This document shows, piece by piece, positions 1-42,980 of a stretch of 42,980 bases of DNA. Both the position numbers and the translations under genes were made by a program. This DNA is from Solirubrobacterales bacterium. Lineage in GTDB: Bacteria; Actinomycetota; Thermoleophilia; Solirubrobacterales; 70-9. Positions within the stretch are counted from its first letter, which is position 1, and each line of letters starts with the position of its first letter. Location of the stretch: positions 1 to 42,980 of the forward strand of contig DASZZB010000194.1 in NCBI GenBank assembly GCA_035545115.1. Reading direction: 5' to 3'. The notes below the pieces were generated by a model. That model did not search any database and was not told the DNA's origin. It saw only the letters and a list, made by a program, of their open reading frames with translations.

Positions 1-181
1 AGGACTCCTCGGTGGGCACCATGCTCGTCGGTCTCTGCGCGCCACCCATTTACCGGTCGTCATTCTGTTGAAGCGCGGGCCGCGCCCGGCCATCTCGTCC
101 GACCGCGTTTGTGACTCCCTCCAACCCGCCTCCCCGGCGCCCCGGCCGGGGGACGCCGACGCCGCCCTAGGGTGAGCCGCG

Positions 182-1459
182 ATGGCCTGGGACTTCTCCA
201 CCGAGCCCGACTTCGAGGCGAAGCTGCAGTGGATGCAGGAGCTCGTCCGCGACGAGATCCTGCCGCTGGAGACCCTCGACCTCGACTTCGCGGGCTACCG
301 ACGGGCGATCGTGCCGCTGCAGGAGCGGGTCAAGGAGGCGGGTCTCTGGGCCGCGCACCTGCCGCCCGACCTCGGCGGCCAGGGCCTCGGCCAGGTGAAG
401 CTGGCGCTGATGCACGAGATCCTCGGCGCCACCGACTACGCCCCGCCGGTCTTCGGCAACCAGGCCCCCGACTCCGGCAACTCGGAGCTGATCGCGATCG
501 CCGGCGACGAGCGACAGAAGGAGCGCTGGCTGAAGCCACTCCTCTCCGGCGCGCTGCGCAGCGCCTTCACGATGACCGAGGAGGGCACCGGCTCGGACCC
601 GACCCAGCTGCGCACCAGCGCCGTCGGCGACGGCGCCGAGTGGGTCATCGACGGCACCAAGTGGTTCATCAGCAACGCCGACAAAGCCGACTTCCACATC
701 GTGATGGCGCTGACCGATCCGGACGCGGCGCCGCACCTGCGGATGTCGATGATCATCGTCCCCGCCGACGCGGCCGGGATCACCGTGCGCGACCTCGGCG
801 TGATGAACGACCCCGCGGCGCGCAACCCGATCCACACCCACTCGGAAGTGACCTTCGAGGGCGTGCGCGTCCCCACCGAGAACCTGCTTGGCGAACGTGG
901 CGGCGCCTTCGCCCTCGCCCAGGCGCGCCTCGGGCCGGGCCGCATCCACCACGCGATGCGCTGGCTCGGAGTCTGCCGGCGCGCCTTCGACATGCTCTGC
1001 GAGCGTGCCGTCAGCAAGTCGGTCCACGGCTCGACCCTGGCCGAGAAGCAGACGATCCAGAACTGGGTGGCCGAGTCCGCCGCCGAAATGCAGGCGGCGC
1101 GGATGATGACCCTGCACGCCGCCTGGAAGCTCGACCAGGTCGGCGCGAAGGAGGCCCGCGACGAGATCGCGATGATCAAGTACCACGGGCCGAAGGTGAT
1201 GTACAACGTGCTCGACCGCGCGATCCAGGTCCACGGCTCGCTTGGCTTCTCCTGCGACCTGCCGCTCGAGGAGATGTACCGCTACGCGCGCGCCTCGCGC
1301 ATCTACGACGGTCCCGACGAGGTCCACCGGGTCGGCGTCGCCCGCCGCATCCTGCGTGGGTACCAACCGGTCGAGGTCCCGACCGAACACATCCCCACCC
1401 GCCGCGCGGCCGCCCAGGTCCGCTTCGCCGAGCTCCTCGACGGCGCCGCGGCGAACTGA
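182..1459 (+). CDS. acyl-CoA dehydrogenase family protein (ACAD10/11-like subgroup)
   Basis: 425-aa ORF with ATG at 182. The length and layout fit the ACAD fold. The C-terminal IYDGPDEVH motif is typical of the ACAD10/11 / FadE subgroup. The antisense and +1 ORFs over this span are Arg/Pro/Gly-rich shadow frames. Confidence 0.85.
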   Translation: MAWDFSTEPDFEAKLQWMQELVRDEILPLETLDLDFAGYRRAIVPLQERVKEAGLWAAHLPPDLGGQGLGQVKLALMHEILGATDYAPPVFGNQAPDSGNSELIAIAGDERQKERWLKPLLSGALRSAFTMTEEGTGSDPTQLRTSAVGDGAEWVIDGTKWFISNADKADFHIVMALTDPDAAPHLRMSMIIVPADAAGITVRDLGVMNDPAARNPIHTHSEVTFEGVRVPTENLLGERGGAFALAQARLGPGRIHHAMRWLGVCRRAFDMLCERAVSKSVHGSTLAEKQTIQNWVAESAAEMQAARMMTLHAAWKLDQVGAKEARDEIAMIKYHGPKVMYNVLDRAIQVHGSLGFSCDLPLEEMYRYARASRIYDGPDEVHRVGVARRILRGYQPVEVPTEHIPTRRAAAQVRFAELLDGAAAN

Positions 1460-1460
1460 G

Positions 1461-2633
1461 ATGGCGACCGCCGAGGGCCCGCTCGCCGGGGTCCGGGTCC
1501 TCGACCTGAGCCGGCTCCTGCCGGGCGGCTTCTGCACCGCCGTGCTCGGCGATCTGGGCGCCGACGTGGTCAAGATCGAGCAGCCGGGCAAAGGCGACTA
1601 CATGCGCTGGGGCGACCCCAAGTTCGGCGCCGAGTCGGCGGCGAGCTGGACGATCGACCGCAACAAGCGCTCGGTCTGCCTCGACCTCAAGCACCCCGAC
1701 GCGGTCGCCGCGCTCCACGACCTCGCCGGCCGCGCCCAGGTGGTGGTCGAGAGCTTCCGGCCCGGCGTCGTCGACCGCCTCGGAGTGGGCTACGAGGCGC
1801 TCCGCGGCGTCAACGCGGCGATCGTCTACTGCTCGATCAGCGGCCACGGGCAGACCGGGCCGCTGCGCGCCACACCCGGCCACGACATCAACTACGTCGG
1901 CCGCGCCGGCATCCTCGACATCACCGGCCCCGCCGGCGGGCTGCCCGCCGTGCCCGGCGTCCAGGTCGCCGACCTCGGCACCGGGGGCCTCTTCAGCGTC
2001 GCCGGCATCCTCGCCGCGCTCTACCGGGCGCAGCAGACCGGTGAGGGCGACCACATCGACATCTCGATGACCGACGGTGCGCTGGCCTGGCTCTCGATCC
2101 ACCTCGCCGACTACTTCGCCTCCGGCGTCGATCCCGGGCGCGAGGGCATGCTCCTGAATGGGCACTTTCCCTGTTACCACGTCTACCGCTGCGCCGACGG
2201 CGGCCACATCACCGTCGGCGCGATCGAGGACCAGTTCTGGGAGGTGCTCTGCGAGCGGGTCGGCCGGCCCGACCTCCTCCCGACGCGGGTCGACCCGACG
2301 GCGATCCCGACCTGGCGCGAAGTGTTCGCCGGCCGCCCGCGCGACGAGTGGGTCGCGCTGCTCGGCGAGGTGGCCTGCGTCGGCCCGGTCAACGACTTCG
2401 CCGAGGCCGCCGCCGAACCGCAGATGATCGAGCGCGGGATGATCGTCGAGCAGCAGCACCCCGAAGTCGGAGCGGTCCGTCAACTCGGCTCCCCGCTGCG
2501 GATGCGCAACCACCCGGTCGGCGTGCGCGCGCCGGCGCCGAAGCTCGGCGCCCACACCCGCGAGCTGCTCGCCGACGCCGGCTACTCCGCGGAGCGGATC
2601 GGGTCGCTGCTCTCCTCCGGCGCCGCCGCCTGA
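1461..2633 (+). CDS. CoA-transferase family III (CaiB/BaiF-type)
   Basis: The in-frame ATG at 1461 lies 1 nt after the ACAD stop and gives MATAEGPLAGVRVLDLSRLLPGGF, the canonical family III N-terminus. GKGDYMR and VVESFRPGV segments are present. The track ORF start at 1242 overlaps the ACAD gene and looks over-extended. Confidence 0.85.
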   Translation: MATAEGPLAGVRVLDLSRLLPGGFCTAVLGDLGADVVKIEQPGKGDYMRWGDPKFGAESAASWTIDRNKRSVCLDLKHPDAVAALHDLAGRAQVVVESFRPGVVDRLGVGYEALRGVNAAIVYCSISGHGQTGPLRATPGHDINYVGRAGILDITGPAGGLPAVPGVQVADLGTGGLFSVAGILAALYRAQQTGEGDHIDISMTDGALAWLSIHLADYFASGVDPGREGMLLNGHFPCYHVYRCADGGHITVGAIEDQFWEVLCERVGRPDLLPTRVDPTAIPTWREVFAGRPRDEWVALLGEVACVGPVNDFAEAAAEPQMIERGMIVEQQHPEVGAVRQLGSPLRMRNHPVGVRAPAPKLGAHTRELLADAGYSAERIGSLLSSGAAA

Positions 2634-4459
2634 GCGGCGCCCGGGGACTCGTCGTCGATCCGCCCGATCAAGCGCAGGATCAGGAGACCCAACTGCAGGG
2701 TCAACTGGTCGTCGGCGTCGGCGGCGACGTCGAGGTGGGTGACCTCACGGATCCGTCCGAGCCGATAACGGATCGTGTTCTCGTGGACATCGAGCAGCTC
2801 GGCCGACCGCCGGACGCTGCGCGAGGCGGCGAAGAACATCTGCAGTGTCGTCAGCAGGTGCTCATTGCCGGGCTCGAGCAGCTCACTCATCCAGTCGAGG
2901 GCGAAACGCTCGGCGTCCTCCCTGCTCGTCCCCGAGAGCAGGAGCCGGGCGGCGCCGATGTCGGCGCTCGACAGCACCCGGTAGGAATCGGGCGGGCAGA
3001 AGACCGAGATACAGCGGGCGACCTGCTGCGCCTCGCGGAACGCCGACGGGTACTGCGCGGTCTCCTCGCAGATGCCGGAGATCGCGACCGAGACGACCCC
3101 CTCCGCGGTCAGCGCGGTCGCCATGTCGGCGGCGACCCGTTTCGCCACCTCGACCCCGGCGGGCTCGCCCTCCGTCGCCCCCAGTTCGATCACCGCGGCG
3201 ACCCCGTCCTCGATCCCGACCGCCAACGGGTTGCACTCGGGATGGGTGGCGCTCAGCGCCTTGAACACACGGTTCGCGTTCGGCGGCTTGCGACCCTCGC
3301 CGGAGGCGAACAGCATCACCACGTGCGGTGCGTTCAGGTGGAGGCCGTGGAAGTGGGCCCGGCGCTGCAGGGAGGCGGGGTCGTCGGTGCCGACGATCAG
3401 GTCACGGGCGAGCGTCTCCTGGGCCCGCATCTCGGCGTCGGCGGCGCGCCGCTCGGCGCTCATCTCGAGCGCGATGATCGTCCCGGCACGACGCAGGACG
3501 ATGCGGTCCTGAGCGTTGAACCAGCCGCCCTGCTCGACCACCGCGAGGTAGCCCCAGGCGTCGGTCCCGACCATCACCGCGGCCGCCATGATCCGCTTCG
3601 CCAGCTTGCTGCCGCCGGCCGCGTCGATCACCGCCGGCTTGCGGCTCTCGAGCTCGGTGACCGATCCGGCCAGGTCGGCATCGTGGCGGAGCCGCGACAG
3701 CAGGGCATCCAGGACCCCGCCGTCGTCGGCGATGCCGGCCGTCGCCAACGGCCGCATGCCGGCGTCCATCACCACCGTCGGCTTGTTGGTCAGCTCGGCG
3801 ACGGCGCGGGTGATCTCATGGAGGTTGGCCCCTTTGAGGACCAGGTTCGACAGCCGGTCCTCGATCGCCGCCGCCGTGCGCAGCAGCCTGTTCTGGCGCT
3901 CGACCGTCTTCAGGCTGGAGCGCAGCTCGGTGGTCAGCTGGGCATGCGAGATCGCGATCGCGGCCAGATTGGCGAAGGTGCCGCAGAGCTGCTGCTCCCC
4001 CGCGGAGTATTCGTGGGGTTGGTCTTCGTTGTCGAGGAAGAGCAGCCCGACGACCCTGCCGTCGCGCACCATCGGCACACCGAGCATCGTCTGCACGTTC
4101 CACTCGAGCATCGTCGAGTGCACCGGCCGCGGATCCGATTGGGCGTTGACGATCAGCACCGGCCGCTTCGTGGTCAGGATCTCGCGGGTGAAGCCGTCGG
4201 CCTCGATCCCCGCCGTCAGGCTCTTGATCGCGGCGTCGATGTTGCGGTCGGCGTGGCCGACCTGGCCGCGGAAGAGACCGGTGCGTTCGTCCATCAGGTA
4301 GACGCTGCAGCGGCGCACGTCGAGCAGGTCGCAGATCCGCAGGGCGACGATGTGGAGCAGCGCGTCGAGCGCCACGTGCTCGGTGATCGCGCCCGAGATC
4401 TCGTTGAAGGCCTCGACGACCTCGGGGAACCCGGCCGTCGTCGGTCCCCTCGCCGCCAT
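2582..4459 (-). CDS. PucR/CdaR-family transcriptional regulator with N-terminal GAF domain
   Basis: The C-terminus LLDVHENTIRYRLGRIREVT is the PucR-type HTH. The N-terminal part (VALDALLHIVALRICDLLDVRRCSVYLMDE...LGVPM) is GAF-like. I placed the start at the internal ATG 4459 (MAARGP...); the track start at 4621 is possible. Confidence 0.75.
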   Translation of the reverse strand: MAARGPTTAGFPEVVEAFNEISGAITEHVALDALLHIVALRICDLLDVRRCSVYLMDERTGLFRGQVGHADRNIDAAIKSLTAGIEADGFTREILTTKRPVLIVNAQSDPRPVHSTMLEWNVQTMLGVPMVRDGRVVGLLFLDNEDQPHEYSAGEQQLCGTFANLAAIAISHAQLTTELRSSLKTVERQNRLLRTAAAIEDRLSNLVLKGANLHEITRAVAELTNKPTVVMDAGMRPLATAGIADDGGVLDALLSRLRHDADLAGSVTELESRKPAVIDAAGGSKLAKRIMAAAVMVGTDAWGYLAVVEQGGWFNAQDRIVLRRAGTIIALEMSAERRAADAEMRAQETLARDLIVGTDDPASLQRRAHFHGLHLNAPHVVMLFASGEGRKPPNANRVFKALSATHPECNPLAVGIEDGVAAVIELGATEGEPAGVEVAKRVAADMATALTAEGVVSVAISGICEETAQYPSAFREAQQVARCISVFCPPDSYRVLSSADIGAARLLLSGTSREDAERFALDWMSELLEPGNEHLLTTLQMFFAASRSVRRSAELLDVHENTIRYRLGRIREVTHLDVAADADDQLTLQLGLLILRLIGRIDDESPGAAQAAAPEESSDPIRSAE

Positions 4460-4677
4460 GGCTTCGCCGACGTCCGCAAGATTGTCTACCGCGGGGACCA
4501 AACTCGATCTCCGATCCGGCGCCTCCGGCCCGGGAGCACCCGAGCGCGATCCCCGCACTTCCTGTTGGGACCGTAGCCAATCGCGCCGGCGATTACCAGG
4601 CCGCTTTGTGGATTCGCACACCTGCGCCCCGCCGCCGGCGCGAGCAAAGGGGCGACGGTTGATTTCCTTCGCTCACG

Positions 4678-5178
4678 GTGACAGGCACCCGGTTCGAGAG
4701 CGCGCACTTCCGCCAGGTGATGGGCCACCTGCCCACCGGTGTGAGTGTCGTCACCGGCCATGGGGCGGACGGCCCCGCGGGGCTCGCGATCGGGTCCTTC
4801 ATGTCGGTATCGCTGCAGCCGCCGCTGATCGCCATCAGCCCGGCGCTCAGCTCCGCCAGTTGGCCCGCCATCCGAGCGACCGGCCGTTTCTGCGTAAACG
4901 TATTGGCGGCAGGCCAGACCGATCTGGCGCTGGGCTTCGCCGTCTCCGGCGGCGAGAAGTTCGCCGATCTCGAGTGGCACCTCGGGCCGGGAGGCTCGCC
5001 GGTCCTGGATGGAGCGGTCGCCTGGGTCGACTGCCGGATCGCCTCCGAGCAGGAGGCGGGCGACCACTGGCTCGTCCTCGGCTCGGTCGAGGAGCTCGAC
5101 CTCGGCGCCGATGGCGAGCCGCTGATCTTCCATCGCGGTGCGTTCGATCGCTTCCGCCCCGCCGACCGCGAAACCTGA
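4678..5178 (+). CDS. flavin reductase (FMN-binding split-barrel, HpaC/NtaB-like)
   Basis: 166 aa with a GTG start. FRQVMGHLPTGVSVVTG and SFMSVSLQPPLI are typical of flavin reductase domain proteins. Confidence 0.85.
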   Translation: MTGTRFESAHFRQVMGHLPTGVSVVTGHGADGPAGLAIGSFMSVSLQPPLIAISPALSSASWPAIRATGRFCVNVLAAGQTDLALGFAVSGGEKFADLEWHLGPGGSPVLDGAVAWVDCRIASEQEAGDHWLVLGSVEELDLGADGEPLIFHRGAFDRFRPADRET

Positions 5179-5407
5179 ATCCACTGCTCTCTCCTCTCTG
5201 GGCGACCTGGCCCGCATCCCGCGTGGGAACCGCGAACCTAGGTCCCGTGGATCGAGACGGGGGCGCCAGTGGAAAAAGGCCTTGTAGATCCCTCCAAGGC
5301 GCCGACCCACCTACCCGGTCGAACTCGACGACGAAGCGGGCCCGCCGCGCTACGTTCGATCGGGGTGGGCTGCCCGCGCCACGACAGCAAAGGAGAGAGA
5401 GCCGCAG

Positions 5408-7030
5408 ATGAAAAGCACGATGTCGGCGATGCCACTGACGACCCGGTTGATCTACGACCACGGCAGGACGGTCCACCACCGCAGCCTCGTCACCACCTAC
5501 GCCGCCGACGGCTCCTCGACGACGCAGGCCTACGCGGAGATCGCCGACCGCGCCGACCGGCTCGCCGTCGGGCTGCAGCGGATCGGGATCGCGCCGGGGG
5601 ACCGGGTCGGCACCTTCTGCTGGAACCACGGCGACCACCTCGCCGCCTACTTCGCCGTGCCCTGCATGGGCGCGGTGCTGCACACGGTCAACATCCGCCT
5701 CTTCCCCGAGCAGGTCTCCTTCGTCGTCAACCACGCCGCCGACCGCCTGATGATCGTCGACCAGCAGCTGGTCGACCTGCTGGCGCCGATCGCCGACTCG
5801 CTGCCGACGGTGGAGCGCTTCCTCGTCGTCGGCGGCGACGGTGCCGCTCTCGGCGCGCGAGCGATGCCCGTCGAGGCGGCGCTGGCCGAGCCCGGCGCGG
5901 TGCCCGAGTGGCCCGAGCTCGACGAGAGCGACGCCGCCTCGATCTGCTACACGAGCGGCACCACCGGCGACCCGCGCGGCGTCGCCTACGGGCACCGTTC
6001 GACCTTCGTCCACTCGCTCGCCCAGTGCGCGACCAACGCCTTCGCGATCGGCCAGGAGGACACGATCCTGCTCAGCGTCCCGATGTTCCACTCGAACGCC
6101 TGGGGCCTCCCCTATTCCGGCTGGATGTCGGGCGCCGACTTCGTGATGCCGCAGTCGACCCTCGACCCAGCCTCGCTGGCGCGCATGTTCGAGGAGCGGC
6201 GCCCGACCTTCACCGCGGGCGTGCCGACCCTGTTCAACGACCTGTTGAACCACGAGTCGCCCGCGCCGGTCGACCTCTCCAGCCTGCGGGTCGCCGTCTG
6301 CGGCGGCTCGGCGGTCACCGGAACGCTGATCGACGCGATGAAGGCGCGCGGCGTGCCGATGCTGCAGGGCTGGGGGATGACCGAGACCAGCCCCCTCTGC
6401 GCGCTCTCCCATCCGCCCAAGCACGCGAAGCCCGAGGAAGATTCCTACTGGCGCTCGAAGAGCGGCCGGCCCTCCTCGGCCGGGATCGAACTGCGGATCG
6501 TCGACGACGAGGGCGCCGAGCTGCCTTGGGACGGCGCCTCGGTCGGCGAGGTCGAGGTGCGGGGGCCGTGGGTGGCGACCTCCTATTACGGGATCGACAC
6601 GCCGGAGAAGTTCCACCACGGCTGGCTGCGGACCGGCGACGTCGGCTACGGCGACCAGGAGCGCTTCGTGCAGCTGACCGACCGGGCGAAGGACGTGATC
6701 AAGTCGGGCGGCGAGTGGATCTCCTCGCTCGATCTCGAGGACGCCCTCGCGAGCCACCCCGACGTGCTCGAGGTGGCGGTGATCGGGGTCGCCGACGAGC
6801 GCTGGGAGGAGCGGCCGCTGGCCTGCATCGTCCTGCGCGACGGGGCCCAGCTCGATCCGGCGGGCCTGGCCGGCCACATCGCCCCGCAGGTCGCCCGCTG
6901 GTGGATCCCCGAGCGCTGGGCGGCGGTCGCCGAGATCCCGAAGACCAGCGTCGGCAAGGCCGACAAACGGGCCCTGCGCGAGCGCCATGCCGCCGGCGAG
7001 CTCGAGGTGATCGCCCCCACCCGCGGGTGA
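5408..7030 (+). CDS. AMP-dependent acyl-CoA synthetase/ligase (FadD-like)
   Basis: 540 aa. It has the AMP-binding motif YTSGTTGDPRGV, then GWGMTET, TGDVG and a C-terminal PKTSVGKADKR. An AAGGAGAGAGA RBS lies upstream of the ATG at 5408. Confidence 0.9.
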   Translation: MKSTMSAMPLTTRLIYDHGRTVHHRSLVTTYAADGSSTTQAYAEIADRADRLAVGLQRIGIAPGDRVGTFCWNHGDHLAAYFAVPCMGAVLHTVNIRLFPEQVSFVVNHAADRLMIVDQQLVDLLAPIADSLPTVERFLVVGGDGAALGARAMPVEAALAEPGAVPEWPELDESDAASICYTSGTTGDPRGVAYGHRSTFVHSLAQCATNAFAIGQEDTILLSVPMFHSNAWGLPYSGWMSGADFVMPQSTLDPASLARMFEERRPTFTAGVPTLFNDLLNHESPAPVDLSSLRVAVCGGSAVTGTLIDAMKARGVPMLQGWGMTETSPLCALSHPPKHAKPEEDSYWRSKSGRPSSAGIELRIVDDEGAELPWDGASVGEVEVRGPWVATSYYGIDTPEKFHHGWLRTGDVGYGDQERFVQLTDRAKDVIKSGGEWISSLDLEDALASHPDVLEVAVIGVADERWEERPLACIVLRDGAQLDPAGLAGHIAPQVARWWIPERWAAVAEIPKTSVGKADKRALRERHAAGELEVIAPTRG

Positions 7031-7151
7031 CCGACCTTGGGGAAGTCGCCAAGGTGGTCCTGGCGGCACCCGCGCGCCCGGGCAGGGGGCCGGGGTACGT
7101 TCGTGAGGTGGAGAGAGGCAACCGGGCCGGCGACGGACCCGAGGAGGAGAT

Positions 7152-8309
7152 TTGAGGTTCGGCGTCTTCTACGTCGTCGAGTCGCCAGACGGCGATTTCA
7201 AACGCGCCTATGACGAGATGCTCGATCAGATCGAGTACGCCGAGTACCTCGGCTTCGACACGGTCTGGCTGGCCGAGCACCACGGCTCCAGCTACGGCAG
7301 CCTGCCTTCGCCGCAGGTGATGGCGGCGGCGGTCGCCGAACGCACCAAGTACATGCGGATCGGCCTCGCGGTCAGCATCCTCCCCTTCGACAACCCGGTC
7401 CGGATCGCCGAGGACTACGCGATGGTCGACCTGATCTCCGGCGGCCGGCTCGACTTCGGCGTCGGCCGCGGCTACCAGCCGCGCGAGTTCGGGATGCTCG
7501 GCCTGGAGGACGCCCAGGGCGACAGCCGCGGCATCTTCGAGGAGTCGCTCGACATCATCCTCGGGCTCTGGACCGAGGACCGGTTCACCTACCAGGGCCG
7601 CCACTTCCAGATCGAGGACGCCGAGCTCCACCCGCGGCCGCTGCAGAAGCCGCATCCACCGGTCTACGTCGCCGCGATCAGCCCGGAGACCTTCGACCTG
7701 GTCGCCGAAAAAGGCTTCAACCTGCTCGTCACCCCGACCCTGATGGACCTGCGGACGCTGAAGTCCTTCACCCTGGACGCGAAGAAGAGGCTGGTCGAAC
7801 GCGGGCGCGACCCACACTCTCTCGACTTCCCGCTGAACTGGCAGATCCACCTGGCGCGGACCGCGGCCGAGGCCAAGGAACGCACCCGCGACGCCTTCGG
7901 CTGGTACTTCGACAAGGTGATGTCGGTGGTCCCCCAGGGCGGCGACATACCGGCCACCTACGAGGCCTACGGGGCGATGGCCCGGGCGTATGCGGACGCG
8001 GGCGGGTTCCCGATCGAGCGGCTGCAGGAGCTCGGCGTCCTCATCCTCGGCACGCCGGAGGACGCGATCGCCCGGATCGAGGAGGTCTACCGGGACATCG
8101 GCCAGCAGCACATCAGCTGCTGGTTCCGAATCGGCGGGCTCGAGGACGCAAAGGTGCGCGACTCGATGAAGCTGTTCGCGGAGGAGGTCATGCCGCGCTT
8201 CCGGGATCGGCCGATGCTGATCCCGGACGAGATCGCCGCACCTGACGGCGACGCCGCGCTCAGCGGGTCAATCAATCGTGATGAAACGAGCATCGGAGAG
8301 GAGATCTGA
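7152..8309 (+). CDS. LLM-class (luciferase-like) flavin/F420-dependent oxidoreductase
   Basis: 385 aa with a TTG start preceded by GAGGAGGAG. MRFGVFY...YLGFDTVWLAEHH is the luciferase-like monooxygenase N-terminus. Confidence 0.85.
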   Translation: MRFGVFYVVESPDGDFKRAYDEMLDQIEYAEYLGFDTVWLAEHHGSSYGSLPSPQVMAAAVAERTKYMRIGLAVSILPFDNPVRIAEDYAMVDLISGGRLDFGVGRGYQPREFGMLGLEDAQGDSRGIFEESLDIILGLWTEDRFTYQGRHFQIEDAELHPRPLQKPHPPVYVAAISPETFDLVAEKGFNLLVTPTLMDLRTLKSFTLDAKKRLVERGRDPHSLDFPLNWQIHLARTAAEAKERTRDAFGWYFDKVMSVVPQGGDIPATYEAYGAMARAYADAGGFPIERLQELGVLILGTPEDAIARIEEVYRDIGQQHISCWFRIGGLEDAKVRDSMKLFAEEVMPRFRDRPMLIPDEIAAPDGDAALSGSINRDETSIGEEI

Positions 8310-9112
8310 TGGGAAGTCTCGAGGTCGAGAGCGAAAAGAGCATCTATTTCGAGGACTACGCGGGCGACGGGCGGCCGGTGGTCCTCGTCCACGGCTGGGG
8401 CATGAGCTGTCGCGTGTTCGATTACAACCTGGCGGCGCTGCGCGGTGCGGGGCATCGGGTGCTGGCGATCGACCACCGCTGCTGCGGTCACTCCGACAAG
8501 GACTTCGCCGACACCTCGATCACCGCGATCGCCGGCGACGTGGTGACGCTGGTCCGCGAGCGCGGCGCCGAGGACGCGGTGCTGGTCGGCTGGTCGCTCG
8601 GCGCCGCGGTTGCGGTCGCCGCGGCCGAGAAGCTCGGCGGTGCGCTCGACGGGCTGGTCCTGATCGGCACCCCATCGCCGCGCTACCTGCAGGCCGAGGG
8701 CTGGGAGTTCGGCGGCACCCAGGAGGCGATCGCCGAAACCAAGGAGGCGTTGCGGACGACGCGGGCCGACTTCCTCCGCGGCCTGACCGCCGGCGTCTTC
8801 AAGGAGGACCCGGGGCCGGCGGTGATCGAGTGGATGTGGTCGATTTTCATGGAAACGAGCGCCGCCGCCGACGCCACCCTGGTCGACCTGGGCGACCTCG
8901 ACCATCGCGAGCTGATGCCGCAGCTGACCGTCCCCACCCTCCTCTGCGTCGGCGCCGCCGACGTGGTCGTCGACCCCCGCACCTCACACGCGGCGGGTGA
9001 ACTGCTGCCGAATTCGACCGTCATCGAGTTCGCCGACAGCGGCCACGCGCCGTTCATCGAGGAGCAGGAGAAGTTCGAGACCGAGGCCCTCGCCTTCATC
9101 GGCGGGCTGTAG
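8309..9112 (+). CDS. alpha/beta-fold hydrolase
   Basis: 267 aa. The ATG overlaps the upstream stop (TGATG). It has an HGWGMS oxyanion region, a GWSLGA nucleophile elbow (G-x-S-x-G) and a C-terminal DSGHAPF catalytic-His region. Confidence 0.8.
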   Translation: MGSLEVESEKSIYFEDYAGDGRPVVLVHGWGMSCRVFDYNLAALRGAGHRVLAIDHRCCGHSDKDFADTSITAIAGDVVTLVRERGAEDAVLVGWSLGAAVAVAAAEKLGGALDGLVLIGTPSPRYLQAEGWEFGGTQEAIAETKEALRTTRADFLRGLTAGVFKEDPGPAVIEWMWSIFMETSAAADATLVDLGDLDHRELMPQLTVPTLLCVGAADVVVDPRTSHAAGELLPNSTVIEFADSGHAPFIEEQEKFETEALAFIGGL

Positions 9113-9141
9113 GCGTATTCGCGGTCCTGGCCTGGCCAGGC

Positions 9142-10185
9142 TCAGATCGGCCCGTCGGCCAGGGCCGCATGCGCCTGCTCGGCCAGGGCCGGGACGCCCT
9201 GCTGGAGGCGGGCGAAGAAAGGGTCGTCGGTCGTCCCGGCCTTGAACCGGCCGAAGGAGCCCTCGAGCAGGATCGCCAACTTCCAAAGCGCCAGCGACTG
9301 GTACCAGGCAAGGCGCTCGACCGGGAAGGCCGCACCCGCGGCGTAGCGCTCGACCAGGTCGACCCGGGACGGGTAGCCCTCCTCGGCGCCCGCCCGCGCG
9401 AGCCCCAGCAGTCGGTCCGGGTCGTCACCCTGCAGCCAGGTCGCGGTGAGGAAGCCGAGATCGGCGAGCGGGTCGCCGATGGTCGCCATCTCCCAGTCGA
9501 GCACCGCGACCAGCCGTGGCGGCGCGGCGGGTGAGAAGACGACGTTGTCGACCTTGTAGTCACCGTGGACGAGGGTCGCCCCCGGCGAGGTCGGTATCGC
9601 TCGCGCCAGCTGGGCGCCGACCGCGTCGATCAAGGGCACCTCGCGGGTGCGCTGGTGACCCCACAGGTCCCTCCACAGCCGCACCTGGCGCTCCAGGTAG
9701 CCGTCGGCACGACCCATGCGGGTGAGCTCCGACGAGCGCCGCCATTCGACCCTGTGTAACTCCAGCAGCGTGTCCACCATCTCTTCGCCGATCTTGGCGC
9801 GGTCGACAGGGTTGTCGAACGGCGGCGGCGTCGCCGGATCGAGGACGACGCCGTCGACCTGCTCCATCACGTAGAAGGGAGCACCGATCACCGCCGGGTC
9901 CGAGCACGCCGCCACGACCCGCGGGACGCGCACGTCGAACTGCTCCAGCGCCGCCAGCATGCGGTACTCGCGCAGGACGTCGTGGGCCGAGGGCGCGAGC
10001 GGGCCTCGCGGCGGCCGCCGCAGCACGAGGCGCCGGTCACCCGCCCGCAGGAAATAGGTGAGGTTCGAGTGTCCCGCCGAGACCGGCTCGATGGTGAGCT
10101 CGCGCAGGCCGAGCGCGGCTTCGAGCGCTGCGGAGAACTCCAGAACCTCACCATCCAATGGACGCGACACCTGTGACCGACTCAT
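9142..10185 (-). CDS. phosphotransferase, APH/choline-kinase fold (ACAD10/11 kinase-domain-like)
   Basis: 347 aa. It has the Brenner motif LVHGDYKVDNVVF and the VLDWEMATIGDP metal-binding loop. Confidence 0.85.
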   Translation of the reverse strand: MSRSQVSRPLDGEVLEFSAALEAALGLRELTIEPVSAGHSNLTYFLRAGDRRLVLRRPPRGPLAPSAHDVLREYRMLAALEQFDVRVPRVVAACSDPAVIGAPFYVMEQVDGVVLDPATPPPFDNPVDRAKIGEEMVDTLLELHRVEWRRSSELTRMGRADGYLERQVRLWRDLWGHQRTREVPLIDAVGAQLARAIPTSPGATLVHGDYKVDNVVFSPAAPPRLVAVLDWEMATIGDPLADLGFLTATWLQGDDPDRLLGLARAGAEEGYPSRVDLVERYAAGAAFPVERLAWYQSLALWKLAILLEGSFGRFKAGTTDDPFFARLQQGVPALAEQAHAALADGPI

Positions 10186-10302
10186 GTGGCCTGGGTTTTA
10201 GGCGACCGAGGTCCCGAAGGTGGAAGCCCGCACCCCGGACGTTGGAGGTTCCCACAGGCAGTTCCCCACCGTTCCGGATGGCTTCGGATAGCGTCGCCGC
10301 CG

Positions 10303-11028
10303 ATGAGGAGATGGGTTGTCACCGGGGCGGGAGGCGGTATCGGAAGAGCTGTCGCGGAACTCGCCGGGAAAGCCGGCGACGCCGTGGCGATGATCGGTCG
10401 ACGGGACCTCTCCGAAGCCGCGCAAGCGGTCGAGGCCGCGGGCGGCCAGGCGCTCCCGATCCGAGTCGACCTGGCCACGGAGGACGCGCCGGAGGCCATC
10501 GCCCTGGCCGCCCGCACGGCCTTCGGCGGCATCGACGTGCTGGTCAACGGCGCCGCCCGCCACATCGGCGGTCGGCTGCCCGCCCTCGCCGACGAGGACT
10601 ACCGGACGGTGCTCGAGGTCGGCCTCGTCGCTCCCTTCCGCCTGACCCGCGCGGTCGCCGCCGAGATGGAGGCAGGCGCCGCGATCGTCAACATCGGCGC
10701 GGTCGTCGGCCTGCGGGGCTTCCCCGGCGATTCCGCCTACGGCTCCGCCAAGGGCGGCCTCGCCGGCCTGACGCAGGTGCTCGCGGTCGAGCTCGGTCGA
10801 CAGGGCATCACCGTCAACCTGGTCGTGCCCGGCTTCACCGATACCGAGATGACCGCCGAGCTGGACGACACCGTCCGCGAGCGGATCTCGCGCAGCATCC
10901 CGCTGGGCCGGACCGCGCAGCCGGTGGAGATCGCCGAGGTCGTCCACTGGGTGGCGGCGACCCCGTACATGACCGGCGCCGTGATCGCCGTCGACGGCGG
11001 CCTGATGGCCGGCTTCGGGACGAACTGA
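10303..11028 (+). CDS. short-chain dehydrogenase/reductase (SDR)
   Basis: The internal ATG at 10303 gives [17 protein letters not shown] (TGxxxGxG). NGAA and the catalytic YGSAK are present. The track start at 10186 adds a non-SDR leader. Confidence 0.85.
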
Positions 11029-11065
11029 CGATGGTTTCCTCGCGCGGCCGGAAAGGCGGGCGGCC

Positions 11066-11827
11066 ATGTTGACCGAGGGGGCCGGGGCGATCGTCTTCGG
11101 CGGCGCCTCGGGGCTCGGTGAGGCGACCGCGCGCCGTCTCGCGGCCGCTGGGGCGCGAGTCGTGATCGCCGACCTGGCGGGCGACCGGGCGCGGGCTCTC
11201 GCCGTGGAGATCGGCGGGAACGGGGCGGCGGCGAACGTGCTCGACGAGGAAGCCGTCGCCGCCGCCGTGGAGGACGCCGCGGGCGCCCCGCGCGGGCTGC
11301 GGATCTGCGTCAACTGTGCCGGGATCGGCCCGCCCGGGAAACTGGTCGGGCGCGACGGCCCGACCCCGCTGGCGAGCTTCAGCAAGATCATCGAGGTGAA
11401 CCTGATCGGGACGATCAACACGCTGCGGCTCGCCGCCGCCCGGATGCTCGAGAACGATCCCGAGGAGGGCGGCGAGCGTGGAGTCTGCGTCAACACCGCC
11501 TCGGTCGCTGCCTTCGACGGCCAGGTGGGCCAGGTCGCCTACAGTGCCTCGAAGGCCGGGATCGCCGCGATGACGCTGCCGCTGGCGCGCGAGCTCGCGA
11601 GCCGCGGGGTCCGCGTCGTGACGATCGCCCCCGGCCTCTTCGATACCCCGCTCCTCGCCTCCCTCCCCCAGGAGGTCAAAGACTCGCTCGGGGCCTCGGT
11701 GCCGTTTCCTCCCCGGCTCGGTCGCCCGAGCGAGTACGCCGACCTGGTCGCCGCGATCGTCTCCAACCAGATGCTGAACGGGGAGACGATCCGGCTCGAC
11801 GGGTCGATCCGGATGGCGCCGCGTTGA
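11066..11827 (+). CDS. SDR, 3-hydroxyacyl-CoA dehydrogenase type-2-like
   Basis: 253 aa. It has [14 protein letters not shown], the catalytic YSASKAG, and an [10 protein letters not shown] segment typical of HSD10/FadB2-like SDRs. Confidence 0.8.
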
Positions 11828-11869
11828 GCGGCGCCATCCGACGCCTTGGAACTGGAACCTGTCTCGAGA

Positions 11870-13045
11870 TCAGATGCGCTGGATCAGCGTCCCGGTCCCG
11901 AGACCGCCGCCGCAGCACATCGTGACCAGGCCGAGTTCGGTGTCGGATCGCTCGAGCTCGTGCAGCAGCGTCGCGATCAACCGCGCCCCGCTCGCGCCCA
12001 GTGGATGGCCGAGCGCGATCGCGCCGCCGTTGACGTTTACCCGTTCCAGGTCCGGCTCGATCTCGCGGCTCCAGGCGGCGACCACCGAGGCGAACGCCTC
12101 GTTGACCTCGAAGCGATCGACGTCGCCGGCGCCGATCCCGTTGCGGGTGAAGAGCTCCCGCGTGGCCGGGATCGGCCCGGTAAGCATCGTCACCGGATCG
12201 ACCCCCACCGTGGTCTGGTCGACCAGGCGCGCCCGTGGCTCGAGGCCGAGCGCGGCGGCCTTCTCGCGCGCCATCAAGATCACGGCGGCGGCGCCGTCGG
12301 AGATCTGGGAGGAGTTGCCGGCGGTGATCTTCCCGTCCTCCTTGAAGGCCGGCCGCAGGGCCGCCAGCCCCTCGGTCGTCGTCTCGCGCAGGCCCTGGTC
12401 GATGGTCTGCAAGCCGTCGGCGGTGCGGATCGGCGCGATCTCGCTCTGGAAGCGTCCCTCGTCGGTGGCGCGGCGGGCCAGTTGCTGGGAGCGCAGGCCG
12501 ATCTCGTCGAGCTCGGCTCGCCCGATCTCCCACCGGTCGGCGATCATCTCTGCCGCGAGGCCCTGGTTGACGAGGTCGTAACGGGCCGCCAGCTGCGGCG
12601 TGATCGGCGAGCCATAGCGCTCGTTCGACTCGGCGACGGCGGCGAAGGAGATGTGGCCCATGTGCTCGACCCCGGCGCCGACCGCGACATCGTGGACCCC
12701 GGCCGCGATCAAGCCGGCGGCGACGTTGACCGCCTGTTGGCCGGACCCACACTGCGTGTCGAGCGTGTTCGCCGGCACCTCCATCGGCAGGCCCGCCTCG
12801 AGCCACGCGTCGCGGGCGATGTTGAGGCTCTGCTCGCCGATCTGCTGCACGCACCCGGCGAATACGTTGCCGACCTCGGCCGGGTCGATCCCGGCCCGCT
12901 CGATCACCGCGCCGTAGGCGTGAGCAAGCAGGTTGGAGGGGTGCAGATCACGGTAGATCCCCTTCTCGGGGTGGCCGCGGCCGATCGCGGTGCGGACCGC
13001 CGCGACGATCACCACCTCGCGGCTGCCGTTGTCATGCATCGTCAT
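11870..13045 (-). CDS. acetyl-CoA C-acetyl/acyltransferase (thiolase)
   Basis: It has the active-site region LDTQCGSGQQAV and the C-terminal NVNGGAIALGHPLGASGARL and MCCGGGLG motifs. I placed the start at ATG 13045 (MTMHDNGSREVVIVAA). Confidence 0.9.
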   Translation of the reverse strand: MTMHDNGSREVVIVAAVRTAIGRGHPEKGIYRDLHPSNLLAHAYGAVIERAGIDPAEVGNVFAGCVQQIGEQSLNIARDAWLEAGLPMEVPANTLDTQCGSGQQAVNVAAGLIAAGVHDVAVGAGVEHMGHISFAAVAESNERYGSPITPQLAARYDLVNQGLAAEMIADRWEIGRAELDEIGLRSQQLARRATDEGRFQSEIAPIRTADGLQTIDQGLRETTTEGLAALRPAFKEDGKITAGNSSQISDGAAAVILMAREKAAALGLEPRARLVDQTTVGVDPVTMLTGPIPATRELFTRNGIGAGDVDRFEVNEAFASVVAAWSREIEPDLERVNVNGGAIALGHPLGASGARLIATLLHELERSDTELGLVTMCCGGGLGTGTLIQRI

Positions 13046-13200
13046 CGGTTGCTCCTTCACGTTCGTCTCGACGGTCGCCCGGCGCACCGCCGCCGAGGCC
13101 TTACCGGACCTCGACCGGGAGCGTCGAGGCGCTCCGCCCCGCTCGCCGGATACCTTCGCGGTGACCTGGCGCCGGTGTCCGGCATCTACGACCAGTCTGC

Positions 13201-13224
13201 GCGGGGCCGCCGCGGCGGCCCCGC
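13201..13224 (-). terminator. GC-rich hairpin downstream of the LLM gene
   Basis: GCGGGGCCGC-cgcg-GCGGCCCCGC forms a 10-bp perfect stem, 17 nt past the minus-strand stop at 13241. There is no clear U-tract. Confidence 0.4.
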
Positions 13225-13240
13225 TCGCGACTCGGATCGA

Positions 13241-14338
13241 TCAGGCGGCCGCCGTCTGCTTCGCGGTGACCTTGCGCAGCTCCGGGACCACCTTGGAGCC
13301 GATCAGCTTGAGGCTTTCTTCGACCAGCTCGAAGGGCATCCCGGCGTAGGACACCGCCATCGCCGGGCGGAGTTCGCCGGTCGTCGCAACCCGCTTCTTC
13401 CAGCCCTCGACGATTTCCTCGGGCGTGCCCCATAGCTGGGACTGCACGAAGCTCTCGGCCGCCGCCTCGAGCCCGGCCTCGCGGATCGCGTCGGCGCCCG
13501 CCTGGTAGGCGGTGTAACCCTGGGTTTCACCCCAGTGCGAGCCATCGAAATCGTAATGTTTGATCACCGTCAGGTAGTACTTCGAGAGGTACTCGCGGGC
13601 AACTTCCTCGGCGACCTTGGGGTCTTCGTGGCAGAAGGTGAAGTCGGAGAAGATCGGTGCGCCTGGATCTTTGCCGGGATGCACTTCGTGGAAGCGATTG
13701 CGCCACGCTTCGACGCCTTCATGGTGCTGCTCCCAGGGAAGCTGGACGAAGGACATCATCGTGCCACCGATGTTCGCCGCGGCGATGCCCGAATCGGGCG
13801 ACATCGCCACCGAGTTGAAGCCCCGCTCGCGCCAGTTGACCGGCTGCCAGGGGTGAATCTCCACCCGTGACTGCTTGAAGTAGGGCGTGTCGTACTCGGC
13901 GACGCCGGTTTCGAGGATCTCGAGGATGATCTCCGAGGCGGTGTCGAACCGCTCGCGCGCCTCCGACATCGGGACCCCGAACGCCTCGTACTCCTTTTTT
14001 GCCAGCCCGCGGCCGAAGCCGAGCATGAATCGGTCGCCGAGCAGGATCTCCAGCATCGCGACCTTCTCCGCCACCCGCGTCGGCTGAACCCACCAGGGCA
14101 GGATGATCGCGCCGGTGCCGATCTTGATCCGGTCGGTCTTCGCGGCCAGATAGGCACACCACTGCATGTTGTCGGGCATCATCGCGTAACCGGGATCGAA
14201 GTGGTGCTCGGGAGCCTGGACGAAGTCCATCCCCACTTCCTCGGCGAGGATCGCGATGTCCGTCTCGCGGCGGAACATCTCCGCGTCGGTCATCCCCTCG
14301 CGGGTGTTCTGGAAAATGAATTGCAGACCGCATTCCAT
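13241..14338 (-). CDS. LLM-class flavin/F420-dependent oxidoreductase
   Basis: 365 aa with the luciferase-like fold pattern (FVQAPEHHF, GTGAIILPW). A GGAGGAC RBS lies upstream. Confidence 0.85.
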   Translation of the reverse strand: MECGLQFIFQNTREGMTDAEMFRRETDIAILAEEVGMDFVQAPEHHFDPGYAMMPDNMQWCAYLAAKTDRIKIGTGAIILPWWVQPTRVAEKVAMLEILLGDRFMLGFGRGLAKKEYEAFGVPMSEARERFDTASEIILEILETGVAEYDTPYFKQSRVEIHPWQPVNWRERGFNSVAMSPDSGIAAANIGGTMMSFVQLPWEQHHEGVEAWRNRFHEVHPGKDPGAPIFSDFTFCHEDPKVAEEVAREYLSKYYLTVIKHYDFDGSHWGETQGYTAYQAGADAIREAGLEAAAESFVQSQLWGTPEEIVEGWKKRVATTGELRPAMAVSYAGMPFELVEESLKLIGSKVVPELRKVTAKQTAAA

Positions 14339-14365
14339 CGAAAGTCCTCCGTATTTTCTTGGGTG

Positions 14366-15211
14366 CTACCTGACGTAGACGTCGGGCCACGCTTCGCGCC
14401 GTGGGATCACGCCTACGGTCTCGTTAACTTCGTTGTGCCAGAGGCGCGAGAACAGCTTGTCCTCGAGCGGCTTGAGCTCACTGGCGGCGTCGCTGCGGAA
14501 CTGCTCCAGGGCGGCCGCGTTCTCGACCCAGATATGGGCCATGCCGTCCCAGGGATCCATGAACTTTTCCCGTCGCACGACCTCGGCCGGAGCCTCGGTC
14601 TCGCCCCACACCTCCGACTTGAAGAACTTTTCCCGCACGTCGCTGCTCTCGTCGGGAATCGTGAAGTTCAGTGTGTAGCCGAAGAGGTCGTCGCACTTCG
14701 AGTAGAGCGGTGCGTACTCCTCGGCCCAGATCTTGCGGAATTCCTCATCGCTGAGTCCGTCGGCCTTCGCGCCCCACTGGATGATCTTGGTGATGAAGCG
14801 CTCCGGCCTCACCACGGGTACGATCTCGGTCTCTTCGAGGCCGAATTGGTACGGGATCCCGATGTATAGCCACTCGCTGTCCTCGGCGAGGACCGGGTTC
14901 AGCGCTTCCGACTGCATCCCATCGGGTCCGACCCGATCTTCGACCTCGCCGGCGTTCGAGTCGTAGTAGTCCTGCTCGTTGTCGAACCACAACTCCGAGT
15001 ATCCGTCCCACATCTTGATGAACCCGTCGGGCGGGTTGTCGCTGGCGAACAGATTTTTTTCGTCGCTCCCCGGCGCCCACACACAGTTCACATAGCCACG
15101 GATCTTCGGTAGGCGTCTGGCGATCGATACGTGGAATCCGGCATGACCTTCTCGGTACTGGTCATGCGTCAGGTACGGCGGACGCTCGCAAAAGCCGATG
15201 ATCTTGTGCAC
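14366..15211 (-). CDS. tandem EthD-like (dimeric alpha/beta-barrel) domain protein
   Basis: 281 aa. Two halves each begin with an EthD-like pattern: MHKIIGFCERPPYLTHDQYREGHAGFH...RGYVNCVW and ITKIIQWGAKADGLSDEEFRKIW...GYTLNF. The family call is from pattern memory only. Confidence 0.55.
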   Translation of the reverse strand: MHKIIGFCERPPYLTHDQYREGHAGFHVSIARRLPKIRGYVNCVWAPGSDEKNLFASDNPPDGFIKMWDGYSELWFDNEQDYYDSNAGEVEDRVGPDGMQSEALNPVLAEDSEWLYIGIPYQFGLEETEIVPVVRPERFITKIIQWGAKADGLSDEEFRKIWAEEYAPLYSKCDDLFGYTLNFTIPDESSDVREKFFKSEVWGETEAPAEVVRREKFMDPWDGMAHIWVENAAALEQFRSDAASELKPLEDKLFSRLWHNEVNETVGVIPRREAWPDVYVR

Positions 15212-15293
15212 TGTCAGACCTGTCCCTTCTCCATTCCCGAAATTAACCCTCCGGTGGCGATGATAGGTCTGAGTCGAGTGCCGCCATCGCGCT

Positions 15294-16871
15294 TCATCCG
15301 GAGGGCTTTGTGCGTTCCTCCAAATCGCCTGATCCCATCGTCACCTGGGTGAGCTCGTCCGCGCTGAGATCGCCGTAGCGATAGGTCGCGCAGGGCTTGC
15401 CGTCGACGAGGACCACGATCCGGTCGCAGAGAGCGAGCAACTCCTCCGACTCGGTCGAGGCGACCAGCGCCGCGGCACCCGCCTCGACGGCGTCCCGGAC
15501 GATCCGGTGGATCGACGCCTTGGCCCCCACGTCGACGCCCTGGGTCGGCTCGTCGAGCACCAGCAGCTTCGGATTCAGCCGCATCGCGCGCGCCATCATC
15601 ACCTTCTGCTGGTTGCCGCCGCTCAACTCCAGTAGCTGCGCCTCCGATCTCCGCGGCACCACGTCAAGCTTGTCGAGCCAGGCCCGAACTTCGGCCCGCT
15701 CGCGACTCTTGGACAGCCCCAGCGGCCCGTAGGCGGGATCGAGATTGCAGATCGTCAGGTTTTCGCGGATCCGCATCGATGGCAGCGCCGCCTTCGAAAG
15801 CCGATCGGCGGGGACGAAGGCCATCCCGCTGCGGAAGCAGACGTCGGGCCGCTCGGCCGGGATCACCCGCCCCTCGAGGCGAACCTCGCCCTCGCGACTG
15901 CGGCCGCCGCAGACCAGTTCCGTCACCTCCTCGCGGCCGGAGCCGGTGACGCCCGCGATGCCGACGATCTCGCCGGCGCCGATATCGAGGTCGAGGCTCT
16001 CGAGCACCTCGCCGCGCAGCCCGCGGACGCTGAAGACGGTGCCCTCGTCGGTTTGCGGCTCATGCGGGTGGACGGGCGCCAGGGCATCCAGTTCCCGGCC
16101 GATCGTCAACTCGGTCAGCGAGCGCTCGGTCAGTTCGGCGGCGGCCATCGTCGCCACCCGCTCGCCGTCGCGGAGCACGGTTATCCGGTCGGCGATCTCG
16201 AAGACCTCGGCGAAGCGGTGGGAGACGTAGACGATCGCCACGCCGCGATCCCGCACCCGCCGGATCACCTCGAACAGGCGCCGCACTTCGGCGGCGGGAA
16301 GCGAGGCCGTGGGCTCGTCGAGGACGAGGACGCGAACCTTGTCCGACCAGTCCTCGAGCGCCCGCGCGATCGCGACGCCGGTCCGCTGCGATGCGGTAAG
16401 CCTGTAGATCGGGGTCTTCGGGTTGAAGTCGAAGCCGAGCTCGGCCAGGGTCTGCCTGCCGGCCCGTGCCTCCCGTCGCCAGGAGATGGTCCCGAGCTTG
16501 CCGCGGTGATACCCGCGGCCCAGTGCCAGGTTGTCGAGCGCACTCAGGGTCGGCGCCAGCCCGAGGTCCTGATGGACGAAACGCAACCCCGCGTCGGCGG
16601 CCGCGGTCGAGTTGCCGAGGTCGAGCGGGGCGCCGGCGACGAGCGCCGACGCTCCCCGGTCGGGCTGGTGGTAGCCGGCGAGGACCTTGATCAGCGTCGA
16701 CTTGCCGGACCCGTTCTGCCCGACCAAGGCGTGCACCTCGCCCGGCCGCAGGTCGAAGTCGACGTGGTCGAGCGCCATCTGTCCGGTGAAGGTCTTGGAG
16801 AGACCTCTGATCGCCAGCACCTCCCGGCCGGCGGTTCGTGCACCCGAACCGTTTGCCGATGCCGTCGTCAT
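15294..16871 (-). CDS. sugar-type ABC transporter ATP-binding protein (two fused ATPase domains)
   Basis: The start at ATG 16871 forms an ATGA overlap with the permease stop. Walker A motifs GQNGSGKST and GVTGSGRE, signature LSGGNQQK and Walker B LLVLDEPT are present. The upstream 181 codons of the track ORF overlap the permease gene. Confidence 0.9.
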   Translation of the reverse strand: MTTASANGSGARTAGREVLAIRGLSKTFTGQMALDHVDFDLRPGEVHALVGQNGSGKSTLIKVLAGYHQPDRGASALVAGAPLDLGNSTAAADAGLRFVHQDLGLAPTLSALDNLALGRGYHRGKLGTISWRREARAGRQTLAELGFDFNPKTPIYRLTASQRTGVAIARALEDWSDKVRVLVLDEPTASLPAAEVRRLFEVIRRVRDRGVAIVYVSHRFAEVFEIADRITVLRDGERVATMAAAELTERSLTELTIGRELDALAPVHPHEPQTDEGTVFSVRGLRGEVLESLDLDIGAGEIVGIAGVTGSGREEVTELVCGGRSREGEVRLEGRVIPAERPDVCFRSGMAFVPADRLSKAALPSMRIRENLTICNLDPAYGPLGLSKSRERAEVRAWLDKLDVVPRRSEAQLLELSGGNQQKVMMARAMRLNPKLLVLDEPTQGVDVGAKASIHRIVRDAVEAGAAALVASTESEELLALCDRIVVLVDGKPCATYRYGDLSADELTQVTMGSGDLEERTKPSG

Positions 16872-17956
16872 AACGCGGAGCTCTGGCGGCCGGAGCGCAC
16901 CGCCAACGCCACCGCGATGATCAGCACGGCGCCGTTGATGACTTCGTCCATCCAGAATTGCGCACCGAGAAGCTGCACACCTTTCACCCCGGTCGCCAGC
17001 ACGTAGACCGCGACGAGCGTCCCCGGCACGTTGACGTTCCCCTCCTTGAACTGGGTCGCCCCGAGGAAGACCGCCGCGAACGCGGGCAGCAGATATGGAG
17101 CGCCCGCATTCAGGGAGGTAGAGCCGATCCGCATCAGGAAGATGATCCCGGCGATCGTGGCGATGCCGGCGGAGATGACCAGCCCGATCGCGGTGAGGCG
17201 TCCGACCCGTACACCGGCCAGCCGCGCGGCATCCGCGTTCGAGCCCGCCGCGTAGAGGTATCGGCCTGTCTGGCGGTACTCGAGCAGGTACCAGACCAGG
17301 CCGGCGATGACGAGCATGTAGAAGAACGGCATCGGGATGGTGAACAGCGTTCCCCTGCCCAGGCTGGTGAAGCCTTTGGGGATCTGGGTGATCACTTCGC
17401 CACCGCTGATCCACTGCTGCATCGCGACCAGGATCGATCCGGAGCCGAGGGTCGCGATGAAAGAGTTCACCTTCAGCACGCCGACCACGTAAGAGTTGAA
17501 GACCCCGATCAGGATGCCCGCGAGGAGCGTCAGCGCGATCGCGAACGCCGGCGACACATTCATTTTGGCCATCAGCGAGGCGACGACGATCACCGCGATG
17601 CCGAAGGCCCCGCTGATCGAGAGGTCGAACTGCCGCGCGGCGATCGGGCCTACCAGCGCCAGCGCCATGATCGCGGTCACCGCCTGTTCGCCCATGATGG
17701 TGCGGGCGGTGTTCATGCTGAGGAAGGTGTGGGGCTCGAGGATCCCGAACAGGATGATCAGCCCGGCCCAGATGAAAAGCAGGCTCGCGTTGCGGACCCC
17801 GGAGGCCAGGGCATGGCCGACCGCGGCGAGGCTCAGGCCGCCGCCGCCCCGGCCACCGCTCGGGGCGGTAACCGCGGCGCCACCCGCGGCTCCCCCCTCG
17901 GGGGGAGCCGCGGACGTGCCCTCGGGAGGGAGGGTCTCGGACGAGTCGCGACTCAT
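16868..17956 (-). CDS. ABC transporter permease (ribose/xylose-type, BPD family 2)
   Basis: 362 aa with multiple hydrophobic helices and a low-complexity N-terminal tail. It sits between the binding-protein and ATPase genes. Confidence 0.85.
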   Translation of the reverse strand: MSRDSSETLPPEGTSAAPPEGGAAGGAAVTAPSGGRGGGGLSLAAVGHALASGVRNASLLFIWAGLIILFGILEPHTFLSMNTARTIMGEQAVTAIMALALVGPIAARQFDLSISGAFGIAVIVVASLMAKMNVSPAFAIALTLLAGILIGVFNSYVVGVLKVNSFIATLGSGSILVAMQQWISGGEVITQIPKGFTSLGRGTLFTIPMPFFYMLVIAGLVWYLLEYRQTGRYLYAAGSNADAARLAGVRVGRLTAIGLVISAGIATIAGIIFLMRIGSTSLNAGAPYLLPAFAAVFLGATQFKEGNVNVPGTLVAVYVLATGVKGVQLLGAQFWMDEVINGAVLIIAVALAVRSGRQSSAL

Positions 17957-17990
17957 CTCTGACAGTGCTCCCGTCGGTGCAAACCGTTGA

Positions 17991-19211
17991 TCACTTACTC
18001 ACCTGCCACAGTTCTTCGTATTCCTGCTTGAGCGTCGGCGGCAGGTTGTTCCAGGTCTCTTCGGTCGCGTTAGGCGGCAGATTTTCTTTGGTGAAGATCT
18101 GCGTCATCAGCGGCACTTCGTCCTGCTGTGGCATGCCGACCGCGTGTCGGGCAACGGCGTCTATGCCCTGGTAGGCAGCGGATAGCTGCGAGTACGCCAT
18201 CACCCCCAGGAAATTCCCTTCTTCGACGCTCTTCATCGCTTCGGGAGTGGCGTCGTTGCCCATGATCTTGACCTTGCCCAGCAGACCGGCTTCGCGGAGG
18301 GCCGCTTCGAGGCCGGTGGCCATGACCATGTCCTGCAGGATCACGTAGTTCATCGACGGGTCGCGCTGCAGTTCGCCGATGATGATCGACGGCAATTTGG
18401 TCCCGGTGTCTTCCGCCTGAGCGGTGATCGTCTTCGTCTTGCATTCCGGGCAGTTGTCGGCGACCGTTTTCGACGTCGTTTCGATGATCCGCGTCGAAAG
18501 CGGGAATCCCGCGTACTGGACAAGCAGGGCGTCGCCTTTTCCTTCGCTGTCGGCGATGAACCAGTTGGCGGTCGCTTCCGACATCGTGTCGAAGGCACCC
18601 TGCTGGTAATCGACCTCGATGAACGGCGGCGTAGCTTTTCCGGTCAATTCGCCCAGCTGGGTAACGATCGGGATTCCGGCATCCGCCGCGGCTTCTGCCG
18701 CGGGTTCATAGGTTTCGCGGGCGATGCCGTCGATGAGGATCGCGTCAGGATGTTCGGAGACGGCCTGCGAGATTTTCGCCAGGTCGTCTTCCGGGGCGCC
18801 GCTGAAGGCCACCTTCTTGGTCGTCCAGCCGAGCAGCTTGCCGGCTTCTTCGACGCCGTCACGCCAGCCTTCGCAAACCGAGAGCTCACAGGAGAGCGCG
18901 ACGACGTGGAGGCCGGTCGGGGGCGCTTCTTTCAGCGGCACGGTGTTCCCGACGTTGGGCGGCGGCTTGAAATATGGGGCAGAAGCCTTTTCCGCCGCGG
19001 CCACCACTTCCGACGTGCCCGATTCGCTCTTGGCTGAGCTTTCTTCGCTGCTTTCCGCGCCGGCGGCTTCCGTGCTTTCGCCGCTACTGGAACCTCCACC
19101 GCCACAGGCGGCGATGAGCCCACCTAGCGCAATGATCGCCAAGCCCACTGAAAGGGCGGCGAGCAGTCGCCGCACGCGTCGGTGGTCCCCGGGACGAAAC
19201 GGCTCACCCAT
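17991..19211 (-). CDS. ABC transporter substrate-binding lipoprotein (periplasmic binding protein type I)
   Basis: 406 aa. It has a signal peptide with a lipobox (LIAAC-GGGG), a Ser/Glu-rich linker, and then a PBP-like body. It is the first gene of the transporter string. Confidence 0.8.
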   Translation of the reverse strand: MGEPFRPGDHRRVRRLLAALSVGLAIIALGGLIAACGGGGSSSGESTEAAGAESSEESSAKSESGTSEVVAAAEKASAPYFKPPPNVGNTVPLKEAPPTGLHVVALSCELSVCEGWRDGVEEAGKLLGWTTKKVAFSGAPEDDLAKISQAVSEHPDAILIDGIARETYEPAAEAAADAGIPIVTQLGELTGKATPPFIEVDYQQGAFDTMSEATANWFIADSEGKGDALLVQYAGFPLSTRIIETTSKTVADNCPECKTKTITAQAEDTGTKLPSIIIGELQRDPSMNYVILQDMVMATGLEAALREAGLLGKVKIMGNDATPEAMKSVEEGNFLGVMAYSQLSAAYQGIDAVARHAVGMPQQDEVPLMTQIFTKENLPPNATEETWNNLPPTLKQEYEELWQVSK

Positions 19212-19521
19212 AGTTCTCTCCTCCTGCTTTGCCCATCGTTTTCTCCTCTTGTTTTGAAGCCCGGGAGGAATCTAGGATCTGGCCGGAACAGAGTCGGCAA
19301 ATACGCAGCGCCCTCTTTGGCGGGGCCTACAAACTCTCCGTCGACGCCGCTTCCTTCAGGCGGTTTCCCGGCCTGGAGGACCTACGAGCAATCGGCGAAA
19401 CTCGCGTGTCCGGCCGGCGAGCGCCAGACCGCGATGTGCCCCGCCCCCGCTCAGCGTGCCCGGGAGCCGTGCGCGGAGGGACGGCCTGCCTCAAGGCTTC
19501 GGGACCCGGCTTCGACCTCCC

Positions 19522-19557
19522 CGTGCCCCAGGGCGTGCCCCAGGGCGTGCCCCAGGG
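19522..19557. repeat. 12-bp tandem repeat, 3 exact units (CGTGCCCCAGGG)
   Basis: Read directly: units at 19522-19533, 19534-19545 and 19546-19557, followed by GCA and T6. Confidence 0.9.
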
Positions 19558-19566
19558 GCATTTTTT
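19536..19566 (+). terminator. possible intrinsic terminator (TGCCCC/GGGGCA stem plus T6) formed by the tandem repeat
   Basis: TGCCCC (19536-19541) can pair with GGGGCA (19555-19560), followed by TTTTTT (19561-19566). No plus-strand gene lies upstream. Confidence 0.3.
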
Positions 19567-19593
19567 GGAGTCAGGGTTCCTCTCTCAAAGTCC

Positions 19594-19620
19594 GCAAACC
19601 CGCTTCCAAAGCGGGTTTGC
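19594..19620 (-). terminator. hairpin immediately downstream of the tRNA-Arg remnant (probable original tRNA terminator)
   Basis: GCAAACCCGC-ttccaaa-GCGGGTTTGC forms a 10-bp perfect stem and ends 1 nt from the 50-bp repeat. Confidence 0.55.
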
Positions 19621-19621
19621 G

Positions 19622-19671
19622 CGAACGCGCCCGACTGGATTCGAACCAGTGACCTTCGGTTTCGTAGACCG
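19622..19671. repeat. left copy of the 50-bp perfect direct repeat (att-like; 3' part of tRNA-Arg)
   Basis: Identical base for base to 26129-26178. The flanking bases differ on both sides. Confidence 0.95.
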
Positions 19672-19700
19672 GGCCGGGGGCTCGGCTGGGCTACGGGGGG
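19626..19700 (-). pseudogene. pseudo-tRNA-Arg (intact 3' part, degenerate 5' part)
   Basis: The 3' 46 nt equal those of the tRNA at 26133-26206. In the 5' part, 15 of 18 acceptor/D-stem positions are retained, with a 1-nt indel, a disrupted D-arm and two acceptor-stem mismatches, so it cannot form a clean cloverleaf. Confidence 0.7.
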
Positions 19701-20073
19701 CTCGGTTTCAAGCGGCTTTCGCCAGATCGGACTCGGCTGAGATCGGCTGAACTCCGTGTCGCACCGTGCCCCATTTCGTGCCCCGCGGACCTCGCCGACC
19801 GATGCCGCGGCGGCGGCCGTCCGCACACGATCCGCAGAACGACCCGCACCTACCGGGTGGTCGCCACTTCTGTCGTTGCGGTCATCAGCAGCTGGACAAA
19901 GGCCACCATTCACAGGTTGAGCGGCTCCGGTTGAAAGACGAGCGTAGATCGTCCATTAAACGCTCGCCAATAACCTCGGATACGAGGCGGAGCGTCTGCG
20001 GCTTTACGAATTGCCTTCGAAGGCTTCCGGCTCGAGGGAGACCCCAAGCCACCTAACCTCCACGCCAGCGCTC

Positions 20074-23019
20074 CTATCCAGGCCGGTCATCACCGACGTC
20101 CCGGCCATCTGGGGATGCAACAAAGTCGCACTGCCCACGCATCCAGCGACCGATGAGGTCACGCTGCTCCGGGCTTAGCGTTAGCTCGGCCAAACGGCGC
20201 GCTGCCTCATCCTCAGAACCAATCTGCAGTCGATTAAGGAAAATGGGCTCGACCAGTTCGAAGAACGGATGCGGCCTGCCGAACATTTCGTCTCTAACCC
20301 ACTCTTGAGCCCGCGTCTCAGGCATCTCCTGCCTGAGACGCTGCTCAAGGTGCACCGATGCGGTGACGATCAGACCAAACAGCAAATCCGCAGGCACGGG
20401 CGCATACGCGTTCTCCGGCTCAGGCGTTAGCGGGAAGAAACCGGACGCGTCGGTCCAAGGCGGGACATGATCGAGCAGGATAGTCGCCGCTTCCTCCAGA
20501 ACCCTTATCCATTGCGCCTGTAGCACTTCTCCGCCGACCTCTCCTCGAAGCACCCACTGCGCTGCATTGGCGAGAACTGGAGAGAAGAACGCATGAGACT
20601 CGAGCACCACGTCTCGGGTTTCGAAAAGTGCCCTGAGCCCGTGCGCGTCGACTAGCTCTTTGATGTTGAGGTCGCCATCGTAGGCGAGAGATGAGGCGAG
20701 AGCGGCACTGCTTACTGAAAGCGCGCGGCGCTCCGAGCGAGTTTCACTCTTTGCGGCACTAATCGTCTCCTGCCAAAGCGCGATGCTCTCTGGCGTGGTG
20801 GCCCCACGTCCCAGTTCCGACAAGCAAAGAGACGCAGCAACTGCCGCGGGATCCGGCGATCGAATCGCCTCGAGAATCACATCAATCGTAGTGGCAGCAA
20901 CCGCCCGCTGCGTCTCCGCGCCTGCTTTGGCCAGGCCGTATCCGATCCCGGACATCGCCACACCTACGTCGAGGTCGCGCCCCCCACCTCTCGCCACCAC
21001 TGAGATGAGGAACATCGTTGCATGTCTGGTCAGCACCCGTACGACCGCAGGACTTGGCACTAGGAATGCTAGGCATTCGATTCCAAAGAGAAGTAGATGC
21101 CCTCGCTCAAGCACTTCCGCCTCATTGCTTCGGCGAATGATGTCGTTCAGAAGCTGATCAGATGCCATCAGCGTACTTTTGCTTTTCAGCTGGTACGCAA
21201 CCTGTGCGACGACCCACCATTCTCTTTTCGTAATACGTGGCGCGAGGCGCTCGCTAAGCTCTGCGGTGGTCTCCGCCGTCGCGACAAGGTGATCAGCGGC
21301 GAAATACTCCAAGAAGGTTCGATGCGTGAACTGGAAGAGCTTTTCGCCGTCAGCCGTCGTGCCGGTGTCCGTGAAGACCCAGGCGCGTCCAGCGCAAAAG
21401 TCGATGAATGCCTCTGCGGCATTACGCGCCTCGTATTCATCGTCAAATCGGAACTTAAGAAGAAACTCAACCGCCCTGTCCACCAGTTGACGCTCGCTTG
21501 CGCCGCTCTGGAGACTCTCGTGTTCGTAAATCCACAATGCCAAGAACCGCATTGCCGGCCGAATGTGCTCGGCTATCGGCAATACGGCAACGATGCCGCG
21601 GCTTCGATCCCACGTCTCGAAAAGCATTTTTGCGCACGTTTCGTACACCTCAGGTAGGTGCCGGGGCAGGTAGTTCTGGCCTAGATAGAAGTTGCACATA
21701 AGAGCAAGCAGCAATGGATTCGTCCGTAGGTCCGGCACTGCCCGACTCTCTTCAATGAAGGCCTCCGCCTTATCGTGCCGCTCTCGCGCAGAGAGGTCCT
21801 CTTCGAGCTGGAACCATTTGTGTGCGTAGCTTTCAACCTGCTCGTCGGTGAACTCGGATAGATGCACGACATCGAATACAGTCTCGTCCAAGGGGGCCTG
21901 CTCGTAGCCGACCTTGCGGGACGTAACTAAGAGACGCGCGGTTGGAAACCGGCGATGAAAACTCTCAACGTCGTCGCGCACCTGCTGGCGATGCCGGGTC
22001 TCAAGCAGCTCATCGAGCCCATCGAAGATCACCATCAGGCGCCCAGAAAGGAGCAAATATTCGATAGCTCCGCCTGGTACATCGAGTTGATATCGACTTG
22101 ATGCCACAGACTCGATATATTCGACTATCGACCAGCCGCGCTCTTTGCGCGTAGCGCTGTATTCCCTTAAAGTGACCATGACTGGCGTGACGGCTCTAAC
22201 GTCACTGCTGGCTTGTGCCCTGCCAGATAGCGTATGGCACAATTTCGCAGCAAGCGTTGACTTGCCGCCGCCAGGATCGCCCAAGACGACACCCTGCTGC
22301 AAATGATCTATCCAGCGCTGCACAGGCGTGCGTTCAGGCTCATCTTGCGTGCGCCGAACAAGATGTGGCATGACGTAAAGAAGATCAATTGGCACTCGCT
22401 CCGCACCGTAGAAGTCAGGCGGTGAAATAGTCCCGTGGCGACCATGAACCTCACGGCGTAATTCGTCCTCAAACTTGGTGACGTCGACTTGGAGCAAAGG
22501 GGTATCTCCTACGAGGTAATCCATGCGCCGCTGCATTGCTTCAAGGTGTTGCATCGTCATTTGATGACGAGCACTCGCCCTTGCCTCATGCGCCGATAGA
22601 ACGCCATCTTGGATTGCGGCCCCAACAACATTCTCCGCGGCTTCGAGCAAAGCTTCAAAAGATGCTTCTCCAATGTCCTTGGTGCCTAACTGAGCCCGAT
22701 CCCACAGCGCCAAGAACTCTGCTCGCGCCTGCTCCAAGCCTAGTCCGTGGTCGTCCAGGCGAAATACGAACATGCTCGTTACGAGGTTGCGCACCTCTGC
22801 CGAGGAAAGAAAGTCGCCGAGCGTCTCATCCGACAACTCCGCAGACCGTAGGCTTTCCATCTTCTGCGCCGTGCCCTGGATGATGGTGGCGTAACGGCCT
22901 TGTTCGCGTTTTACTGCGTCATCTACGTCTTCTGACCTGTTTGACCCGCGAAGCAGAGGGCTGAGTCCCATTTCCCAGATGGCTTGGGCCACAATGTTAA
23001 GCAGGATTGCTTCTACCAT
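20074..23019 (-). CDS. NACHT-domain NTPase (bacterial NLR-like / STAND), candidate antiphage sensor
   Basis: 981 aa. It has Walker A GDPGGGKST, Walker B LMVIFDGLDEL, LLVTSR, NPLLLALMC and the winged-helix motif FTHRTFLEYFAA. About 230 aa of N-terminal helical region and about 350 aa of C-terminal region carry no motif I recognise. Confidence 0.85.
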   Translation of the reverse strand: MVEAILLNIVAQAIWEMGLSPLLRGSNRSEDVDDAVKREQGRYATIIQGTAQKMESLRSAELSDETLGDFLSSAEVRNLVTSMFVFRLDDHGLGLEQARAEFLALWDRAQLGTKDIGEASFEALLEAAENVVGAAIQDGVLSAHEARASARHQMTMQHLEAMQRRMDYLVGDTPLLQVDVTKFEDELRREVHGRHGTISPPDFYGAERVPIDLLYVMPHLVRRTQDEPERTPVQRWIDHLQQGVVLGDPGGGKSTLAAKLCHTLSGRAQASSDVRAVTPVMVTLREYSATRKERGWSIVEYIESVASSRYQLDVPGGAIEYLLLSGRLMVIFDGLDELLETRHRQQVRDDVESFHRRFPTARLLVTSRKVGYEQAPLDETVFDVVHLSEFTDEQVESYAHKWFQLEEDLSARERHDKAEAFIEESRAVPDLRTNPLLLALMCNFYLGQNYLPRHLPEVYETCAKMLFETWDRSRGIVAVLPIAEHIRPAMRFLALWIYEHESLQSGASERQLVDRAVEFLLKFRFDDEYEARNAAEAFIDFCAGRAWVFTDTGTTADGEKLFQFTHRTFLEYFAADHLVATAETTAELSERLAPRITKREWWVVAQVAYQLKSKSTLMASDQLLNDIIRRSNEAEVLERGHLLLFGIECLAFLVPSPAVVRVLTRHATMFLISVVARGGGRDLDVGVAMSGIGYGLAKAGAETQRAVAATTIDVILEAIRSPDPAAVAASLCLSELGRGATTPESIALWQETISAAKSETRSERRALSVSSAALASSLAYDGDLNIKELVDAHGLRALFETRDVVLESHAFFSPVLANAAQWVLRGEVGGEVLQAQWIRVLEEAATILLDHVPPWTDASGFFPLTPEPENAYAPVPADLLFGLIVTASVHLEQRLRQEMPETRAQEWVRDEMFGRPHPFFELVEPIFLNRLQIGSEDEAARRLAELTLSPEQRDLIGRWMRGQCDFVASPDGRDVGDDRPG

Positions 23020-23030
23020 TCTGGGAGAGC

Positions 23031-23222
23031 CTACCTCGAGAGTAAGTCCTTATGCAACGTCGAGCGGAATGCGCTCGCACGCAGTTCGGTAATGCTGTCA
23101 GAGGCTCGCGTTACTTCGTAGGTTTCTGAAAAGCCACCGAATTCGAGTTCGTGTGCAAACCGGTCGTCGTTCGTGCTGAAGATGCTGGGGTCATGCTCGA
23201 CACTTCCGGCGGAATCAGGCAT
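23031..23222 (-). CDS. hypothetical small acidic protein (63 aa)
   Basis: The ATG at 23222 overlaps the nuclease stop (ATGCCTGA). The stop TAG lies 11 nt before the NACHT ATG. The composition is protein-like and not a GC-shadow pattern. I recognise no homology. Confidence 0.3.
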   Translation of the reverse strand: MPDSAGSVEHDPSIFSTNDDRFAHELEFGGFSETYEVTRASDSITELRASAFRSTLHKDLLSR

Positions 23223-24306
23223 TGCGACGATCCGCTGATTCGCGCGCTTCGACCAGTTGTCTCCACTCGACTTGGCCCTTTTCGCTGATCTCGATCTCTC
23301 GCAATCTGACGGCGAATGACCCCGGGAGAGTCTTCTCGACCTGGGCTGCGGAGGTCGCAGAAAATGCTGCCACCGAGCTGATGAGCTCCAAGGTACCCTC
23401 GCAAACCACGAGCAAGGTCCCATCATCGCGAAGTGCCGCTCGTTGGACTCGATCTCGATCAAGCGGCGCATGCTTCTCCGCAATCACTAAGAGCATCGCC
23501 AGGTCGGCGCCGAGCTCGGCCGCCCCTCGCGACAGCTCGAGCGCCACATCCTCGCCGACCGGGAGCTGCTTTGCCTCAACCGCGAGGACGATCGCGCCAT
23601 CCGATGCGACCCGGACGTCACCGGGATGCGGGCTGTTGATCGGCTGAAGTTCAACATCATCGAAGGCGCAGTCGAGAACCGCAGCGGCGAGGGCCTGAGC
23701 GCGTTTGCCGCCTTCCGGGGTGGCCCGAACAAATCGATCGACCATACCGACGAGGTCCTCGAGGGCGACGTCGCTTGCGAGTCTTTTGGCTGCGCGGGCT
23801 GCCTCTCGTTCGGCCGCCTGAACACCCATGCGCACACGAAGGAACGCCGCCAGGACCGAGAGGGTTTCGGTGCTCTCGATCCGATTGAGGTCCCGAAGGG
23901 CATCGAGAAAGGCTTCGTACGCTGGCCGCGCTTTTCCCGAGATCTTCGTAAATTCGTCGATTCGCGCCGGGCCCCCGAGGAAGGGTCGATTGTTGAGAGG
24001 CCAGCGTCCCTTCGCGCCCAAATCGTATCGGTCGTTGTTTTGCTGAGCGAGAAACTCGGCCGCCCTCCGCAAGCTGTAACCGCGAGGGCCCGCCGCCTCG
24101 TCCTGGGCGAGACCGTCGACCCGTGGATCGGTCGCCTTGGCAAGCAGGGCGCCGCCCAATGCAGCGATGTAGGTCTTGATTCCCAGGCCACCGAGACGCT
24201 CCACGCGCGCGATCCACAGCGCAGGCAACTCCTCGGTCGACCGCGCCAACGCGAGCGCGTTATCGAGAGTCAGAAGTAGTGCCTGGTCTTCGAGTCTGAT
24301 CCCCAT
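23215..24306 (-). CDS. PD-(D/E)xK nuclease, probable type II restriction endonuclease
   Basis: 363 aa. HPGDVRVASDGAIVLAVEAKQ fits D-x13-E-x-K. The gene lies 63 nt downstream of, and co-directional with, a C5-methyltransferase gene. Confidence 0.6.
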   Translation of the reverse strand: MGIRLEDQALLLTLDNALALARSTEELPALWIARVERLGGLGIKTYIAALGGALLAKATDPRVDGLAQDEAAGPRGYSLRRAAEFLAQQNNDRYDLGAKGRWPLNNRPFLGGPARIDEFTKISGKARPAYEAFLDALRDLNRIESTETLSVLAAFLRVRMGVQAAEREAARAAKRLASDVALEDLVGMVDRFVRATPEGGKRAQALAAAVLDCAFDDVELQPINSPHPGDVRVASDGAIVLAVEAKQLPVGEDVALELSRGAAELGADLAMLLVIAEKHAPLDRDRVQRAALRDDGTLLVVCEGTLELISSVAAFSATSAAQVEKTLPGSFAVRLREIEISEKGQVEWRQLVEARESADRRNA

Positions 24307-24369
24307 GCCACGGGAAAGCTAACTCGGCCTTCCGACACTCAGAAGATGTCAGGCTGGTCAGGCCGATCG

Positions 24370-25500
24370 CTAAGCGGCCAACGCAAGCTCCCGCGATGGC
24401 GCGCAATCGAGCCGCCTGAGTTCGTCGGCGATCGCAGTTGCGACCGCCCGCCCGAGGTCTGGGGGGACCGCGTTGCCCAGTTGAAGCTGTTGCTCCCTTC
24501 GAGACCCCAGAACCACGAAGTCGTCGGGGAAAGTCATCAGCCTCTTGACCTCCGCTACTCGCAGCCGTCTGCTCTCCCAATGAAACGGACCAACCCAAGG
24601 ACCCGGTTGACCTTGGATGGTCGGGGAAGGCTTGTCCGGGTGGAGCTTTAGAAGGAAGCTCCAGTAGCGGGACCGCCACTTGAACTGGGGTGCCTTGTGT
24701 CCGCGCTCGGCGGTCCAAAAGAGATAGTTCTCGCCAGAAGGGACTGCGTGAAGAGCATCAGCATAGGTGCCTTTGACGACCTCCTCCGGCTCAGGCGGAT
24801 TGATCTCGTCAGGAAGCGACGCAAGCGCCTGGCCGGTGCTCACGTGGACGGGCAAGTCCTCGTTCCAGCCGGTTCGCGTCTCATGCGGCCCTGAGTGCGT
24901 CGGCTCGGGCCACTCGAACTCCCACGCCTTCGCAGAGCCGGGGATGAGATCGCGACGAATGCCCACGCAGAAGAGTCTCTGTCGAAGCTGAGGGATGCCG
25001 AGGTCCGCGGCAAGGACGATCCGAAACTCGACAACGTAGCCCGCGGTGCGGGCGGCCTGGAGGAATCGCTCAAGAACCGCATGGTTCTGATTCCGATAGG
25101 CGAGGCCGTAGACGTTCTCCATCAGGAATGCCTTCGGCTGGACGCCTCGCAGCATGCGGATGTACTCGTCCAGCAGGCTTGCGCGCGGGTCTTCTCCGGC
25201 ACGCTTGTAGGCGAGCCAATAGCCGGACTTGGAAAAGGGGGTGCAGGGAGGTCCACCATGCAAAAGGGATACCTCCCCTGATTCGAGGCCGCTTCGCTCG
25301 AGCAGATCCTGCGGCTCCGTCTCAAGGATGTCGCTGAACACCGCCTCCTCCCCCAACTGCGGGAAGAACTGAGAGCGGTTTGCGAGCATCGTTTTCCGTG
25401 CGGTCTCATCCCACTCGACAACCGCCTGCGTGTCGAAGCCGGCCGCCTCGCAGCCGAGATCGAGGCCGCCCGCCCCAGAGAAGAGGGAGATCGCATCCAT
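24370..25500 (-). CDS. DNA (cytosine-5)-methyltransferase
   Basis: It has motif I LFSGAGGLDLG, motif IV GGPPCTPFS, motif VI FLMENV, motif VIII QLRQRLF and motif X GNAVPP. I placed the start at ATG 25500 (MDAISLFSG...); the track start at 25629 is less likely. Confidence 0.9.
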   Translation of the reverse strand: MDAISLFSGAGGLDLGCEAAGFDTQAVVEWDETARKTMLANRSQFFPQLGEEAVFSDILETEPQDLLERSGLESGEVSLLHGGPPCTPFSKSGYWLAYKRAGEDPRASLLDEYIRMLRGVQPKAFLMENVYGLAYRNQNHAVLERFLQAARTAGYVVEFRIVLAADLGIPQLRQRLFCVGIRRDLIPGSAKAWEFEWPEPTHSGPHETRTGWNEDLPVHVSTGQALASLPDEINPPEPEEVVKGTYADALHAVPSGENYLFWTAERGHKAPQFKWRSRYWSFLLKLHPDKPSPTIQGQPGPWVGPFHWESRRLRVAEVKRLMTFPDDFVVLGSRREQQLQLGNAVPPDLGRAVATAIADELRRLDCAPSRELALAA

Positions 25501-25531
25501 GCTTCCCAACCTAGAATCTGCCCCCGATGGA

Positions 25532-25975
25532 ATGACCGCCCAGCGATCGATCATCACCGTTCCCAAAGCGCCTGAAGCTTCCTCGCCGGCGGTGAGGGCG
25601 GTCATGAAGGGAAACCGCAAGCGGGACACTCGTCCCGAGCTGGCGATCCGCTCGGAGCTTCATCGGCGCGGATTCCGCTACCGAGTCGACGCCCGGCCGA
25701 TCATCACGCTGCGCTGCAAAGCCGACATCGTCTTCCGGCCCAAGAAGGTGGCCGTGTTTGTGGATGGCTGCTTTTGGCATGGATGCCCGGACCACGGAAC
25801 GAGCCCGAAGACCAACGCAGGCTATTGGCACGCAAAGATCGGTCGAAATGTGGAGCGAGACCGAATGAACGAGGCCGAGCTTGTCGCTGCCGGCTGGACG
25901 GTGATCAGGGTCTGGGAGCACGAGAGTCCGGGGGATGCATCGGAGCGAATTGCGCGGGTTCTGAAAGGCGCGTGA
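25532..25975 (+). CDS. vsr: very-short-patch repair endonuclease (Vsr)
   Basis: RDTRPELAIRSELHRRGFRYRV and FVDGCFWHGCP are Vsr hallmarks. It is divergent from the C5-MTase. An alternative ATG at 25499 would overlap the MTase start codon. Confidence 0.85.
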   Translation: MTAQRSIITVPKAPEASSPAVRAVMKGNRKRDTRPELAIRSELHRRGFRYRVDARPIITLRCKADIVFRPKKVAVFVDGCFWHGCPDHGTSPKTNAGYWHAKIGRNVERDRMNEAELVAAGWTVIRVWEHESPGDASERIARVLKGA

Positions 25976-26128
25976 CTCCAAAAAAAGTGCAGGGAAGTGG
26001 GCCGGATCGCAAGGCCAGCTAAGCCGCGTCTTCGACCTAACCGTGTCCCATGCCGTGCCCCACGGCTCTAATTCGTCTTCAATCTGAGGCTTCGGAGCCA
26101 CCCAAACTCCGCAGGCAAGCGAAATTCC

Positions 26129-26178
26129 CGAACGCGCCCGACTGGATTCGAACCAGTGACCTTCGGTTTCGTAGACCG
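26129..26178. repeat. right copy of the 50-bp perfect direct repeat (inside the intact tRNA-Arg)
   Basis: Identical to 19622-19671. Confidence 0.95.
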
Positions 26179-26206
26179 ACGCTCTATCCGGCTGAGCTAC
26201 GGGCGC
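26133..26206 (-). tRNA. tRNA-Arg (anticodon ACG)
   Basis: The reverse complement folds by hand as GCGCCCG-TA-GCTC-AGCCGGATA-GAGC-G-TCGGT-CTACGAA-ACCGA-AGGTC-ACTGG-TTCGAAT-CCAGT-CGGGCGC-G. CCA is not encoded. Confidence 0.9.
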
Positions 26207-26268
26207 GTGCCGGCGGAGGTGGGGCGCGCCAGGGGCGGCCGCTCCGCGGGAGGCGGGATTCTAGCCGT

Positions 26269-27060
26269 CTAGTGGTTGCGGGCGACCATCGCGGCCCAGC
26301 GGCCGGTGTTGTGGGCGACCTCGACCTCGATGTCGAAGGTGGTGGAGACGGCGGCGCTGGTGAGGACGGCGGCGGCCTCGCCGGCGGCGACGATGGCGCC
26401 GTCGCGAAGGAGGAGGGCGTGGGTGGTGGTCGACGGGATCTCCTCCAGGTGGTGGGTGACGATCACCGTCGGCAGGTCGGCGTTGGCTTCGGCCATCGTG
26501 TCGAGCGAGGCGATCAGGCGCTCGCGCGAAGGGAGGTCGAGGCCGGCGGTCGGCTCGTCGAGGAGCAGGAGGTCCGGCTCGTCCATCAGGGAGCGGGCGA
26601 GGAGGAGGCGCTGGCGCTCGCCCTGCGAGCAGTCCTCGAAGCGCCGGTCACGGAGCGACTCGACGCCGATTTCGTCCATCAGCCGCTCCGCCCGCGCGCG
26701 GTCCCCGTCGGTGATCCGGTCGTGCAGCAGCGCGATGCTCCCCGTCGCCCCGGTCAGCACCACCTCGAAGCCGGTATGGCGCCCCCGGATCCGCCGCCCC
26801 AGGCCCGGCTCGACCGTCCCGATCGACTCGCGCAGCTTCCGCATGTCGACCGCGCCCAGCCGCTCCCCCAGCACCTCGACCGTCCCCTCCGAGGGATGCG
26901 AGAACGCCGCCGCCAGATTGAGCAGGGTCGTCTTCCCCGCCCCGTTCGGTCCCAGCACCACCCAGTGCTCGCCGCGCTCGACCGTCCAGTCGACCCCGCG
27001 CAGCAGCACCGCGCGGCGCTGCTCGGCGGCGACCCAACGCCACACGGTCACCTCCGACAT
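26269..27060 (-). CDS. ABC-type ATP-binding protein (single domain, no adjacent permease)
   Basis: It has Walker [10 protein letters not shown], a signature-like CSQGERQR and Walker [10 protein letters not shown] placed the start at ATG 27060 (MSEVTVWRW); the track start at 27126 would overlap the upstream gene. Confidence 0.8.
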
Positions 27061-27092
27061 CCGGATCGCGGCCACGCCCGCCCCGGCCGCGC

Positions 27093-27554
27093 TCAGGAGT
27101 CGGAGTCTTTGAGCCGGACGTTCCAATCGACGGTCGCGGTGGCGACCACCAGGCCCTCGGCGTCGGTCATCTCGACCTCGACCGAGAAGTCGACGCGGCC
27201 GTCCGCGTCCAGCGCCGCCAGCGCCTCGGCGGCCGGCACGCCGAGCTTCGCCGTCGCCTCGATCGGACCGCGTGCCACCTTCAGGTAGGCGATCTGGGCG
27301 CTCCGTGCCAGCGGCGTCACGTCTCCCATCCGCGCCGCGAAGGCGCCGACGAAAGCCGCCCCGCTCGCCGTCTCGGCGACCCCGAATAGCGCTCCGGCGT
27401 GCTGGCTGCCGACGTGGTTGTGAAGCTCGGGACGGTCGGGCAGGAGCGCCGTCGCGGCGCCCTCGGCGATGTCGGTCACCTCGATCCCCATATGACCGAT
27501 ATATGGCACGGCCATCGCCATGCCCTTGCCGATCGCGTCGAGGTCGATGTCCAT
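27093..27554 (-). CDS. hotdog-fold thioesterase (PaaI/DUF4442-like)
   Basis: 153 aa. NHVGSQHAGALFGVAETASG is typical of PaaI-type hotdog proteins. Confidence 0.65.
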   Translation of the reverse strand: MDIDLDAIGKGMAMAVPYIGHMGIEVTDIAEGAATALLPDRPELHNHVGSQHAGALFGVAETASGAAFVGAFAARMGDVTPLARSAQIAYLKVARGPIEATAKLGVPAAEALAALDADGRVDFSVEVEMTDAEGLVVATATVDWNVRLKDSDS

Positions 27555-27563
27555 CGCCGGACC

Positions 27564-28355
27564 CTACCGTCCGTGGAACTCCGCGTGACCGGGGCCACCG
27601 TGCTCGAGGAAGGCGCGCACGGCGCCCTGCAGGTCCTCGGTGGCGAAGAGGTCCGCGGCCTCGGTCCGCACCGCCTCGTCGGCCGCCGGGATGCCGCCTT
27701 CGCGGAAGCGCCGCAGGATCCGCTTGGTCATCGCGTGGGCGCGGGTCGGGCCTGCGGCGAGCTCGGCGGCGAGGGCCCGGGAGCGCGCCTCGAACTCCTC
27801 CTCCGGGTAGATCTCGTTGACGACGCCCCAGCGCTCCAGCTCGGCCGCCTCGAAGAGCCCGCCGCTCATCACGAACTGGCGCGCGCGCCCCGAGCCCGCC
27901 CGCTCCGCCAGCCGCTGGGTGCCACCCATCGAGGGCGTCAGCCCGACCACCTTCTCGACCAGGCCGAAGCGGGCGCCCGGTGCGGCGACGATCAGGTCGC
28001 AGGCGAGCGCCATCTCGAAGGCGGCGGTGAGGGTGAGCGCGTGGGCGGCGAAGACGACCGGCGCGGGCAGCTCTTCGATCGCATCGATCATCTTCAGGAG
28101 ATCGGTCCAGAGCGCCGCGCCGCTCTCCGGGGTGAGGCCGTCGAAGACGTGGACGTCGACGCCGCCGGAGACGGCGCGGCCCTCCGCCCTGATGAGGAGC
28201 GCGCGGGGCGGCGCCGCGGCGAGCGCCTCGATCGCCGCGCCGAGGTCCTCCATCATCGCCCGGTCGAAGAGGTTCAGCGGCGGGCTGTCGAGGGTGAGGA
28301 CGGTGAGGCCGCCGGGGTCGGACTCGACCCGGACGACGGGCTTGCGGTCGCTCAT
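27564..28355 (-). CDS. enoyl-CoA hydratase/isomerase (crotonase) family protein
   Basis: It has LTLDSPPLNLFD and a GRAVSGGVDV oxyanion region. I placed the start at ATG 28355 (MSDRKPVV), because the track ORF start runs through the intergenic repeat. Confidence 0.85.
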   Translation of the reverse strand: MSDRKPVVRVESDPGGLTVLTLDSPPLNLFDRAMMEDLGAAIEALAAAPPRALLIRAEGRAVSGGVDVHVFDGLTPESGAALWTDLLKMIDAIEELPAPVVFAAHALTLTAAFEMALACDLIVAAPGARFGLVEKVVGLTPSMGGTQRLAERAGSGRARQFVMSGGLFEAAELERWGVVNEIYPEEEFEARSRALAAELAAGPTRAHAMTKRILRRFREGGIPAADEAVRTEAADLFATEDLQGAVRAFLEHGGPGHAEFHGR

Positions 28356-28381
28356 CGGCCGAAATCTATCCACGTCCGCGC

Positions 28382-28420
28382 GTTCGCAGAAATGGTCGCT
28401 ATGCGAAGGGAACTGCGAAC
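28382..28420. repeat. 39-nt palindromic intergenic repeat, copy 1
   Basis: GTTCGCAG-N7-CGCTATGCG-N7-CTGCGAAC. In this copy the arms extend to 12 bp (28378-28424). It lies between the pyk stop and the hydratase start. Confidence 0.85.
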
Positions 28421-28434
28421 GCGCCATCTGGGGG

Positions 28435-29886
28435 CTAAGGGACCCGGTGCACCTCGAAGAGGTTCGTCCCCAGTTCCTGGTCGGGCAGCCCGGCGGTGAT
28501 CCCGATCAGCTCGCCGGAGCGGGCGACGCCGTGCCTGGCGGCGATCGCCGCGCAGTCCTCGAGCAGCGTCCGGATGTCCTCCTCGGGCTTCGACTGCACC
28601 GCGGTGACGCCGAAGAGGAGGTTGAGCCGGCGCACCGTCTCCGGCCGCGGCGAGATCGCCAGCACCGGCACGTTGGGCCGGTGCGCCGAGACGATGCGCG
28701 CGGTCCGGCCGCTCGTCGTCGGCACCACCAGCGCTTTCAGCCCGAGCCGGTAGACCGCCCCGACCGCACTCTGCGCGACCGAGTCGGCGACCTCCTGGGT
28801 CGCCTGGTCGGTGCGCGAGAAGAGCCACTCGCCGTAGCGCAGGTCGGGCTCGGTGGCACGGGCGATCCGGTCCATCACGCGGACGGTCTCGACCGGGTTG
28901 TCGCCGACCGCGGTCTCCTCGGAGAGCATGATCGCGTCGGTGCCGTCGTAGATCGCGTTGGCGACGTCGGTCACCTCGGCCCGGGTCGGGCGCCGCGCGG
29001 TGACCATCGAGGCGAGCATCTGGGTCGCCGTGACGACCGGCTTGGAGAGGCGACCGGCGGTGCGGATCAGGTGCTTCTGCAGGATCGGGACCTCGGCCAG
29101 CGGGACTTCGATCCCGAGGTCGCCGCGGGCGACCATGATGCCGCCGGTCGCCGCCGCGACGATCTCCTCGACGTTGGCGGCCGCCTGCTGGCGCTCGATC
29201 TTGGCGACCAGCGGGATGTCGGAGCCGAGCGCGCGCAGGCGCTCGGTGACCGGCACCAGGTCGGCGGCCGAGGAGACGAAGGAGACGGCGATGATGTCGA
29301 CGCCCTCGCGCACCGCGAAGTCGACCCAGTCGAGGTCGGTTTCCGTCGCCGCGGGCAGTTCGGCGGCGCCGCCGGGGATGTTCATCCCCTTATGCGAGGA
29401 GAGGGTGCCGCCGATCTCGACCTCGGCGTCGACCCCGTCGCCGAGCTGGTCGCCGACGCGCAGCCGGATCGCCCCGTCGGCGAGGTAGACGAGCTGGTTC
29501 TCCTGCAGGCGGGAGACGCCCGTCCAGGAGACCGGGATCGTGCCGCGGTCCCCCTCCACCTGGCGCGGGGTGAGGGTGACGTGCATGCCGGTCTCGAGCT
29601 CCGCGTAGTCGTCGCGGAGGCTGCCGATGCGGAGCTTCGGCCCGGGCAGGTCGCCGAGCACCGCCACCTGGCGACCGACCGCGTCGGCGGCCTTGCGGAT
29701 CGTCGCGATCGTCTGCGCCTGTTTGTCGGGGCCGGCGTGGGAGAAGTTGAGGCGGAAGACGTCGGCGCCGGCCGCGATCAGCTGCTCGAGCACACCGATG
29801 TCCCAGGAGGCGGGGCCGACGGTGGCGATGATCTTGGTGCGCCGATCGAGGTGGGCGCTGGGATTGGCGAGCGGATACGCAGACAT
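28435..29886 (-). CDS. pyk: pyruvate kinase
   Basis: 483 aa. It has the RRTKIIATVGPAS N-terminus, a MVARGDLGIEVP active-site segment and a C-terminal regulatory domain. Confidence 0.9.
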   Translation of the reverse strand: MSAYPLANPSAHLDRRTKIIATVGPASWDIGVLEQLIAAGADVFRLNFSHAGPDKQAQTIATIRKAADAVGRQVAVLGDLPGPKLRIGSLRDDYAELETGMHVTLTPRQVEGDRGTIPVSWTGVSRLQENQLVYLADGAIRLRVGDQLGDGVDAEVEIGGTLSSHKGMNIPGGAAELPAATETDLDWVDFAVREGVDIIAVSFVSSAADLVPVTERLRALGSDIPLVAKIERQQAAANVEEIVAAATGGIMVARGDLGIEVPLAEVPILQKHLIRTAGRLSKPVVTATQMLASMVTARRPTRAEVTDVANAIYDGTDAIMLSEETAVGDNPVETVRVMDRIARATEPDLRYGEWLFSRTDQATQEVADSVAQSAVGAVYRLGLKALVVPTTSGRTARIVSAHRPNVPVLAISPRPETVRRLNLLFGVTAVQSKPEEDIRTLLEDCAAIAARHGVARSGELIGITAGLPDQELGTNLFEVHRVP

Positions 29887-29963
29887 CCCCGCCCAGAGTA
29901 GTCACAGGGCGCGCAGTAGGTGACGTGGCCGTGACGGAACCGCCGATCGGGGGATGCGGCACC

Positions 29964-30014
29964 GGGCGCGGTCGACCTGAGTGAACCTATGGCTAACGTA
30001 GGTCGACCGCGCCC
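29964..30014. promoter_or_regulatory. 15-bp perfect inverted repeat in the pyk / P450 divergent intergenic region (candidate operator or structured leader)
   Basis: GGGCGCGGTCGACCT (29964-29978), a 21-nt spacer, then AGGTCGACCGCGCCC (30000-30014). Confidence 0.4.
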
Positions 30015-30037
30015 GCGGCGCTGGAGATTTGTGTGAG

Positions 30038-31549
30038 ATGCGTCCGGTTGACCGTGACATCGATGTGTGCAACCTTGGCGCTGCGATGGCGACGTCCCCG
30101 AGCGCAGTCGAGTCCCGCCACGGCGCCTCCACGGAGGCGTCCGCCGAGTCCCCGGCTCCCCTCTTCCCGGAGCTCGTCGGCGCCGCGCCCCCCTCCCCCG
30201 CCGGCCCGATCGACGCGGCCGAGGCGGCGGAGCTCGCCGCGCCGCCGGACATCGCGCTGCCGAAACTCACCCAGACGCTGCGCTTCACGGTGCGCCAGAT
30301 CGAGTTCGTCTTCCGGGCGCGCCGCGAGCTCGGCGAAGTCTTCCGCATGCAAGGGGTGATCCCCGGCGGGCCGATCATCACCAGCCACCCTGACCACGTC
30401 CGCTCGCTCTTCACCGCCAAGCCCGAGCAGGCACCGTCGCTGACTGGCGAATCGCCGCTGCGGCCGATCGTCGGTCCGAACTCGGTGCTCACCGCGGTCG
30501 GGCCCCGCCACATGCGCCAACGCAAGCTGCTGCTGCCGCTCTTCCACGGCGAGGCGATCGATCAGTACACGCAGATGATCACCGCGGCGGCGGAGCGGGA
30601 GATCGACAGCTGGCCGGTCGGCGAGACGATGGCGCTGGCGCCGCGGATGCAGGCGATCACGCTCGACGTGATCATGGCCGGGATCTTCGGCATCGAGGGC
30701 AGGCCCGCCGCGGGGACGCCGGAGGCGGCGCTGCGGACCGGGGTCCGCAAGGCCGTCGCCTCCTCGACCTGGCCGACCTCGCAGCTGACCGAACTGCTGC
30801 ACGTCGGCCGCGAGGAGCCGATGGGCCCGCTGAAGGTCTGGCTCGCGATGCTCGACCGGCCGACCTACGCGGTGATCCAGGCACGGCGTCAGGCGAGCGA
30901 TCTCGAGGAGCGCCGCGACATCCTCTCGGTCCTCCTGCAGGCGCGGACCGAGGAGGGCGAGGCGCTCGACGACAAAGAAGTCCGCGACGAGCTCCTCACC
31001 CTGGTGCTGGCGGGCCACGAGACGACCGCCAACTCGCTCGCCTGGGCCTGGGAGCGCCTCGTCCGCAACCCCGAGCCGCACGCGGCGCTGGTCGAGGCGG
31101 TGCGCCGCGACGAGGGCGCCGCCGAGCGGGTCGAGGCGACGATCGTCGAGACGATGCGCTCCCGCCCGGTGATCCCGATCATCGGCCGCCGCGTCCAGGT
31201 CCCCTGGCGCCTCGGCGAGTACCGCGCCGAGCCGGGCACGGCGATCGCGATGAGCATCCTCCTCGTCCACCACCGCGAGGACGTCTACCCCGACCCCTTC
31301 GCCTTCCGCCCCGAGCGCTGGCTCGGCCGCAAGCCCGGGACCTACGACTGGATCCCCTTCGGCGGCGGCATCCGCCGCTGCCTCGGCGCCGCCCTGGCGA
31401 TGGCCGAGCAGCGCGTCGTCCTCACCGCGATGGCCCGCCGTCTCGACCTGGTCGCCGACCGCCCCGACCCCGAGCGCGCCATGCACCGCAACGTGACGAT
31501 GATCCCGGCGCGCGGCGCGCGCGTGAAGGTCGTCGCAAAGCACGGCTGA
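30038..31549 (+). CDS. cytochrome P450
   Basis: It has the heme-binding loop FGGGIRRCLGAALA, the ExxR motif (ETMR) and an AGHETT I-helix. The ATG at 30038 has GGAGA 10 nt upstream. Alternative starts are 30029 (TTG) and 30086 (ATG). Confidence 0.85.
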   Translation: MRPVDRDIDVCNLGAAMATSPSAVESRHGASTEASAESPAPLFPELVGAAPPSPAGPIDAAEAAELAAPPDIALPKLTQTLRFTVRQIEFVFRARRELGEVFRMQGVIPGGPIITSHPDHVRSLFTAKPEQAPSLTGESPLRPIVGPNSVLTAVGPRHMRQRKLLLPLFHGEAIDQYTQMITAAAEREIDSWPVGETMALAPRMQAITLDVIMAGIFGIEGRPAAGTPEAALRTGVRKAVASSTWPTSQLTELLHVGREEPMGPLKVWLAMLDRPTYAVIQARRQASDLEERRDILSVLLQARTEEGEALDDKEVRDELLTLVLAGHETTANSLAWAWERLVRNPEPHAALVEAVRRDEGAAERVEATIVETMRSRPVIPIIGRRVQVPWRLGEYRAEPGTAIAMSILLVHHREDVYPDPFAFRPERWLGRKPGTYDWIPFGGGIRRCLGAALAMAEQRVVLTAMARRLDLVADRPDPERAMHRNVTMIPARGARVKVVAKHG

Positions 31550-31572
31550 GCGCTCAACCGAGGCGCCTCAGC

Positions 31573-31803
31573 TCACCAACTGGAGCGACCGGCGTCGCTG
31601 AGGAGCAGGAGCGGCTCGATCTTCAGCTTCCCGGCGATCCTTTCCACCGACCGCAGGCTGACGTTGCGCTCGCCGCGCTCGAGCGCGCCCATGTAGGTGC
31701 GATGAACGCCGAGCACATCGGCGAACGCCTCCTGGCTCAGGTCTTCGGCTTCTCGAAAGGCGCGCAGGTTCTTCCCGAGGGTGCGCTGAAGATCGTCCGC
31801 CAT
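31573..31803 (-). CDS. XRE-family helix-turn-helix transcriptional regulator
   Basis: 76 aa. LRAFREAEDLSQEAFADVLGVHRTYMGALERGERNVSL is a classic Cro/C1 HTH. Confidence 0.85.
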   Translation of the reverse strand: MADDLQRTLGKNLRAFREAEDLSQEAFADVLGVHRTYMGALERGERNVSLRSVERIAGKLKIEPLLLLSDAGRSSW

Positions 31804-31845
31804 CTGAGCTGGGACGGTCCCCCATCGCTATGTTTAACTCTACAG

Positions 31846-31855
31846 ACTTATAAGT
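31846..31855. promoter_or_regulatory. AT-rich 10-bp perfect palindrome upstream of the XRE gene (candidate operator or -10 region)
   Basis: ACTTATAAGT lies 43 nt upstream of the XRE ATG, inside the only AT-rich patch of this intergenic region. Confidence 0.3.
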
Positions 31856-31937
31856 AGCGCTTGTCCGATGTGAGAAAGCGCAAGAAACCGTGGAGAGATT
31901 TCTCCGTGGCCGGGTGCCCCCACCGTCGCCGCGGCCA

Positions 31938-32026
31938 CGGAGAGGGAGGGATTCGAACCCTCGAGAGAGCTTGCGCCCCCTACTCGCTTAGCAGGCGAGT
32001 GCCTTCAGCCACTCGGCCACCTCTCC
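31938..32026 (-). tRNA. tRNA-Ser (anticodon GCU)
   Basis: The reverse complement has acceptor GGAGAGG/CCTCTCC, anticodon stem CTCGC/GCGAG with loop CTGCTAA, a long variable arm and T-loop TTCGAAT. Confidence 0.9.
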
Positions 32027-32106
32027 GGGTCCGCGAGCCGGATCGCCCGTCCCGCGAAGGACCGATTGTAGGTACTGACCGGGGATCGCGGGATTAGGCT
32101 GACGCG

Positions 32107-33318
32107 GTGTCCTCGCCTCCCCCGCAATCGCACGAGCGCTACGAGCGGATCTTCGCCGAGGTCGAGGCGCCCTTCGCCTTCGTCGACCTCGACGCGATGT
32201 GGGCGAACGCGGACGCGCTGCTCGGGCGGGCCGGGGGCAAGCCGATCCGGGTGGCGACCAAGTCGATCCGCTGCCGGGCGCTGATCGCGGAGATCCTCGG
32301 CCGCGACGCGCGCTTTTCCGGGCTGATGACCTACACGCTGCCGGAGACGCTGTGGCTTGCCGAGCACGGCCACGAGGACCTGCTGCTCGCCTATCCGACC
32401 GCCGACTCCGCGGCGTTGCGGGAGCTGGCGCTGCGCTCGGCCGGCGACCCCGAGCGGGCGCCGCTGATCATGGTCGACTGCGTCGAGCACCTGGAGGGGA
32501 TCGAGTCGGTGCTCGGGGCCGACGCGCCGCCGATCCGCGTCTGCATCGACATCGACGCGAGCTGGTGGGCGCTCGGCGGGCGGATCAAGGTGGGGCCGAA
32601 GCGCTCGCCCGTGCACACGGTCGAGCAGGCCGTCGCCCTGGCGCGCGAGATCGAACGGCGGCCGCAGATCGAACTCGACGCGCTGATGGCATACGAGGGC
32701 CAGATCGCCGGGGTGGGCGACCGGCCGCCCGGGCGCCGGCTGCGCGGCGCCGCGATCCGCTTCATGCAGAAGCGCTCGGCGAGGGAGCTGGCCGAGCGGC
32801 GCGCCGCGATCGTTGCCGCGATCGGCGAGTTCTGCGAGCTCGAGGTGGTGAACGGAGGCGGCACCGGCAGCCTGGAGACGACCGGGGCCGAGGCGGCGGT
32901 GACCGAGGTGACCGCGGGCTCCGGCTTCTACGCCCCCACCCTCTTCGACCATTACAGCCGCTTCAGCCCGATCCCGGCGGCGGCGTTCGCGCTGCCGATC
33001 GTCCGCCGGCCGGGGCCCGGGGTGGTGACCGCGCTCGGCGGCGGCTATCTCGCCTCCGGCGCCGGCGACGCCGCGCGCCTGCCTTCGCCCTGGCTGCCGT
33101 CGGGACTGAGGCTCGACGCCGAGGAGGGCGCCGGCGAGGTACAGACGCCGCTGCTCGGCGCCCCCGCCGACGACCTCGCGGTCGGCGACCGCGTCTACAT
33201 CCGCCACACCAAGGCGGGCGAGCTCTGCGAGCACTTCGACGTCCTCCACCTGGTCGAAGGCGAGGAGATCGTCGACGTCGTCCCCACCTACCGAGGCGAG
33301 GGCAAGACCTTCCTCTGA
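32107..33318 (+). CDS. PLP-dependent enzyme, alanine-racemase N-terminal fold (D-serine dehydratase / D-threonine aldolase-like)
   Basis: 403 aa with a GTG start. GKPIRVATKSIRC carries the PLP-lysine context typical of the DSD1-like family. Confidence 0.65.
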   Translation: MSSPPPQSHERYERIFAEVEAPFAFVDLDAMWANADALLGRAGGKPIRVATKSIRCRALIAEILGRDARFSGLMTYTLPETLWLAEHGHEDLLLAYPTADSAALRELALRSAGDPERAPLIMVDCVEHLEGIESVLGADAPPIRVCIDIDASWWALGGRIKVGPKRSPVHTVEQAVALAREIERRPQIELDALMAYEGQIAGVGDRPPGRRLRGAAIRFMQKRSARELAERRAAIVAAIGEFCELEVVNGGGTGSLETTGAEAAVTEVTAGSGFYAPTLFDHYSRFSPIPAAAFALPIVRRPGPGVVTALGGGYLASGAGDAARLPSPWLPSGLRLDAEEGAGEVQTPLLGAPADDLAVGDRVYIRHTKAGELCEHFDVLHLVEGEEIVDVVPTYRGEGKTFL

Positions 33319-33371
33319 TGTTGATGGGCCTAAAAGTCCTCTATATCAGGACTTTTCGGCCCATCAACATC
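33317..33371. terminator. 55-nt hairpin between convergent genes (24-bp stem with 1 mismatch, 7-nt loop)
   Basis: GATGTTGATGGGCCTAAAAGTCCT-ctatatc-AGGACTTTTCGGCCCATCAACATC. The arms overlap both stop codons (33316-33318 and 33370-33372). Confidence 0.6.
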
Positions 33372-34683
33372 AAGGCCCCAGGACGCGCTCGGCGTAGGGG
33401 TTGGTGAAGACGCGCTTCGGGTCGAGCTCGTCGCGGGCGCGCTGGAAGGCGGCCCAGCGGGGATAGCGCGGGGCCAGCGTCGCGGCGGTCTGGAAGTGAC
33501 GCTTACCCCAGTGGGGGCGGCCCGCGTAGTCGTCCATGATCGCCTCGACCGCCTCGAAGTAGGGCCGCCATTCCATCCCCCGGTATTGGTGGACGGCGAT
33601 GTAGGCGGTGTCGCGTTCGTGGGCGGCGCTGAGGTCGGCGTCGTCGCCGGCCGCGACCCGCACCTCGAGCGGGAAGAAGACCGGGAAGCGGTTGGCCCGC
33701 ACCCACTCGATCACCCGGCGCACCGCGGTCGGGCCGTCGGCGCGCGGCACCGCGTACTCCATCTCGGTGAAGCGGACGGTCCGCCGGTTGACGAAGATCC
33801 GGTGGCTCGTGTCCTGGTTGCGGCCGCCGCCCGCGACCAGCCCGGCCAGCTTCGCCAGGGCCGGGATCGCGCGCGGCATCGCCTTGCCGGTCGCGGCGAG
33901 CGCCTCGAAAGCCCAGTTCTCCAGCACGACGTCGTTGAGGTGGGCGGCGAACCGGCCGCGCGGTGCGGGCGGCGCCGCGACCCGGTTGCGCTCGAGCACG
34001 AGGGCGCGGTCGGAGTAGGGGAAGGTGAAGAGCTCGAAGTGGTCGTTGGCGGCGGCCAGCTCGTCGAAGCGATCGAGCACGTCCTCGCGCCGGTGCGAGG
34101 AATCGACCCGCCGCAGGGTGAAGGCGGGAAAGCAGCGGAGCGTCACCGCGCTGATCGCGCCGAGCGCCCCGACGCCGATCCGCGCCGCCCGCAGCAGCTC
34201 CGGATCGCCCGCCGCGGTCAGGTCGCGGACGCTGCCGTCGCCGAGCACCAGCTCGACCCCCTCGACCCGCGCCGAGATGTTGCCGAAGCGCGCTCCGGTG
34301 CCGTGGGTGCCGGTCGAGATCGTCCCGGCGACGGTCTGCGCGTCGATGTCGCCGAGGTTCTCCAGCGCCAGCCCGAGCGCCGTCAGCTCCTCGTTCAGGT
34401 CGGCGAGCACGGTGCCGGCGCCGACCCGGACCAGGCCGCTCTCCCGGTCGGCCTCCAGGACGCCGCGGAGCGCCTCCAGCCGCAGCATCGTCGCATCGGT
34501 CATCGCCGCCTCGGTGAACGAGTGGCCGGACCCGGTGACCGAGAGCCTCTCCCCCGCCGCCGCCGCTGCCCCGACCGCCTCGGCCAGCTCCTCGCGCGAG
34601 CGTGGCGCGAGGATCCGCGCCGGGCGACAGCGCTGGTCGCCCGCCCAGTTGGTCCACTCGCCGCTCTGCGTCAGCGGATCCAC
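33370..34683 (-). CDS. FAD-linked oxidoreductase, D-arabinono-1,4-lactone / L-gulonolactone oxidase family
   Basis: 437 aa. It has a PCMH-type FAD domain with GSGHSF and a C-terminal ALO-domain motif GRPHWGK. Confidence 0.8.
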   Translation of the reverse strand: MDPLTQSGEWTNWAGDQRCRPARILAPRSREELAEAVGAAAAAGERLSVTGSGHSFTEAAMTDATMLRLEALRGVLEADRESGLVRVGAGTVLADLNEELTALGLALENLGDIDAQTVAGTISTGTHGTGARFGNISARVEGVELVLGDGSVRDLTAAGDPELLRAARIGVGALGAISAVTLRCFPAFTLRRVDSSHRREDVLDRFDELAAANDHFELFTFPYSDRALVLERNRVAAPPAPRGRFAAHLNDVVLENWAFEALAATGKAMPRAIPALAKLAGLVAGGGRNQDTSHRIFVNRRTVRFTEMEYAVPRADGPTAVRRVIEWVRANRFPVFFPLEVRVAAGDDADLSAAHERDTAYIAVHQYRGMEWRPYFEAVEAIMDDYAGRPHWGKRHFQTAATLAPRYPRWAAFQRARDELDPKRVFTNPYAERVLGP

Positions 34684-34710
34684 GGCCCAAGTATCCCGTC
34701 ACCCAGATGA

Positions 34711-34749
34711 GTTCGCAGTTCCGACCGCATAGCGAACAGAACTGCGAAC
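34711..34749. repeat. 39-nt palindromic intergenic repeat, copy 2
   Basis: GTTCGCAG-N7-CGCATAGCG-N7-CTGCGAAC. It lies between the MFS stop and the FAD oxidase start. Confidence 0.85.
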
Positions 34750-34759
34750 GCCCGGCGGG

Positions 34760-35911
34760 CTACCCCTCCGCGGGGACCGGGTCCGGCCCGAGCGCGCGGA
34801 ACGCGTAGAGGATCGTCGCGACCAGGAGGGCGGCGATCGCGATGCTCGGCGCCGCGTCGCCGGTCGCCCCCGCGACCCCCGCCCCGGCGACCCCGCCCAG
34901 CACCTGGGCCGCCGCCCAGGCCATGTTGGTGACGCCGGCCGCGTAGCCCTGGTGGAGGCCGCTCGCCTCGGCGCTGTCGGCGATCAGCGTCATCGCCGGC
35001 GCGAAGCAGAGGCCGGAGCCGAGCGCGCTGATCAACAGCGAGCCGATGGCCACGGCCAGCGAGCCGGCAAGGCCGAAGATCACCATCGCCACCGCGCAGA
35101 TCGCCATGCCGGCCACGTAAGGAGCGCGGCGGCCGACCCGGTCGGCGAGCCGCCCGGCGATCGGCGCGAGCACCGACTCGACCGCCGCGCCGCCGATGAA
35201 GCCGATCGCGATCAGCGTGTGGCCGCCGCCGAGCACGTTGATCCGCAGCGGCAGGAGCACGTCGATGGCTCCATACATCAGCGACGGCGAGCTGACGAAG
35301 ATCGCCGCCTCGACCAGCGGCCGGTCGACCAGGCAGGCAAGGACCTCGCGCAGCGGTTGGCGCTCGCGGACGACGGTGTCGGGGAAGCGGGCGGCGATGC
35401 AGGCGAGGCCGAGGGCGACGACGAGGACCGCGTCGAAGACCGCCTCGGTGCCGATCGAGGCGGCCAGCGCGCCCAGCACCGGCCCGAGCAGGGAGCCGGC
35501 GACGGCGGTCCCCAGCGCGGTCCCGATCACCGAGCCGCGCTTCTCCTCCGGATAGCTGTTGATCAGCCAGGTGAGCGCGCCGGACCAGATCAGCGCCCCG
35601 GCGATCCCTTGGATGAAGCGCGCCAGATCGAGCGGGTAGGCGCTCTTCAGGAGGCCGAAGAGGAGGCTGGCGAAGCCGAGCGCGCAGAGCCCTCCGATCA
35701 CCGTCCGGCGGGGGCCGAAGCGACTGGCGACGTAGCCCGCCGGCAGCGACGCGGCGAGCGTCCCCGCCGCGTAGGCGGCGGAGAGGATCCCGGCCTGCGC
35801 CGTGCTGAGGTGAAGGTCGTGGACGTAGGTCGGCAGAAGCGGCGCGATCGCCGTGAAGAAGGTGAGGTCGAGGAAGACCATCGCCGAGGCGAGCACGAGC
35901 AGACGCCGCAT
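34760..35911 (-). CDS. MFS transporter
   Basis: About 12 predicted hydrophobic helices. I placed the start at ATG 35911 (MRRLLVLASAM); the track start is a TTG at 35923. Confidence 0.8.
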   Translation of the reverse strand: MRRLLVLASAMVFLDLTFFTAIAPLLPTYVHDLHLSTAQAGILSAAYAAGTLAASLPAGYVASRFGPRRTVIGGLCALGFASLLFGLLKSAYPLDLARFIQGIAGALIWSGALTWLINSYPEEKRGSVIGTALGTAVAGSLLGPVLGALAASIGTEAVFDAVLVVALGLACIAARFPDTVVRERQPLREVLACLVDRPLVEAAIFVSSPSLMYGAIDVLLPLRINVLGGGHTLIAIGFIGGAAVESVLAPIAGRLADRVGRRAPYVAGMAICAVAMVIFGLAGSLAVAIGSLLISALGSGLCFAPAMTLIADSAEASGLHQGYAAGVTNMAWAAAQVLGGVAGAGVAGATGDAAPSIAIAALLVATILYAFRALGPDPVPAEG

Positions 35912-35932
35912 GGCACCATCCAATCAGCCTCA

Positions 35933-36021
35933 GGAGGGGTGGCAGAGCGGTTGAATGCGGCGGCCTTGAAAGCCGTTGGGCGTCTTACGGCGTCTCGTGG
36001 GTTCGAATCCCACCCCCTCCG
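35933..36021 (+). tRNA. tRNA-Ser (anticodon UGA)
   Basis: It has acceptor GGAGGGG/CCCCTCC, anticodon loop CTTGAAA, a long variable arm and T-arm GTGGG-TTCGAAT-CCCAC. Confidence 0.85.
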
Positions 36022-36062
36022 CTGCGGCAGGAAACGGGGCCCGCCGGCCGAACGTCCCGAAC

Positions 36063-36788
36063 ATGGACCGGTCCGCGATCCGCGCCCCCGGCGGCGAGCG
36101 CTGGCTGAAGCGCGCCGAACAGGTCCGCGACGCGTTCGGCCTGGTCTTCGTCCTGGTCGTCATCACCTACGTGCTGACCTCGCTGCTCGACAACGCCGGC
36201 TGGGGCGCGGTGCTGGTGATGCTGGCGGTCTCCACGACGTCGGTCGTCGCCTTGACCAGCTCCCATGCGAAACCGCACTGGATCCACATCTCGATCTACC
36301 TGGGGACGATCGGGCTGGTGCTGGCGGTGATCGCGGCGGTCTCGGGCGACGACCTCTGGCTCAGCCTCGGCGCCGGCGTCCAGGTCTTCCTGCTGGCGAC
36401 GGCGATGGCCGCGGTGCTGGTGCGGGTGATCGGGACCGCGGAGGTCGGCGCCCGCACGATCCTCGGCGCGATCAGCGTCTACACCGTGCTCGGATTGCTC
36501 TTCGCCTTCGTCTACGAGACCGTCGGCCGACTCCAGGACGGGCCCTTCTTCGAAGCCCATACGAACCTTCACCACAGCGACTACCTGTTCTTCAGCTACA
36601 CGACGCTGACCACCACGGGGTACGGCAACCTGGTCCCCGGCGGGCAGCCCGGTCGGATGCTGGCGGGGCTGGAGATGCTGCTCGGGCAGATCTTCCTGGT
36701 GACGCTGGTCGCCGGCCTGGTCGCCCTCTGGCGGCCCGGTGCGGGACTGAAGAGACGGCGCAAGGAGCGCGCCGCCGAAACCGGCTAG
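36063..36788 (+). CDS. potassium channel family protein (pore-loop TTTGYGN)
   Basis: The start at ATG 36063 lies downstream of the tRNA. There are several TM helices, then the selectivity filter LTTTGYGN and an inner helix. There is no RCK/TrkA domain. Confidence 0.75.
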
Positions 36789-37243
36789 TCGGAGAGCTCG
36801 ACGCTCCCGATCGTCTTCGCCTCGAGCGGCTTGTCGCGGCCGTCGGTCTCCGAGGCCTCGATCGCGTCCACCGCGTCCATCCCCTCGACCACCTCGCCGA
36901 AGACGGTGTGCTTGCCGTCGAGCCACGGCGCCGCGCCGGCGGTGACGATGAAGAACTGCGAGCCGTTGGTGTTCGGACCGGCGTTCGCCATCGCGAGGGC
37001 GCCGCGGACCACCTTGTGGTCGTTGAACTCGTCCTCGAAGGTGTAGCCGGGACCGCCGGTGCCGGTGCCTTCCGGGCAGCCGCCCTGAATCATGAAGTCG
37101 GGGATGACCCGGTGGAAGATCAGCCCGTCGTAGAAGCCCTCGCCCGCCAGCTTGCGGAAGTTCTCGACGGTTTTCGGCGCGTCCTCGTCGAAGAACTCGA
37201 CGGTGATCGGCCCGGCATTGGTCTGCAGCGTCGCTTTCGACAT
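36785..37243 (-). CDS. peptidyl-prolyl cis-trans isomerase, cyclophilin type
   Basis: [24 protein letters not shown] and [10 protein letters not shown] are cyclophilin signatures. I placed the start at ATG 37243. Confidence 0.9.
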
Positions 37244-37255
37244 GGCCCGCACCCT

Positions 37256-37296
37256 AGCTGTTCCTTATCACCGGTATCCCGGCATAAGGAACAGCT
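37256..37296 (-). terminator. hairpin downstream of the 768-aa protein gene
   Basis: AGCTGTTCCTTAT, a 15-nt loop, then ATAAGGAACAGCT form a 13-bp perfect stem, 9 nt past the minus-strand stop at 37305. Confidence 0.5.
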
Positions 37297-37304
37297 GACA
37301 GAGG

Positions 37305-39611
37305 TCAGCCGCCGTGGACCTCGACCGTGACCGGTGCCGAGGAGCCGGGCGCGTAGGGCCAGCGCTCCTCGGCGAGGGCCGTCGCCCGCAGGCGGATCCG
37401 GGCCGTGGCGCTGACGTAGCGGAACAGGTAGCGGGCGCGGAAGCGGCCGTCGTGGTCGGTGCGGGTGACGAGGACCGGGCGCCAGCGGCCGGTCTCCGCC
37501 TCCAGGTACTGGATCGCGACCAGCTTGCCGCGCCGCGGGATCGGCGCGCCGCGACTCCGCACCCGTCCGCTCAGCCGCACCGACTCGCCGGTGCGGAGCG
37601 TGCCCGGCGCCGCCGCGAGCGTCACCCCGGCGCGCACCCGGAGGTCGAGCGACCGATGTCGCGCCGGGGCGAGGCTGTGGTTGCCGGGAAAGCTCGCGGA
37701 AAGTCGGCGCGAGGTCCCCGGCCCGAGCCGCAGGACGAAGCCGCCGCGCTCCCCGGTCGTGATCCGTTCGACCGTGCGCGGCGCCAGCGCTCCGTGCGAG
37801 GGGCGTACCACGACCTTGATCCGCCGCCCGGAGAGGCCCGCCCCGGCAGCGGTGGTGAGGCGGCCGGAGAGGAGAGCCGGAGCGCCGAACGGGACGGTGA
37901 GCATGTCGCCTCGGCCGTGCCCTCCGCGCAGCCGCACGAAGAGCCTCGTCTTGGCGCGCCGCCCGGCGGGGCCGTTCGATGCCCGGTCGCCTTTGCGGTC
38001 GCCGTTCTTGCCTCCGCTCGACCTGCCGCCGTCGCGCTTGCCGTCGTCTTTCCCGGCGGCGACATCCGCCGGCTTGACGTGGATCGACATCTGCGTGCCG
38101 TCGGCGTGCAGGGAGCTCGCCGCGGTGTTGCCGGCCGCATCACCCGCTTCGGCGCGGAAGACCCAGGTCCCGGCCGGAAGGTCGGGCAGCGGGGCGCTCA
38201 AGGTCGCCTTGCCGGGCCCGGCTGCGTCGAGCTTGGTGGGCAGGTCGGTCCAGTCCTGCGATTCGGCGCGCCGGTAGGAGATCGTCCCGGTGGCCGGTCC
38301 GGCGAGGGCGTCGGCCGCCGTCGCGGTGATCCGGGCGCCCTGCGAATCGTCGTTCGGGAAGGCGACGGTCGGCGGCTGGTCGTCGAAGCGCAGCGGGATG
38401 TCGATGCCGGTCGCGGCCGACTCGTTGCCGGCTTCGTCGCGCAGCCAGAGGTGCAGGTTCCAGGCACCCGGCCCGGGCACCGTCAGCGGCGGCAGCGCGG
38501 CGACGTCCCTGCCCGGCACGAAGTTGACCCCGCTGTCGAAGCCGTTCTGCCCGGTGATCCGGTAGAAGGCGCCCCAGATCGGGCTCGCCGGGCCTTGATC
38601 GGGATTGGTCCAGCTGAGCTCGAAGCGGTTCACCCGGTGCCAGCCCTCGCCGCCCGCGGCGATCGTCACCGGCCGCGGGTGCGCGGGCGGGTTGTTGTCG
38701 ATGCCCAGCGTCTGCGCCGCGGTGCAGCCCTGCGCCCCGGCGAAGTCGTAGACGCAGTGGACGAGCGAGTGGTTGCCGTCGCTGAACCGCGTCGTGTCGA
38801 TCGACTGGCTCTGGCCGACCGCGGGGTAGCAGGGTCCCATCCGGGTCGACACCAGGGCGCCGCCGCTCCAGGTCGCCGCGCACGGATATTCGGTCAGCGC
38901 CGCCCGCGCCCCGTCGATCAGCGTTTCGCCGTAATGGACCCCGGAGCCGACGTCGCTGCCGGAGATCGCGAGGCTCTGGGTCCCGTGGTGCCAGCCGCCC
39001 GCGGCCAGCTCGCCGCCGATCCCCGCCTGCGGTGCCTTTTCGTCTTCCATTTCGATCGTCATGTCTTTGATCCCCGACCAGGACTGCTCGCCGAGCGAGC
39101 ACCACTTGTCGCCGCCACGCGCGCACAGCAGCCGATCTTCGAACCCGGCGACCGGCACCGGGAAGCCGAGCTCGAAGTAGCGCTGGGTCGTGTCGGTGCC
39201 GTTCGCGCCGAGCTTCGGCTCGAAGCCGCCCGCCCAGTTGATCGAGCCGAGCCGCTGCTCCATCCCGTCGTGGAGCGCGTGCCACCAGTCGCCGCTGATC
39301 TTGGTCAGGTAGGTCCCCGCCGGCGCGAGCCAGCGCCAGCGCGCGAACTGTTCGCCGCTGACCGTGGACGCGCCGCTGCGGGTGAAGCTCTTGGCGTGGT
39401 CCCCGCTACCGCCGTCGCAGTAGGCGTCGGGGTAGAACTTGGCGCCGCCGGTCGAGTCCCACCAGTCGGCGTCCACCCCGGCGCCGGGCTTGCACTGGAT
39501 GACCAGGTACCGGTTCGCGCGCGCCGTCCCGGCCAACAGGAGACACACGCAGATCGCCAGCCCGGCGACCATCGCGACGATCCTCCCCACCCCACCTCGC
39601 GTCCCGGCCAT
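37305..39611 (-). CDS. secreted protein of unknown function (768 aa)
   Basis: It has an N-terminal signal/TM segment (IVAMVAGLAICVCLLLAGTARA), a Cys-containing N-terminal region and beta-rich repeats toward the C-terminus. I recognise no catalytic motif. The +strand ORF covering the same span is a shadow frame. Confidence 0.6.
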   Translation of the reverse strand: MAGTRGGVGRIVAMVAGLAICVCLLLAGTARANRYLVIQCKPGAGVDADWWDSTGGAKFYPDAYCDGGSGDHAKSFTRSGASTVSGEQFARWRWLAPAGTYLTKISGDWWHALHDGMEQRLGSINWAGGFEPKLGANGTDTTQRYFELGFPVPVAGFEDRLLCARGGDKWCSLGEQSWSGIKDMTIEMEDEKAPQAGIGGELAAGGWHHGTQSLAISGSDVGSGVHYGETLIDGARAALTEYPCAATWSGGALVSTRMGPCYPAVGQSQSIDTTRFSDGNHSLVHCVYDFAGAQGCTAAQTLGIDNNPPAHPRPVTIAAGGEGWHRVNRFELSWTNPDQGPASPIWGAFYRITGQNGFDSGVNFVPGRDVAALPPLTVPGPGAWNLHLWLRDEAGNESAATGIDIPLRFDDQPPTVAFPNDDSQGARITATAADALAGPATGTISYRRAESQDWTDLPTKLDAAGPGKATLSAPLPDLPAGTWVFRAEAGDAAGNTAASSLHADGTQMSIHVKPADVAAGKDDGKRDGGRSSGGKNGDRKGDRASNGPAGRRAKTRLFVRLRGGHGRGDMLTVPFGAPALLSGRLTTAAGAGLSGRRIKVVVRPSHGALAPRTVERITTGERGGFVLRLGPGTSRRLSASFPGNHSLAPARHRSLDLRVRAGVTLAAAPGTLRTGESVRLSGRVRSRGAPIPRRGKLVAIQYLEAETGRWRPVLVTRTDHDGRFRARYLFRYVSATARIRLRATALAEERWPYAPGSSAPVTVEVHGG

Positions 39612-39734
39612 GCGTCCTCCTCTTCTCCGTCGCCTCCTCGTGCGGGCCGTTCAAGGGCGCGGCGGCGGCGGGCTCTCCCCCTCCTCGCCGGCCGGACCGG
39701 GCCCCGAAGCCGCGCTTTGCGAGAATGGACGGCG

Positions 39735-40898
39735 ATGGCACTACCGACGAAGGACCAGGTGAACGAGGCGCTGCGCGGAGTGATCGACCCCGAGCTGCGC
39801 CGCTCGATCGTCGAGCTCGGCATGGTGCGCTCGATCGAGATCCAGCCCAGCGGCCGTGTGGAGGTGGTGGTCTCGCTGACCACCGCCGGCTGCCCGATCC
39901 GCTCCCACTTCGAAGGGGCCGTCGCCCAGCGGGTGGGCGAGCTGGAGGGGGTGACGGAGGTCGCGGTCGGCTTCGACGTCCTCTCCGACGAGGAGAAAGG
40001 GAACCTGCAGCAGACGCTGGGGCGCGGCAAGCTGCCGCAGGGCGCGCTCGCCAAGGTCAAAAACGTGATCTGCGTGTCCTCCGGCAAGGGCGGCGTCGGC
40101 AAGTCGACGCTGACCGCCAACCTGGCCGCGGCGCTGACCGCCGAAGGCCACCCGGCGGGCGCCCTCGACTGCGACGTCTACGGCTACTCGATCCCCCGCA
40201 TGCTCGGCGTCGACGGCAAGCCGGAGGTGAACGGGGAGCGCAAGATCCTGCCGCTGGACTCGGCGGGCGGGGTCAAGGTGATGTCGATCGGCTTCTTCGT
40301 CGAGCAGAACGCGGCGGTCGTCTGGCGCGGCCCGATGCTCCACAAAGCGATCCAGCAGTTCCTCGAGGACGTCGCCTGGGACGAGCTGGAGTACCTGCTG
40401 CTCGACCTGCCGCCGGGGACCGGCGACGTCTCGATGACGCTCGCCCAGCTCCTGCCCCAGGCGAAGTTCATCATCGTCACCACGCCGCAGCCGGCCGCCC
40501 AGTCGGTGGCGCATCGCGGCGCCGAGATGGCGAAGAAATTCGACCTCGAGATCCTCGGCGTGATCGAGAACATGTCGGGCTTCACCACGCCCGACGGGGA
40601 GCGCTTCACGATCTTCGGCGAGGGCGGCGGCCAGCTGCTCGCCGACGAGCTCGACGTGCCGATGCTCGGCAAGGTGCCGCTGTCGGAGCCGCTCCGCGAA
40701 CACTCCGACGAGGGCACGCCGCTGGTCACCTCGGATCCCGACTCCCCCGCCGCGCAGGCGATCCGCCAGGCGGCGCGCGGGATCGTCGCGGCGACCCCGC
40801 AGGAGCTCCCGGTCCTGCAGGCGGCGCCGGGGATGGCGGAGATGCCGGCGGTCGGCGGCACCCCGCTGCCGGTAGTCCAGGTCGGGCCCGGCGCCTGA
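39735..40898 (+). CDS. mrp: Mrp/NBP35/ApbC-family Fe-S cluster carrier ATPase with N-terminal DUF59 (MIP18) domain
   Basis: The start at ATG 39735 gives MALPTKDQVNEALRGVIDPEL, a DUF59 N-terminus. It has the deviant Walker A SGKGGVGKST and an ENMSGF segment. The upstream 807 codons of the track ORF are antisense to the 768-aa gene. Confidence 0.85.
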   Translation: MALPTKDQVNEALRGVIDPELRRSIVELGMVRSIEIQPSGRVEVVVSLTTAGCPIRSHFEGAVAQRVGELEGVTEVAVGFDVLSDEEKGNLQQTLGRGKLPQGALAKVKNVICVSSGKGGVGKSTLTANLAAALTAEGHPAGALDCDVYGYSIPRMLGVDGKPEVNGERKILPLDSAGGVKVMSIGFFVEQNAAVVWRGPMLHKAIQQFLEDVAWDELEYLLLDLPPGTGDVSMTLAQLLPQAKFIIVTTPQPAAQSVAHRGAEMAKKFDLEILGVIENMSGFTTPDGERFTIFGEGGGQLLADELDVPMLGKVPLSEPLREHSDEGTPLVTSDPDSPAAQAIRQAARGIVAATPQELPVLQAAPGMAEMPAVGGTPLPVVQVGPGA

Positions 40899-40947
40899 AG
40901 CCGCCGGCTCGTCCCGACCCCTGACGCCCCCGACCCCCCCGACCGGC

Positions 40948-40986
40948 GTTCGCAGTTCTCGTCGCTATGCGGCCATTTCTGCGAAC
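40948..40986. repeat. 39-nt palindromic intergenic repeat, copy 3
   Basis: GTTCGCAG-N7-CGCTATGCG-N7-CTGCGAAC, 50 nt downstream of the mrp stop. Confidence 0.85.
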
Positions 40987-41089
40987 TCCGGCGGGTGCTC
41001 CGGTGCGAGCTCGGGCTCCTCGCGGACTTTTCACGACGCCGGCGACCGCGACCGCAACTATGCTTCCGGCCGCGCGTTAGCGCTTACAA

Positions 41090-41228
41090 ATAAATGCCTA
41101 ATCCCGGCCTAAGAGAGGCCGGGAGCGGGGGAACCAAGTTCCTGGGGCGAATCCACCGACCTTCGGTGGGAGCGCAGGCTCCTTCAGCGCCAGCCCGACA
41201 GCTAACCCCGCAGGCCCGCGAAGGAGGT
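41090..41228 (+). ncRNA. ydaO/yuaA-type c-di-AMP riboswitch
   Basis: Conserved blocks are in the right order: CCUAAUC, GGAGCGGGGGAACCA, GGGGCGAAUCC and GCCCGACAGCUAACCCCGCAGGC. It ends in the GAAGGAGG RBS of the downstream NlpC/P60 gene, which is the usual actinobacterial context. Confidence 0.7.
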
Positions 41229-41233
41229 CGTGA

Positions 41234-41890
41234 ATGCAGTTTGCCCCCGGGGTGGCCAGAGGCGTCGCCCGCCGCAGTCCCATAGCAACGCTCCCGGTGG
41301 CCGTCCTGGCCACGCTCGTCGCAACCGCCCTGGTCCTCGCGCCCGCGGCCTCGGCGAAGCGGGCTCTCCCTGGCGGAGTCAGCGCCCGCAGCGGTCTCGA
41401 AGCCGAGATCCCCGAATCGGCCGAGCCCACGGAAGGGCTCGAAGCGGGCGAGACGGAATCCGAAGCCGGCCCCGCCGGGAGGGCGACCCTGGCCGCCGGG
41501 CGGGCGGTCCCGCCGGCGAACGCGCCCGCCGTGGTCAAGAAGGTGATCGCCGCCGCGAACCACATCCGCACGCTCCCCTATATCTGGGGCGGCGGGCACG
41601 GTCGTTGGCAGGACGGCGGGTACGACTGCTCGGGCGCCGTCTCCTACGCGCTGCACGGCGGCAGGCTGTTGACCAGCCCGCTGACCTCGGGCTCCTTCGA
41701 GACCTTCGGCGAAGCGGGCCCCGGCCGCTGGATCACGATCTACGCCAACGCCTCGCACGCCTACATGGTGGTCGCCGGGCTGCGCTTCGACACGGCCGGC
41801 GACACCAGCGGCTCCGGACCCCGCTGGCACCCGACCCTGGCCGCCGCGGCCGGCGGCCGCTATGTGGTCCGCCACCCGGTCGGCTATTGA
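41234..41890 (+). CDS. secreted NlpC/P60 (C40) family peptidoglycan peptidase-like protein
   Basis: 218 aa with a signal peptide and an Ala/Glu/Pro linker. YIWGGGHG...GYDCSGAVSYAL carries the catalytic Cys context. Confidence 0.75.
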   Translation: MQFAPGVARGVARRSPIATLPVAVLATLVATALVLAPAASAKRALPGGVSARSGLEAEIPESAEPTEGLEAGETESEAGPAGRATLAAGRAVPPANAPAVVKKVIAAANHIRTLPYIWGGGHGRWQDGGYDCSGAVSYALHGGRLLTSPLTSGSFETFGEAGPGRWITIYANASHAYMVVAGLRFDTAGDTSGSGPRWHPTLAAAAGGRYVVRHPVGY

Positions 41891-41936
41891 GGCACGACGC
41901 TTGTCTTCGTCTCGAGGACAGACGTCGCCGAACGAG

Positions 41937-41964
41937 AAAGGGCCGCCCCGCGGGGCGGCCCTTT
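41937..41964. terminator. 28-nt perfect palindrome between convergent genes (bidirectional terminator)
   Basis: AAAGGGCCGCCCCGCGGGGCGGCCCTTT has A/T runs on both sides of a GC stem. It lies between the NlpC/P60 and ferredoxin stops. Confidence 0.7.
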
Positions 41965-41986
41965 CCGCGGATCGGAGAGAGCCTTG

Positions 41987-42250
41987 CTAGGCGCTCTTGA
42001 AGTAGTTCGCGTTGATCTCCGCGTATTTCGCCCACTCGGCGGGGAGCTGGTCCTCGGCGAAGCAGGCGTCGACCGGGCAGGCCTCGACACAGGCGTCGCA
42101 GTCGATGCACTCGTCCGGATCGATGAACAGCTGCTCGACCGAGTCGTAGTCGGCCTCGTCGGGCGTCGGATGGATGCAGTCGACGGGGCAAACCTCGACG
42201 CACGAGTTGTCCTTTTGGCCGATGCAAGGCTCGGCGATCACGTAGCTCAT
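41987..42250 (-). CDS. fdxA: 7Fe ferredoxin ([3Fe-4S][4Fe-4S])
   Basis: 87 aa. It has CIGQKDNSCVEVCP (Cx7Cx3CP) and CIDCDACVEACP (CxxCxxCxxxCP). Confidence 0.9.
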   Translation of the reverse strand: MSYVIAEPCIGQKDNSCVEVCPVDCIHPTPDEADYDSVEQLFIDPDECIDCDACVEACPVDACFAEDQLPAEWAKYAEINANYFKSA

Positions 42251-42417
42251 ACGGGAAGTCTCCTAGGTGGTTGTCGGTGTTGCCCGACAGGCGCCGGGCG
42301 GCCCCTGCGAAGAGCGAGGCGCCATTTTAGAGATATGCGGCCGCATCGGCGTCGGTGCCCGGCGACACCTCTAGGCTTGGGGGTGGCGATGGCAGGCGGG
42401 CGACAGGCGGGGACGCG

Positions 42418-42969
42418 GTGCTGTTGCTGACCGGGGCGACCGGCAGCGTCGGCTCGCGGCTGCTGCCGCTGCTCCTGGAGCGCGGCGAGGACGTCCGCTG
42501 CCTGGTCCGCGACCCGCGCCGGCTCGGCGCGCGGCGGGTCGACGTGCAGATCGCGCTCGGCGACCTCGGCGAGCTCGCCGACCCCCACACGGTGCGCCAG
42601 AGCCTCCGCGGCGTCGACACCGTCGTCCACCTGGCGGCGACGATCCGCGACCAGCCGCCGCGGCGGATCGAGGAGCTGAACGGGCTCGCCACGGTCCGCC
42701 TCCTGCAGGCGGCCGAGCGGGCCGGTGTCCGGCGCTTCGTCTTCTTCAGCGCGCTCGACGCGGGGGCGGCGCAGCGGACCCGCTTCTTCCGCGCCAAGTG
42801 GGTGGCGGAGCGGGCGGTCGAGGCCGCGCCGCTGGAGACCGCCGTCTTCGCGACCTGGGAGGAGGCCGAGCTGATGGAGGTCGCAATGGTCTCGGCGCGC
42901 GGCACGGCGGACGCGCAGGCCCTCGGGGTCGAGCCGCGAAGGATGGGTGATGTCCTTGCATCCGCGTAG
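42418..42969 (+). CDS. NAD(P)H-binding (NmrA / atypical SDR-like) protein, unusually short
   Basis: The GTG at 42418 gives VLLLTGATGSVGSRL, a Rossmann GxxGxxG. Only about 183 aa remain before the stop at 42969, and the C-terminal substrate-binding half seems to be missing. Confidence 0.55.
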   Translation: MLLLTGATGSVGSRLLPLLLERGEDVRCLVRDPRRLGARRVDVQIALGDLGELADPHTVRQSLRGVDTVVHLAATIRDQPPRRIEELNGLATVRLLQAAERAGVRRFVFFSALDAGAAQRTRFFRAKWVAERAVEAAPLETAVFATWEEAELMEVAMVSARGTADAQALGVEPRRMGDVLASA

Positions 42970-42980
42970 AAGTCCCCGCC

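Follow-up and report, generated by a model that had tools for sequence, protein, structure and literature searches.

The DNA analysed here is a 42,980-nt (~43 kb) window from a Solirubrobacterales bacterium (GCA_035545115.1, contig DASZZB010000194.1), a soil actinobacterium in which a block of anti-virus genes lies behind a tRNA-Arg gene. The intact tRNA-Arg(ACG) occupies positions 26133–26206 on the minus strand (ARAGORN; Rfam RF00005, 71 bits) and shares 94–100% identity over 73–74 nt with its positional counterparts in ~25 related loci. Its 3' part (anticodon stem through discriminator base), together with 4 adjoining nt (26129–26178), recurs at 19622–19671, also on the minus strand. The two copies were 100% identical over 50 bp on recomputation (repeat-family comparison, family D3), and a 27-mer from the repeat was found twice in the window and not at all in 100 shuffles. 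The left copy forms the 3' part of a tRNA-like sequence at 19626–19700, which scores 29.3 bits, right at the Rfam threshold. Its 5' part, when recounted, matched the true tRNA at 15 of 18 positions with a 1-nt difference in length; because its acceptor, D and anticodon-stem pairs are broken, it is a pseudo-tRNA. Homology continues 3' of both copies (33/40 positions match; family D1). Only the left copy is followed by a strong hairpin (19594–19620; -23.5 kcal/mol, z = -5.1, with 0 of 200 shuffles folding as well); the equivalent stretch after the true tRNA contained no comparable hairpin (z = -0.04). An earlier note on this DNA was borne out in each of these respects, having described a perfect 50-bp direct repeat with its right copy inside an intact minus-strand tRNA-Arg(ACG), its left copy in a pseudo-tRNA, diverged homology beyond both, and a hairpin after the left copy alone.

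Four genes were identified between the repeats, and all are of DNA-modification or defence type, as had been proposed. The very-short-patch repair endonuclease Vsr is encoded on the plus strand at 25430–25975 (PF03852, 6.5e-17; TIGR00632, 7e-39, over its cut-off), with its true start probably near 25560–25600. The minus strand encodes a C5 cytosine DNA methyltransferase (24370–25629; PF00145, 2e-55; TIGR00675, over its cut-off), a SacI-family type II restriction endonuclease (23215–24306; PF09566, 1.5e-17; PADLOC REase_II, 9.5e-29) and a 981-aa NACHT (STAND) NTPase (20074–23019; PF05729, 1.9e-14). The methyltransferase and the restriction endonuclease share 92–93% and 85% amino-acid identity, respectively, with the products of the same-site genes of relatives L002 and L022. 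The NACHT gene, absent from every fetched relative, has the lowest G+C in the island (0.574; GC3 0.62); its product, a putative antiviral NLR-like protein, matches the NCBIfam antiphage EruA faintly (29.9 bits, cut-off 1000). By their domains, the SacI-like enzyme would cut unmethylated DNA, the methylase would protect host DNA, Vsr would repair T:G mismatches arising from deaminated 5-methylcytosine, and the NACHT NTPase might serve as an NLR-like antiviral sensor.

A composition scan placed the G+C of the island at 0.603, compared with 0.709 (1–13000) and 0.720 (26207 to the end) outside it, and GC3 at 0.62–0.74 in island genes compared with 0.90–0.96 in flanking core genes. The shift reported from hand counts was confirmed, although the counts themselves were rough: the NACHT gene has 57% G+C overall and the flanking genes 70–73%, not 77%. 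Likewise, the low G+C of the island drawn at 19511–26206 held but its left limit did not; the low-GC tract extends past 19.6 kb to ~13.3–13.5 kb (G+C 0.656), and a composite island probably reaches to ~13.3 kb.

Both ends of the 6.5-kb segment carry conserved arms. The P arm (19672–19785, minus strand; nhmmer with the P profile, E = 1.5e-31) consists of a motif pair, CGGGGCACG/TGGGGCACG, at 19765–19785, a conserved spacer of ~70 nt and the degenerate tRNA 5' half (19672–19700). In the form shared between loci it spans ~115 nt and contains two TGGGGCACG motifs at a 12-nt spacing; the pseudo-tRNA comes next. Alignment of 16 non-redundant instances gave 79–98% identity per column in the P arms and 98–99% in the core, with sharp edges: pairwise identity was 28% (random) in the 80 nt upstream and 33% in the 80 nt downstream. 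The first P' arm (25983–26128, minus strand; nhmmer with the P' profile, E = 2.6e-35) has a TGGGGCACG-type motif pair with a 12-nt period (26042–26062), then GGTTAGGTCGAAGACG and then GCCTTGCGA, and aligns with the DNA 3' of the true tRNA in L002, L022, L029 and L007 (alignment A2). A second P' arm lies at 19468–19621 on the minus strand (P' profile, E = 6.1e-25; alignment A2; fold) and contains the terminator-like hairpin 19594–19620, three TGGGGCACG repeats (19522–19554), GGGGAGGTCGAAGCCG and AGCCTTGAGG; its order runs from the hairpin through the TGGGGCACG repeats to GGTGAGGTCGAAG and AGCCTTGAG. The P' arm, like the P arm, has the same motif pair, positioned 3' of the tRNA. Besides the two in the window, conserved P' arms occur in L002, L022, L029, L007 and L060. 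The motif-pair pattern matched four times in the window against none expected, and its matches were confined to the arms.

With the second P' arm an older, adjacent unit begins. The hairpin and the DNA to its left had earlier been taken for the original tRNA terminator and chromosome, a reading overturned by the match of 19468–19621 to the P' profile (E = 6e-25); as a native terminator the hairpin was rejected, the same arm following the true tRNA in L029 and L007. The hairpin-plus-motif arm is also found 3' of pseudo-tRNAs in L060 and L062, and a hairpin-plus-repeat layout is present in phage-like attP sites. Because 19468–19621 is a P' arm, the pseudo-tRNA marks a junction inside a tandem array. 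The genes at 13241–19211 (minus strand; Pfam), encoding the binding protein, permease and ATPase of a sugar ABC transporter together with an EthD-domain protein and a luciferase-like monooxygenase, are probably the cargo of the older unit. They are of intermediate composition (G+C 0.656, GC3 0.77–0.89), and none was found in any relative within the 9 kb that follow the tRNA. A search of the window for the distal att site of the older unit revealed neither a third tRNA fragment nor a further P arm.

To judge from sequence layout, the island matches the attP sites of a tyrosine-integrase family in the phage-like contigs L067, L075 and L077. In L067, a TGGGGCAC pair closes the gene for a 395-aa tyrosine integrase; a tRNA 3' half comes next, then a hairpin, then another TGGGGCAC pair. 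L075 and L077, with integrases of the same family, follow the same plan with other motifs. Most members of this family end in 4-residue tandem repeats (e.g. KLPAKLPA). Unlike the window, the phage-like attP sites are without a tRNA-like 5' half and have the motif pair nearer the core. Other integrase families on the same tRNA have motif pairs of their own with an 11–12-nt period; the P0004 type, at contig ends, has int followed by a CCTTCCCTT pair and the tRNA-Arg 3' half, and the L025 type is another family using this tRNA-Arg.

The island was also claimed to be recombinase-free, and this proved correct. No recombinase, transposase or excisionase domain was detected in ORFs of at least 130 aa or in intergenic ORFs, and no integrase or remnant was found by tblastn with two integrases or by searching a six-frame translation with HMMs of two integrase families. 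The interval 19701–20073 is not ORF-free, as had been stated, but carries mechanical ORFs of 96 and 140 aa; neither matches a family, and the tblastn and HMM searches for integrase remnants, which covered this interval, were negative. Within it, the non-coding stretch separating the P arm from the NACHT gene (19786–20073), whose ORFs have no family match, is the place of the integrase gene in the phage-like relatives; HMM and tblastn searches for a remnant there found none, and sequence upstream of the P arm showed 28% mean pairwise identity to other loci, which is random. None of ~18 sampled P arms had an adjoining integrase, the sole integrase inside a P-arm island (L003) belonging to a different unit fused to that island. 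No protein ending in the P-arm-encoded peptide was found in 1.84 billion representatives or 5.8 billion clusters. As neither the 43-kb window nor any fetched locus yielded an integrase matching the TGGGGCACG arms, it is from layout only that we infer the 9-nt TGGGGCACG repeat pairs to be arm-type integrase-binding sites.

The relatives compared were Solirubrobacterales MAGs, a small sample of mainly fragmented metagenome assemblies. PK-ECH-DUF4442-ABC-tRNA-Arg synteny is kept in ~25 species, with DNA downstream of the tRNA that is always different; because it differs in every available relative, no clean empty site was found among them. Relatives without islands have one tRNA-Arg, and those with a second tRNA-like copy have different, non-housekeeping cargo between the copies. 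Extra tRNA 3' halves lie 2–9 kb downstream in at least nine of the ~25 species, with up to five in a row in L062, and L079 has three P arms in a row. Both conserved arms are common to ~18 loci, with unrelated, often defence-type cargo. A tRNA-P'-Vsr-M-R block is common to three species, while the P-arm-proximal part differs. Nucleotide identity of the Vsr-M-R block and arms between the window and L002/L022 is 79–90%, similar to that of core genes (84–89%), so the insertion may date far back and no longer be mobile; L079 and L010 contain decayed copies. Pseudo-tRNA 3' halves carry paired T-stem variants also present in true tRNA-Arg genes of other relatives, which fits an exchange of cores with tRNA genes by recombination.

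[quoted passage not shown] The tRNA at 26133–26206 is the integration target (attB), now the attL core, and the left repeat copy is the attR core. It is likely that the 6.5-kb segment is an integrase-less, att-bounded unit of CIME (cis-mobilizable element) type within a tandem array at an integration hotspot; an integrase-less island with both att ends is a known kind of island (CIME). In the integration event that we infer, a tyrosine integrase would have recombined the tRNA with an attP built of P arm, tRNA-like core and P' arm. The tRNA would have been rebuilt beside the P' arm (attL, 25983–26206), and the far end would consist of the P arm and the displaced tRNA 3' half (attR, 19622–19785). 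The present unit would have kept both att sites and lost its integrase and excisionase genes, and it is the lack of its own integrase and excisionase that makes it CIME-type. Any present-day movement would presumably occur only with a matching integrase supplied from elsewhere, or within a larger composite.

It is also possible, but considerably less probable, that TGGGGCACG-armed units constitute an active satellite or cassette system: selection would maintain them as integrase-less cassettes, to be excised and integrated by an integrase whose gene lies at another place in the genome or on an incoming phage or element. Such a system would account for motif pairs and cores that are near-invariant in 16 instances with random flanks and edges at the same nucleotide, for two P-arm subtypes in tandem in one locus, and for cores that are perfect in most instances despite P-arm divergence of up to ~20%. 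Arm-adjacent cargo that is often of defence or conflict type (R-M, GmrSD, AbiV, helicase, RHS, STAND ATPases) and the absence of integrases next to the ~18 P arms point the same way, and the tRNA-Arg locus would then be a platform for defence-gene exchange, somewhat integron-like. However, no candidate integrase was found, the islands of the window, L002 and L022 appear as old as the species split, decayed members exist, gene conversion with the nearby tRNA could also yield perfect cores, and the sample is small and mainly of fragmented metagenome assemblies. We consider it improbable that the arms are leftovers of one ancient integration, between which cargo has been swapped by homologous recombination with no integrase. 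Differing cargo between the same sharp-edged arms, the tRNA-P'-Vsr-M-R block with its differing P-arm side in three species, and the failure to find an integrase would be consistent with this. The anchors, on the other hand, are short (~115–220 bp) and 79–90% identical between species, making them a poor substrate for RecA-type exchange, and such replacement would account neither for the 9-nt motif pairs being better conserved than the rest of the arms, nor for the tandem arrays with several arm subtypes and fragments left by other integrase families, nor for the match to integrase-bearing attP sites. An old tandem duplication of tRNA-Arg, with one copy decayed and native genes in between, would leave the recognisable pseudo-tRNA 5' half (15/18 positions) and the homology after both copies (family D1) but this alternative, already named in the earlier note, is hardly credible: the intervening genes are foreign in composition, defence-type, and absent or replaced by unrelated cargo in the closest relatives, the pseudo 5' half has specific changes common to units in ~16 other loci, the accompanying P arm matches the 3'-end layout of a phage-type integrase gene, and island-free relatives have a single tRNA-Arg in the upstream synteny.

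CIMEs and tandem accretion at att sites were first described for islands related to ICESt1/ICESt3 in Streptococcus thermophilus (Pavlovic 2004; Bellanger 2011; both cited in PMC5704250), and the structure of the island fits the definition given in PMC5704250. Like the CIMEs so described, the unit stands in tandem with others at a tRNA 3' end, with chimeric att sites as internal junctions. Unlike them, it has arms resembling attP sites that belong to an integrase family of phage type (L067, L075) rather than to an ICE, it carries no conjugation genes or remnants, no functional partner element bearing a matching integrase was observed, no integrase stands beside any of the ~18 sampled P arms, and the host belongs to an uncultured Thermoleophilia lineage.

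Tyrosine integrases with arm-type sites are represented by those of lambda, with sites in the P and P' arms, and mycobacteriophage L5, with paired arm sites; the actinomycete integrative element pSAM2 has an integrase of this type. The island shares with tRNA-integrating phages and pSAM2 an identity block from the anticodon region to the tRNA 3' end, short direct repeats paired in both arms ~70–130 nt from the core, a P' arm bearing a terminator hairpin for the rebuilt tRNA and, in the intact relatives L067, L075 and L077, an int gene abutting the P arm. It differs in having no int or xis, in the degenerate tRNA 5' half of its P arm, and in that TGGGGCACG is here only a putative integrase site. 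Integron cassettes offer an analogy only: they too form arrays of short recombinase-less units, each with a conserved recombination site and unrelated cargo, but here an IntI gene, attI/attC sites and a Pc promoter are all absent, tRNA-derived cores with arm-type repeats take the place of such sites, and the units are multi-gene, each with its own orientation. As in defence islands at hotspots, variable defence genes (R-M with Vsr and NACHT in the window; GmrSD, AbiV and others in relatives) occupy one conserved tRNA-adjacent chromosomal position. Unlike in those islands, each unit here is bounded by recognisable att arms, so that the build-up of the hotspot can be read from the sequence.

We consider it probable that the ~6.5-kb segment at the minus-strand tRNA-Arg(ACG) is an integrase-less, att-bounded unit of a tandem array, derived from tyrosine-integrase integration at this tRNA and carrying a small defence set. 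The two repeat copies at 19622-19671 and 26129-26178 were identical at 50 of 50 bp, as the earlier note had reported, and span the tRNA from the anticodon stem to the 3' end, plus 4 nucleotides; a 27-mer taken from the repeat occurred twice in the window and never in 100 shuffles. Islands that integrate into the 3' part of a tRNA, with that part duplicated as a flanking direct repeat, have this arrangement. ARAGORN and Rfam (26133-26206, 71 bits) confirmed that the right copy lies inside an intact tRNA gene, and this rebuilt, functional tRNA at one end of the island shares 94-100% identity over 73-74 nucleotides with the tRNA of relatives. The left copy belongs, as proposed, to a pseudo-tRNA: 19626-19700 scored only 29.3 bits, with broken acceptor, D and anticodon-stem pairs (Rfam). 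The lower G+C suspected between the repeats was also found (0.603 versus 0.709 and 0.720 in the outer parts of the window), and the GC3 of the island genes was 0.62-0.74, compared with 0.90-0.96 in flanking genes.

The only real genes between the repeats encode a 981-aa NACHT NTPase, a SacI-family restriction endonuclease, a C5 cytosine methyltransferase and Vsr. The last three are adjacent and constitute a restriction-modification trio with Vsr (endonuclease PF09566, 1.5e-17; methyltransferase PF00145, 2e-55; Vsr TIGR00632, 7e-39). A Vsr-methylase-endonuclease trio with 84-93% amino-acid identity also stands directly behind the tRNA in the related loci L002 and L022; beyond it the genes differ, with a Ser/Thr kinase in L002 and GmrSD and a kinase-helicase in L022. 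The 981-aa protein contains a NACHT domain (PF05729, 1.9e-14). It gave no full-length match to a curated antiphage NACHT protein, scoring 29.9 bits against the NCBIfam EruA cut-off of 1000, and PADLOC models matched it at an E of only ~0.003. The SacI site, GAGCTC, is not avoided, with 41 observed and ~30 expected over the whole window. The count is uninformative, since the enzyme may recognise a different site or the system may simply have left no trace of avoidance.

Relatives were collected by a one-genome-per-species scan with the neighbouring DUF4442 protein, which yielded 38 loci from Solirubrobacterales and Actinomycetota MAGs at 80-90% identity. The order pyruvate kinase, enoyl-CoA hydratase, DUF4442, ABC ATPase, tRNA-Arg(ACG) is common to ~25 of the 38, while the island is absent from most relatives and the DNA downstream of the tRNA was different in every species examined. 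Genes of the window's left flank occurred in none of the relatives' loci. Exact-match queries with two window proteins, NACHT and DUF4442, gave no database record. The earlier note had named an empty site as a check, and none with a conserved far flank was found among the 38 loci; because the downstream DNA differs from species to species and the left-hand genes are absent, the tRNA is a hypervariable spot at which no simple empty site can be demonstrated. Additional copies of the tRNA 3' half lie 2-9 kb downstream in at least nine relatives, and the intervening DNA is of lower G+C. In two relatives (L005 6135-6177 and L011 2787-2829) the tRNA-Arg ends at an identical base, after ...CTACGAAACCG (~position 43), and is followed by unrelated DNA; ARAGORN found no tRNA at either place. 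Either an element that leaves the tRNA unrestored crossed over at this base, or the assembly was joined there at the repeat. Two other tRNA genes, tRNA-Ser(GCT) and tRNA-Ser(TGA) at 31937-32027 and 35933-36022, lie 6-10 kb from tRNA-Arg; both positions are conserved in most relatives, and the window shows no island signs there.

The island is bordered by two conserved blocks, which we call the P and P' arms. The P arm (alignment A1) consists of two TGGGGCACG motifs 12 nucleotides apart, a ~70-nucleotide spacer and a degenerate tRNA 5' half, joined to the tRNA 3' half, or core. Scanning metagenomes for this block added 10 loci, and protein searches yielded further ones. Across 16 non-redundant copies, P-arm columns were 79-98% identical and core columns 98-99%, whereas the 80 nucleotides upstream were random (28% pairwise) and the 80 nucleotides downstream reached 33%. 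The edges of the block are sharp, with aligned distal ends in A1, and the tRNA 5' half bears identical characteristic changes everywhere. The P' arm (alignment A2), located downstream of the tRNA, comprises the motif pair, then GGTGAGGTCGAAG, then AGCCTTGAG, and is conserved in the window, L002, L022, L029 and L007. The L007 locus, which has such a unit, belongs to a complete chromosome (OZ241364.1). By nhmmer, the window carries a P arm at 19673-19784 and P' arms at 25983-26126 and 19468-19621. The unit has kept both att ends, one made of core and P' arm (25983-26206), the other of P arm and core (19622-19785); profile E-values were 1e-31 to 1e-35. The window has four copies of the 12-nucleotide-spaced motif pair, all of them within the arms, versus zero expected; a lone TGGGGCACG with one mismatch is not enriched there (19 versus 18.9), and only the spaced pairs are specific.

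Most P arms also contain a short inverted repeat, GATyy - loop - rrATC, at 19708-19728 in the window (columns ~57-75 of alignment A5). Its sequence and register vary, and it was missed by RNAalifold; candidate roles are a palindrome bound by a protein and a terminator for a lost int gene. The P arm was rejected as a structured RNA gene, the RNAalifold covariation term being only -1.05 and two-sided changes being confined to the tRNA T stem.

The strong hairpin that the earlier note placed behind the left repeat copy only was confirmed (-23.5 kcal/mol, z = -5.1). Its reading of 19594-19620 as the original tRNA terminator was not borne out: the hairpin and three motifs are parts of the second P' arm, 19468-19621, behind the pseudo-tRNA. 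A pseudo-tRNA followed by another P' arm is likewise present in L060, L062 and L065, and there are five tRNA fragments within 6 kb in L062 and three P arms in L079. Such loci are thus tandem arrays, with the pseudo-tRNA of the window as an internal junction. In L062 (reverse strand, oriented positions 1141-6253) and L079 (10115-16325), three to five tRNA-Arg 3' fragments lie within a few kilobases. Some run ~45 nucleotides from the anticodon stem and others ~25 nucleotides, covering the T arm and acceptor only, and there are two P-arm subtypes; such variety suggests an accumulation at tRNA-Arg, in these loci, of several integrase families that differ in their crossover points.

The low-GC tract of the window extends leftward past the pseudo-tRNA to ~13.3 kb (G+C 0.656). 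This second tract (13241-19211; GC3 0.77-0.89) begins directly after the second P' arm and encodes a sugar ABC transporter, an EthD-domain protein and a luciferase-like monooxygenase, none of which was found downstream of the tRNA in any relative examined. Probably these genes are the cargo of an older unit that has lost its far att site. Within it, the mechanically called ABC ATPase ORF (706 aa, 15294-17414) overlaps the permease ORF (16868-17956) by ~550 nucleotides and its ABC domain begins only at residue 215; the real start probably lies far downstream of the first GTG.

Viral contigs were scanned for the motif pair. Most matches were rejected as att sites, being coding WGTxWGT repeats, and one case, L067, was informative. 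Here the gene for a 395-aa tyrosine integrase ends in a TGGGGCAC pair (peptide VGHAVGH) and is followed by a tRNA 3' half, from another tRNA (anticodon loop TTCCCAA); beyond it lie a terminator hairpin and another TGGGGCAC pair. In L075 and L077, too, a 12-nucleotide repeat pair of the int 3' end reappears ~120 nucleotides past the tRNA 3' half; L075 resembles a phage, encoding an ERF recombinase and HTH regulators. The 12-nucleotide repeat pairs lie inside the int 3' end, and therefore the L067-family proteins usually end in 4-residue tandem repeats (e.g. KLPAKLPA). The paired repeats fall within the last 15-25 int codons (L067 6200-6267; L075 4050-4116 and 4282-4303; proteins P0121-P0223), and their sequence differs from member to member and reappears in the P' arm, giving the C-termini KLPAKLPA, VGHAVGH and others.

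The arms in the window have the same layout as the L067, L075 and L077 modules, and in nearly all copies the P arm is open in the equivalent reading frame (GHEMGHGATRS...). From this layout and open frame, we infer that the motif pairs may be arm-type integrase sites and that the P arm may be what is left of a lost integrase gene, its 3' end together with the DNA downstream. Other integrases use the same tRNA. In contigs of the P0001/P0004 type, int is followed by a CCTTCCCTT pair and, at the contig end, by the tRNA-Arg 3' half, and an L025-type integrase, with GTGTCNCAT-like pairs in its arms, is found in L025, L008 and L004 and as a remnant in L010.

Divergence and core sequences bear on the age of the units. 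The window shares 79-90% identity with L002/L022 in the block they have in common (P' arm, Vsr, methylase, endonuclease) and in the P arm, and 84-89% in core genes. Island and core divergence are alike, and recent transfer between these species is therefore unsupported. L079 and L010 contain decayed copies. The tRNA cores are perfect in most units, and deviating ones carry paired T-stem changes found in the true tRNA-Arg of other relatives, a pattern that fits recombination exchange with the tRNA, or gene conversion. Variants of the T stem in true tRNA-Arg genes are CACTGG/CCAGTC, CATTGG/CCAATC and CACAGG/CCTGTC (L003/L068, L062, L063, L064). In L068 the pseudo-tRNA variant differs from that of the true tRNA at the same locus (L003/L068 2141-2214 versus 11355-11399), as expected if integrating elements swap the tRNA 3' half for their own copy.

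The earlier note's statement that no recombinase is present held up: Pfam matches of all window ORFs of at least 130 aa included no recombinase, transposase or excisionase, and neither a Phage_integrase, resolvase or rve domain nor a remnant of one lay beside the att site. Intergenic window ORFs searched against Pfam at E up to 1, tblastn with L025- and L067-type integrases, HMMs of two integrase families (103 and 120 homologues) run against the six-frame translation, and a jackhmmer search for integrase remnants were all negative for the window. A hidden recombinase in the smallest unit (L016/L058) was considered and rejected; its 438-aa and 188-aa proteins have signal-peptide-like N-termini and no family match.

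It is also conceivable, if doubtful, that TGGGGCACG-armed units are living, integrase-less multi-gene cassettes, moved at tRNA-Arg(ACG) by an unlinked tyrosine integrase of the chromosome or a helper phage; Solirubrobacterales would then own a tRNA-anchored, integron-like platform for defence-gene exchange. No matching integrase was found in the searched data. In every TGGGGCACG-armed unit examined the neighbour of the P arm is cargo: NACHT, Ser/Thr kinase, BNR-repeat protein, DyP peroxidase, helicase, RHS, secreted-looking proteins, ThiF-family, LuxR-type STAND ATPase, AbiV, TetR regulators with large proteins without assigned function. No integrase adjoins the P arm in ~18 loci. The sole integrase within a TGGGGCACG-armed island (L003/L068) is of the CCTTCCCTT type, in a unit fused with the armed one; an IrrE-like Peptidase_M78 and DUF4411 pair (2462-4089) lies between the tRNA and this integrase, with an IS fragment and an ECF sigma factor further in. 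The P-arm-encoded peptide, searched against 1.84 billion representatives and 5.8 billion clusters, matched only tiny spurious ORFs over more P arms. The tRNA-Arg 3' half had no matches in viral contigs, tblastn with the L067 integrase found none in GenBank phages, and arm DNA gave only tRNA-like matches in Vibrio plasmids. That the arms now serve as homology anchors only is improbable, and tandem duplication of the tRNA is excluded for practical purposes.

On the reading of an integrase-less array unit, the construction of the locus is readable from sequence, as att-bounded units in tandem, which no fewer than three integrase families have left behind at a single tRNA. One arm type recurs, never flanked by an integrase, across a barely studied soil lineage. 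If the arms are still used, they would exemplify defence-gene exchange via trans-mobilised cassettes; if not, the locus is a well-resolved case of accretion and decay. The locus would further serve as a warning to island predictors that set the border at the first tRNA fragment.

Integrase-less islands linked to tRNAs are common and usually written off as decayed. An integron array has an IntI integrase, an attI site and cassettes that each end in attC; the window, in contrast, lacks an integrase, and its recombination sites are cores derived from a tRNA, with arm repeats, rather than attC. With both att ends kept, and with NACHT, endonuclease, methylase and Vsr as its only genes, the unit is probably a cis-mobilizable element (CIME) as defined in PMC5704250. 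A CIME is a decay product of an ICE or IME and would be excised or mobilised by the integrase of a related element lying in tandem with it. In the unit no conjugation genes or remnants were seen, and its arms have the layout of the phage-like integrase/attP modules of L067 and L075.

Follow-up and report, generated by a model that had tools for sequence, protein, structure and literature searches.

The genes at positions 20074–25975 of the window, by which we mean the whole 42,980-nucleotide stretch of Solirubrobacterales DNA that was analysed, very probably represent two unrelated and independently circulating defence modules that adjoin one another within a decayed island at tRNA-Arg. One is a restriction–modification (R-M) cassette with a Vsr partner, and the other a gene for a NACHT NTPase. 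The initial annotation had weighed two hypotheses: that an R-M system and an NLR-like gene are simply stacked in a mini defence island, or that they form an integrated system, with the nuclease acting in trans as effector for the NACHT protein and the MTase conferring self-protection. Stacking is supported because the NACHT and REase genes never occur together elsewhere (0 of 84 NACHT loci, covering the best 80 of at least 522 relatives' genomes, and 0 of 76 REase loci), because syntenic islands keep the R-M/Vsr block and exchange the DNA at the position of the NACHT gene, and because the two modules differ in codon-position GC.

Organization of the locus

A check of the open reading frames in the window confirms all five, arranged as initially annotated in a co-directional string with a divergent Vsr gene. 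Along the minus strand these are the C5-MTase gene (24370–25500), the REase gene (23215–24306, 363 aa), an orphan ORF designated orf63 (23031–23222) and the NACHT gene (20074–23019, 981 aa). The successive gaps are 63, −8 and 11 nt, of which the second is the ATGCCTGA overlap, read straight from the sequence. The Vsr gene (25430–25975) lies on the plus strand, divergent from the MTase gene and overlapping its 5′ end; translation of Vsr may in fact begin at an internal ATG (~25499).

Eight terminator-like hairpins are found in the region where 6.0 ± 2.4 are expected, which is the level of chance. The scan places none of them at a gene junction, in agreement with the original observation that no hairpin terminator separates the genes, and RNA structure at the REase–NACHT junction is at the level of shuffled sequence (z = 0.65). 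No sigma-70-like promoter was found 5′ of the NACHT gene on the minus strand using an E. coli-type consensus, which is unsuited to a high-GC lineage. Co-transcription of the four minus-strand genes is plausible, running through an insertion junction and not as a conserved operon. Since these genes lack an intervening terminator and may be co-transcribed, some regulatory coupling could still exist in this strain. GC3 is 0.89–0.96 in the host genes, 0.70–0.75 in the R-M/Vsr module and 0.62 in the NACHT gene.

A SacI-family R-M cassette with a Vsr partner

The 363-aa protein matches the Pfam family RE_SacI (PF09566) with 64.9 bits against a cut-off of 19.3 (E = 1.5e-17), and the PADLOC model REase_II with E = 9.5e-29. 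Its catalytic residues D230, E244 and K246 are invariant across 30 homologues, and its nearest relative is 89% identical. What had been called a PD-(D/E)xK nuclease can thus be assigned more sharply, from the RE_SacI profile match, as a SacI-family type II REase with the motif D230/E244/K246. The neighbouring MTase is matched over the whole domain length by Pfam DNA_methylase (PF00145; 189.5 bits, E = 1.4e-55) and is 92% identical to the orthologue in the related locus L096; we assign it as the M subunit of the type II system. Vsr scores 132.8 bits with TIGR00632 (cut-off 97.85) and E = 6.5e-17 with Pfam Vsr. The cognate MTase, here 63 nt upstream of the REase, adjoins it in essentially all of those among 76 REase-homologue loci with room for it, and Vsr is present in most.

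This module is self-contained. The C5-MTase would methylate the host's own sites, the PD-(D/E)xK REase would cleave incoming DNA that lacks the methylation, and Vsr would mend the T:G mismatches that arise by deamination of 5-methylcytosine. Any specificity ascribed to the SacI-family cassette is presumptive; GAGCTC occurs 41 times in the window against 29.6 expected and is not avoided, although such site counts are uninformative on recognition.

A tRNA-Arg island with an exchangeable cargo slot

The gene string lies within a 6.4-kb low-GC island between two minus-strand tRNA-Arg sequences, both detected by ARAGORN. The intact tRNA-Arg(ACG) at 26132–26207, with a canonical 5′ half, is the probable integration target and the proximal boundary. 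The distal boundary is a partial or pseudo tRNA-Arg at 19626–19700; its 5′ half is divergent, and the ~49 nt of its 3′ half match the intact tRNA-Arg without a difference, making an att-like direct repeat.

The same island is found on at least five related metagenome contigs, with a Vsr–MTase–REase block of 75–86% DNA identity. Comparison with these syntenic islands by blastn divides the locus into a constant Vsr–MTase–REase block (23247–25938) and a variable cargo slot (19785–23246), which here holds orf63 and the NACHT gene. The constant block is 85.6% identical to that of L096 and 75–78% identical to those of L092, L091, L090, L088 and L087, and in all six the homology ends within ~15 nt of 23247. 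The parts common to L096, L092, L088, L087 and L089 are this block (25938→23247) and the distal repeat region (19784→19600). The tRNA-Arg itself is kept in L096, L092, L088 and also L090, and together with its flank it is 90% identical to positions 1–286 of L096. In related, Solirubrobacterales-like genomes the trio of Vsr, MTase and REase makes up the island's constant portion.

From the REase stop to the far direct repeat, by contrast with this constant block, the DNA is replaced in each syntenic island. L096 and L088 carry a PDC-S28 DinG-like helicase there (E = 2e-75), L089 and L087 a DUF4917/SIR2-like gene (E = 2.5e-69), and L092 a convergent DUF3800 gene. The first cargo gene is co-directional in four of the five syntenic islands, starting at most ~30–110 nt past the REase stop, depending on the start codon. 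The slot extends exactly from the REase stop codon to the distal att repeat and is filled here by a single-gene NLR-like NACHT protein. A tyrosine integrase lies between the tRNA and Vsr in L090 and L092; there is none in this island copy. Because the integrase is kept in those two, the island here is probably a decayed integrative element at tRNA-Arg, one that has lost its integrase.

The junction at the REase stop

All the islands part from each other right at the REase stop, and the window parts ~8 nt before it. As a consequence the REase has 363 aa here, against 355–356 aa in nearly all close relatives (73–89% identical). The ATGCCTGA overlap is a recombination scar at the insertion junction. 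The REase has lost its own stop codon, its last 7 codons reading into foreign cargo DNA, and both the tight spacing and the 8-nt overlap are by-products of the junction. Transcripts that start at the R-M genes may read through into the NACHT gene, with no conserved design behind it.

The ORF orf63 falls between the end of the R-M homology (23247) and the start of the NACHT-module homology, which in the comparison with L085 begins at 23027, 8 nt before the start codon of the NACHT gene. Since the NACHT homology begins there, orf63 is part of neither module. A tblastn search of 162 related loci gave chance matches only at E ≤ 10, and among 1.84e9 representative proteins there was no credible relative, the three marginal matches (E = 3e-4 to 1e-3) being to long multi-stretch proteins. 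Pfam, NCBIfam and PADLOC contain no family for it. It is probably orphan junction DNA and not a functional gene.

The NACHT protein

The 981-aa protein matches Pfam NACHT (PF05729) at residues 244–404 with 54.3 bits against a cut-off of 26.7. Across 32 homologues the Walker A motif GxPGGGKST, the Walker B motif DGLDELL, the TSR motif and the winged-helix histidine are invariant (G247/P249/G250/G252/K253/S254/T255, D333-G-L-D-E337, T366-S-R368 and H566). In 2000 Koonin and Aravind reportedly defined the NACHT family by a Walker A GKS/T, a D-[GAS]-h-D-E Walker B and a sensor arginine. The winged-helix histidine is conserved in bNACHT proteins (bioRxiv 10.1101/2022.07.19.500537). An AF2 model (mean pLDDT 83.9) gave NLRP3, NLRC4, NOD2 and other NLRPs as the top 40 Foldseek matches (E = 1e-9 to 1e-6). 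The protein is thus predicted to have an NLR-like fold of NBD, helical domain and winged helix, and the profile and structure matches together uphold its identification as a NACHT NTPase. The model starts with an all-helical N-terminal domain (1–195) and the NBD (~200–410); helical and winged-helix domains follow, up to ~650, and the C-terminus consists of variable helical repeats (657–960).

As initially reported, no effector domain can be recognized: the N-terminal domain, whose first helix is hydrophobic, matches no Pfam family and no PDB fold (best Foldseek E = 0.75). NCBIfam EruA reaches 29.9 bits against a cut-off of 1000, at the P-loop only, and the PADLOC antiphage models, including Avs/AVAST, give best matches of E > 1e-3 to unrelated models. 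There are at least 751 homologues among the top 8,000 candidates scored. Nearly all of the 120 listed are ~1,000 aa long, and the nearest among the matches listed is 60% identical. Full-length homologues are 35–60% identical over 92–100% of the length and are single genes in varied contexts, the architecture being maintained along the whole length in different phyla. The last third of the protein, in contrast, is hypervariable and has no more than 2 invariant columns beyond residue 657, which agrees with what has been described for the sensor of bNACHT proteins. It is a weak premise that a NACHT protein whose effector cannot be recognized needs a partner, given these single-gene homologues and the bNACHT proteins that are active on their own and have no enzymatic effector domain, among them the bNACHT01 clade and proteins with helical N-termini of the NNH type (Kibby et al., bioRxiv 10.1101/2022.07.19.500537).

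Neighbourhoods of the NACHT homologues

We surveyed 84 NACHT loci with flanks of up to ±10 kb, 80 of them from species-representative genomes, these being the best 80 of at least 522 relatives' genomes; 75 of the 84 have at least 3 kb upstream. In none of them was REase, MTase, Vsr or orf63 found near the NACHT homologue. In the reciprocal survey neither the NACHT gene nor orf63 was near a REase homologue in any of 76 loci, of which 28 include nearly all of the REase together with 3 kb or more of downstream sequence, many REase contigs being short. Any one neighbour family turns up in at most 8 of the 84 NACHT loci, the commonest being an ABC-F ATPase, a GntR regulator, an integrase and an FtsK/Tra protein. 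The closest homologues among the matches listed (55–60% identity) are single genes. In L001 the neighbours on both sides are oppositely oriented, in L003 and L085 the gene directly follows rsmI, and in L004 it lies in a mobile element, adjoining an integrase and AbiEii. The distribution across phyla is patchy and HGT-like. A Bell/BASS amyloid two-gene NLR was considered and rejected: by eye the C-terminus of orf63 (...RSTLHKDLLSR) is unlike the N-terminus of the NACHT protein (MVEAILLNIVAQ...), and orf63 is missing upstream of all NACHT homologues.

Discussion

How far might the two modules be coupled? In a fully integrated system the NACHT protein would sense infection and activate the SacI-like nuclease in trans, the MTase would protect the host and orf63 would serve as adaptor. 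This reading is invited by a co-directional gene string that is closely packed, overlaps by 8 nt at one point and lacks terminators, and by a NACHT protein without a recognizable enzymatic effector, and STAND proteins with trans effectors recruited by adaptor domains are known in principle. Yet the overlap is a unique junction scar, other cargo replaces the NACHT gene in the same island, and orf63 has no credible homologue in 162 loci or 1.84e9 representative proteins. The REase, conserved and complete as a type II enzyme, is accompanied by an MTase and a Vsr of its own, the NACHT homologues that share the N-terminal domain are single genes, and GC3 sets the modules apart, as does the distance to the nearest relative (89% for the REase, 60% for the NACHT protein among the matches listed). 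The neighbourhood survey had been set beforehand as the test, and with co-occurrence at 0/84 (the best 80 of at least 522 relatives' genomes) and 0/76 the integrated, 'split Avs' reading fails; we regard it as highly improbable. A looser two-layer design, in which the constant R-M genes drive read-through of whatever gene is in the slot, so that the layers are co-regulated and maybe synergistic without being one machine, is unlikely. It draws on the close, co-directional first cargo gene in four of five syntenic islands, on the terminator-free junction in the window and on the lack of a sigma-70-like promoter upstream of the NACHT gene. That scan used an E. coli-type consensus unsuited to a high-GC lineage, however, the sample is five islands, the DUF3800 cargo of L092 is convergent, and homologues of the NACHT gene elsewhere must be served by promoters of their own, as in L001, where the gene diverges from the one upstream.

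Slightly less probable again is that the NACHT protein is a STAND-type signalling or regulatory NTPase with no part in defence, a hitch-hiker in the island. The antiphage models of PADLOC and NCBIfam matched it at the P-loop only, its effector fold is not recognized and many homologues lie among housekeeping genes. On the other hand the slot elsewhere holds the defence candidates PDC-S28 and DUF4917/SIR2-like, one homologue adjoins AbiEii and an integrase, the patchy HGT-like spread across phyla goes with a hypervariable C-terminus, and bacterial NACHT proteins are broadly antiphage. We also give a low probability, taken jointly, to two further ideas: that the 195-aa all-helical N-terminal domain, conserved in this very large NACHT clade, is a new kind of effector, for example a membrane-disrupting bundle analogous to CC/HeLo, or that there is lineage-specific coupling of the R-M system to the slot gene, read-through co-expression yielding a defence in two layers, the extreme version being recruitment of the REase as the output of the NACHT protein in this strain.

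Under the preferred reading of two stacked modules, family knowledge suggests that the NACHT protein would act alone in an antiphage role. A phage cue would be detected by the variable helical repeats of the C-terminus, leading to NTP-dependent oligomerization through the NACHT module, and the conserved all-helical N-terminal domain would give the output, which one might guess to be membrane damage or an adaptor role. An autonomous output is assumed because the homologues occur stand-alone.

The components resemble known systems to differing extents. All three proteins of the SacI-family R-M and Vsr cassette pass curated family thresholds, with invariant catalytic PD...ExK residues and an M–R–Vsr arrangement repeated in dozens of related loci; the REase differs in a 7-aa C-terminal extension derived from the cargo junction. 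The NACHT gene shares with bNACHT systems (the closest having non-enzymatic helical NNH N-termini and helical NCH/HEAT C-termini, or belonging to the effector-less bNACHT01 clade) the single-gene layout, a tripartite structure whose central NACHT module has Walker A/B, the DGLDE signature and the winged-helix histidine, a conserved core with a diversifying C-terminus, and defence or mobile contexts. It fits no named bNACHT clade, however; for its 195-aa helical N-terminal domain there is no match in Pfam or among PDB folds, and its helical-repeat C-terminus is ~320 aa, unlike the short SNaCT of bNACHT01. Likeness to Avs and multi-gene STAND systems is superficial, a STAND NTPase beside a nuclease gene giving the look of a split sensor and effector. 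No PADLOC Avs model matches the NACHT protein, the nuclease belongs to a complete R-M system, and the REase–NACHT adjacency is unique to this genome (0/84, the best 80 of at least 522 relatives' genomes; 0/76). As in tRNA-linked islands and the P2/P4 hotspots (PMC9122126), the putative integration site is fixed, here at the repeated 3′ half of tRNA-Arg, some copies have an integrase, the backbone is constant and the defence genes in the slot are interchangeable. The island differs from these in its very small size (6–8 kb), in having an R-M/Vsr cassette as the constant backbone and in the loss of the integrase from this copy. The locus is thus an ordinary small defence island, in which a conserved R-M/Vsr cassette is accompanied by a slot for swappable cargo.

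RESULTS

The genes of the string

All five open reading frames that the initial annotation had placed in the string are present, within a 6.4-kb segment of 55–65% GC in a genome of 71% GC. On the minus strand lie the C5-MTase (24370–25500), the 363-aa REase (23215–24306), the 63-aa orf63 (23031–23222) and the 981-aa NACHT gene (20074–23019). Their spacings of 63, −8 and 11 nt are those originally described, the overlap having the sequence ATGCCTGA. Vsr (25430–25975) runs divergently from the MTase on the plus strand.

The predicted families of the four larger proteins are solid. The NACHT protein scores 54.3 bits against the Pfam NACHT cut-off of 26.7, the MTase matches DNA_methylase at E = 1.4e-55, and Vsr scores 132.8 bits with TIGR00632 (cut-off 97.85). 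The 363-aa protein matches Pfam RE_SacI (E = 1.5e-17) and PADLOC REase_II (E = 1e-28), and its D230/E244/K246 motif is without variation among 30 homologues; its prediction as a SacI-family type II restriction endonuclease is equally solid. The top PADLOC match of the MTase is DruM, but since no further Druantia genes are present we regard this as generic C5-MTase similarity. The R-M/Vsr trio is a standard representative of known families. The longest Vsr ORF begins with a GTG at 25430 and overlaps the 5′ end of the MTase on the opposite strand by 71 nt, a geometry seen also in four relatives (L087, L090, L092 and L096). Its true start is uncertain, because family homology begins only at residue ∼52; from an alternative internal ATG at 25499–25501 the divergent Vsr and MTase starts would overlap in a CATG palindrome. 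The specificity of the R-M system could not be read from site avoidance, as GAGCTC shows a slight excess in the window rather than a depletion (41 sites compared with 29.6 ± 4.7 expected). The REase gene itself contains two of these SacI sites, at 23383–23388 and 23512–23517.

A tRNA-Arg island with a variable slot

The right boundary of the island is an intact canonical tRNA-Arg(ACG) at 26132–26207. A second tRNA-Arg(ACG) call, at 19626–19700, reproduces the 3′ half of this gene exactly over ∼49 nt but departs from it in the 5′ half. The shared sequence forms an att-like direct repeat, the classic sign of integration into the 3′ end of a tRNA gene. No integrase is found in the window, and none in the syntenic L096, but in L090 (976–2889) and L092 (6100–7685) the interval from tRNA-Arg to Vsr encodes a tyrosine integrase, that of L092 apparently split over two ORFs and possibly frameshifted; the window copy would thus be a decayed integrative element. 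GC at third codon positions is 0.89–0.96 in host genes, 0.70–0.745 in the R-M/Vsr genes and 0.62 in the NACHT gene, setting the R-M/Vsr and NACHT modules apart.

Adjoining the island is a second stretch of lower GC (0.62–0.67; window 13200–19200), which may be another acquired segment. Visual inspection of the translations suggests that it codes for a luciferase-like monooxygenase (13241–14338), a 281-aa protein (14366–15211) and a sugar-type ABC transporter with ATPase, permease and binding protein (15294–19211). Downstream of the island are two tRNA-Ser genes with GCT and TGA anticodons (31937–32027 and 35933–36022); L088 likewise has a tRNA-Ser(GCT), at a distance of ∼4.4 kb from its tRNA-Arg, as expected if chromosomal synteny is conserved.

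The clearest answer on whether NACHT and R-M belong together comes from synteny. By blastn the same island is present in five metagenome loci (L096, L092, L088, L087 and L089); L090 and L091 also have the R-M block, their contigs stopping ∼0.5 kb beyond the REase. The flank with the tRNA-Arg (window 26413→26127) is matched in L096, L092, L088 and L090, the Vsr–MTase–REase block (25938→23247) is conserved at 75–86% identity across the islands, and the distal repeat region (19784→19600) is matched across them as well. What lies between REase and distal repeat, the slot, is another matter: window 23246→19785, holding orf63 and NACHT, is swapped in the sister islands for unrelated DNA of 0.8–2.6 kb. 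L096 (3899–6439) and L088 (11075–13684) carry a DinG-like SF2 helicase of ∼840 aa that matches the PADLOC candidate PDC-S28 (E = 2e-75). An intact DUF4917/SIR2-like protein (E = 2.5e-69) occupies the slot of L089 (2146–3162), and in L087 a truncated DUF4917 (5199–6074) follows a 423-aa ORF of no assigned family (3903–5174). The slot of L092 holds a DUF3800 protein on the opposite strand (11086–11877). The constant backbone is a complete type II R-M system with Vsr, and the variable slot holds single-gene NLR-like cargo in the window. The locus is thus best described, from these alignments, as a small island at tRNA-Arg in which an R-M/Vsr cassette of SacI type stays constant while the slot contents are exchanged, agreeing with the defence-island or hotspot paradigm in its fixed site, its constant backbone and its variable defence slot.

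The junction between REase and NACHT

In an alignment of REase 3′ ends the islands all diverge from one another at the stop codon. The window diverges ∼8 nt before this point, so that the native stop has been lost and seven codons are read into cargo DNA; its REase is 363 aa long, compared with 355–356 aa in nearly all close relatives. The seemingly translationally coupled overlap of REase and orf63 is, on this alignment, a scar left at the junction. The NACHT module is homologous to L085, a NACHT-homologue locus, only from window 23027 onwards, 8 nt ahead of the NACHT start, placing orf63 in ∼220 nt foreign to both modules. Searches supported orf63 neither as a gene nor as a small partner conserved elsewhere: in 162 related loci tblastn returned chance-level matches only, HMMER run in full over 1.84e9 representative proteins yielded three marginal matches of which none is credible, and there was no family match in Pfam, NCBIfam or PADLOC. 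A two-gene layout of the Bell/BASS amyloid kind was also rejected, as orf63 and the NACHT N-terminus have no common motif.

Neighbourhoods of the two genes

The NACHT family is large, with at least 751 homologues when the 8,000 top candidates were scored, and the clade occurs in at least 522 species genomes. The 120 best matches are 35–60% identical over 92–100% of the query, nearly all being of similar length (∼1,000 aa), and their hosts belong to Actinomycetota, Chloroflexota, Planctomycetota, Cyanobacteria, Acidobacteriota and methanogenic archaea. Our survey took in 84 loci with flanks of up to ±10 kb; species-representative genomes supplied 80. In none of the loci did tblastn detect REase, MTase, Vsr or orf63. 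All-against-all clustering of the 3,689 flanking ORFs brought out no partner that recurs; an ABC-F ATPase forms the largest true neighbour cluster (8 of 84 loci), followed by a GntR regulator (7) and an integrase (6). The closest homologues found (55–60% identity) are single genes. The homologue is flanked by oppositely oriented neighbours in L001, lies directly 3′ of rsmI in L003 and L085, and sits in a mobile element beside an integrase and AbiEii in L004. In L086 a 38-nt tRNA-Arg-like fragment (750–787) lies ∼340 nt upstream of the closest homologue (60%) in opposite orientation, a hint that the NACHT module, too, is carried by elements that target tRNA-Arg.

Close relatives of the REase are numerous, most of them in Solirubrobacterales metagenome-assembled genomes. 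Of 76 metagenomic REase loci, 28 have a nearly complete REase followed by 3 kb or more of sequence. Across the 76, the MTase lies next to the REase wherever the locus leaves room and Vsr is present in most, while the NACHT gene and orf63 are found in none. Identity to the nearest relative found is 89% for the REase and 60% for NACHT, indicating that the two genes have had different histories.

The NACHT protein

An AlphaFold2 model (mean pLDDT 83.9) divides the protein into an all-helical N-terminal domain (residues 1–195), an NTPase domain, helical and winged-helix domains to around residue 650, and a helical-repeat C-terminus (657–960). In the PDB it is matched best by NLRP3, NLRC4 and NOD2 (E ∼1e-9). 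Walker A, the DGLDE Walker B signature, a TSR motif and the winged-helix histidine are invariant, and beyond residue 657 there are just two invariant columns. A conserved core with a diversifying sensor has been reported for bNACHT proteins, and the window protein shows the same pattern. Residues 1–200 have no match in Pfam, NCBIfam or PADLOC, and the PDB offered nothing significant for a separate AlphaFold2 model of the domain (pLDDT 75; lowest E = 0.75), in keeping with the earlier remark that no effector domain could be recognized. These searches leave a CC-, HeLo- or Bell-like nature for the domain as unsupported speculation. Active stand-alone bNACHT proteins that lack enzymatic effectors have been described in the literature; that no effector could be recognized is no evidence for a partner in trans. 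The gene is not captured by PADLOC or NCBIfam antiphage models; it is an uncharacterized member of a known bacterial NLR-related kind.

DISCUSSION

The apparently tight R-M/NLR operon is an insertion junction, and not a new split Avs-like system. The initial annotation had raised an integrated reading, with the nuclease as trans-acting effector of the NACHT sensor and the MTase providing self-protection. This has not survived the neighbourhood surveys, where REase and NACHT homologues never occur together (0 of 84 and 0 of 76 loci), nor the exchange of the slot in sister islands, and we consider true physical or functional integration highly improbable. A looser coupling, in which read-through transcription from the REase into NACHT could link their expression, is unlikely too, if less so. 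In its favour, the first cargo gene is co-directional and starts within ∼110 nt of the REase stop in four of the five sister islands. As had been noted from the sequence, no hairpin terminator lies at any gene junction, terminator-like hairpins occurring in the region at chance frequency, and the REase–NACHT junction RNA folds no more stably than its shuffled counterparts (z = 0.65). Terminator, promoter and RNA-structure scans of the junctions gave nothing above chance, although in a high-GC actinobacterium-like genome such scans cannot settle transcription.

With R-M and NACHT as stacked modules, family knowledge suggests how each would act. The MTase would shield the DNA of the host while the REase cleaved unmodified invading DNA, and Vsr would curb mutagenesis by deamination of 5-methylcytosine. 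Independently of these, the C-terminal repeats of NACHT would sense an infection cue, leading to NTP-dependent oligomerization and an output through the conserved helical N-terminal domain.

Nothing at the locus is categorically new, and the main value of the analysis is negative, in resolving a supposed operon into an insertion junction. Yet the NACHT clade, the PDC-S28 helicase, the DUF4917/SIR2-like protein and DUF3800 each gain guilt-by-association support as defence genes, the slot context favouring such a role for PDC-S28. The remaining interest lies in this slot support, and in the candidate-antiphage NACHT clade with its N-terminal domain. Being large, outside current defence-system models and endowed with an uncharacterized N-terminal domain, the clade is a reasonable candidate for experiments.
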